A stretch of DNA of 37,185 bases, from assembly GCA_031267005.1 (NCBI GenBank), contig JAIRZX010000513.1, forward strand, positions 1-37,185, read 5' to 3'. Below, one piece after another: positions 1-37,185 of the stretch; position 1 is the stretch's first letter; the number at the start of each line of letters is the position of its first letter. This stretch comes from Deltaproteobacteria bacterium. GTDB lineage: Bacteria > Desulfobacterota > Desulfarculia > Adiutricales > Adiutricaceae. The notes beneath the pieces were generated by a model. That model saw only the letters and a list, made by a program, of their open reading frames with translations. It searched no databases and had not been told where the DNA came from. Position numbers and translations under genes: made by a program.

Positions 1-2
1 CC

Positions 3-191
3 GCCCCGGCGTCCCGGGCGGCCCTGGATGCTGCCGAGTGCGCCAGAGGCGTCGCGCCCCGTTCCGGCGCGGCCGCTCCCGGCGTTTCCGGCGGGGCCTC
101 GGAACTCGCGGACGCGGCGGACGCCGAGGCCGCGAGGGACGCATGGGATGCCTGGGCCGGGGGTTCCGGCCGTAAAGGGGGCGGGCTTTGA
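3..191 (+). CDS. 3' end of a gene entering from the left edge (murD expected from dcw gene order only)
   Basis: The frame-3 reading (...ALDAAECARGVAPRSGAAAPGVSGGASELADAADAEAARDAWDAWAGGSGRKGGGL*) has G/C at most third positions. Its TGA at 189-191 overlaps the ftsW TTG start (TTGA). No diagnostic MurD motif is visible in the part present. Confidence 0.3.
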   Translation, partial: APASRAALDAAECARGVAPRSGAAAPGVSGGASELADAADAEAARDAWDAWAGGSGRKGGGL

Positions 192-1435
192 GCGGGCAGG
201 AAAAAGGCGCGGGTCCGGTGGACCTGAAGAGCTACCTGCGCGTGGACACGGTGCTCTTCTCCGTGGTGCTGCTCCTGGCCGGCGTGGGGCTGGCGGTTCT
301 TTTGAGCGCGAGCTACCTCAAGGCCGAGCTCTACGAGGACACGCCCTACTATTACCTAAACAGCCAGGCGCTGAGGCTCGCGATTGGCGCCGGGCTGGGC
401 TTCGCCGCCTTCATGGTCCCGGTGAGGTTCTGGATGTGGGCGGCCCCTGCCGTGGGCGCGCTCACGCTGGGGCTCCTGCTCCTTCCCTTCGTGCCGGGCT
501 TCCAGTATCAGGCCATGGGGGCCAGCCGGTGGATCCAGATAGGCGGCCTCTCGGTGCAGCCTTCGGAGTTCGCGAAGGCGGGGATAGTCGTCTACATGGC
601 CTGGTCGCTGGCGAACAAGGGGGAGCTCGCCCGCGGCTTCTGGTACGGCTTTTTCACGCATACCGTGGTTATAGCGGTCTTCGCCGGGCTGATCATCCTG
701 GAGAGGGATCTTGGCGGGGCGCTGGTGGCGTGCGTCATCATGGCGGGAATGATCTTCGCCTCGGGGCTGAAGTGGCGCTACATAGCGCTGTACGCGGGGC
801 TGATAGCGGCGGCCTCCTGGCAGTTCGTGCTTTCCTACGGGTACAGGGTGGCCAGGATCCGCGGCTGGCTCGACCCCTGGGCCGACCCCTACGGCGCCGG
901 CTACGTCATCCTGCACTCCTTCTACGCCTTCGCCAACGGCGGGCTGTTCGGACTGGGGCCGGGGGAGGGGCTGGAGAAGCAGTTCTTCATCCCCGAGATC
1001 CATACGGACTACATTTTCGCGGTGGTTGGCGAGGAGCTGGGCTTCGCGGGCGTGGCCCTGGTGGCCGGGCTGTTTTTGGCCTTCGCCCTCCGGGGGCTCT
1101 TCATCGCCAAGGCCGCTCCCCGGCTTCCCCATTACTACATAGCCATAGGGGCGACGCTGGCCGTGGCGGTCCCCGCCTTCATCAACATGGCGGTGGCGCT
1201 CTCGATAGTCCCGGCCAAGGGCCTGGCGCTCCCCTTCTTCAGCCACGGCGGCTCGAGCCTGGTGTCCTGCCTGGTCTGCACCGGGCTCCTCTTGAGGGTG
1301 GCCGCGGACGGCTGGGCCGACCAGGACCGGGAGGGGCCGCTTCCGGGCGCCAGGGATTCCCTTCCCGGCGCGCAGGCTCAGGCGTCCTTCTCCCCGCCGC
1401 CGCCGTCGGCTTCCGGACCGGGGGTCCGGCCGTGA
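188..1435 (+). CDS. ftsW: SEDS-family peptidoglycan polymerase FtsW
   Basis: 415-aa polytopic membrane ORF with SEDS motifs: GASRWIQIGGLSVQPSEFAK, DPWADPYGAGY, IPEIHTDYIFAVVGEELGF, LPFFSHGGSSL. It sits immediately upstream of murG. A TTG start follows the G-rich SD AAGGGGG. Confidence 0.9.
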   Translation: MSGQEKGAGPVDLKSYLRVDTVLFSVVLLLAGVGLAVLLSASYLKAELYEDTPYYYLNSQALRLAIGAGLGFAAFMVPVRFWMWAAPAVGALTLGLLLLPFVPGFQYQAMGASRWIQIGGLSVQPSEFAKAGIVVYMAWSLANKGELARGFWYGFFTHTVVIAVFAGLIILERDLGGALVACVIMAGMIFASGLKWRYIALYAGLIAAASWQFVLSYGYRVARIRGWLDPWADPYGAGYVILHSFYAFANGGLFGLGPGEGLEKQFFIPEIHTDYIFAVVGEELGFAGVALVAGLFLAFALRGLFIAKAAPRLPHYYIAIGATLAVAVPAFINMAVALSIVPAKGLALPFFSHGGSSLVSCLVCTGLLLRVAADGWADQDREGPLPGARDSLPGAQAQASFSPPPPSASGPGVRP

Positions 1436-2568
1436 CGGGGATAAGGATACTCATGGCCGCGGGCGGCACCGGGGGCCATATCATGCCGGCCGTGGCCGCG
1501 GCGCAGGCCATAAGGCAGCTGGACCCCGCGGCCGAGTTCCTGTTCGTGGGGGCGGGCCGCCCAGCGGAGGAGGCCGTGCTGGGCCCCGGCGGCTGGGAGC
1601 GCGCGTCGGTGAACGCCGCCCCCATCAAGGGAAAGGGCCCGCTGGCCAAGGCGAAGGGGGTCTTTCGCGCCGTGTCCGCCCTCTTCCAGGCCGCGGCCAT
1701 CGTCCGCCGCTTCAAGCCGGATTTGGTCTTCGGCGCCGGAGGCTACAGCTCAGGGCCGGTGGGCCTGGCCGCGAGGCTCTCTGGGGTCCCGCTTTTCATC
1801 CACGAGCAGAACCGCCGCCCGGGACTAACTAACCGCCTCCTCGCGAGGCTCAGCTCCAGGGTGTTTTTGGGCGACCCCGGCGCCGCGGGGCACTTCGCCC
1901 GCGCTAAAACCCTCTACGTCGGAAACCCCGTCCGCCCCGAAATTTTCGCGGACTCCCCCAAGGAGCCCTCCCCCGGAAAGCCGTTCACGCTTCTCGTACT
2001 TGGCGGGAGCCAGGGGGCGGAGAGCCTGAACCGGGCCGTGGGTTCCGCTCTGGCGGGCCTTAAGGGGCTCGGCGGCGTGAGGGTCATCCACCAGGCCGGG
2101 GCCGCCGGGGAGAAGTCCCTCCGGCCCCTTTACGAGGCTTCGGGCCTGGACTTCGAGCTGGGCGCCTTCTTCACGGACATGGCGAGGCTGTACCGCGAGG
2201 CGGATCTGGCGTTGTGCCGGGCGGGGGCCTTGACCCTGGCCGAGCTCGCGGCGGCCGGGGCGCCCTCGGCCCTGGTCCCGCTCCCCTGGGCCGCGGACGA
2301 CCACCAGACGCGGAACGCCGAGGCCTTCGAGGAGGCCGGGGCGGCGCTGACGGTGCCGGAGAAGGCCTTGACCGGCGAAAAGGTAGTCTCGTTAGTCGAG
2401 GGCTTCCTGGACGTGCCGGGGCGCCTCGCCCGGATGAGCAAGGCCGCCATGGGGCTGGCCAGGCGCGACTCCGCCGCGAGGATGGCCGCGGAAATCTACG
2501 CGGCGGCCAGCGCCCGCAGGGCCCGCAGCGGGAGGAAGGGCGTGGGCATGCCCCGGACGGCGCTGTGA
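1432..2568 (+). CDS. murG: UDP-GlcNAc:lipid I N-acetylglucosaminyltransferase MurG
   Basis: This is the C-terminal part of track ORF 28..2568. GTG at 1432 overlaps the ftsW stop (GTGA); an alternative ATG lies at 1453. The N-terminus IRILMAAGGTGGHIMPA carries the GGTGGH loop; also LVLGGSQGA and the C-terminal PWAADDHQTRNAEAF motif. Confidence 0.9.
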   Translation: MTGIRILMAAGGTGGHIMPAVAAAQAIRQLDPAAEFLFVGAGRPAEEAVLGPGGWERASVNAAPIKGKGPLAKAKGVFRAVSALFQAAAIVRRFKPDLVFGAGGYSSGPVGLAARLSGVPLFIHEQNRRPGLTNRLLARLSSRVFLGDPGAAGHFARAKTLYVGNPVRPEIFADSPKEPSPGKPFTLLVLGGSQGAESLNRAVGSALAGLKGLGGVRVIHQAGAAGEKSLRPLYEASGLDFELGAFFTDMARLYREADLALCRAGALTLAELAAAGAPSALVPLPWAADDHQTRNAEAFEEAGAALTVPEKALTGEKVVSLVEGFLDVPGRLARMSKAAMGLARRDSAARMAAEIYAAASARRARSGRKGVGMPRTAL

Positions 2569-2953
2569 AATGGTTGCGGGGGGCCCCGGCGGGAAGCGGG
2601 TCAGATAAGGGCTCGAAGAAACGGCTTGTTAGCGGAAGGAACAGATAGGGCTGGCGTTTTAGTCGGCGAAGGGGCAAGCGCGGCGTCCCCTGCGGAGGAA
2701 GCGGGGACTCGAAGCCGGACGAGTCCCGGAAAGAAAATTCAGGGTCTGCAGCGGGTTCTGGACTCCAGAACTCAAGTCTTAAAACCGAAAGCTGGACGCC
2801 GAGGGCGTTTAAGCGGGGTTCATGGAAAAGAGGCCGGGCTCCGCGCAGTCCGGGCTCCGGGAATAAGGCTCCGGGGGATCGGGCTCCGGGGATAAAGCCG
2901 CAGCGGCAACCAGGCCCCGAAGACCTAAAGTTGGGAAGGGAATTCCGTCCGGG

Positions 2954-4336
2954 ATGTACAGGAAAAGGCGCAACATACACTTCGTGGGCATAGGCGGCAT
3001 CGGCATGAGCGGCATAGCCGAGGTGCTCCACAATCTGGGGCACTCGGTGAGCGGCTCGGATCTGGCCGAAGGCGCCCAGACCAGGCGGCTCGCGGGACTG
3101 GGGATCGAGGTGCTCCTGGGCCACGACGCGTCCCACGTGAAGGGCGCGGACGTGGTCGTGGTCTCTTCGGCGGTGAAGGACGACAACCCCGAGGTGGCGG
3201 CCGCCCGCGGGCGCAGGATCCCGGTAATACCCCGGGCCGAAATGCTCTCGGAGCTGATGAGGCTCAAGACCTCCGTGGCCGTGGCCGGGAGCCACGGGAA
3301 GACCAGCACCTGCTCGCTTTTGGGGACGGTGCTCACGGAGGGCGGGCTGGATCCCACGCTGGTCATAGGCGGCAGGGTGGACAACCTGGGGCTGAACGCC
3401 CGCCTGGGCCAGGGCGACTACCTGGTAGCGGAGGCCGACGAGTCCGACGGGTCGTTCCTGCTCCTTTCGCCGACGGTGGCGGTGGTCACCAACATCGACC
3501 GGGAGCATATGAACTACTACCGGGACATGGACCACCTGCGCGAGACGTTCCTTACCTTCATAAACAGGGTGCCCTTCTACGGGGCCGCGATACTGTGCCT
3601 GGACGATCCCGGCGTCCAGGGGCTCATGCCCAGGGTGAAGAAGCGCTGCGTCACCTACGGGCTCTCGGCACAGTCGAACGTGACCGCCCGCAACATAGTC
3701 CGCGAGGGCTGGGGGCACTCCTTCGAGCTGTGGGCGGGGGGAGAGCCGAAGGGGGCGCTGAAGCTCAACATACCCGGCAGGCACAACGTGCTGAACGCGC
3801 TGGCGGCGGCGGCGGTCTCGATCGAGATGGGCGTGGGCTTCGAAGACCTCAAGCGCGGAGTGGAGCGGCTCTCCGGGGTGGGCCGCCGCTTCGAGAGGAA
3901 GGGCGAGGCGGGGGGCGTGAGCGTCCTGGACGACTACGGCCACCACCCGACGGAGATAAAGGCGACCTTGGCGGCGCTGGCAGAGACCTTCCCGGACAGG
4001 CGGCGGATCGTCGTGTTCCAGCCGCACAGGCATTCGAGGACGAGGGATCTCTTCGACGAGTTCGTAACCTCCTTCAACCAGGCGGATCTCCTGTGGATAG
4101 CCGACATCTACGGCGCGGGGGAGGAGCCCGCGGAGGGGGTGGACTCGAAGGCCCTGTGCGACGCCGTGCGGTCCCACGGCCACGGCGGGGCGAACTACGG
4201 GGGGAGGGTCTCCGAAATCCCCGGCGAGGTCGTGAAGGTTTTGAAGGAAGGCGACGTGGTCCTGACCTTGGGCGCCGGAAACGTCTGGGAGGCCGGGGCC
4301 GAGATTCTGAGAAGGCTCGGGGGGGAAGCCGGGTGA
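2954..4336 (+). CDS. murC: UDP-N-acetylmuramate--L-alanine ligase MurC
   Basis: MYRKRRNIHFVGIGGIGMSGIAEVL N-terminus, Mur-ligase P-loop VAGSHGKTST, AEADESDGSF, DDYGHHPTEI. Full-length 460 aa. Confidence 0.95.
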   Translation: MYRKRRNIHFVGIGGIGMSGIAEVLHNLGHSVSGSDLAEGAQTRRLAGLGIEVLLGHDASHVKGADVVVVSSAVKDDNPEVAAARGRRIPVIPRAEMLSELMRLKTSVAVAGSHGKTSTCSLLGTVLTEGGLDPTLVIGGRVDNLGLNARLGQGDYLVAEADESDGSFLLLSPTVAVVTNIDREHMNYYRDMDHLRETFLTFINRVPFYGAAILCLDDPGVQGLMPRVKKRCVTYGLSAQSNVTARNIVREGWGHSFELWAGGEPKGALKLNIPGRHNVLNALAAAAVSIEMGVGFEDLKRGVERLSGVGRRFERKGEAGGVSVLDDYGHHPTEIKATLAALAETFPDRRRIVVFQPHRHSRTRDLFDEFVTSFNQADLLWIADIYGAGEEPAEGVDSKALCDAVRSHGHGGANYGGRVSEIPGEVVKVLKEGDVVLTLGAGNVWEAGAEILRRLGGEAG

Positions 4337-4470
4337 GCGCGGCGGGCGGAGCGGCGCGGCGCCGGGTCTTTGCCGCCGGCCTTCCGGAGCGCCCGGGGGC
4401 CTCGTCGGCGGCCCGCCCCGCTTCGGGCCCGGTGGGAGGCGCGCCCCGCCGCGCGCGCGCCCTCGCGGGC

Positions 4471-5439
4471 ATGGATCCTGCGGCCCTGTCGCGGCTGGCC
4501 GGGGCTTCCCCGGTGCCCTTGGAAGCCTTGAAACCCCTGGGCGCCCTTACGAGCTTCAAGTGCGGCGGCCCGGCGGCCCTCTTCGGGCGGCCGGGGACCC
4601 TGGAGGAGCTGGAGCGGCTCCGGCTCTTCGCGCTGGACAATTCCCTCCCGTTCATGGTCCTGGGCGGCGGCAACAACGTCCTTTTCGACGATTTGGGCTT
4701 CAGGGGGCTGGCGGCCAGGCTTTCCGGGGAGTTGGGGCGCGTGTCCTTCGCGGGAGGCGGCCCCCTTTCCGGGCGGGGCGCCGCGGCCGTGACGGCGGGG
4801 GCCGGGGCGGCGCTTTCGGAAGTGGCCGACAAGGCCCGCGAGGCCGGGAGGGCGGGCTGGGCCCGGCTCCGCGGCATACCCGGCACGGTGGGCGGGGCCC
4901 TCGCGATGAACGCCGGGGCGGGTGGGGCGGAGGTTGGCCAGCTGGTTTCGGGCGTGACGGTCCTGGGCCCGGGCGGGCGTCGCGTAGTGGGGAGGGAAGA
5001 GGCGGGCTTCAGGTACCGCTGCTCGGACTTGGGCCTTATGGGCCCGATAGCCGAAGCCGAGTTCCTCCTGGGCGAGGAGGCCGCGGAAAGCGAAATCCTG
5101 GCGCTCGAGCGGGAAACTTTGGCCGCGAGGAAGGCGCGGCTCCCCGGGGGGCCTTCCGCTGGATCGGTTTTCAGGAACCCCGAGGGGGCCGAGGCCGCCA
5201 AGTGCGGGGGAAAGAGCGCCGGGAGGCTTATTGAGGAGTGCGGGCTGAAAGGCTCGGCCGTGGGAGGCGCGGTGATAAGCCCAAAGCACGCTAACGTGAT
5301 AGTGAACGCGGGCGGCGCCACGAGCTCGGAAATACGCGCCCTGGCCGGCAAGGCCAGGCTCGAGGTGCTGAAGCGGCACGGCGTGGAGCTCGTTTTGGAG
5401 ATACGCATGCTGGATTTGGGGGGGGAGAGCTACCCGTGA
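4471..5439 (+). CDS. murB: UDP-N-acetylenolpyruvoylglucosamine reductase MurB
   Basis: This is the C-terminal part of track ORF 3595..5439. Motifs: LTSFKCGGPA, FMVLGGGNNVLF, GIPGTVGGALAMNAGA, AGSVFRNP, GGAVISPKHANVIVN. I call the ATG at 4471. An in-frame GTG at 4333 overlapping the murC stop (GTGA) would add about 46 aa and cannot be excluded. Confidence 0.85.
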   Translation: MDPAALSRLAGASPVPLEALKPLGALTSFKCGGPAALFGRPGTLEELERLRLFALDNSLPFMVLGGGNNVLFDDLGFRGLAARLSGELGRVSFAGGGPLSGRGAAAVTAGAGAALSEVADKAREAGRAGWARLRGIPGTVGGALAMNAGAGGAEVGQLVSGVTVLGPGGRRVVGREEAGFRYRCSDLGLMGPIAEAEFLLGEEAAESEILALERETLAARKARLPGGPSAGSVFRNPEGAEAAKCGGKSAGRLIEECGLKGSAVGGAVISPKHANVIVNAGGATSSEIRALAGKARLEVLKRHGVELVLEIRMLDLGGESYP

Positions 5440-6596
5440 CGAATTTCCGCACAACCAGGACCCCCGTGGGCCAGGGGGGGGCGAGCCGCCTCGGGCGCAA
5501 GCAGATAACGCCTCTGGGCCGCGCCCGCCGCGTGGCGGAGGCCGCGGGCACGGCGCAGCCGCCGCGCTCCTCCTCGTCGGGCTCCTCCGCTTCCCCGTCC
5601 CCCGCCTCCGGACGGGGGAACCTCAAAGCCGCGCAGGCCAAGGCCTCCGGGCAGAAGGGCGCCCCGCCCAAGCCCCGCCGGGCCCCCGGCGAGTCCGGGT
5701 CGCTGGCCAAGGCGCTCAAGGCCTCCCCCGGGGCGCTCCGCCGGTTCGCGTCCCTGTGCTTCTACGCCATAGTGGCCACCGCCGCGCTCGCGGCGGTCTC
5801 CGCCGGCTGCCTTTACGCCTACTATTCCTTTTCGGACAGCGACTATTTCCTCATCAAGCGCCACGACATCAGGGGCATTTTCCGCGTATCCCGCCAGGAG
5901 GTGCTTTCCGCCGCCGGGCTCGACCGCCCGGTAAACACCCTGACCTTCGACACGCAGGCGGCGGTGAGGGGGCTCAAAAGCCTTTCCTGGGTGGAGGAGG
6001 CAGACATCTCCCGCGCCCCCCTACCGGACGGCATCACGGTCAGGGTCACCGAATACAAGCCCAGGGCGGTAGTCAGCCTGGACAGGCTCTACTACCTCGA
6101 CGGCAAGGGCCGGCCCTTCAAGAGCCTGGAGCCGGGCGAGAACCCCGACAAGCCGATTGTGAGCGGCTTCACCCTGGACGAGCTCCTGAACGAGGGGCCC
6201 CTGGCGGGACAGGCGGTTTCCGAGGTCTTCGAGCTCATGGACATTTTGGACCGGCGTTCCGACGACTGGAGGCTTGACGAGATTTCCGAGATAAGGCGCG
6301 ATCCGGACATAGGCGTCACCCTCTTCACGCGCCGCTCGGGCATAGAGGCGCGCCTGGGCTTCGGGCCTTTCGCCGAGAAGGCCGCCAGGCTCGGGAAGGT
6401 GACCGGCCGCCTGCGGGCCAGGGGGCATTTGGCCGGCGTGACCCATATGAACCTGGAGTGCGCCCCCCGGGTGACCGTGCGCTGGGCCAAGGGCATGAAG
6501 CCCCCCGACGTGGGCGTGCCCGAGGAGGAGGAGGGCGTCGAGGGCTACGACGGCGAGGTCCCCCCTGCCCTGATGGCGGGCTCGGCCGCGGGCTAG
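5436..6596 (+). CDS. ftsQ: Cell division protein FtsQ (long low-complexity cytoplasmic N-terminus, one TM, POTRA plus beta domain)
   Basis: GTG at 5436 overlaps the murB stop (GTGA). TM segment FASLCFYAIVATAALAAVSAGCLYAYY, followed by a POTRA-like block IKRHDIRGIFRVSRQEVLSAAGLDRPVNTLTFDTQAAVRGLKSLSWVEEADISRAPLPDGITVRVTEYKPRAVV. Located between murB and ftsA. Confidence 0.8.
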   Translation: MTNFRTTRTPVGQGGASRLGRKQITPLGRARRVAEAAGTAQPPRSSSSGSSASPSPASGRGNLKAAQAKASGQKGAPPKPRRAPGESGSLAKALKASPGALRRFASLCFYAIVATAALAAVSAGCLYAYYSFSDSDYFLIKRHDIRGIFRVSRQEVLSAAGLDRPVNTLTFDTQAAVRGLKSLSWVEEADISRAPLPDGITVRVTEYKPRAVVSLDRLYYLDGKGRPFKSLEPGENPDKPIVSGFTLDELLNEGPLAGQAVSEVFELMDILDRRSDDWRLDEISEIRRDPDIGVTLFTRRSGIEARLGFGPFAEKAARLGKVTGRLRARGHLAGVTHMNLECAPRVTVRWAKGMKPPDVGVPEEEEGVEGYDGEVPPALMAGSAAG

Positions 6597-6711
6597 CCTT
6601 TTAACGGCCGGAGGCCCGGTGGGGCCCGGCGCGGGGCGTTTCGGTCGGCAGGGATTTTTTTTGACCCCGGGCCGGGGCTCTTGGCCCCCTTCCGGAAGGA
6701 GACTGGCGGAC

Positions 6712-7959
6712 ATGACGGATCAGGAGCGAGAGAGGCTGGTGGGCCTGGACATCGGGACGACGAAGGTCACCTGCGTGGCGGCGGTGGAGAACGACTTCGG
6801 GGGGCTGGAGATAATTGGGGTCGGGAACGTGCCGTCCCTGGGCATGACCCGGGGCCAGGTCACTAACATGGAGGCCGCGAAGTCCTCCATAGCCAAGGCC
6901 GTGGAAGAGTGCAGGCGCATGGCCGGCTGCCGCATCGAGGACGTGTACGTGGGCATAGCCGGGGGGCACATAGCGAGCTTCAACAGCCACGGGATCGTGG
7001 CCGTCCGGGACAAGGGGGAGAGGCTGGTAACCGAGGAGGACAAGCGCCGGGCCGTTGAGGCGGCGGAGACCCTGAACATCCCCCAGGGGAGGATCATCGT
7101 CCAGAGCATCCCTCAGGAGTACAAGGTCGACGACGTGGAGGGCATACTGGATCCCCTGAACATGGTGGGGGTCCGCCTCGAGGTGAAGGTCCACGTTATC
7201 ACCTCGGCTTTGAACGCGTACCAGAACATCGTGAACTGCGTGACCGACGCGGATTTGAACATGAAGGAGATGATCTTGGAGTCGCTCGCCTCCGCCGAGG
7301 CGGTGCTGACCCCCCAGGAGATGGACGTGGGCGCGGCCGTGCTGGACATAGGCGGCGGGACCTCGGACGTGGCGATTTTTTCCGGAGGATCGGTCAAGTA
7401 CTCCGGCGTCGTGGCCCAGGGCGGGGACAACCTGACCCAGGACATAGCCTTGGGGCTACGCACCTCGCTCGAGACGTCCGAGCGCTTCAAGGTGGCCCGG
7501 GGCGCGCTCCGCCCGGACCTCTTAAGCGCCGAGGGCCTGGTCATCCCCTCTTTGGGCGGCCAGCAGACCGAGGTGGACCCCGCCTTCTTCTGCGCGATCA
7601 TGGAAAAGCGAATGACGGACATCTTGGAGTGCGTGAACATGGAGTTCGTGAAAAGCGGCCTGGACCAGGACGTCCACGAGGTGGTGCTGACCGGCGGCTC
7701 TTCCATGCTGCCGGGGCTGGTGGATCTGGCCCGGCACGTCCTGAACCGCGGCGTGAGGCTGGGCGAGCCCCGCATAGACGGCGGCCTGAGCTCGATGGTA
7801 AACGATCCGCGCTTCTCCACAGCGATAGGGCTCGTCATGTACGGCCACCGCGCCGAACGCGAGTCGCGGGATCCCTCCCAGAGGGGGGCCGGCGCTGGCG
7901 GGCAGTCGCTTCCGGGCAGGATGATCCGGGGCTTCAAGAGAATTTTCACGGGCGACTAG
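6712..7959 (+). CDS. ftsA: Cell division protein FtsA (copy 1)
   Basis: ATG at 6712 follows the SD GGAAGGAG. Actin-fold phosphate-1 motif LVGLDIGTTKV, SHS2/1C insert region (EEDKRRAVEAAE...IPQEYKVDDVEGILDPLNMVGVRLEVKVHVIT), LDIGGGTSDVAIF, GGDNLTQDI, VLTGGSSMLPGL. The C-terminal amphipathic peptide GRMIRGFKRIFTGD looks like a membrane-targeting helix. Confidence 0.9.
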   Translation: MTDQERERLVGLDIGTTKVTCVAAVENDFGGLEIIGVGNVPSLGMTRGQVTNMEAAKSSIAKAVEECRRMAGCRIEDVYVGIAGGHIASFNSHGIVAVRDKGERLVTEEDKRRAVEAAETLNIPQGRIIVQSIPQEYKVDDVEGILDPLNMVGVRLEVKVHVITSALNAYQNIVNCVTDADLNMKEMILESLASAEAVLTPQEMDVGAAVLDIGGGTSDVAIFSGGSVKYSGVVAQGGDNLTQDIALGLRTSLETSERFKVARGALRPDLLSAEGLVIPSLGGQQTEVDPAFFCAIMEKRMTDILECVNMEFVKSGLDQDVHEVVLTGGSSMLPGLVDLARHVLNRGVRLGEPRIDGGLSSMVNDPRFSTAIGLVMYGHRAERESRDPSQRGAGAGGQSLPGRMIRGFKRIFTGD

Positions 7960-8158
7960 CCCGTGCACGGCTCCCGGAGATCCCCCCGGGCTTCCGGTTT
8001 CGGATTTCAGCTTCCGTTTTGCGCCTTGCCTTCAGCGCCTTTGCCCCCTTCCCTAGGCCTTGCTTTCAGGGCCTTCGCCCTTTGCCTTCCGCCTTGCGTT
8101 CGGGGCCCTCGCACTCTGCCTTGCGCCCCGGGCTTTAAGCTCGGGGCCCCTGCCCTCT

Positions 8159-8235
8159 GCCTTGCGCCTTAGGCTTTGCGCCTTGCGCCTTGCGCCTTGC
8201 GCCTTACGCCTTACGCCTTACGCCTTACGCCTTGC
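8159..8235. repeat. Tandem array of a 7-bp unit GCCTTRC (11 units, the last 8 essentially perfect)
   Basis: Read directly: gccttgc gccttag gctttgc gccttgc gccttgc gccttgc gccttac gccttac gccttac gccttac gccttgc. It is embedded in a wider GCCTT-rich tract (about 8020-8240) that also holds a 27-bp imperfect direct repeat at 8101-8127 and 8142-8168. Confidence 0.9.
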
Positions 8236-8353
8236 GTCTAGCGGCGGTCGCGGCCCCGGACGCGGCCAAACGCGCTTCAGCGAACGAAACGGCGGTCCCC
8301 CGCCCCGACCCGCCGCCCCTGCTTACGGGGTGGGGGGGGAAAGGAAACCGGTT

Positions 8354-9607
8354 ATGCCCGAGATCATCACGGCGCTCGACATTGGCACCACGAAAATTTG
8401 CTGCATCATAGCTTCCCCGGACGACAACGGGGGGGTCAACATCGTAGGCATCGGGAACGCCCCCTCCAGGGGCATGTCCCGGGGCATGGTCACCAACGTC
8501 GACCGCACGGTGAGTTCCATCAAGGCGGCGGTGACAGAAGCCGAGCGGATGGCCGGGTGCAGCGTGGGCAAGGTGATGCTGGGGCTGGCCGGGGGTTCCG
8601 TCAACTGCTACAACTCGACGGGGGTCGTGGGCGTGCGCGACCAGCGCAACCGCATCATCAGCGAGGAGGACAAGCGCCGCGCCATAGAGTCGGCCGTGGC
8701 GGGCGACATCCCACAGGACCGGGAGCCGCTGCACACGATCGAGCAGGAGTACACGGTCGACGGGCAGACCGGCATCAAGGACCCGGTCGGCATGATGGGC
8801 ATGCGCCTGGAAGTGAACATGCACATCACGACGGTATCCCTCTCGGCGCTGCAGAACGTGCTCAACTGCGCCCGCCAGGCGCAGCTCCAGGTGGACGACG
8901 ACGACGTGGTCCTGGAATCGCTGGCCTCCGCCGAAGCGGTCCTGACCCCGGCCGAGATGGGCATGGGCGTGGCGATTCTCGATTTCGGGGGGGGAACCAC
9001 GGACATAGGCGTCTTCGCCAAGGGATGCATCCGCCACACGAAAGTCCTTAACCTGGGGGGCGACAGCCTCACCAGGGACATCTTCATGACGCTCAGGACC
9101 AGCATGGACGAGGCGGAGATGCTGAAGATTAACGACGGATGCTGCCTGTCCGCCCTGCTCCCGGACGAGGAGGAGATAATTTCCGTGCCCGGGCCGGACG
9201 GGGTCCCCGTGGCGGAGGTGAGCCGCCACATCCTCTGCGACATACTGGAGAGCCGCGTGGAGGAGATAATGGGGCACGTCTCCCAGGAACTAATCATGAG
9301 CGGCTTCGACGACCAGGTAATGGAGATAGTCATAACTGGCGGCTCTTCGCTCCTGCGCGGCGTGCCGGAGCTGGCGGAGCAGATCTTCGACCGCCCCGTC
9401 CGCGTGGGCTATCCGGCGGGCATGGGCGGGCTCTCCCAGCTGGTGGCGAGCCCGAAGTTTTCGACCGGGCTGGGGCTTATCCTTTACGGGCTGAAGAACC
9501 ACGACGAGCTCGCCCGCCAGGCCGGGCCCGGCGCCTCAGGCCGCAAGGGGGGCGGGCTCCTTGACGTCATCGTGAGCAGGATTTTCGGAAGGAGCGGGCA
9601 GGCCTGA
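8354..9607 (+). CDS. Second full-length FtsA paralogue
   Basis: ATG at 8354 follows GGGGGGAAAGGAAA. It has the same motif series as copy 1: ALDIGTTKI, EEDKRRAIESAV, IEQEYTVDGQTGIKDPVGMMGMRLEVNMHITT, LESLASAEAVLTPAEM, LDFGGGTTDIGVF, GGDSLTRDI, VITGGSSLLRGV, SPKFSTGLGLILYG. Its C-terminal hydrophobic/basic peptide is GLLDVIVSRIFGRSGQA. The track ORF start at 8060 reads through the repeat tract and is rejected. Confidence 0.85.
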   Translation: MPEIITALDIGTTKICCIIASPDDNGGVNIVGIGNAPSRGMSRGMVTNVDRTVSSIKAAVTEAERMAGCSVGKVMLGLAGGSVNCYNSTGVVGVRDQRNRIISEEDKRRAIESAVAGDIPQDREPLHTIEQEYTVDGQTGIKDPVGMMGMRLEVNMHITTVSLSALQNVLNCARQAQLQVDDDDVVLESLASAEAVLTPAEMGMGVAILDFGGGTTDIGVFAKGCIRHTKVLNLGGDSLTRDIFMTLRTSMDEAEMLKINDGCCLSALLPDEEEIISVPGPDGVPVAEVSRHILCDILESRVEEIMGHVSQELIMSGFDDQVMEIVITGGSSLLRGVPELAEQIFDRPVRVGYPAGMGGLSQLVASPKFSTGLGLILYGLKNHDELARQAGPGASGRKGGGLLDVIVSRIFGRSGQA

Positions 9608-10408
9608 CGCGGGGGCGGCCGGACCGAGGCCCGGAGGGTTCCCCCGGGGTCCAGGCGGGAGGCTTCGGCCCAAGGGTCCGCCCGGACGGCTCGCCGGCGG
9701 CCGGGGCAAAGCGGGAACAAGCCCGAATCGCAATGGAGCCCGCTCAGGCAAAGGCATATTCCGGAAAAATGCCGTGGAGGCCGGTTTAAATAACTCGGCC
9801 AGCCGCGAGGGCGCCCAGGGTTCCCCGATACCGGCGGAACCGCGCGGCTTGGCCGTTCCGGAAGGATTAGGGGGGCCGCACCAGCGAAATCTTCCGAAGA
9901 TTTTTAAATGGGGCGGCCGCAAATCAGACTGAAATGCCGTCGGCGTCCCTAAAATTGACGGAAGCGCGAATTTTGGAGCGACTGTTTATCCGATCGCCTC
10001 CCTGAAGGCTTCCGGGGGGGGGCGGAGCGGCGGGGAAGCCCCGGCCCCGGGGCGGCCGCAACGCGCAAAGCAGCGTGCAGGTCTTCCCGGCGCCGCGGCC
10101 GGGATCTCCGCGAGAGCCGGCGGGGCGCGGGAACCGGCCAGGGCCCGGCGCCGCGGGCGCGCCGGATCCTCCAGGCCCCGACGCGGCGGAATTTCGTGGG
10201 AAGGTGGAGATACGGAGGCGCCAGACCGGGACCGCCGGGCGCTGTTTGGACGAATAATTTAGGCCAGGTTGGGATCCTTGCCACGGGTGGTGCGCGCTTT
10301 CGGAGTCGCGGCCCGGGCCGGACCGCGGCGGCGGCGGGCCTCCGCCCGCGGGGGTTCGTTTAGGTCGGGCGGGCGGGGAAAAAAAATACTCCCCGGCGTG
10401 ATAATCGC

Positions 10409-10437
10409 TTGACAGGGGGGGGCCCTTCTGGGAGAAT
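10409..10437 (+). promoter_or_regulatory. Sigma70-like promoter candidate upstream of ftsZ
   Basis: TTGACA (10409-10414), a 17-nt spacer, then GAGAAT (10432-10437). It is preceded by an A-rich tract (gggaaaaaaaaata) and lies about 125 nt upstream of the ftsZ ATG. Confidence 0.4.
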
Positions 10438-10563
10438 GGAAGACAAGGCAAATCAGTCGGTCGCCCAGGCAATACGTATCGGCGTCTGAGAGAACAGTTA
10501 CAGGGAAGCATCGCGGATCGCCCGGTCGACAAGTCGGCCTTGCGCCCAGAGGAGACAGGGACC

Positions 10564-12018
10564 ATGGAAGACGACTTCGAATTCGTGCGTCCGGATTCAG
10601 AACCGGCGGCGGGCGGCCCGGCGTCCGATTCCGGTCCGTCCGCCGCCGGCCACAGTATCAGCGTCATCGGCATTGGCGGGTGCGGCAACAAGACTGTCAA
10701 CCACATGATCCAGACGAACGGGGTTAACGGCATAAAGTACGTGGCCGCCAACTCCGATCCCCAGGATCTGAAGAATTCGCTCGCCCCCACCAAGATCCTC
10801 CTGGGCCCGAAGACTACGAGGAGCAAGGGGTGCGGCGGCAAGCCCGAAAGGGGCCGCATAGCCACCGAGGAGGTGCTGGACGAGATAAGGAGGGAGCTCG
10901 CGGGAACGGAGCTGCTCTTCATCGCGGCGGGCATGGGCGGCGGGACCGGGAGCGGCGGCGCCCCCGTCGTGGCCCAGGCCATGGGCGCTTTGGAGGAGCC
11001 CCCCTTGATCGTTTCGGTGGTGACCACCCCCTTTTCCTGGGAGGCCAACCGCTGGAAGATTTCCGACAGGGTGGTGGGAGAGCTCACCGCCTGCAGCAAC
11101 AGCATAATCACCGTCGCCAACTCGAAGGTCGAGACCCACGTGCCCAGGGACTCCACCATGATCGCGGCCTACGCCGCGGCGAACGACATCATCCTGAAGG
11201 CGGTCTCCGGGATAATCGAGCTCCTGACCCGCGAGGGCAACGTGAACCTGGACTTCGGCGACCTGGAGACAGCGCTTTCCTGCAACGGCCCGGCGCTCAT
11301 GGGCTACGGCGAGGCCTCCGGGGACAACCGCGCCAAGAAGGCCCTCCAGAACGCGATAACCTGCCCGCTCATGACGGACCACTCCATCAAGGGCGCGAAG
11401 ATGCTTATCGTGAACATGGTGACCAGCAGCGACTTCACCCTGGACGAGTACATCTCCATCAACACCGAGGCCACCAAGGAAATCGATCCCGAGGGCCAGG
11501 TGTTCACCGGCTGGGCCATCGACGAGTCCCAGAACGAGTCCGGCTCCATCCGCGTCACCATCATCGCGACCGGCCTCTACAACGAGGAAGCCTGGACGGC
11601 CGTCGACGAGCCTGAGATGGGGCCCGACGTGGTGGTTGATCTGGATAACATTGTCGAGGAGACGGAGGTTACGCTGCGCCCGGAGCCCGAGCCGCCCCGC
11701 CGCGACCTCTCGCCGCACCGCATGGCGCCCGCGCGGCCCGGCGCGGCCGGGACGTCGGCCCCCGCGCCCCAGTACCCCAGGGCCCTGTCCCCGCAGCAGC
11801 CGGGATTCGGCGTCCAGCCGCAGGCGCGCCCCGCGCTCCCGCGCGACCCCTCCGCGGGGGTCCTGGCCCCGCCCCGGAGTCCCCGCCGCCAGGGAGTCTA
11901 CCCTCCGCCGGGCCCCGGCCAGGCCAAGAGTTACGAGAAGAGTTCCGGGGTCGACCCGATTAACCAGGACTCCAAGTATTACGAGACCCCCGCCTTCTTC
12001 AGGAACAAGGCCAGCTGA
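10564..12018 (+). CDS. ftsZ: Cell division GTPase FtsZ (divergent nucleotide-binding loops, long Pro-rich linker, conserved C-terminal peptide)
   Basis: ATG at 10564 follows the SD GAGGAGA. Motifs: SVIGIGGCGNKTVNHM (T1), TRSKGCGGKPERG (T4), tubulin signature AAGMGGGTGSGGAPVVA, NLDFGDLETAL (T7), RVTIIATGL. A Pro/Arg/Ala-rich linker of about 120 aa follows, and the protein ends YETPAFFRNKAS. Confidence 0.9.
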   Translation: MEDDFEFVRPDSEPAAGGPASDSGPSAAGHSISVIGIGGCGNKTVNHMIQTNGVNGIKYVAANSDPQDLKNSLAPTKILLGPKTTRSKGCGGKPERGRIATEEVLDEIRRELAGTELLFIAAGMGGGTGSGGAPVVAQAMGALEEPPLIVSVVTTPFSWEANRWKISDRVVGELTACSNSIITVANSKVETHVPRDSTMIAAYAAANDIILKAVSGIIELLTREGNVNLDFGDLETALSCNGPALMGYGEASGDNRAKKALQNAITCPLMTDHSIKGAKMLIVNMVTSSDFTLDEYISINTEATKEIDPEGQVFTGWAIDESQNESGSIRVTIIATGLYNEEAWTAVDEPEMGPDVVVDLDNIVEETEVTLRPEPEPPRRDLSPHRMAPARPGAAGTSAPAPQYPRALSPQQPGFGVQPQARPALPRDPSAGVLAPPRSPRRQGVYPPPGPGQAKSYEKSSGVDPINQDSKYYETPAFFRNKAS

Positions 12019-12038
12019 CGGCCCTGGTCCCGCGCGAA

Positions 12039-12060
12039 TTTTGCGGCGGCATCCGCAAAA
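12039..12060 (+). terminator. Weak hairpin just after the ftsZ stop
   Basis: ttttgcgg-cggcat-ccgcaaaa: an 8-bp stem and 6-nt loop, 20 nt after the stop. There is no U-tract on the + strand, so function is uncertain. Confidence 0.2.
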
Positions 12061-12732
12061 GCAAAAGTCCACTCTGGCCCCGCCGCTCACGACACCTCTT
12101 GCGGCTGGGCCAGGTGGATTTTTTTGCGTAAAGCCCCAGCTCCCCGCCGCCCCCCGAATAGGGAAGGCCCCGAAACAGGCGCCGCCGCCGACTTATCTTC
12201 CGGCGTCCCCCCCCCTTTCGGCGCGGGCGCCCGCCTTGGCAGCCGAACCGCGCGATGCCGCGCGCTCGTTTGGCCCCGTAATTTTTACGCCGTCATTCCC
12301 CCGTTCCGATTGACGGAAGTTTGCCGCGGAGCCATAAGTTCCGCCGCCCCGCAGGTCCCGCCGCGCCGACGCGCTGTCTCCCGCTACGAACCGGAATTAT
12401 GGTCAGAACGGCCCGAAGGGACTGGAGGTTCCTAAGGGACGGGGGGGGGCAAAGGGACGGGAGGTTCCGAAGGGACGGAAACCAGCGGGCGACGCAAGGG
12501 CGCCAACGCCCTCCAAGCCTCAAAGGAGCTCAAAGCCCCAAAGTATCGAAAGGGCGAAAGGCTCCGGAGGTTCCAAAGGGCCCGAAGGCCATCTCCCGGC
12601 CGATGGCCTCGACTTCAACGCCGTCCGCAAGCGCTCCCGACGGGAATTTTACCGCCTTCTCCCGCCTTGAGGCGACGCCCCCCTAAGCGAGGATGCCTTG
12701 GACCACCGGGAATTCCATTGCCGCGTGCCGCT

Positions 12733-14526
12733 ATGAAAGGCGCTGTCCGCGATGCCGGGCGCGGTCCCGCGGGGCGCGGGCGCGGCGGGGGGCCGGTCGC
12801 CGCTGAGAGGGGCGCCGCGAAAAAGGATCCCGGCGGGCGGGTTTCCGCGGCGATGGCCTGGCCGGGCTCCTACCGGGCCGGAATGTCGTCGCTCGGGTAC
12901 CTCTGGTGCTACGCTATCGCGAACCGTCGGGCCGACGCGCTTGCCGAAAGGGTCTTCCTGCCGGAAGGGCCTTCGGAGCCGGCGAGATCACTGGAGAGCG
13001 GGAGGGCGCTCGGGTCCTTCGATCTGGTCACCGGTTCCCTTTCCTGGGAGAACGACTACTGGCTCTTCCCCGAGATGTTGCGCCGTGGCGGGCTGGAGCC
13101 CGAAAGGTCGCTCCGGGAGGAGCGCGGCTCTCCCGCGAGGCCCGTCGTCCTGGCAGGTGGCGTGGGAGTCTGGTCCAACCCCTGGGCCATGTTCCCCTTC
13201 GTCGATCTGGTCATTACGGGCGAGGGCGAAATCTGCTGGGACGCGGCGCTGGACATCTGCTCCAGGAAGGGGTTCCGGGAGATGCCGGCCCCGGAGCGCG
13301 TCAAGGCGCTTGCCGAGGGGGTCCCGGGTGCCCTGGCCCCGGGGCTCATGCCGCGCTCCCTTACCGAACCTGACGGGATCGACGGCTTGGGCCGCGCCCT
13401 GTCCGCCTTCGCGCCGGCCGCGCCGCCGAGGATGCAATGGCCGTTCGCGGAGGGCTCGGGGCCGCCCCGCTCGACCGTATGGGCGCCGGGAGCGGAGTTT
13501 TCCGGGATGCGGCTCGTGGAAATAAGCCGCGGCTGCCCCAGGGGCTGCCGCTTCTGCCTGGCGGGGCAGCTATACCGCCCGCACCGCCCGTGGAGCGCCG
13601 AATCGGTCGTGGATGCCGTTACGGCCCCGAACCCCTGGTCGGGGGAGGACCCGTTCCCCCGGGACGCGCGGGTGGGGCTGGTGAGCCCGGCCGTAGCGGA
13701 TCACCCCGGATTCGAGGAGATTGTCGAAAGGCTCGCGGAAGCGGGAAGGAGGGTGTCGTTCTCCTCGCTGCGCCTGTCCGGCCTGACAGAGAGATCGGCG
13801 CGGCTTTTGGGTTCGGCGGGCCTTAAGGGGGCGGCCGTGGCCCCGGAGGGGGGGACTGAGGCCATGCGCTCGAGGATCAACAAGAACCTTTCCGAGAGGG
13901 AGATTGCCGAAGGGGCGCGGGTCCTCCGCGAGGCCGGGCTGAAGACCCTGAAGCTGTATTTCATGTACGGCCTCCCCGGGGAGACGGACGGGGACCTGGA
14001 AGCCGCGGCGGCGCTCGCCGGGCGCATACGCGCCTCAGTGTCCTCGAAAGGTTCGGGCCCTAGGGTCGAGGCGTCCTTCGCCTGCTTCGTCCCGAAGCCC
14101 CATACCCCCTTCGAGGACGAGCCGCTCCTGGCGGAGCGCGAGATACGACGCCGGGCTGAAGTCCTGAAGAGAAGCTTCGCCCGGAAGGGGGGCGTGGGGC
14201 TTAAGGTCGAAGGCGCCCGGGCGGCTCTCGTCCAAGGGGTCATAGCCAGGGGGGGCCCGGAAGCCTACGGCATGGTCCGGGCGCTTCTGAAGACGGGCGG
14301 GCGGCCGGGACCGGCGCTGAAGCTCGCGGGGGTCGACGGAAGCGGGCCCCTGTTCTCCCGGCCGGGACCCGGCGCCCCCCGGCCCTGGCGGGTCGTAGCC
14401 CCCCCGGCGGGCCACCGTTACCTCGAGGAAGAGGCCCGGAAGGCCTGCCTTTCGCGGGAGAGCCCGCCCTGCCCACCCCGCGGGCGATGCGGCAGGTGCG
14501 GGGCGTGCGGCGCGTTCCCGCCGTAA
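12733..14526 (+). CDS. Radical SAM protein with an N-terminal B12-binding-like/Rossmann-like region (resembles the uncharacterised TIGR03960-type family)
   Basis: CxxxCxxC cluster motif in EISRGCPRGCRFCLAGQLYRP. The N-terminal block AWPGSYRAGMSSLGYLWCY resembles the FPDxYEVGMSxLG start of that family. Also PVVLAGGV...DLVITGEGE. The start is uncertain: the ATG at 12733 has no obvious SD and the ORF is open from 12667. Confidence 0.75.
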   Translation: MKGAVRDAGRGPAGRGRGGGPVAAERGAAKKDPGGRVSAAMAWPGSYRAGMSSLGYLWCYAIANRRADALAERVFLPEGPSEPARSLESGRALGSFDLVTGSLSWENDYWLFPEMLRRGGLEPERSLREERGSPARPVVLAGGVGVWSNPWAMFPFVDLVITGEGEICWDAALDICSRKGFREMPAPERVKALAEGVPGALAPGLMPRSLTEPDGIDGLGRALSAFAPAAPPRMQWPFAEGSGPPRSTVWAPGAEFSGMRLVEISRGCPRGCRFCLAGQLYRPHRPWSAESVVDAVTAPNPWSGEDPFPRDARVGLVSPAVADHPGFEEIVERLAEAGRRVSFSSLRLSGLTERSARLLGSAGLKGAAVAPEGGTEAMRSRINKNLSEREIAEGARVLREAGLKTLKLYFMYGLPGETDGDLEAAAALAGRIRASVSSKGSGPRVEASFACFVPKPHTPFEDEPLLAEREIRRRAEVLKRSFARKGGVGLKVEGARAALVQGVIARGGPEAYGMVRALLKTGGRPGPALKLAGVDGSGPLFSRPGPGAPRPWRVVAPPAGHRYLEEEARKACLSRESPPCPPRGRCGRCGACGAFPP

Positions 14527-15140
14527 GGGGACGGCGGCCGTTATCCCGGCCCTCCCCAGGCTCTTACGGCGCAAGGCTCCGCGTTCTGGCCCAAGGAGCA
14601 AGGCCGCGCCCCTCGCCACCCATGACCGGGACGGCGGCCCTCGTCCGCCCCCCGATGGCCGGGCGCCGGCCCAGCCCGCCGCGGGTCGCGGGGCCTCGGC
14701 GCCCGAGGCGCGGCGCCCCTCGGGCGAACGCGTTCGATGAAAACTGCGTTAAGCGTAAAGGGTCTCGCGGGCCTCCCGGCCCGAAACCAGCCGAGGGGGG
14801 GTGCGATCCATGTACGCGCGAGCCCTTGCCGCCACGGGTTCGCGAGGGGACGCTGACGGGGGAGCGTTCCCGCCCGGAATGGTCCCGCGAGCCGTTCCGT
14901 TTAAGGCGGTCTGGAATGGCGGGAGCCATTCCAGGCGGGGGATTCCGCGCTTGGCGCGGCGACGCCAAAGGAAATGCGGGCAAAGCGTTCGCGTTTAGGA
15001 GTTCCGGCCGCGCGCGGGCTGGTTCGGTCGCGGCCGGCCAGCGCGGGGGGCTGCGCCGTCTCCCGGGCCAGCGCGCGGGATCCGGCCCGAAGCCGCACCG
15101 GGAAAGGCTGAAACCGCGATCGTTTGGCCTGCCGCTTTGT

Positions 15141-15168
15141 TTGAATCGCGGCCCGGGCGTGTTATAAT
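15141..15168 (+). promoter_or_regulatory. Sigma70-like promoter with extended -10 upstream of the nagZ-like gene
   Basis: TTGAAT (15141-15146), a 16-nt spacer, then TGtTATAAT (TG at 15160-15161, TATAAT at 15163-15168). It lies about 48 nt upstream of the ATG at 15216. Confidence 0.45.
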
Positions 15169-15215
15169 AAATTGTCAGTACGACGGCAGCCGTCGAGAAT
15201 TTACTGGAGGGCGAA

Positions 15216-16244
15216 ATGGCGGGATCGGCGGCGAGCGCGCTGCGCAAAGAGCCGCTGGAGGCGGCGGGACGCCTTCTCCTTATAGGCTTCGAGGGTACGG
15301 ACGCCTCCGAGGCGGTAAACCTCGCTGAGGAGTACCGGCCCGCGGGATTCATCCTGTTCGCCAGGAACTACCCGGGAAGCGCCGCCTCGCTCAAGGCGAT
15401 GCTCTCCGAGATCTCCGAGAAGGCGTCCAGGGCCCTGAAGCGCCCGCCGCTCATAGCCCTCGACCAGGAGGGCGGCACGGTCTCCCGGCTCCCCCTGGAG
15501 GAGACCCGGTTGCCCTCGGCCTTGGAGATGGCTCGGCTGGCCAGGGAGAACGGGCCGGAGGCGCTTGAGGAGCTCTCCTACAAGGCGGGCGCCGCCCTCC
15601 GCGATCTCGGCTTCAATTTCAATCTCGCCCCGGTCCTGGACGTCGGCTCGGAGGGGGCCTACATAGGCACCCGAAGCTTCTCGGACCAGGCTGACGAGGT
15701 CAGCCTGTTCGCGTCCGCTTTTTTCGCGGGCCAGAAGCGGGCCGGGCTTTTAACCTGCGGGAAGCACTTTCCGGGCCTGGGGCGGGCCCTGGCCGACCCG
15801 CACTGCGAGCTCCCCGTAGTCGACTCCGGGCTCCAGGAGATCTGGGACAGGGATCTCAAGCCCTTCAGGGTCCTGTCCGCCAAGGGCATCAGCGCCGTCA
15901 TGACCACCCACGCGCTCTTCCGGGCGGTGGATCCGCTCCTTCCCGGAACCATCTCGCCCAGGGTGGTGGACCTGCTCAAGCGCGACGTGGGCTTCAAGGG
16001 CCTGGCCCTCACCGACGATCTCGAGATGAGCGCCCTGTCCGGGATCCTGCCGCCCGGGCGGGCGGCCTGGGAGGCCGTCGCCGCCGGCCACGATCTCGCG
16101 CTCGTCTGCCGCGGGCGCGGCAACATAGAGCAGGCCCGGGAAGGCCTGCTAAAAGCCTTAAAGGACTATGACATCCCCCCCTCGCGCGCGAGGGAGGCCA
16201 AGCTGAGGCTGACTAGGGCGTTAAGTCGCGCGGCTGGCGCGTAG
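15216..16244 (+). CDS. nagZ: Glycoside hydrolase family 3 beta-N-acetylhexosaminidase (NagZ-like)
   Basis: Motifs: GFILFARNY, LIALDQEGGTVSRL, KHFPGLGRALADPHCELPVV, TDDLEMSAL. Single GH3 N-terminal domain, 342 aa. SD GGAGGG lies 6 nt upstream. Confidence 0.8.
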   Translation: MAGSAASALRKEPLEAAGRLLLIGFEGTDASEAVNLAEEYRPAGFILFARNYPGSAASLKAMLSEISEKASRALKRPPLIALDQEGGTVSRLPLEETRLPSALEMARLARENGPEALEELSYKAGAALRDLGFNFNLAPVLDVGSEGAYIGTRSFSDQADEVSLFASAFFAGQKRAGLLTCGKHFPGLGRALADPHCELPVVDSGLQEIWDRDLKPFRVLSAKGISAVMTTHALFRAVDPLLPGTISPRVVDLLKRDVGFKGLALTDDLEMSALSGILPPGRAAWEAVAAGHDLALVCRGRGNIEQAREGLLKALKDYDIPPSRAREAKLRLTRALSRAAGA

Positions 16245-16356
16245 CGCGGGGCCGTTCCGGCGCCCGGAGCCTTAGGGGAGAGCGGGTTTCATTCCTCGGC
16301 GCGTTCCGCCGCCGGCGCCCGGCGCCGCGGCCGCCCGCCGAAAGGCCTGGAGGAAC

Positions 16357-17010
16357 ATGACGGGACAAGACGATCTGAGGGGCAGGCCCCACACCTACCT
16401 TTTCAAGCCTGGCCTCTGGCAGGCGGACGGGGTCTACTACGACACCTTGGAGAAACCCCACCTCCAGACAGGCGAGCTCCTGATCGAGCACGCGCCTGAC
16501 GCCTGGACCATCGACAGCCGCATGAACGTGACGGGCCAGGACCGGAGGGACTTCGTGTCCCGGTACACGGTAACGCCTTTCAAGGAGGGCGTGTCCTACA
16601 CGGAATGGAAGAGCCATACCGGGGGGCCGGAGCCGGTCTTCGGCCTTTTCGTGGTGGTCCAGGAGAGCATATTGATGCCCTGGCAGTCCCAGAGCGGGAA
16701 GTTCTGGGGCCAGGAGGTGCTTTCTTCCGTGACCCCGGATTTGTACCTGAGCCGCGGCTTCGCCTTTATCCAGGACAGGAAGGCCTATTCCTGGGCGGTA
16801 AAGCTCGCGAGGGTCGCAGGCGGCGAGGGCGAGGACCCCGCCGGGGGCCCCTGCGGCTCCTCGCCGGAGTCCCCCGGTTCCGCCGGGCGGCAGGCGGGCG
16901 TGGGGCCCGAGGGTCCACTGGACAGTCCGGGCGACGAAGCCTCCCGGGGCGGCCCGGAGCCCGCCCCCGAGGCCGGCGCGCCCCAGGACGGGCCGCGCAG
17001 GGGCGAGTAA
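16357..17010 (+). CDS. Hypothetical protein: about 150-aa beta-rich domain plus an acidic Gly/Pro/Glu/Ser-rich tail
   Basis: SD GGAGGA precedes the ATG. The first about 150 aa have non-artefactual composition (W/Y/F-rich alternating pattern, e.g. GLWQADGVYYD, WTIDSRMNV, YTEWKSH, YSWAVKLARV). The ORF ends 24 nt before cdsA. I recognise no family. Confidence 0.6.
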   Translation: MTGQDDLRGRPHTYLFKPGLWQADGVYYDTLEKPHLQTGELLIEHAPDAWTIDSRMNVTGQDRRDFVSRYTVTPFKEGVSYTEWKSHTGGPEPVFGLFVVVQESILMPWQSQSGKFWGQEVLSSVTPDLYLSRGFAFIQDRKAYSWAVKLARVAGGEGEDPAGGPCGSSPESPGSAGRQAGVGPEGPLDSPGDEASRGGPEPAPEAGAPQDGPRRGE

Positions 17011-17034
17011 GGCCGGGGCGGGAGGGGATACGTC

Positions 17035-17871
17035 ATGGAACTGCCCGAAAGCATCAGGAAGGGCGAGCTGGGCCGCTGGCTCGTGGGCATAGCGCTCGCC
17101 GTCCCCACGATAGCGGCCGTGCTGATCGAGAACAAGGTCTGGATCCTCCTCGTCGGCCTCCTGGCCGGGGGCGCGGCCTGGTGGGAGTTCGCCTCCAACC
17201 TCTTCGGGCCCCGCTACAGGGGCCTGGCGGCCCTGGGGCTTGCCGGATGGGCCGCTACCGCGCTCGGGGCCTGCCTCGTGGGGCCGGAGGGGCAGATGGC
17301 CGGGCTCGCGCTGTCCCTGGCCCTCGGCGGGGTTTACCTCATGCGGGTGCTGCCGGAAGGCACGGACGCCGTCTCCGTAAACCTCCTCTCCCGTTACGCC
17401 TTGGGGCACCTGTACATTTCCTTCTTCCTGTCCTTCGTCTTCCTCATAAAGACCCTGGACAGCGGATCGCGGCTCCTTTTCTTCGTGATACTGGTTACGG
17501 CACTGGCGGACACCGGGGCCATCTACGCCGGAACCAGGATAAAGGGCCCGAAGCTCTATCCCAAGGTAAGCCCGGGCAAGACGATTTCCGGGGTCGCCGG
17601 CGGCTGCGTCGTAGCCGTCGTGGGGGCGCTCGTTTCGGGGCTGTACCTGCCCGCCTCCTTCGGGAAGGCGGAGCTGGTCGTGTTGGGGATGGGTCTCGCG
17701 CTTTGGGGGGTAGTGGGGGACCTTTTCGAGTCCGCGATAAAAAGGGCCCTGGGCGTGAAGGACACTTCCAAGATCCTTTTGGGGCACGGGGGGTTTTGGG
17801 ACAGGCTGGACTCGCTCCTCTTCAATCTCCCGGCCTTCTACTTCTATTTCTTTTTGAGGCCGCCTGTTTGA
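17035..17871 (+). CDS. cdsA: Phosphatidate cytidylyltransferase CdsA
   Basis: Polytopic membrane protein with the CTP-transferase signature KVSPGKTISGVAGG...DLFESAIKRALGVKDTSKILLGHGGFWDRLDSLLF. Confidence 0.9.
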   Translation: MELPESIRKGELGRWLVGIALAVPTIAAVLIENKVWILLVGLLAGGAAWWEFASNLFGPRYRGLAALGLAGWAATALGACLVGPEGQMAGLALSLALGGVYLMRVLPEGTDAVSVNLLSRYALGHLYISFFLSFVFLIKTLDSGSRLLFFVILVTALADTGAIYAGTRIKGPKLYPKVSPGKTISGVAGGCVVAVVGALVSGLYLPASFGKAELVVLGMGLALWGVVGDLFESAIKRALGVKDTSKILLGHGGFWDRLDSLLFNLPAFYFYFFLRPPV

Positions 17872-17935
17872 GTCCGGACAGGTCCCTCCCGGGCCCGCAA
17901 GGCTCCCGCCAGATCCCTCCCGGGCTCCCCTCAGG

Positions 17936-17971
17936 TCCCTCCCGGGCGGGCTCGGGCCCGCCCGGGAGGGA
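17936..17971 (+). terminator. Perfect 15-bp GC-rich hairpin downstream of cdsA (no U-tract)
   Basis: tccctcccgggcggg-ctcggg-cccgcccgggaggga. The left arm is the third copy of a 16-bp motif CAGRTCCCTCCCGGGC, found at 17879-17894, 17910-17925 and 17932-17947. Confidence 0.3.
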
Positions 17972-18281
17972 ATGCCCGAAGGACGCCGCCGCCCCTGGCT
18001 AAGCCTCGTCCAGACGAACGGCGCGCCATGCCGCAGGAAACCCTAGGGAGCAGGGTTGCCGAAGGCCGCCTGACGCGGGCCGTTTGCCTAAATAATATTG
18101 CCTGAGGACTATTGCCGCCGGTCGTTCGCCGAAGGCGTCTTGCCGACGCGCCCTTGCCGCGCGCCCTTGCCGGGGCCGCTTGCCGGGCCGTCCGGGAACA
18201 TGCCGGCGAGAGGGGGGAGGGCGTCCGCACGGGCTTCGGCGTCCAAGCGGACAGCGGGCCCCGGGGCGGACGCGGATCGCC

Positions 18282-18330
18282 GCCGAAGCCGTCGCCGCCG
18301 CCGAAGCCGTCGCCGCCGCCGATGCCGTAG
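18282..18330. repeat. 18-bp tandem repeat gccgaagccgtcgccgcc (2.7 copies) just upstream of the dxr SD
   Basis: Read directly: 18282-18299 and 18300-18317 are identical, and 18318-18330 is a partial copy. Confidence 0.8.
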
Positions 18331-18357
18331 CCGCGCGCGGCTGGAAGGAGGACTCTT

Positions 18358-19638
18358 ATGGCCCTTAAGGCCCGGAAGGCAGCTCCGAAGGCCCAGCCGA
18401 GGGCGGCCGGGGGCAGGGACTCCTCGGAAATCCCCAAGACGCCTATCCCGTTGTCCGTGCTGGGCGCGACTGGCTCTATCGGGGATTCCGCGATGTCCCT
18501 CGCCCGCGCCTACCCGGAGCGCGTGCGCGTGGTGGCCATGGCCGCGGGCCGCAACGTGGAGAAGCTCAGGTCCCTGGTGGAGGAGTTCAAGCCGGAGCTG
18601 GTATCGGTGCACGGCGAGACCGAAAGGGCGAAGCTCCTGGACCTTCTCCGGAAAGGCGGGAAGGGCGGCTGCCCGGAGATATTCATAGGCCCCGACGGGC
18701 TGGATTCCGTAGCCGCGGCAGGCCCTGACGGCACGGTAGTGCTCTCCGCAGTTTCCGGGGCGGCGGGGCTGAAGCCCACCTGGGCCGCCTTGAAGGCCGG
18801 GAGGCGCGTGGCGCTCGCCAACAAGGAGAGCATGGTCCTGGGCGGCGACTTCATCATGCCCTCCATGAAAAAGCTCGTGGTGCCCGTGGATTCCGAGCAC
18901 TCGGCCGTGTTCCAGGCCCTTGGCGGGTCCCTGGACGCCAGTGGCGCGGCCAGGATAATCCTCACCTGCTCAGGCGGCCCCTTCCTCGGGCGCGGCCGGG
19001 ACGAGCTGGAGCGCGTCACCTCCGCCGAGGCCCTGGCGCATCCGAGCTGGAGCATGGGCGCGAAGATTACCGTGGACTCCGCCACGCTGCTCAACAAGGG
19101 CCTCGAGGTGATCGAGGCGCACCACCTGTTCCAGACTGGTTACGGCCGAATAAAGGTGCTGGTGCATCCCCAGAGCGTCATCCACTCCATGGTCGAGCAC
19201 GCCGACGGGCAGGTTACGGCGATCTTGGGACCTGCCGACATGAGGGCGCCTATATCCTACGCGCTGGGATTCCCTGAGCGCTGGCCGTTGTTGGGGGAGG
19301 GCGGACGCGGGCTGGACGGCTACTCTCCCTTGCCGTTCGACAGGGATCTCACTTTCGCCGAGCCCGACAGGAAGAGCTTTCCCTGCCTGAGGCTCGCCGA
19401 GGAGGCCGGACGTTCCGGGGGAGGGGCTCCGGCGGTCCTTAACGCCGCGGGCGAGGTGGCCGTCTCGGCTTTCCTGCGCGGCGAGATAGGCTTCATGGAC
19501 ATACCGAGGATCGTGGGCGACTGCCTCCACCGCCTGGGCGCGGCCAAGCTGCACAGGATAGAGGACGCCCTGGAGGAGGACCTTAAGGCCAGGTCCTACG
19601 CGATGAAGCGCGTAAAGGAGCTGCGCGGCAACGCGTGA
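18358..19638 (+). CDS. dxr: 1-deoxy-D-xylulose-5-phosphate reductoisomerase
   Basis: Motifs: LSVLGATGSIGDS, LANKESMV, VDSEHSAVFQ, SGGPF, HPSWSMGAKITVDSATLLNKGLEVIEAHHLF. A strong SD GGAAGGAGGA precedes the ATG at 18358, giving a basic N-terminal extension of about 30 aa. An in-frame TTG at 18451 would give the canonical N-terminus but has no SD. Confidence 0.93.
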   Translation: MALKARKAAPKAQPRAAGGRDSSEIPKTPIPLSVLGATGSIGDSAMSLARAYPERVRVVAMAAGRNVEKLRSLVEEFKPELVSVHGETERAKLLDLLRKGGKGGCPEIFIGPDGLDSVAAAGPDGTVVLSAVSGAAGLKPTWAALKAGRRVALANKESMVLGGDFIMPSMKKLVVPVDSEHSAVFQALGGSLDASGAARIILTCSGGPFLGRGRDELERVTSAEALAHPSWSMGAKITVDSATLLNKGLEVIEAHHLFQTGYGRIKVLVHPQSVIHSMVEHADGQVTAILGPADMRAPISYALGFPERWPLLGEGGRGLDGYSPLPFDRDLTFAEPDRKSFPCLRLAEEAGRSGGGAPAVLNAAGEVAVSAFLRGEIGFMDIPRIVGDCLHRLGAAKLHRIEDALEEDLKARSYAMKRVKELRGNA

Positions 19639-20087
19639 AGCCCTCCGGCGCTATTTGTGCCAGCGGCCGGCGCCTCGCGCGTTGTCCCTTGCCGGCTTGC
19701 CCGGAAACGCAACGGCGGGTCCGGAAGAAGCCGGTCTTCCCTCCAGCGCGCGGCGGGGCTGTTCGCCGGCGAGGCGAGGCGGGGCCCGGCCCGTGCGCGA
19801 CCGGATACGGGGGCGGTCCTGGGCGGGTTGTTGCGGGCACGCTTGAGGGGCGCGGGTAAGCCGACCGGCTCGCCGTTGCGCCGAAGGGGGGCCGGGGCGG
19901 CTGTTAGGCCCTTTGCGCAGACCCTTACGCCTCGATATTTTCCTGGACTTCAATCTCCTCCGCCCGGAGATTATCCGCCCCGGACCTCCTCCCCCTTAGG
20001 TCCCGTTTCCGGTTCTCCTTTCTTTCCCTGCCTTGGAGGCGGCTGTATTCATTTGCCGGGCTGGCGGGTTGGCGGGTTGGCGTCAAT

Positions 20088-20116
20088 TTGACACGGCAGC
20101 AGCGGAGACGTATAAT
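20088..20116 (+). promoter_or_regulatory. Perfect consensus sigma70 promoter
   Basis: TTGACA (20088-20093), exactly 17 nt, then TATAAT (20111-20116). It is followed by AGGAGG (20127-20132) 7 nt before the ATG at 20140. Confidence 0.6.
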
Positions 20117-20139
20117 ATAGAAAAAAAGGAGGCTTGGAT

Positions 20140-20559
20140 ATGGCTGGCGGCGGAAGGAGGAATATTCCCGTTTTAACCCCGGAAGAACGCGCTGCCCTAA
20201 AAAAATATTCGGAGGGGATGGCGGTTTATCTGGCCAGGGGTTCAAAGGTGGTATTGAAGTCGGCGGAAGGGTTTAGCGACGAAGTCATCGCCGTGTCGCT
20301 CAACTTAAAGCCAAGCACGGTGGCCAGATGGAGAAGGCTTTATATCGAGAAGGGCGTGGCGGGGTTCTTTGATTCCCAGTTTCCCGGCGCTCCGGCGAAA
20401 ACCGCGGCAGAGTTGAGCCAGGCTTCAGTCAGGATGGTCCTGGCGCAGCCCCCCCCGGCGGGAAAGGCCAAATGGGACGTGGAATCCGTCGCTAGCGAGA
20501 TCGGCGCCGTCCCGAGCGAGGTCTGGAAAATAATGAAGGACTTGAACATTAAAATTTAG
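20140..20559 (+). CDS. Stand-alone HTH protein corresponding to the N-terminal DNA-binding half of an IS630-type transposase (no DDE domain)
   Basis: LTPEERAALKKY...ARGSKVVLKSAEGFSDEVIAVSLNLKPSTVARWRRLYIEKGVAGFFD...KWDVESVASEIGAVPSEVWKIMKDLNIKI follows the LTxEER...RAxIVLxxAEGxSxxxIA...TVxRWRxRFxxxGxxGLxD...WSxxxLA...VxRIxxxxxLKP pattern of IS630-family N-termini. It stops where the catalytic domain would begin. Confidence 0.7.
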   Translation: MAGGGRRNIPVLTPEERAALKKYSEGMAVYLARGSKVVLKSAEGFSDEVIAVSLNLKPSTVARWRRLYIEKGVAGFFDSQFPGAPAKTAAELSQASVRMVLAQPPPAGKAKWDVESVASEIGAVPSEVWKIMKDLNIKI

Positions 20560-20980
20560 GCTCCGGCAGCATTAAGGCAGGGGCCGCTTTCTTGAATCGC
20601 CTCCGGGGATTTTCAGGTTTGTTAAATTTTTATTGCTGAAGGTATCCCGATAGCTGTGCCAGCCGGATGGATTTTTTAGTTTGCCGTCATGGGTTAAGTT
20701 TATTTTCTGAGCGGGAGGCGGATTTTTTCCGTTACCGGAAAATGATATTGCCGAGAATTTTAAAAATTTACCAAAATGTTACACACTTAACATGGTATCA
20801 AAAAAATTATTGCAGATGAACCTGGCAATAAAAATTATATTGTTTTTTGTTTTAGTTAAATTGTCAGTGGTTAACTATAAATATTTTTGCGTGTGGTATT
20901 TCTTTGCCGGAGTCGGAGTCTGTAAGGCATATTCAGATTAAGGAAACTGAGCCGTTAACGACGCGTGAAACACGAGCGTT
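20560..20980. other. Abrupt AT-rich, ORF-free patch
   Basis: Composition switches from GC-rich to AT-rich right after the HTH stop (e.g. tttaaaaatttaccaaaatgttacacacttaacatggtatcaaaaaaattattgc). No ORF of 60 aa or more occurs in any frame. Confidence 0.6.
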
Positions 20981-21452
20981 ATGAATTTATCCGAAGCGAA
21001 CGACTCCGCTGGAGTCCCATCCGCCGCGGACGGCTTCCCTCCGGCCGGAACGCCCCTCTGGTTCCGCGGCGTCCGTAGCGACAGGTTCCCCGTGCGCGGG
21101 TAAGCGCAAACGCCTGGGGCATGAAGCGCGAAGGCGTTTGGATGAAGGAACGAATCAGGAACGCGGCTTTTCCTTCGCGGCGAGTTTCGAGCGCCGCCCG
21201 TTTACCCGGTCGCCCTTGCCGTGGCGGTGCCAGGGAGCCGACTCGGAGTCCTTCCCCCGGTCTTTTAGGTATTTTTTGTTGGGGTTTTCCCCTCAGAATG
21301 GCCCCCCCCATTTTTTGCCGACGTCCGGTCCAGTCAAAAAGGGCGGACGTTCAGTAGACGGGCGCCATGAAGGCAGTTGCCTGCAGCGGCCTGAAGACCG
21401 TAGCCTTAAGATCGTCCGGTAATGCAAGGCCGGGGAGCCGGGCTCGGGGAGC

Positions 21453-21504
21453 AAAAAAAAAAGCCTTCCCGCAGGCCCCAACGAGCTGGAGGCTGCGGGA
21501 AGGC
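21453..21504 (-). terminator. Rho-independent terminator downstream of the M16 peptidase gene
   Basis: On the - strand, a 12-bp perfect stem (gccttcccgcag / ctgcgggaaggc) with an 18-nt loop is followed by U10 (the A10 run at 21453-21462 on +). It lies about 170 nt after the stop at 21676. Confidence 0.7.
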
Positions 21505-21675
21505 GTGTCGAAAGGTTGGGCCTCGCTCGGGAAGGGGCGCCGGGGCCGAAACCGGGTATCTCCCGGAAAGCCCGGACGCCCGAGCCGCTTGGGCCGGGTT
21601 CATGAGGCGGGGCTAAAAGGATGGGAGCGTACGGATTTTCAGGAAAAGGCGGGGAACCCTGCAGCCGAAACGCCG

Positions 21676-24378
21676 CTATTCAGCCTTAGGCGCCGAGTAG
21701 ATCCCCTCAGCCGCGTCGATGGAAGGCTGGGAGCCGACTACCGACAGGACCGAACGCTCAAGCGTCAGGTACTTTTCGGCGGCCTTCTTGACCTCTTCGG
21801 GGGTTACGGCGGCTACGGCGGCCAGGAATTTATCGTTTCGGTCCTGGCCTAAACCGTACAGTTCGAAAAAGGCCGATTCGCCGACGCGGCTGGAGAGGGT
21901 CTCGCGCTGAATCTTGTTGGTGCCGACAAGGTACTCTTTGGCGGCGTCCACGACCTCCTTGGAATACTGAACGTCCCGCGAATCGCGGATGATTTCCAGT
22001 ATCCCCGAGACGGCCTCGCTAGTTTTGTCCGGCGCGCAGGCGATGAAAAAGCTGAAAGAGCCCGTGGCCAGCCCCGAGCCGAAGGACGAGCCGACGCTGT
22101 AGGCAAGGGATTTCTTGTCGCGGAGTTCGGCAAAGAGCACGCCGCCCATGCCGGAAAGAAGCGAATCGAGCACCGCCAGCGCCGCTTCGTCCTTGTCCCC
22201 CATGCCGGGGGCCAGGAAGGTTATCACTATGTGGGTCTGCTCGCGGTCCAGCGCCTCGGAAGCCATTACCGGGCCCGAGAGCGGCTCGGGCGCTTCGGGG
22301 ATCTGGACGGGGGGGCTCGAGGAGGGCCCGGGCTTCCAGAACTCGAGCGCCTCGTCCAGGGCTTTCGCGGCTTCTTCGGCGGTGACGTCCCCCGCGACGG
22401 CGAAGACCATCCTCTCGGGGCGGGCGAGATCGCGGTAGATGGTTAGGGCGTCCTCACGGGAAAGCTTCGAGACCGCATCGGCGGTGCCGTAGGTTTCGAT
22501 TCCGTAGGGATGATCGCGGAACAGGGACTTGCGGGCTATGCGGAAGACCCTGTCGGAGAGGTCCTCGTCCAGATCTTTCAGGTAGGTCAGGTGTTCCTCT
22601 TTCTTGAGGTCGAAGTCGTCCTGCGAGAATGCGGGGTTGATGAGAAGTTCCGCGAAGAGGGCGAGGCCAGCCTTCCAGTCGGACGAGAGGAACGAGCCGT
22701 CAAGGCCGGTCGTGTTGCGGCCCGAGTAGCCGTTCACCCCGGCCCCGATGCCCTCGATAGCCCTGGCCATCAGCGGGGCGGCGAGCCTCTCGCTGGCCCT
22801 GGACCAGACGGAAGCCGCAACGGTGGCCAGCCCCTCCTGGCCGGGCTTCTCGGCAAGCCTCCCGCCGATAACGGCGGCTTTGATTTCGACCAGGGGGAGC
22901 GAAGGGTCCCTGAGGACGAAGAGCTTCGCGCCGCTTTTAAGCGTCACGGGCTCGAAAGCGGGGGGGGCGTCGACAGGCGCCGCCGCGGGGGCGGGGGGCG
23001 CGAGCTTCGCGACGGACGCCTTCAGCGCCGCCTCGTCGAGCTCGGGCGCGCCCTGGGGGAGCAGCACGACCACGGTGGCGTTGTCGGGGGTGAAGACGGA
23101 GGAGGCGAGCCTGGTCAGATCTGCCGGGACTATCCGCTGCAGGACGCTCAAGAAAGCGTCCTTTATGCGGTAGTCGCCGTACAGGAGTTCGTAGGCGCTT
23201 ATTTGGCCGCTTAACGAAGTCGGGGCTTCCTGGCTTCTCACGAAGGACATGGCCGCGAGCGCCCTCGCCCTGGCCAGCTCGTCGGCGTCCGGCGGTTCGG
23301 AAGCGACGCGGTTCAGCTCTGCCACGGCGGCGTCCATGGCGGGCAGGATCTTTTCCGGGGTGGTTTCGTAGATGACCAGGAACAGCCCGGCGTCCTGCAA
23401 TAAAAAGGGGTCGCTGCCGATCGAGGTGGCGAGCTTCAGCTTGTCGCGGACGATTTCCGTCATTCTCGAGGCGTCGCCGGCGGAAAGCACCGCGCCGAGG
23501 AGCTCCCCTTCCGGAGCCCCGGAATCCCTGGAGGACGGGCAGGCGAAGGCCATGAGCACCCTCGGCGTCTGCGCGTCGGGGCTGCGGATGATCCTGACCT
23601 TGGGCCCTTCCTTAGGCGGGGGGGAAACAGGCTGGCGGGCCACGGGGGAGTCGGGGCGCGTCAGATCCGCCAGGTACTTGGCCGCGAGAGCCTTAGCCTG
23701 CTCGGGGTCGAAGCCGCCGGCCACGATTAAGACGGCGTTGTCCGGGCGGTAGAACTTTTCGTGGAAGGCGAAGGCGGTTTCCCTGCTCGCCGCCGCGACC
23801 GATTCGGCGGAGCCCAACACCCTGTGGCCGTACGGGTTGTCCTTCCCGAAGCCCTCGGAGAAAGCCGAGTTGAAGAATTCGTTCAGGGGGTTGTCGCCGG
23901 ACTGCCTTATCTCCTCTATCACCACCTCCTTCTCCCTGGCGTACTCGTCGGGGTCGTAAGCGGGGTGGAACACCATGTCGGAGAGAATGTCCACGGCGGT
24001 CTCGAGCTTTTCGGAGGGAAGCGCGAGCCAGTAGACGGTCTCGTCGAAGGAGGTGTAGGCGTTGATGATTCCGCCGTTGCGCTCGACTTCCTTAGAGATC
24101 TCGCCCACCGACCTCCGGGAGGTCCCCTTGAAGGCCATGTGCTCCATAAGGTGCGCGAGCCCGTGCTCCCCTGCGCCGGCTTCGTAGCTGGATCCGGCCT
24201 TGATTAATATCCGGGCCGAGATCACGGGGTTTCCGGGCTGGGGGGCCAGGATAACTTTGAGGCCGTTGTCGAGCGTGTAGGCCACGTCGGCGGCGGACCT
24301 GGCCGGGGCGGCGGGCAACAGGGTGAGGGCCAGCGAGGCCGCGATGGCGGCCAGGCCGGACAGGATGGATGTACGCAT
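21676..24378 (-). CDS. Secreted two-unit M16 (pitrilysin/PqqL-like) zinc peptidase
   Basis: I call the ATG at 24378, after the SD GGAGA. Signal-peptide-like MRTSILSGLAAIAASLALTLLPAAPARSA. Inverted zinc motif HxxEH in GLAHLMEHMAFKGT. About 900 aa, consistent with two tandem M16 active/inactive domain pairs. The track ORF start at 24468 adds 30 non-signal residues. Confidence 0.88.
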   Translation of the reverse strand: MRTSILSGLAAIAASLALTLLPAAPARSAADVAYTLDNGLKVILAPQPGNPVISARILIKAGSSYEAGAGEHGLAHLMEHMAFKGTSRRSVGEISKEVERNGGIINAYTSFDETVYWLALPSEKLETAVDILSDMVFHPAYDPDEYAREKEVVIEEIRQSGDNPLNEFFNSAFSEGFGKDNPYGHRVLGSAESVAAASRETAFAFHEKFYRPDNAVLIVAGGFDPEQAKALAAKYLADLTRPDSPVARQPVSPPPKEGPKVRIIRSPDAQTPRVLMAFACPSSRDSGAPEGELLGAVLSAGDASRMTEIVRDKLKLATSIGSDPFLLQDAGLFLVIYETTPEKILPAMDAAVAELNRVASEPPDADELARARALAAMSFVRSQEAPTSLSGQISAYELLYGDYRIKDAFLSVLQRIVPADLTRLASSVFTPDNATVVVLLPQGAPELDEAALKASVAKLAPPAPAAAPVDAPPAFEPVTLKSGAKLFVLRDPSLPLVEIKAAVIGGRLAEKPGQEGLATVAASVWSRASERLAAPLMARAIEGIGAGVNGYSGRNTTGLDGSFLSSDWKAGLALFAELLINPAFSQDDFDLKKEEHLTYLKDLDEDLSDRVFRIARKSLFRDHPYGIETYGTADAVSKLSREDALTIYRDLARPERMVFAVAGDVTAEEAAKALDEALEFWKPGPSSSPPVQIPEAPEPLSGPVMASEALDREQTHIVITFLAPGMGDKDEAALAVLDSLLSGMGGVLFAELRDKKSLAYSVGSSFGSGLATGSFSFFIACAPDKTSEAVSGILEIIRDSRDVQYSKEVVDAAKEYLVGTNKIQRETLSSRVGESAFFELYGLGQDRNDKFLAAVAAVTPEEVKKAAEKYLTLERSVLSVVGSQPSIDAAEGIYSAPKAE

Positions 24379-24619
24379 ATGGCTGTCTCCTGCGGGTGCC
24401 TCCGGAGGCCGCGAGCGGCTTCCCGGGCCCCCTGGGGCTTTCGGGGCGGCGTTTCGGTCGCCCGGCACGGCGTTTCAGGCGGGCTCGGGCGTGAACCGGG
24501 CTGCCGGTTCAGCCGGTGGCGCGACGCGGCGCCCGGCGGTTTGCGGGGCGCCCGGCGGAAAAGGGCGGCAAGGCGACCTGAAGGCCGCGGGGGCGGGAAC
24601 GCGGCCCGCGGCGGGCCGT

Positions 24620-26671
24620 CTACCGGTCAAGGCTCTCCAGTTCCGCCATTTCGCGCTCGAAGATCATCTCGACCGCCGACATGGACTTCTTCAAGGCGGC
24701 CTGCTCGTTCAAGATCTCATGCATCCGGGCCTGGTCCTTGTAGATCTCGTGGCCGGACAGGAGCTCGTCCAGCTCCTTCAAGCGTCCGGAAATGGTCTCC
24801 AAACGGAACTCCGTCTCTGACATGGACTTCTTCAGCGCCGCCCTCTGCTTGCCGTTGGACTTGCGCCGGGCGGCGCCCTTCTGGTCGGCCAGGTCGGTCA
24901 GGCCCTTCAGGTCCTTCTGGCCCTTCGGGTCTTTTGCCGCTTTCGGGTCTTTCAGGAGCCCGGCCTCCTTCGCGCCCTGGCCTTTCCGGGCGTCCTGGCC
25001 TTTGGGCTGCTCGGGGCCCGCCCCGGCAGCCTGGACCTCTTCGATCTTCTGGAGCCAGATGTCCCGGTAGTCGTCGTAGTCGCCCGGGTAGACGGTGAGC
25101 CCGCCGTTTTCTATCACGCCCACGGAGGTGGCGAGGCGGTTGATGAAGTGGCGGTCGTGGCTGATGATGACCATCGTGCCCTGGTAGTTGGCCAAGGCGT
25201 CCTCGAGCATCTGGCGGCCAGTGATGTCCAGGTGGTTGGTGGGCTCGTCCAGCAGGAGGAGGTTGGGCGCCCCCATCATGATCTTGGCCAGCACCAGCCT
25301 CGTCTTCTCGCCCCCGGAAAGCACCTTGACCTTCTTGAAGACGTCTTCGCCCTGGAAAAGGAAGCCGGCCAGAAGCGAACGCTGCGAACCCACGGTGACT
25401 CCGGCGCAGACGGAGGCGAACTCTTCCAGCACTGTGCGGGAGGCGTCGAGGGTGTCCATCTGGAACTGGGAGAAATACCCCAGATCCACGGACTGCCCCA
25501 GCTTGCAGGCGCCGTCAGTGGGGGCTATCGCGCCAGCCATGAGTTTTATGAGGGTAGACTTGCCCCGGCCGTTGGGGCCTACGAGGGCCAGCCGTTCGGT
25601 GCGGCGCAGGGTGAGGTTCAGGCCGGTGAAGACCTCGATGTCCCCGTAAATCTTGGAGACGTCCTTCATCTCGGAGACCACGTCCGGGCCGCGGCGGCCG
25701 ACGGGCAGCGCGAGGCTGAATTTCGGGTCCAGCCCCGAGTCCGGGGGGGCCAGGCGGTCCATCTTGTCCATGGCCTTCACCCGGCTCTGGGCGCGGCGGG
25801 CGGTGGAGGCGCGGACCCGGTTCCTCTCGATGAAGCGTTCCATCTGCTTGATGCGATCCTGCTGGTTCTGGAAGGCCGCGGACTCCGTCTGGATCCGCAT
25901 CTGCTTGGCCTCCAGGAACTGCTCGTAGGTGCCGGGGTAGAGGTCCGCCTTGCCGTTCCTCAGCTCTATTATCTTGTTGGAGACGTTGTTGAGGAACACC
26001 CGGTCGTGGGAGACCAGCAGGAGAGCGGAAGGAGTGGCTTTCAAATAGCCCTCGAGCCATATGAGGCTGTCCAGGTCCAGGTGGTTGGTGGGCTCGTCAA
26101 GGATGAGAAGATCGGGCCTGGCTAAAAGGAGCCTCGCGAGCACCGCCCTCATGACCCAGCCCCCCGAGAATTCGGCGAGTTCGCGCTCCATGTCGCTCTC
26201 GACGAAGCCTAGGCCCGCCAGGATTTTCTTGGCCGCCGACTCCTTCTCCCAGCCCCCGAGCCTCTCGAATTCGTGGAGCAGCTCCCCCTGGCGCTCGACC
26301 AGGCCCATTACCTCATCCTCGGGCATGGGGTTTTCGGAGAGGCCGGCCAGCTCGGACTCCAGCGCCTTCAAGGCGGCCTCTACCCGTCGGTATTCCGGGT
26401 CGGTGTCGAGCACCAGCTCCAGAAGGCGCTTTCCCGGCTGCGTGAGGATCTCCTGGGGCAGGTAGCCTATCTTCAAGCCCCTCGCGCGCACCACCTGGCC
26501 CCGGTCCGGCTGCTCGTCTTCCATGACAAGGCGGATGATGGTGGTCTTGCCAGCGCCGTTGCGGCCCACCAGGCCGATGCGGTCGCCTTGCTCGATGGCC
26601 AGGGTGACGCCGCTGAGGACGTCCTGGCGGCCGTAGAAGCGGGCTACGTCGGAAAATGTGACAAGGGACAT
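24620..26671 (-). CDS. ABC-F family ATPase (two NBDs, no TM domain, Lys-rich coiled-coil C-terminus)
   Basis: Walker A motifs GRNGAGKTT and GPNGRGKST. Signature motifs FSGGWVMR and LSGGEKTR. Walker B motifs LLILDEPTNHLD and LLLLDEPTNHLD. An inter-domain linker and a C-terminal KDPKAAKDPKGQKDLKG / coiled-coil region are present. Confidence 0.92.
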   Translation of the reverse strand: MSLVTFSDVARFYGRQDVLSGVTLAIEQGDRIGLVGRNGAGKTTIIRLVMEDEQPDRGQVVRARGLKIGYLPQEILTQPGKRLLELVLDTDPEYRRVEAALKALESELAGLSENPMPEDEVMGLVERQGELLHEFERLGGWEKESAAKKILAGLGFVESDMERELAEFSGGWVMRAVLARLLLARPDLLILDEPTNHLDLDSLIWLEGYLKATPSALLLVSHDRVFLNNVSNKIIELRNGKADLYPGTYEQFLEAKQMRIQTESAAFQNQQDRIKQMERFIERNRVRASTARRAQSRVKAMDKMDRLAPPDSGLDPKFSLALPVGRRGPDVVSEMKDVSKIYGDIEVFTGLNLTLRRTERLALVGPNGRGKSTLIKLMAGAIAPTDGACKLGQSVDLGYFSQFQMDTLDASRTVLEEFASVCAGVTVGSQRSLLAGFLFQGEDVFKKVKVLSGGEKTRLVLAKIMMGAPNLLLLDEPTNHLDITGRQMLEDALANYQGTMVIISHDRHFINRLATSVGVIENGGLTVYPGDYDDYRDIWLQKIEEVQAAGAGPEQPKGQDARKGQGAKEAGLLKDPKAAKDPKGQKDLKGLTDLADQKGAARRKSNGKQRAALKKSMSETEFRLETISGRLKELDELLSGHEIYKDQARMHEILNEQAALKKSMSAVEMIFEREMAELESLDR

Positions 26672-26887
26672 GGTTGCTGGGAAAGGCTTGCGGAACCCGG
26701 GTGTTGGACGCGGCTACGGAAGGCGCGCGGGGGTGGGGGAATTTGAAGGCGGCGGGCCGGGCCGCCTGGACGCGGCCAGAAGCTGGGCTGGCGCGCCGTT
26801 CGGGAGGGCGGCCTCGGCGCCCCGGAAGCTTGCCCGGGAGCGCCGGGGAAGGGGAGGGCGCGCTCGCCGCGACGTGCGAGTTTAAAT

Positions 26888-26916
26888 TTGATACCGTTTC
26901 TAGGGCCGCATGTCAA
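26888..26916 (-). promoter_or_regulatory. Sigma70-like promoter candidate for the ABC-F gene
   Basis: On the - strand: TTGACA (complement of 26911-26916), a 17-nt spacer, then TATCAA (complement of 26888-26893). It would give a leader of about 210 nt before the ATG at 26671. Confidence 0.4.
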
Positions 26917-27176
26917 GAGGGCGGCGGCTGGCAATATAGCCCCAGCAAGAACGAAGCTATTGCGCGGTAAGGGTTTACGAGATAAATCGGCTGGGAGCCG
27001 CCAGTTCCGCCGAGCTTTCGCCGCAGCGGGCAAAACACTCGGTTATTTTCGCGCGCGTTAAGAACCTGAGATCGGCTTCCCAGCTGTCGGTTGCTTGGAG
27101 GGCGTTCCGCCCAGTCAATTCCGCAAGCCGGGAGGGCGCTCCCACTGGCGGAATGGCAAAGCGGACGGAAATAGGG

Positions 27177-27215
27177 GCAAAGGGCAGACCGCAAAGGGCA
27201 GACCGCAAAGGCCAG
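27177..27215. repeat. 14-bp tandem repeat gcaaagggcagacc (about 2.8 copies)
   Basis: Read directly: 27177-27190 and 27191-27204 are identical, and 27205-27215 is a partial copy. Confidence 0.8.
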
Positions 27216-28039
27216 CCCCGACTGGCTGTTCGCTTGCCATGCCCCGGCATGGCGCCGCGTCGCGCCAAAGTTCTCTTGATCTAGAGTTCCGCCGCGAAAG
27301 TCCGCGGGGAATAATTGAGCTGGGCTCGCTTCGTCAGCCTCTTCCGCCAGACGTACATGTTGGGGGTTTTCTTGATGGCATCCACTAAACCGCTTGTGAC
27401 GGTGGCCATCCTTTCTGCGGACGGAAATTTAACCTCTTAAAGGCGTTGCGGACGAACTTGCAGAAGAAAGCGCAGGCAAGGAAGAGCAGCCTCGCGTGAA
27501 TCTGGTACGAAATTCCTCGATCGCGCGCCTGGCGAGCCGCTTGTCCAGCCCGTAGGGGATGACGAGGTTGTCCAGAGTCAAATGCGCTTCTAGCCCCCCG
27601 TCGGGACTGCACATGCCGTCAATCAACCTGTACAGGCCGTCTGAGAAATCTTGAAACTCGAACCGCCTCTTTCTTCGGCGCGTTATGTTTGCCGCTTCTC
27701 CTGGCAGATATCCGTCGCGGATAACAGGGCGGAGGGCCCGTTGCGCTTGCTGATGCTGGTCCGTGAACTGACAATTCCTACGATTTCCCGCCGGACGCAG
27801 CCGCTCCTCAGCTTAGGGGCTTGGATGCTAATCATTTATTGGAACATCATGAAATTTCAGTAATACGCGGGCTTTCTGGAGGAGCTCTTCGGCTGACAAG
27901 CATCTGATCACCACATGGTTCCTGCAGGAAAAAAAAAGTTAAGGACGGCCTTACCGCTTTTCCGTCTGTCCGTCTTTATCAGATAAAATCAACTTGATTT
28001 TAGCAAGCTGGGCCTGAATGACTATCCTAATCGGCAAAC

Positions 28040-28817
28040 CACGAAAACAGAATTTTCTCGCTGTGGCCAGGATCCAGGTCTGTTTTCAGCGGATATTTGA
28101 CATGCGACAAGGTAATTGGAATACCGAAATAAGTCAAAAATATTTTAGTTGAGGAAGATCAATACACGCTGGAAACTCCAAGCTCTGAAGTCGATTCATA
28201 TTTCAAGGAAGACATCTTCAAGGAAATTTTCATAAGGCAGGATAAATATATCACCGATATTTCCGAAAATCTTCCGAACGCCCTGTTTCAAAAGAACCAT
28301 TAAGAAGTTATCAGGATATTCCAGAACTATTTTATCAATATAGGACCGGAGGCACCCGACAGCCGAGCAATCCGAACAGCCGGAAAATTCCGCGAATCGC
28401 TCCGATGCTTAAAAATTATATCACATGATACTCCACGCCTCTCTTCTTTCCGCAGGATTTCCTATCTTGCGCGAACCTTCTTCAGGCGGGGGGGGCCGGC
28501 CGGATATCACCTTGCTCCTCAATAACGATGGCTGCGTGTTAATCGAGATGAAATACTGCCATCGGCGCAAAACAGCCAAAAATTCCGCAGCGGGAACGAG
28601 TCAAGCCGGGAAGCTGGCGAAACGGAAGCCGAAGGATAAAGAACTGTCCAGCGCCCTCGACGCAGCCGAAGAGCAGATAAGGAGCAGGGACTACGCAGGG
28701 CCCTTCAGGGCCGAGCGATGGGAGGCAATTTGCCTCGCTGTGGCCATACGCGGCAAAACGCAGGCCGCGGCGCGCTTCGTCGACACCGATAAAGCTAACG
28801 GGCGAACAGGTTCCTGA
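28040..28817 (+). pseudogene. Decayed gene of the AAA-ATPase-like / PD-(D/E)XK (DUF1703, PDDEXK_9-type) family; only the C-terminal nuclease-like part is still an open ORF (28425-28817)
   Basis: Frame 2 reads ...SVFSGYLTCDKVIGIPK*VKNILVEEDQYTLETPSSEVDSYFKEDIFKEIF...LPNALFQKNH*. A different frame then reads ...*KLYHMILHASLLSAGFPILREPSSGGGGRPDITLLLNNDGCVLIEMKY...ALDAAEEQIRSRDYAGPF...ICLAVAIRGK. These match the family blocks (L)FQ(T/S)GYLT, YxLxxPNxEV, YHxxxL and ExxSGxGRxDIxL...IEFK...AxxQIxxxxY...GIAFxGK. At least two in-frame stops and one frameshift are present, and the N-terminal ATPase part is missing. Confidence 0.6.
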
Positions 28818-29273
28818 CGCGCTTCCTTTGCTGCGTAGCACGCATTTGCTAAATCATGGGCCAGACTCCGCAAGCCTACCGTCGGCGACACGGGTTCGGC
28901 GTCCCGTTGCGCTACCCGGCCTCGCTGCCGCCAATCTGGCTCCTGCCCGCGTTTTGGTCGGCTAGCGCGTTCCGCCCGCAAGCCTTGTCAACCGACGCGA
29001 GCATACGGGGAGACGGGGAGACGGGCGACACGCTGGTCCGCGTTCCGCAAGAGGGGATAGCGTCCTTGCCGTGAGCTTGCCAGCCTGCCGGAACTCCACG
29101 GAACTGCCGGAGGGCGTCGTCGGGCCTGCCGCTTGCTCTCGCCGCTTCCCGCCGGAAGCCGCGGGACAGGTCCGCGGGCGCCGGGCCGGCCCCGCGCGCG
29201 TCTTTAGCGGTTTCAGGCGATACCTGATCGGCGCAGTCGTGAAGCGCTCCCGGAGCGGCGCTTCCCGGCGGCG

Positions 29274-29960
29274 CTACCTGATGCGGCATGGGAGCCAGCG
29301 GCGGGCGATCTTCTGCCAGGCAGCCAGCTCCCGTGGCCCTGGCTGGGGGCCGTGGCTTTCCATGAAGGCGCGGTTGAAGACCCGTCCGGACTTGACCGCC
29401 TGGAGGTACAGGGGCGAATCACCCGATGCGGCCTTGGCGATGGCCTCTATGGAGCCCTCGTCCACGAAGGGGGCGGCGCAGGTGGTCCTGAACTCGTGGG
29501 GGCAGCCCAGGCTCTTTAAGACGGAGACTGTCTCCAGTACCGCCGCGCCCTCCCCGGCCTCGGCCAGCTCCCTGGGGTACGCCGCCGGGTCGGCCTTGAG
29601 ATCGAGGGCGACGTAGTCCACCAGTCCGCGCTCGATAAGGCTTCTTACGGCGTCCGGCCTGGACCCGTTGGTGTCCAGCTTGACCTTGAAGCCCAGGAGC
29701 TTTATCCGTTCGACGTAGTCGTCCAGATCGGGGGCCAGCGTGGGCTCCCCGCCGGATATGACCACCGCGTCCAAGTACTTCGTCCGGGTCCCAAGAAACG
29801 CCAAAACCCCGGCTTCGTCCATGAGTTCCCCGAAGGGGCGGACGAGGTCGGGGTTGTGGCAGTAAGGGCAGCGGAAGTTACACCCCTGGCTGAACACCAC
29901 CGCGCTCAACCGCCCCGGGTAGTCCACGGTCGAAACCTTTTCCAGTCCTCCGACCCTCAC
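29274..29960 (-). CDS. nrdG: Anaerobic ribonucleoside-triphosphate reductase activating protein (radical SAM)
   Basis: I call the GTG at 29960, with AAGGAG about 10 nt upstream. Motifs: VSTVDYPGRLSAVVFSQGCNFRCPYCHNP (CxxxCxxC), VVISGGEPTL, VKLDTNG. It lies directly downstream of nrdD. The 72 N-terminal residues of the track ORF (Arg/Pro-rich) are rejected. Confidence 0.85.
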   Translation of the reverse strand: MRVGGLEKVSTVDYPGRLSAVVFSQGCNFRCPYCHNPDLVRPFGELMDEAGVLAFLGTRTKYLDAVVISGGEPTLAPDLDDYVERIKLLGFKVKLDTNGSRPDAVRSLIERGLVDYVALDLKADPAAYPRELAEAGEGAAVLETVSVLKSLGCPHEFRTTCAAPFVDEGSIEAIAKAASGDSPLYLQAVKSGRVFNRAFMESHGPQPGPRELAAWQKIARRWLPCRIR

Positions 29961-32283
29961 CGGTCCCGTTCTCCTTTCCCTTGGCGGCCCCCCCCTTCCC
30001 GTTCCCGGATGGCGCGGCGGCCGCCACGCCGCCCGAGGCGGCCAGCAGGATCTCCCCGGCCGGGAAGCTGTCCCCGGCCACGTCCGCTGGCCTGTCCGGG
30101 GCCCCGGGGGAGGACGGCTTGAAGGCGGTCGCGGAAGCCTTGGGGGCGGCCGATGCCTCTGCCTCCGCGCCCGCATCGGGGAGCCCGGCGTAGGCCTTCC
30201 TCATGGCGAACTCTGCCTTCTTGCCGTCGTTCCAGCGGTTAACCGGCCTCAGGTAGCCCACGACCCTGGAGTACACGTCCGTTTCCGCCCCGCAGGCGGG
30301 GCAGACGCCCTGTTCGCCGCGGATGTAGCCGTGCTCGGGGCAGATGGAGAAGGTGGGGGTGAGGGTGAAGTAGGGGATCCTGAAGTTCTCGGTGATCTTG
30401 CGCACGAGCGACTTTACGACGGAAACGTCGCTTATCTCCTCGCCCAGGAAAGAGTGGAGCACCGTGCCGCCGGTGTAGAGGGCCTGAAGCGGGTCCTGGT
30501 GCTCCAAGACTTCGAAGAGGTCGTCCGAGTGGTCCACGGGCAGGTGGGTGGAGTTCGTGTAGAATGGCTTGAAGCCACCGTCGGGACCCTTCCAGTCCTC
30601 GCTCCTGCCGTTGGCGAAAATCATGCCCGGAAGCTTCATGTCGAGCCTGGCGAGGCGGTAGGAGCAGCCCTCGGCCGGGGTGGCCTCGAGGTTGTACAGA
30701 TCGCCGGTCTCCTCCTGGATGTCGGAAAGCCGCGCCCTAATGTGCGAAAGGACCCTCAGCGCGAAGTCGCGGCCCTTCTGGGTCCCCACGCCCTCGCCGA
30801 AGAGGTTCACGGAGGCCTCGTTCGCGCCCACGACGCCTATGGTCGAGAAGTGGTTGGACCAGTAGCTCCCAGAGCAGGCGGCGACGCTTCTGAGGTAAAA
30901 ACGCGTGTACGGGTAAAGGCCGGCGCCGGTGAAGCGCTCCAGCTCCTTGCGCTTGATGGTCAGGCTCTCGCGGGAAAGCTCGAGCAGGCGGTCCAGCCGC
31001 CCGAAGAAGTCGCCCTCGTCGCGGGACAGCTTCCCCAAACGCGGGAGGTTCAGCGTCACCACGCCGACGGAGCCCGTGAGCGGGTTCGCCCCGAAGAGCC
31101 CGCCCCCGCGGCGCTTCAGGAGCCTGTTGTCGATGCGCAGGCGGCAGCACATGCTCCTGGCGTCCTCGGGGGACATGTCGGAATTTACGAAGTTCGAGAA
31201 GTACGGTATGCCGTAGTGCCCCGCCATGCGCCAGACCGGGTCCAGGGTAGGGTTGTCCCAGTCGAAGCCCTTGGAGATGTTGTAGGTGGGGATGGGGAAG
31301 GTGAAGACCCTCTCCCGGCTGTCCCCCGCCATCATCACCTCGGCGAAGGCGCGGTTCACGATGTCCATCTCCCGGCCGTAGTCGCCGTAGACCGAGTCCT
31401 GATCCTTGCCGCCTATCACGACCTTCGTCTTTTTATAGGCGTCGGGCGGCGTGAGGTCCATGGTGATGTTGGTGAAGGGGGTCTGGAACCCCACCCTCGT
31501 CGGGATGTTGATGTTGAAGACGAACTCCTGGAAGGCCTGGACCACGTCGGAGTAGCTCATGCCGTCCGCCCGCACGAAGGGCGCGAGCATCGTGTCGAAG
31601 CTGGACACGGCCTGGGCACCCGCCGCCTCGCCCTGGAGCGTGTAGAAGAAGTTCACGAGCTGGCCCAGGGCCGAGTGCAGGTGCTTGGGGGGGGCGCTCT
31701 CGATGTTGCCCGAGATGCCCTTGAAGCCCGAGCGCAGAAGGTCCATCAGGTCCCATCCCACGCAGTACACGGACAGGAGGTTCAGGTCGTGGATGTGGAT
31801 GTCGCCGTTCCGGTGGGCCTCGCGGATGGCCGCCGGGTAGATGTTCTCCAGCCAGTAGTTGGAGGTGACGGCGGAGGCGATGTAGTTGTTGAGGCCCTGG
31901 AGGGAGTAGCCCATGTTGCTGTTCTCCTTCACCTTCCAGTCCAGCGCCTCCAGGTAGGAGTCCATGAGTTCCGAGGACCCGCTCTGAGCGAGCATGCGGG
32001 CCGTGGACCTCTGCTCGCGGTACAGGATGTAAGCCTTGGCCGTGCGCCACCTGGAGCTTTCGAAGAGCACGTTTTCGACCATATCCTGTATGGTCTCGAC
32101 GTCCAGGGCGGGGAGGCCGCTCAAGGCCTCGATCTTGGAGAGCACCCTGAGCGTCAGGAGCCCCGCGTCCTCGGCCGGGAACTCGCCAGTGGCGCGTGCC
32201 GCAGCGGCGATGGCCCCGGTTATCTTCGAAGCGTCGAAAGGAGCGGAGCGACCGTCCCGTTTCCTAATCTGTGTCAGCTGCAT
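29878..32283 (-). CDS. nrdD: Class III (anaerobic) ribonucleoside-triphosphate reductase
   Basis: N-terminal ATP-cone (MQLTQIRKRDGRSAPFDASKITGAI...). Conserved core blocks: IHIHDL, FFYTLQGEAAGAQA, CCRLRIDN. C-terminal Zn-ribbon CPEHGY...CPACG. Glycyl-radical motif SRVVGYLRPVNRWNDGKKAEF. The frame stays open for about 100 more Ala/Gly/Pro/Lys-rich codons and overlaps the nrdG start by 83 nt. Confidence 0.93.
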   Translation of the reverse strand: MQLTQIRKRDGRSAPFDASKITGAIAAAARATGEFPAEDAGLLTLRVLSKIEALSGLPALDVETIQDMVENVLFESSRWRTAKAYILYREQRSTARMLAQSGSSELMDSYLEALDWKVKENSNMGYSLQGLNNYIASAVTSNYWLENIYPAAIREAHRNGDIHIHDLNLLSVYCVGWDLMDLLRSGFKGISGNIESAPPKHLHSALGQLVNFFYTLQGEAAGAQAVSSFDTMLAPFVRADGMSYSDVVQAFQEFVFNINIPTRVGFQTPFTNITMDLTPPDAYKKTKVVIGGKDQDSVYGDYGREMDIVNRAFAEVMMAGDSRERVFTFPIPTYNISKGFDWDNPTLDPVWRMAGHYGIPYFSNFVNSDMSPEDARSMCCRLRIDNRLLKRRGGGLFGANPLTGSVGVVTLNLPRLGKLSRDEGDFFGRLDRLLELSRESLTIKRKELERFTGAGLYPYTRFYLRSVAACSGSYWSNHFSTIGVVGANEASVNLFGEGVGTQKGRDFALRVLSHIRARLSDIQEETGDLYNLEATPAEGCSYRLARLDMKLPGMIFANGRSEDWKGPDGGFKPFYTNSTHLPVDHSDDLFEVLEHQDPLQALYTGGTVLHSFLGEEISDVSVVKSLVRKITENFRIPYFTLTPTFSICPEHGYIRGEQGVCPACGAETDVYSRVVGYLRPVNRWNDGKKAEFAMRKAYAGLPDAGAEAEASAAPKASATAFKPSSPGAPDRPADVAGDSFPAGEILLAASGGVAAAAPSGNGKGGAAKGKENGTGEGRRTGKGFDRGLPGAVERGGVQPGV

Positions 32284-34007
32284 GCGTGTCTTACGGCCTC
32301 CGCTGGCCCGGGGGAGTCCCGGGGCGTGTCGTATCGAGAGTAACCTTTTAAGCTATGTAAATTTAGGTTTAGGAGTGAGGCTTTTCGGCTCCTAGCCGCG
32401 CGGGGGCCCGGCCGGGAGCGGCTCAATGGCCCGTCGGGGTTCCGGTAACGGCAAAGGGGCCGCGAGCGCGGGGGGCGCGGCGGGGAAACGCGGAAAACCG
32501 AGGGGTTTGGGAAGCTCGCGGGAAAAGCGCAAGCCGCTAGTGGAAAAAGCGCAAGCCGAACGCGTCGCCGTCGGCGGGAAATGTCTGGGCGCAAGCTAAG
32601 ACCTCAACTGCCAGGTGCCGCGAAACGGCCCCCGTTAAGTCTAGGAATTCGGAAATATCTGAGCTTATGTCCGAGCGCGCCGCAGACGGCGGGACAACGC
32701 GGAACGCGCAGTCAAAGAATTTTTGCGCTTCTGCGTCGCAGGCTCTGCCGCAGGCTGTTCGAAACAGATTGTTTCGGATCGGGCCTGGCGGAAGCTTGCC
32801 GTACGGGGCAAGCCTGAGCCGGAATTAATTGACGGATCTTGTCCGGGCCCCGCGAGGAAGGGCGCAGCGCGTCCCGACGATGCGGTCGCGCCGAAGGAAG
32901 ATGGCGGGCTCCCCCACAAATTCGGGGGACTTGCGGGCCGGGACGCTGGAGTTCCAGGGGCCGCAACGTCCCACATGCCGAACCCCTGGCGCTGGACGTG
33001 CCGGAGCCGATCGCAGGGCGAAATGAGGTACTCGGTCAAATTACACTCACCGGCCGGCCGCGTCAAGGAGAATTCGGGGGCCCCGGAGTCGGCTGCGGAA
33101 TGGAGGCCGCCTTCCGCGCGGCGTTCAGGACCGAAAATATTTTCCTCGGTAACCTGCCTGATCATCATGGCCGATGACCCCTGAAGCTCCCGTAAAATCA
33201 GGACTTCCCGGGCGGGCCTTTCTTTCTGGCCTTCTGTCGGATCGCCCTCCCAGGGCTGGGGCAAGCTGAGACGCTTTCCCCAACGGGGCGTGGGCGGGCG
33301 GCGGTTTAAAGGCCGCGAAAGCCCTGAAATGCCGTGTCGGAGCGGGTTTCAGGCGATCCGGGCGATCCGGGGGAGCCGGGCCGTTCATGACGAGGAGGAC
33401 GCCCGTATGCAGCGGCGCCAGATCCGTATTGCCATAGAAACATCTATATACAAGGGCTATGATTTTTTACTCTTAGGCATAGTGATATAATAATAATGAT
33501 AACAATGGCAGTAATTAACAGAATTACTATTCCGCGCTCTCCTGCGCCCGCAGCGGCGTAAGGCGCCTGGATGCTTAAGGCGGCTCCGGACAACCGCTGG
33601 AAACTGGCACGGGTAAATATTTAGAATATCATCCGCCAGAAAAATTTCGCAGGTCTTGTATGGCAGTTCAAAGCAATAATATTTCGTGCACGTTCCAGTT
33701 ATTTCAAACAGCCTTGCCCGCAAAACCGCGAAAAGGCGAGCCTCCGATTTTTTTTTACTCGGCGGAATCATTAGACAACAGGCCGTCTTTAGCCCATTAT
33801 CCCGCTTAGGGGCGGCGCGGAAAAAGCTCTCATTCAGCCTTTAGCCGAGGGTTGAATTTTCGCGCCAGCTTGAAATATTGTTTTGATTTGAAGGCCAGCG
33901 AGGACACGCAAGATAGCCTGCGGGGCATGTCAGGAGTCTCGCGCGAGGGGGTTGCGGCATTTGGCTTTTGGCGCCTAAACGCGAGGCTCTCCCGGCAAGC
34001 GGGGCTT

Positions 34008-34039
34008 AAAGGCGCCTGTGCCGGGCTACAGGCGCCTTT
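34008..34039. other. Perfect 12-bp inverted repeat (hairpin) in the gene-poor region
   Basis: aaaggcgcctgt-gccgggct-acaggcgccttt. It is followed 20 nt later by a 20-bp direct repeat cgggaaggcttggagcgacg at 34059-34078 and 34097-34116. Confidence 0.6.
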
Positions 34040-34701
34040 CGGGAGGGGAGCTGAAGCGCGGGAAGGCTTGGAGCGACGGTTGGCGGGATCAGTTCTCGGG
34101 AAGGCTTGGAGCGACGATTATCAGGAGCCGTTTTGATGCGGTGGCGAGCGATTCATGGCTGCGTTCAGCCCGGGCCGTTTGCCTAGATGGCGAAAAGAGA
34201 TTTTTGGCAGTTGCCGTTCCAGCCTCTCTCTCTGTCGCTCGCTCTCCAGGCGCCCGCTTCTCCAGCGGTCCGGTTCTCCGTCCCCGCCTCCCAACCTCCG
34301 AACTCGGAGCGCGATTTATTTTACGCCAGCAACTTCGTTCGGGGCATCCTTGTGAACCCCGGCCTCGGCCGGCAGCAGCCTTCAACCCCGCAGCGTCCCC
34401 CGGCCCCCGGAATCCGGCTTGACCGGCCCTTGGCTCCCGCTGGCCGCCGAGCCGACCAGCCGCGTTCGCGCCCGCGTTCAGTCTCAGCCCCGCCTTCGCC
34501 TTCGCCTTCAGGCTCCGGCCCGCACTTCCGCCGTTTTCGAGCTTCATCCGCCATTCCTTGTCCTGCCCGGCCTAACATCCTAATCCTCGTCCCCGCCATC
34601 TGAGCGACTTCCGGTCGCCTTCTCCGCTAACGGCGCGGGAAGCACGGCCGGTCTTGGCTCGCGGCCGCGCCCGGCCAGTCCCGGCGCCGGGACCGGCCGC
34701 C

Positions 34702-34730
34702 TTGCCAAAGACGGAGGTCTGCTATATATT
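34702..34730 (+). promoter_or_regulatory. Sigma70-like promoter candidate for the Imm-like gene pair
   Basis: TTGCCA (34702-34707), a 17-nt spacer, then TATATT (34725-34730). It lies about 90 nt upstream of the ATG at 34823. Confidence 0.4.
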
Positions 34731-34822
34731 CTTCGCGTGCGCAAAAATTCGCAACTGCCCCTCAAGGCCGCTCCAGGGGGCGAAGGCCGCCGCGGCGTGT
34801 CCCGCGGGCTTTGGAGTTCCAG

Positions 34823-35452
34823 ATGGAGGCGATACTGGGATTGGGGGTAATGGCGATCATCTGTCTCGTGGTGGTCACGGTTATCATAAACTTCATCCCG
34901 ACAATCGTGGCTTTCAAGCGCAACCACAGGCAGAGGTGGTGGATTTTCCTGATCAACCTGTTTTTAGCCTGGACCCTCCTGGTCTGGATCCTCTGCCTTA
35001 TCTGGGCCTTCGGGTCCGACACCGAGGACTCCTACCAGCATCCGGCTTACCCCCCCCAGCCTGGCTACGGCCCCCAGGCCCCCACCGTGAACCTCCAGGT
35101 CTACCAGCAGGGCCCTTACCCGCCCCAGGCAGGCTACCTGCAGGGCGGCTACCCCACGCAGCCGGGCTACCAGCAGCCAGGCTACCCGCCGCAGCCGGGG
35201 GTCTATCCGCAACAGAACCGGGTTTCCCAGGGCGGCTACCCGGCCCAGCAGTCCGGATACCCGCCTCAGGCCCAGCCGTACCGCCAGCCACCTCAAGCGG
35301 GTGCGCACCAGCAACCACCCCAGGCCGTGGCGTACCAGCAGCCGGGCCAGCGTCCGCCCCAGCAGCCGGGCTACCCTCCCCAGCCGGGCTCCCCGCGCGG
35401 CCCCTACCCGCCCCAGCCGCAAGGCCCTTCCGGGCCTCCCAAGCGCTTCTAG
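34823..35452 (+). CDS. Two-TM protein of the T4 Imm-like superinfection-immunity family with a Pro/Gln/Gly/Tyr-rich C-terminal tail of about 145 aa
   Basis: The core [41 protein letters not shown] fits the family pattern YFxPxxIAxxRxHxxxxxIxxxNxxLGWTxxGWxxALIWA. The tail consists of degenerate GYPPQPG / YQQPG repeats. An alternative TTG start lies at 34811. Confidence 0.75.
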
Positions 35453-35548
35453 CCCGGATCGGTTCCGCCGTAACGGCCTTCCCGCCTCGCTTGCCCGTCC
35501 GGGCCGCCCGCCCCCGCCGGCGGTCGACCCCGGCCGAGGAGTTGCGAC

Positions 35549-35755
35549 ATGCTCACAATGATCCTCTGGGGCGTGATTATCCTCATAGCCGGGATCATCG
35601 GCCTTTTGATTTACTTCATTCCGACCCTGATCGCCTTCAAGCGGGGATGCCGCCACAGGGTGGCTATCGCCCTCGTCAACATAATCGGGGGCTGGGTCTA
35701 CGGCGTAGCCTGGGTGGTGGCGCTGGTTTGGGCGGCTTTGGACGAGCCCGGCTGA
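35549..35755 (+). CDS. Second, minimal (68 aa) Imm-like superinfection-immunity family two-TM protein
   Basis: SD GAGGAG lies 7 nt before the ATG. YFIPTLIAFKRGCRHRVAIALVNIIGGWVYGVAWVVALVWAA has the same motif architecture as the preceding gene. Confidence 0.75.
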   Translation: MLTMILWGVIILIAGIIGLLIYFIPTLIAFKRGCRHRVAIALVNIIGGWVYGVAWVVALVWAALDEPG

Positions 35756-35850
35756 ACCGGCCCGGCCCCGACCGGATCCGGCTCGCTCCCGTTCGCCCCT
35801 CCCTTCCCGTTGAGGACGCTTGCCGGAGCTACTCCCGGCGATGCGGCGGC

Positions 35851-35954
35851 TTCCCCTACCGCCCCTTCCCGTTACCGGGCCTTCCCCTCCAGACCCAGCC
35901 CCTTCCCTTTACCGGGCGTTCCCCTCCAGACCCAGCCCCTTCCCTTTACCGGGC
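35851..35954. repeat. 37-bp tandem repeat (two near-identical copies plus one shortened copy)
   Basis: 35881-35917 and 35918-35954 (ttcccctccagacccagccccttccctttaccgggc) differ only at the first base. 35851-35880 is a 30-bp degenerate copy. Confidence 0.85.
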
Positions 35955-36060
35955 CTTCCGCGCGCGGGCGCCCTCCGGGGGAGCGGGCCCGCGAGGCTCC
36001 GGGGCAGGGCTGAGCGAAACTTGACGAGCCTGCCCAACGCGGGACTTTGGAGTCAATCGG

Positions 36061-36621
36061 ATGCCTTCCAAAATACAGCGCCTGGCCGCCTTCGCCCTCG
36101 CCGCCCTCTGCGGGTTCGCGGGGGCCTTCTGTTTCAGCCTGGTCTCGGACAGGGCCGAGGCGCAGGATCCCAGTTCCAGGGCCCTCCTGGCCGGGGAACT
36201 GAGGCTTACCGACGAGACCGGGCGCACGAGGCTCCTCATGACGCTCGTGCGGGGCAAGCCCCGGATGTTCATGCTGGACGACTCGGGAGAGTACCGCCTG
36301 GAGATGGGCCTGGGCCAGGAAGGGGAACCGCACGTCTGGCTCCGCGACGGCGACGGGGCAAGCAAGGTCCAGCTGGCCCTGTCGTCTCGGGGGCTCCCTT
36401 CCCTGACCCTGGCCGACCAGAGGAACCGCGAGAGGGCGGTGCTGGCCCTCTCACGGGCCGGGGAGCCCACATTCCTCATGAGGGACGACAAGGGAGCCGA
36501 CCGGGTGGCCGTCTGGCGGGACAAGGACACCGGCGGGCTGGCGCTGGCCGATTCCAAGGGGCAGACGGTGCTGATGATAAGCGCCAAGGACGGCGAGAGG
36601 GCGGAGGTGCGGGTCTTTTAA
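36061..36621 (+). CDS. Secreted hypothetical protein built of six repeats of about 22 aa
   Basis: SD TGGAG lies 8 nt before the ATG. Signal-peptide-like MPSKIQRLAAFALAALCGFAGAFCFSLVSDRAEA. Six units follow with the pattern hxhxDxxGxxRhxh: ELRLTDETGRTRLLM, RMFMLDDSGEYRLEM, HVWLRDGDGASKVQL, SLTLADQRNRERAVL, TFLMRDDKGADRVAV, GLALADSKGQTVLMI. Confidence 0.7.
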   Translation: MPSKIQRLAAFALAALCGFAGAFCFSLVSDRAEAQDPSSRALLAGELRLTDETGRTRLLMTLVRGKPRMFMLDDSGEYRLEMGLGQEGEPHVWLRDGDGASKVQLALSSRGLPSLTLADQRNRERAVLALSRAGEPTFLMRDDKGADRVAVWRDKDTGGLALADSKGQTVLMISAKDGERAEVRVF

Positions 36622-36869
36622 CGCCTGGGTGCGCGGCTAAGCCGCGCGGCGCGAAGCCGCTTTGGCGGGAAGCGGCGCAGAAGTTAGCCGCTCGGCCTGC
36701 TTCCCCCCCCCGCCCCCTCCGCCATGGCCCTCTTCGGCGCGGCTTGGGGCGGGGCCGTCAGTCGTTGCTTGGGCCGGCTTCGGCGAAGCTTGGGGAGCGC
36801 GGCGCCAGAGGCGCCGCCTAAGTCTCCCGTGATTTTGCCAAGTGGCGATGCGGAGGAGTGGGGGTCAGG

Positions 36870-36911
36870 AAAATAACCGCCGGAGAGGCCTGTACGGGGC
36901 TTCTCCGGCGG
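36870..36911 (-). terminator. Rho-independent terminator for a minus-strand gene entering from the right edge
   Basis: A 10-bp perfect stem ccgccggaga / tctccggcgg (36877-36886 / 36902-36911) is extendable by 4 more pairs. On the - strand it is followed by TTATTTT. Confidence 0.6.
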
Positions 36912-36971
36912 ATACGGTCGGATCCCGCCCGGCCGCGACGGCGGGCGGTCTCACGCAAAGGCGCGCGACGG

Positions 36972-37185
36972 TTAGCGCCGGGCGGGGGGCATCGGGACCG
37001 GTGGCAGCGGGCTCGGCGTTGCGGGCTCGTCCGGAGCCGGTCGGGCCGGCTCGGGTTGCGCTTGGGCCGGCCGGGTTGGGGCGGGCTGCGCGGGAGACTG
37101 CCTCGCCGGGGGGGGGAGCGGGCGCGGAGCCGCCGCCCGGTGGGAGCGTCCGGGGGCCCTGAGGGGTGTAGGGGGGGAGCGCCGG
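36972..37185 (-). CDS. Possible 3' end of a minus-strand gene with a Pro-rich C-terminus (partial, continues beyond the window)
   Basis: This - strand frame is open from the window edge and ends with TAA at 36974-36972, about 60 nt upstream of the terminator above. It reads ...ARQSPAQPAPTRPAQAQPEPARPAPDEPATPSPLPPVPMPPARR*. Low complexity, so frame choice rests mainly on the stop/terminator geometry. Confidence 0.3.
   Translation of the reverse strand, partial: RRSPPTPLRAPGRSHRAAAPRPLPPPARQSPAQPAPTRPAQAQPEPARPAPDEPATPSPLPPVPMPPARR

Follow-up and report, generated by a model that had tools for sequence, protein, structure and literature searches.

Two long-retained ftsA paralogues in tandem in the dcw cluster of a termite-gut Deltaproteobacteria lineage

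Introduction

FtsA is normally encoded by a single gene, and the dcw cluster analysed here, which holds two in tandem, raises the question of what each copy might contribute to division. The oligomeric state of FtsA (minirings, single filaments, antiparallel double filaments) is considered a divisome switch, and work on it has relied almost exclusively on E. coli FtsA carrying point mutations. In the window, i.e., the whole 37,185-nt stretch of DNA under study, the gene order is ftsW-murG-murC-murB-ftsQ-ftsA1-ftsA2-ftsZ, which places the FtsA pair at the distal dcw end. An initial annotation had put two full-length ftsA genes at 6712-7959 and 8354-9607 in this cluster, and both open reading frames and profile HMMs agree. 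The features are as follows:

ftsW: 188-1435, + strand; Pfam FTSW_RODA_SPOVE
murG: 1432-2568, + strand; Pfam Glyco_transf_28/28_C
murC: 2954-4336, + strand; Pfam Mur_ligase N/M/C
murB: about 4333-5439, + strand; Pfam FAD_binding_4 and MurB_C
ftsQ: 5436-6596, + strand; 386 aa, Pfam POTRA_1 and FtsQ_DivIB_C
ftsA1: ATG at 6712 to stop at 7959, + strand; 415 aa, promoter-proximal FtsA paralogue
ftsA1-ftsA2 spacer: 7960-8353, no strand; 394 nt, GC-rich, low complexity
ftsA2: ATG at 8354 to stop at 9607, + strand; 417 aa, ftsZ-proximal FtsA paralogue
ftsA2-ftsZ gap: 9608-10563, no strand; 956 nt without a credible gene
candidate sigma-70-type promoter: 10409-10437, + strand; TTGACA, 17 nt, TG-n-GAGAAT
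ftsZ: 10564-12018, + strand; 484 aa, Pfam Tubulin and FtsZ_C

The upstream order (ftsW-murG-murC-murB) is the same in related loci, and ftsQ orthologues in contigs L001-L005 are 51-80% identical. The ftsQ reading frame opens with GTG, and its true start may lie further downstream; the true ATG of ftsZ is at 10564, not 10561. A Shine-Dalgarno-like sequence is found ~9-10 nt 5' of the ATG of each ftsA gene.

Family membership and fold

Both proteins cover the full length of TIGR01174, the NCBIfam ftsA equivalog (363.9 bits for FtsA1 and 393.5 for FtsA2; cut-off 175.85), both match the Pfam FtsA model, and both exceed the 25.4-bit cut-off of Pfam SHS2_FTSA (89.7 and 91.1 bits, respectively); the FtsA and SHS2_FTSA searches proposed with the initial annotation were thus passed by both copies. 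The 1C (SHS2) subdomain replacing actin 1B, which had been recognised by eye, is present in each according to Pfam and the AF2 models, and the motifs quoted for the pair (LDIGTTK, LD(I/F)GGGT(S/T)D and TGGSS) are all there. The ATP motifs (phosphate 1 DxGT.K, phosphate 2 DxGGGTxD, adenosine TGG) occur in FtsA1 and FtsA2 alike; in both the A1 and the A2 clade, none of the five ATP-motif segments is disrupted, and conservation is 90% or more. The AF2 model of FtsA1 (pLDDT 89.7) found E. coli FtsA 7q6d as its best Foldseek match (TMt 0.91), that of FtsA2 (pLDDT 91.9) found 7q6g and 7q6i (TMt 0.92-0.94), and ~385 columns were superposed on solved FtsAs at 1.4-2.3 A; in a phmmer search of FtsA2 against the PDB, 7q6d likewise came out on top at 250 bits. 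The pair therefore belongs to the same family as the canonical FtsA of E. coli, Vibrio maritimus, T. maritima and S. aureus (7Q6D, 7Q6F/7Q6I, 4A2A, 3WQT), with the same four-subdomain fold and 1C for 1B, and shares with it the ATP motifs, the linker followed by an amphipathic helix, and the location between ftsQ and ftsZ. Judged by profiles and predicted folds, FtsA1 and FtsA2 are true FtsA-family members and predicted ATP binders.

Two other identities were rejected. Against pilM (TIGR01175), FtsA1 and FtsA2 scored 31.9 and 19.8 bits versus a cut-off of 133, with Foldseek TM-scores of 0.63-0.79 to PilM versus 0.91-0.94 to solved FtsAs, and no pilN/O/P/Q genes lie near the pair by Pfam annotation of the neighbouring genes. 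PilM is a distant relative, and neither copy is PilM; copy 2 had been assigned to FtsA rather than to PilM or another actin-like family, and there it stays. For MreB/Mbl, scores of 36-49 bits compare with TIGR00904/NF010539 cut-offs of 293-366, and TM-scores to MreB folds were 0.60-0.70; the integrative Mbl-MreB model 9a5t was among the Foldseek matches.

Age of the duplication and retention in relatives

Pairwise alignment gave 45% protein identity over 411 aa, within the 40-50% that had been estimated by eye. The two genes are 57% identical at the DNA level, with a longest exact run of 18 nt; identical residues use the same codon in a fraction of 0.53 (0.54 expected from codon usage), and synonymous sites are saturated. 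Considering this DNA identity, the codon match at expectation and the synonymous saturation, assembly duplication and gene conversion are excluded, and the proposal of an old duplication rather than an artefact holds. The long identical blocks remarked upon initially are real; however, ESLASAEAVLTP is conserved in related FtsAs generally and, being common to their consensus, is uninformative about FtsA1 and FtsA2 specifically.

In a neighbour-joining tree built from Kimura distances, the A1 clade (P0001-P0019) was monophyletic with 98-100% bootstraps and the A2 clade (P0121-P0139) with 100%; their sister grouping received 72-89%, and A1+A2 plus near relatives 100%. The named relative in the clade containing them is Ca. 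Adiutrix, which has one ftsA. Distance matrices of A1 and A2 are correlated (r = 0.82), and the sub-clade structure of one copy mirrors that of the other. On this phylogeny, the pair is the product of one tandem duplication in the ancestor of an uncultured lower-termite-gut 'Deltaproteobacteria' lineage, after its split from Ca. Adiutrix. Since the copy more diverged from outgroups is A1 or A2 depending on the sub-lineage, the description of A2 as canonical and A1 as derived may fail clade-wide.

The order ftsQ-ftsA1-ftsA2 was seen directly in eight related contigs (L001-L005, L007, L095 and L096), and ~6 further pairs were inferred from contigs of matching length; these relatives are lower-termite gut MAGs and metagenome contigs. 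Both reading frames are intact in 8/8 of the contigs, which come from various termite metagenomes, and ftsA1 keeps its place between ftsQ and ftsA2 in every contig examined. By contrast, none of 50 ftsA loci from unrelated metagenomic contigs, each flanked by 1.3 kb or more in either direction, had a second ftsA, and the tandem arrangement is therefore not a chance feature. The initial annotation had asked whether relatives carry the pair and whether it is already characterised: it is widespread, indeed the rule in the termite-gut lineage rather than a one-off, but uncharacterised there. Database annotation of the lineage gives 'FtsA' twice, automatically, and we found no description of tandem ftsA paralogues in the literature, nor had the initial annotation known of a two-FtsA arrangement.

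Ratios of dN/dS were 0.12-0.24 for A1 and 0.09-0.23 for A2; by this measure both genes are under purifying selection and, with ATP motifs intact, neither is decaying. A decaying duplicate, or an artefact of assembly or binning, has nothing specific in its favor beyond the fact that chimeric contigs do occur in MAGs; with both reading frames intact in eight contigs from different termite metagenomes and ~6 more pairs inferred, dN/dS well under 1 for both, and two genes of 57% DNA identity sharing no long exact repeats, that reading is effectively refuted.

Spacers and promoters

The spacer between the ftsA genes contains degenerate 34/41-nt repeats at 8022-8177 and an array of ~11 copies of the heptamer GCCTTGC/GCCTTAC at 8159-8236 (TRF and a repeat finder); directly 5' of the ftsA2 ribosome-binding site is a short, GC-rich element resembling a hairpin. 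No relic of a third ftsA was found within its 394 nt. Separate regulation of copy 2 had been suggested on the strength of this spacer and of the ~1 kb between ftsA2 and ftsZ, but the suggestion is not supported, as no convincing promoter was called in it and no terminator after ftsA1 or ftsA2. Since the spacer is hypervariable, ranging from 91 to 571 nt among relatives with only the last ~40 nt conserved in sequence, and measures just 91-94 nt in the deep relatives L005 and L007, co-transcription of ftsA1 and ftsA2 is at least as likely.

The ftsA2-ftsZ gap has no open reading frame with a coding GC3 pattern, no FtsZ- or FtsA-like relic by tblastn, no Rfam match and no tRNA. A gap of comparable size occurs in L003, L005, L007 and L096, and only its last ~186 nt are conserved with the closest relative. 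The candidate promoter lies ~125 nt 5' of the ftsZ start, matches 10/12 positions and has an extended -10 TG; both hexamers and their spacing are kept in L001, L003 and L004. From consensus match and conservation, ftsZ probably has an additional promoter of its own.

These observations bear on whether FtsA1 and FtsA2 are simply redundant or condition-specific complete FtsZ tethers, used for dosage or under particular conditions (e.g., growth phase or host association), without co-assembly. Each copy has every feature expected of a complete FtsA, more than one FtsZ anchor is tolerated in E. coli and B. subtilis, and the long, variable window spacer could hide a non-sigma-70 promoter missed by the scan. 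We nevertheless consider this unlikely: the 91-94 nt spacer of the deep relatives argues for co-expression, and plain redundancy rarely survives to 45% identity with both copies at dN/dS ~0.1-0.2. In addition, of 161 sites with 90% or higher conservation in other FtsAs, the copies keep 105 and 107, so that about one third is lost from each, and the lost sites are partly different.

Divergence of surfaces and membrane tails

At the equivalents of E. coli FtsA positions 124, 126 and 129, in subdomain 1C, D, E and H occur in at least 99% of 184 other FtsAs and in 100% of the A2 clade, whereas the A1 clade has G or another residue, D or another residue, and Q (the Q in 100%). FtsA2 thus retains the canonical D-R-E..H motif, while in FtsA1 it is altered. 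In E. coli, E124A is an FtsN-suppressor mutation in 1C (PMC7613929). A second difference concerns the 2B helix (E. coli segment 294-304), which belongs to the FtsZ-tail pocket as modelled (bioRxiv 10.1101/2023.12.19.572389). The A2 clade shows CDIL..R.EEI at 90% conservation or more, and window FtsA2 is canonical (CDILESRVEEI); in the A1 clade, a single residue of the segment is conserved at that level. Unlike canonical FtsA, FtsA1 has therefore replaced the otherwise invariant 1C motif and relaxed the 2B helix. However, since window FtsA1 retains the equivalent of R300 and has a conservative E-to-D exchange at 303, it may bind FtsZ normally.

In both clades, subdomain 1C is the most conserved, 51% of its columns reaching 85% or more; the least conserved is 2B of A1 (30%). 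Only thirteen type-II sites distinguish A1 from A2; their enrichment in 1C is non-significant once normalised (P = 0.08-0.09).

The AF2 models end in helices at 402-412 (FtsA1) and 403-413 (FtsA2), each after a disordered linker of low pLDDT, with hydrophobic moments of 0.99 and 0.67. The amphipathic helix of FtsA1, RMIRGFKRIFT, has a net charge of +4, and that of FtsA2 is shorter, more hydrophobic and weakly charged. An amphipathic tail is present in both clades: net charge is +2 to +5 in A1 (+3 or more in 17/19; hydrophobic moment 0.55-1.2) and 0 to +4 in A2 (+2 or less in 12/19), whose tails tend to be more hydrophobic; in six deep A2 members, the best-scoring tail window is a lysine-rich linker rather than the terminal helix. 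The modelled helices fit a predicted membrane anchor and bear out the earlier recognition of a membrane-targeting-type helix in both copies.

Might FtsA1 instead have been recruited to a non-division process, e.g., another membrane actin-like scaffold, and merely still lie in the dcw cluster? Its altered 1C motif and relaxed 2B pocket would suit such a role, and PilM, an FtsA-type fold serving another machine, offers a parallel: in type IV pilus assembly, its 1C-type subdomain recognises a short peptide from the cytoplasmic part of a bitopic partner (PMC7613929). Considering, however, that ftsA1 lies between ftsQ and ftsA2 in all contigs examined, that its ftsA-equivalog score is twice the cut-off and its pilM and mreB scores far below theirs, and that no partner genes of another machine lie nearby, we regard this as very improbable.

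Proposed roles of FtsA1 and FtsA2

We favor, with a probability of roughly 0.55, the reading that one old tandem duplication was followed by retention of both copies and division of the FtsA job, with FtsA1 co-assembling with FtsA2. That the job is split rather than duplicated is inferred from conservation patterns. FtsA2 would most likely be the main Z-ring tether and recruiter, because it retains the surfaces by which model FtsAs contact the FtsZ tail (2B helix) and the late-divisome partner (1C D-R-E..H). FtsA1, with both surfaces changed or relaxed and a far more cationic membrane helix, most likely joins FtsA2 at the membrane in mixed or paired filaments. There it would adjust how the FtsA layer beneath a single FtsZ ring oligomerises and how strongly that layer binds the membrane. 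Since solved FtsA double filaments make their lateral contacts almost entirely through 1C (PMC7613929), and 1C is the most conserved part of FtsA1, co-assembly appears likely. The two genes would probably be co-transcribed from the dcw operon, with ftsZ having its extra promoter.

Unlike single-copy canonical FtsA, the lineage has two diverged tandem copies (45%) that are co-inherited. In B. subtilis, MreB, Mbl and MreBH are membrane-binding actin-like paralogues thought to work in mixed assemblies; unlike the FtsA pair, they belong to the elongasome family, are not in tandem in the dcw cluster and lack 1C. FtsZ can also have non-homologous anchors, i.e., FtsA with ZipA in E. coli and FtsA with SepF/EzrA in B. 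subtilis (PMC8178401, PMC7613929). As there, one FtsZ would offer its only tail peptide to more than one tether; here, in contrast, the tethers are paralogues of each other and so could co-polymerise, an option not open to ZipA or SepF in combination with FtsA. The truncated FtsZ paralogues of Hyphomicrobiales (bioRxiv 10.1101/2025.09.29.679267; family overview in PMC9871819) are likewise a core division cytoskeletal gene duplicated, with both copies retained and diverged, but what was duplicated here is the gene of the actin-like anchor rather than that of the tubulin-like ring protein. For FtsA, we found no described precedent of duplicated and retained paralogues in the literature. Multi-paralogue cytoskeletal systems being well known for FtsZ and MreB, the pair would add the divisome's actin-like anchor, and the lineage may offer a natural two-part FtsA membrane anchor. 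FtsA1 differs at the 1C position of the FtsN-bypass mutation (E. coli E124) and in the modelled FtsZ-tail pocket segment; the pair, naturally evolved and long co-retained under selection, could thus serve as ready-made separation-of-function variants for expression and in vitro reconstitution.

ftsZ and copy numbers in the clade

Window FtsZ has a long Pro-rich linker followed by the C-terminal tail peptide DSKYYETPAFFRNKAS, whose conservation extends to every full-length FtsZ in the two-ftsA lineage. A single FtsZ with one such peptide had been described initially, for which two anchors might compete or which they might share, unless they form hetero-oligomers. The peptide stands, but 'single' is limited to the 37-kb window: in L001, a close relative, the locus holds three ftsZ-type genes, two of them extra short ones between ftsA2 and ftsZ. 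This raises the alternative that the two FtsAs each work with an FtsZ paralogue of their own, the partner of FtsA1 perhaps being an FtsZ-like protein from another part of this genome. The genes of L001, the two or three ftsZ of sister-group contigs L009, L011 and L012, and the less constrained putative FtsZ-tail pocket of FtsA1 speak in its favor. We consider it improbable even so, since most two-ftsA contigs (L003, L004, L005, L007 and L096, together with the window) carry just one ftsZ there, and the C-terminal tail peptide to which FtsA binds is missing from the additional FtsZ-like proteins. Nor does the number of ftsA copies change in step with that of ftsZ (1A+3Z, 1A+2Z, 2A+1Z, 2A+3Z and 3A+1Z were all seen in the clade).

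A bolder form of the favored co-assembly, which we advance only tentatively and think doubtful, is an obligate FtsA1/FtsA2 heteromeric filament, within a clade divisome rebuilt on sets of two or three FtsA and one to three FtsZ paralogues, with a fast-evolving FtsZ. The lateral 1C-1C contacts of the antiparallel FtsA double filament are normally symmetric; here FtsA1 would form one strand or alternate subunits, and FtsA2 the other. If true, the rebuilt divisome could be linked to an unusual shape of the cell or plane of division, or to life attached to the host. Some relatives do have three ftsA and/or two or three ftsZ, the tandem ftsZ paralogues being partly truncated, and dN/dS of the FtsZ core is 0.23-0.48. 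This repeated tandem amplification of ftsA and ftsZ, together with the unusually fast-evolving FtsZ core, suggests that the division machinery of the termite-gut clade is being remodelled, which makes the clade worth microscopy. Window FtsZ itself scores 275.5 bits against TIGR00065, slightly below the cut-off of 295.2.

Gene content of the dcw cluster

The window covers the distal end of a dcw cluster and holds the following genes and sites around the two ftsA genes, which we call ftsA1 (the copy beside ftsQ) and ftsA2 (the copy on the ftsZ side):

188-1435: ftsW, dcw cluster
1432-2568: murG, dcw cluster
2954-4336: murC, dcw cluster
ending at 5439: murB, dcw cluster
5436-6596: ftsQ, dcw cluster
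6712-7959, + strand: ftsA1, 3' of ftsQ
8354-9607, + strand: ftsA2, between ftsA1 and ftsZ
10409-10437: sigma-70-type promoter-like site, TTGACA-17-TGnGAGAAT, near-consensus with an extended -10
10564-12018: ftsZ, 3' of ftsA2

Each ftsA open reading frame begins with ATG and is preceded by a Shine-Dalgarno-like sequence. Downstream of ftsZ lie, in order, a radical-SAM gene, a GH3 hydrolase gene, cdsA, and dxr. The G+C content of the window is ~68%, and the presence of nrdD and nrdG farther along indicates an anaerobe. The radical-SAM protein (12667-14526; Radical_SAM_N2 plus Radical_SAM) is encoded directly after ftsZ, and the same gene occupies the same place in a sister-group locus (L009) and in a related contig with the ftsA pair (L095). 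The locus of Ca. Adiutrix (L014) has a shorter radical-SAM gene after ftsZ (288 aa, Pfam Radical_SAM only); thus, the presence of a radical-SAM gene next to the dcw end is conserved in this group.

Both copies encode FtsA and are maintained by selection

The initial annotation had proposed that both genes encode true FtsA proteins, that they descend from an old duplication rather than an assembly artefact, and that both are intact, and all of this was borne out. FtsA1 and FtsA2 scored 364 and 393 bits, respectively, against the NCBIfam ftsA equivalog model, about twice its trusted cut-off of 176, and both matched Pfam FtsA and SHS2_FTSA while falling far under the cut-offs of the pilM, mreB, and eutJ models. 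By sequence, the closest solved relative of FtsA2 in the PDB was E. coli FtsA (7q6d, 250 bits). AlphaFold2 models built from 66-sequence alignments were confident (pLDDT 89.7 and 91.9, pTM 0.86 and 0.87 for FtsA1 and FtsA2, respectively) and placed a C-terminal helix beyond a disordered linker in both proteins. When these models were compared to the PDB with Foldseek, the top matches were the FtsAs of E. coli, Xenorhabdus, and Vibrio (TMt 0.91-0.94, rmsd 1.4-2.3 Å), followed by those of S. aureus and T. maritima, with PilM reaching only 0.63-0.79 and MreB ~0.6-0.7. Both window proteins have whole motifs for phosphate 1, phosphate 2, and adenosine, and these are conserved to at least 90% in the A1 and A2 clades (19 orthologues of either copy). 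Every testable criterion places the two proteins in the FtsA family as ordinary members, and the HMM, fold, and motif results rule out FtsA2 as a PilM or other actin-like protein.

FtsA1 and FtsA2 are 45% identical in protein sequence and their genes 57% identical, with only 47% identity at third codon positions. At sites with the same residue, codons match in a proportion of 0.53, against a codon-usage expectation of 0.54, and the longest exact run shared by the two genes is 18 nt. These values rule out a recent duplication, gene conversion, and a collapsed or duplicated assembly; gene conversion was specifically rejected as the source of the identical peptide blocks, since codon identity at same-residue positions equals the codon-usage expectation. 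Nei-Gojobori dN/dS among the window and four related contigs (L001-L004) was 0.12-0.24 for ftsA1, 0.09-0.27 for ftsA2 (0.09-0.23 in comparisons with the window), and 0.16-0.38 for ftsQ, values that are conservative given the extreme GC3 bias. The dN/dS of the two ftsA genes rules out decay of either copy. Both genes of the pair are intact, belong to the FtsA family, and have been kept by selection and inherited together; decay or artefact is excluded.

The tandem pair is a trait of a termite-gut lineage

The pair, first noted in the window's dcw cluster, proved to be real and a trait of a whole termite-gut lineage, found in five metagenome-assembled genomes (MAGs) and three further contigs and rare elsewhere. 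A search with FtsA2 across GTDB, with each species represented by one genome, found five close relatives. All are MAGs named "Deltaproteobacteria bacterium", and their isolate names carry the prefixes Gx485, Roe453, Nm470, and Pcl387. The first three denote Glyptotermes sp., Roisinitermes ebogoensis, and Neotermes meruensis, all lower termites (PMC11707648). The order ftsQ-ftsA1-ftsA2 was present in all five MAGs, with identities of 56-90% for A1 orthologues, 65-90% for A2 orthologues, and 45-47% for A1-A2 cross-matches. Among 5.8 billion protein clusters searched, only 19 were of A1 type (52-92% identity to the window protein) and ~20 of A2 type (57-92%), all remaining matches being at most 53% identical. 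At least 12 A1/A2 pairs from this search were matched through contigs of equal size, and adjacency was confirmed on three more contigs, including L007, the deepest branch.

In neighbor-joining trees of up to 226 FtsAs, A1 was monophyletic with 98-100% bootstrap support, A2 with 100%, and A1 and A2 together with 72-89%. Both groups and a few other termite-gut sequences formed a clade with 100% support, and the next group outward includes Ca. Adiutrix, whose locus has the canonical single ftsQ-ftsA-ftsZ order. The A1 and A2 distance matrices are correlated (r = 0.82) and their sub-clade structure is mirrored, as expected from a single duplication; A1 and A2 arose by one duplication within the termite-gut clade.

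The tandem arrangement is rare outside that clade. An alignment-based scan of metagenome contigs yielded 80 unrelated loci whose ftsA product shares 41-50% identity with FtsA2. No second ftsA or second ftsZ was found at any of the 50 unrelated loci with at least 1.3 kb on either side, nor a second ftsZ at any of the full 80 (50 with adequate flanks). The open-access literature yielded no description of tandem or paralogous ftsA genes, only E. coli FtsA biochemistry and papers on FtsZ paralogues; as far as we found there, a conserved, diverged tandem ftsA pair is apparently undescribed.

Differences between the copies and a possible division of labor

Other FtsAs (184 sequences) conserve 161 columns at 90% or more; 105 of these persist in the A1 clade and 107 in the A2 clade, and the sets lost are partly different. 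The most conserved subdomain in each clade is 1C, and the least conserved is 2B of A1. At E. coli positions 124, 126, and 129, the A2 clade has D, E, and H without exception (100%), as do 99-100% of other FtsAs. The A1 clade varies at the first two of these positions and has Q at the third in all members. The E. coli FtsN-suppressor mutation E124A maps to 1C, which also makes up almost the whole lateral interface in antiparallel double filaments of FtsA (PMC7613929). Of the 13 clade-specific fixed differences, six fall in 1C, an enrichment that is suggestive but not significant after normalizing to conserved columns (P ~0.08).

For the putative FtsZ-tail pocket, we took the residues of a published model, in which E. 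coli FtsA 294-304 forms part of the pocket; the model agrees with genetic screens (bioRxiv 10.1101/2023.12.19.572389). In the 2B helix, CDIL..R.EEI is kept in at least 90% of A2 clade members; only one residue is conserved to that degree in the A1 clade, and FtsA1 of the window reads CAIMEKRMTDI. The membrane helix of the A1 clade is strongly cationic and amphipathic, with a net charge of +2 to +5 (at least +3 in 17 of 19) and a hydrophobic moment of 0.55-1.2. In the A2 clade, the terminal helix is of the GFFxxIFDRIL type and tends to be shorter and more hydrophobic than that of A1, with less charge (net charge 0 to +4, at most +2 in 12 of 19); in six deep A2 members, the segment of highest moment lies in the lysine-rich linker rather than the terminal helix. 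Which copy is farther from the outgroups varies by sub-lineage, and a uniformly less diverged A2 was rejected, being true of the window's sub-lineage but reversed in another.

We infer that FtsA1 and FtsA2 have split the job of FtsA. FtsA2 would be the canonical-looking tether and recruiter and FtsA1 a derived-looking partner in which the fold and ATP site persist, together with a strong membrane helix and a conserved 1C. Co-assembly of both FtsAs on the membrane below one Z-ring would be the most economical mechanism. A less likely alternative is that FtsA1, with its altered 1C motif and variable 2B helix, has a non-division role.

FtsZ and the expanding set of division genes in the wider clade

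Numbers of ftsA-type and ftsZ-type genes at loci with the ftsA pair, at sister-group loci (L009, L011, L012), at two further loci of the clade (L010, L013), and in Ca. Adiutrix

Window, L003-L005, L007, L096: ftsA-type 2; ftsZ-type 1
L001: ftsA-type 2; ftsZ-type 3 (two short, without the tail peptide)
L095: ftsA-type 3; ftsZ-type 1
L013: ftsA-type at least 3, in tandem (57-3290); ftsZ-type 1
L010: ftsA-type 2, the upstream one (6074-7237) without a C-terminal membrane helix; ftsZ-type at least 1, contig end reached
L009: ftsA-type 1; ftsZ-type 3
L011, L012: ftsA-type 1; ftsZ-type 2
L014 (Ca. Adiutrix): ftsA-type 1; ftsZ-type 1

The third ftsA of L095 (5809-7008) lies between A1 and A2, overlapping the start of A2 by 8 nt. 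It is A2-derived, sharing 44% identity with the A2 of the same contig; the phosphate-2 motif has degenerated to LLEMGAGCTGL, and there is no C-terminal membrane helix. Tandem genes of the ftsZ family, two or three per locus, occur at L001:7624-9840, L009:9392-14044, L011:6212-9180, and L012:4572-7165, and several encode short proteins of 312-376 aa without the C-terminal peptide that binds FtsA. These loci bear on a further, less likely alternative, that the FtsAs are paired with extra FtsZ paralogues; most loci with the ftsA pair, including the window, have one ftsZ.

The window FtsZ scored 275.5 bits, just below the TIGR00065 cut-off of 295.2. Its core is 77% identical to that of L001, the closest relative, compared to 90% for both FtsAs, and for most of the same genome pairs the dN/dS of the FtsZ core was 0.23-0.48 versus 0.09-0.24 for the two FtsAs. 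Judged from these comparisons, the FtsZ core is evolving unusually fast in the two-ftsA lineage, faster than either FtsA. The tail peptide (NQDSKYYETPAFFRNKAS in the window) is retained as DSK(F/Y)Y(D/E)TPxF(F/L)RNKA in all full-length FtsZs of this lineage.

Spacers and regulation

Separate regulation of ftsA2, which had been suggested from its upstream spacer, was not supported. We found no convincing sigma-70-type promoter in the ftsA1-ftsA2 spacer, the sole other match being inside ftsA2, and no terminator-like site after either ftsA1 or ftsA2. The spacer is 394 nt, GC-rich, and of low complexity, with degenerate 34- and 41-nt repeats and an array (8159-8236) in which the heptamer GCCTTGC/GCCTTAC occurs ~11 times, together spanning 8022-8236. 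In relatives, the corresponding spacers are 91-571 nt, likewise GC-rich and repetitive, with unrelated sequences. Since neither length nor sequence is conserved, the long spacer is a local feature and co-transcription of ftsA1 and ftsA2 would be the simpler reading. Another, less likely alternative to a split of the FtsA job is that the two FtsAs are condition-specific isoforms. The repeat-rich spacer was also considered as the remnant of a third ftsA like that of L095, and no relic was found. Within the spacer, the window and L001-L003 have a single part in common, a short GC-rich hairpin-like element at 8295-8340 (CCGCCGCCCC-T/G-GC-N4-5-GGG) that lies just 5' of the ftsA2 ribosome-binding site and could influence ftsA2 translation or RNA processing.

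The 956 nt 5' of ftsZ contained no gene, no relic by tblastn, including any of lost ftsZ-like genes such as those of L001, and no known RNA when the window was screened against Rfam and for tRNAs. The length of this ~1-kb non-coding stretch recurs in relatives; its sequence does not. At its end, ~125 nt 5' of the ftsZ ATG, lies the promoter-like site, which is conserved in L001, L003, and L004 and is probably ftsZ's own promoter.

Elsewhere in the window, three patches (20000-21000, 27000-29000, and 33000-34000) have a G+C fraction of 0.49-0.56, compared to ~0.68 overall, and few credible ORFs. They hold an HTH/transposase-like ORF (20134-20559) and a PD-(D/E)XK nuclease-like fragment (28425-28817), and may be remnants of inserted elements. 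An ORF at 34811-35452, unconnected with the ftsA pair, encodes a Pfam Imm_superinfect (superinfection-immunity) domain followed by a proline-rich tail.
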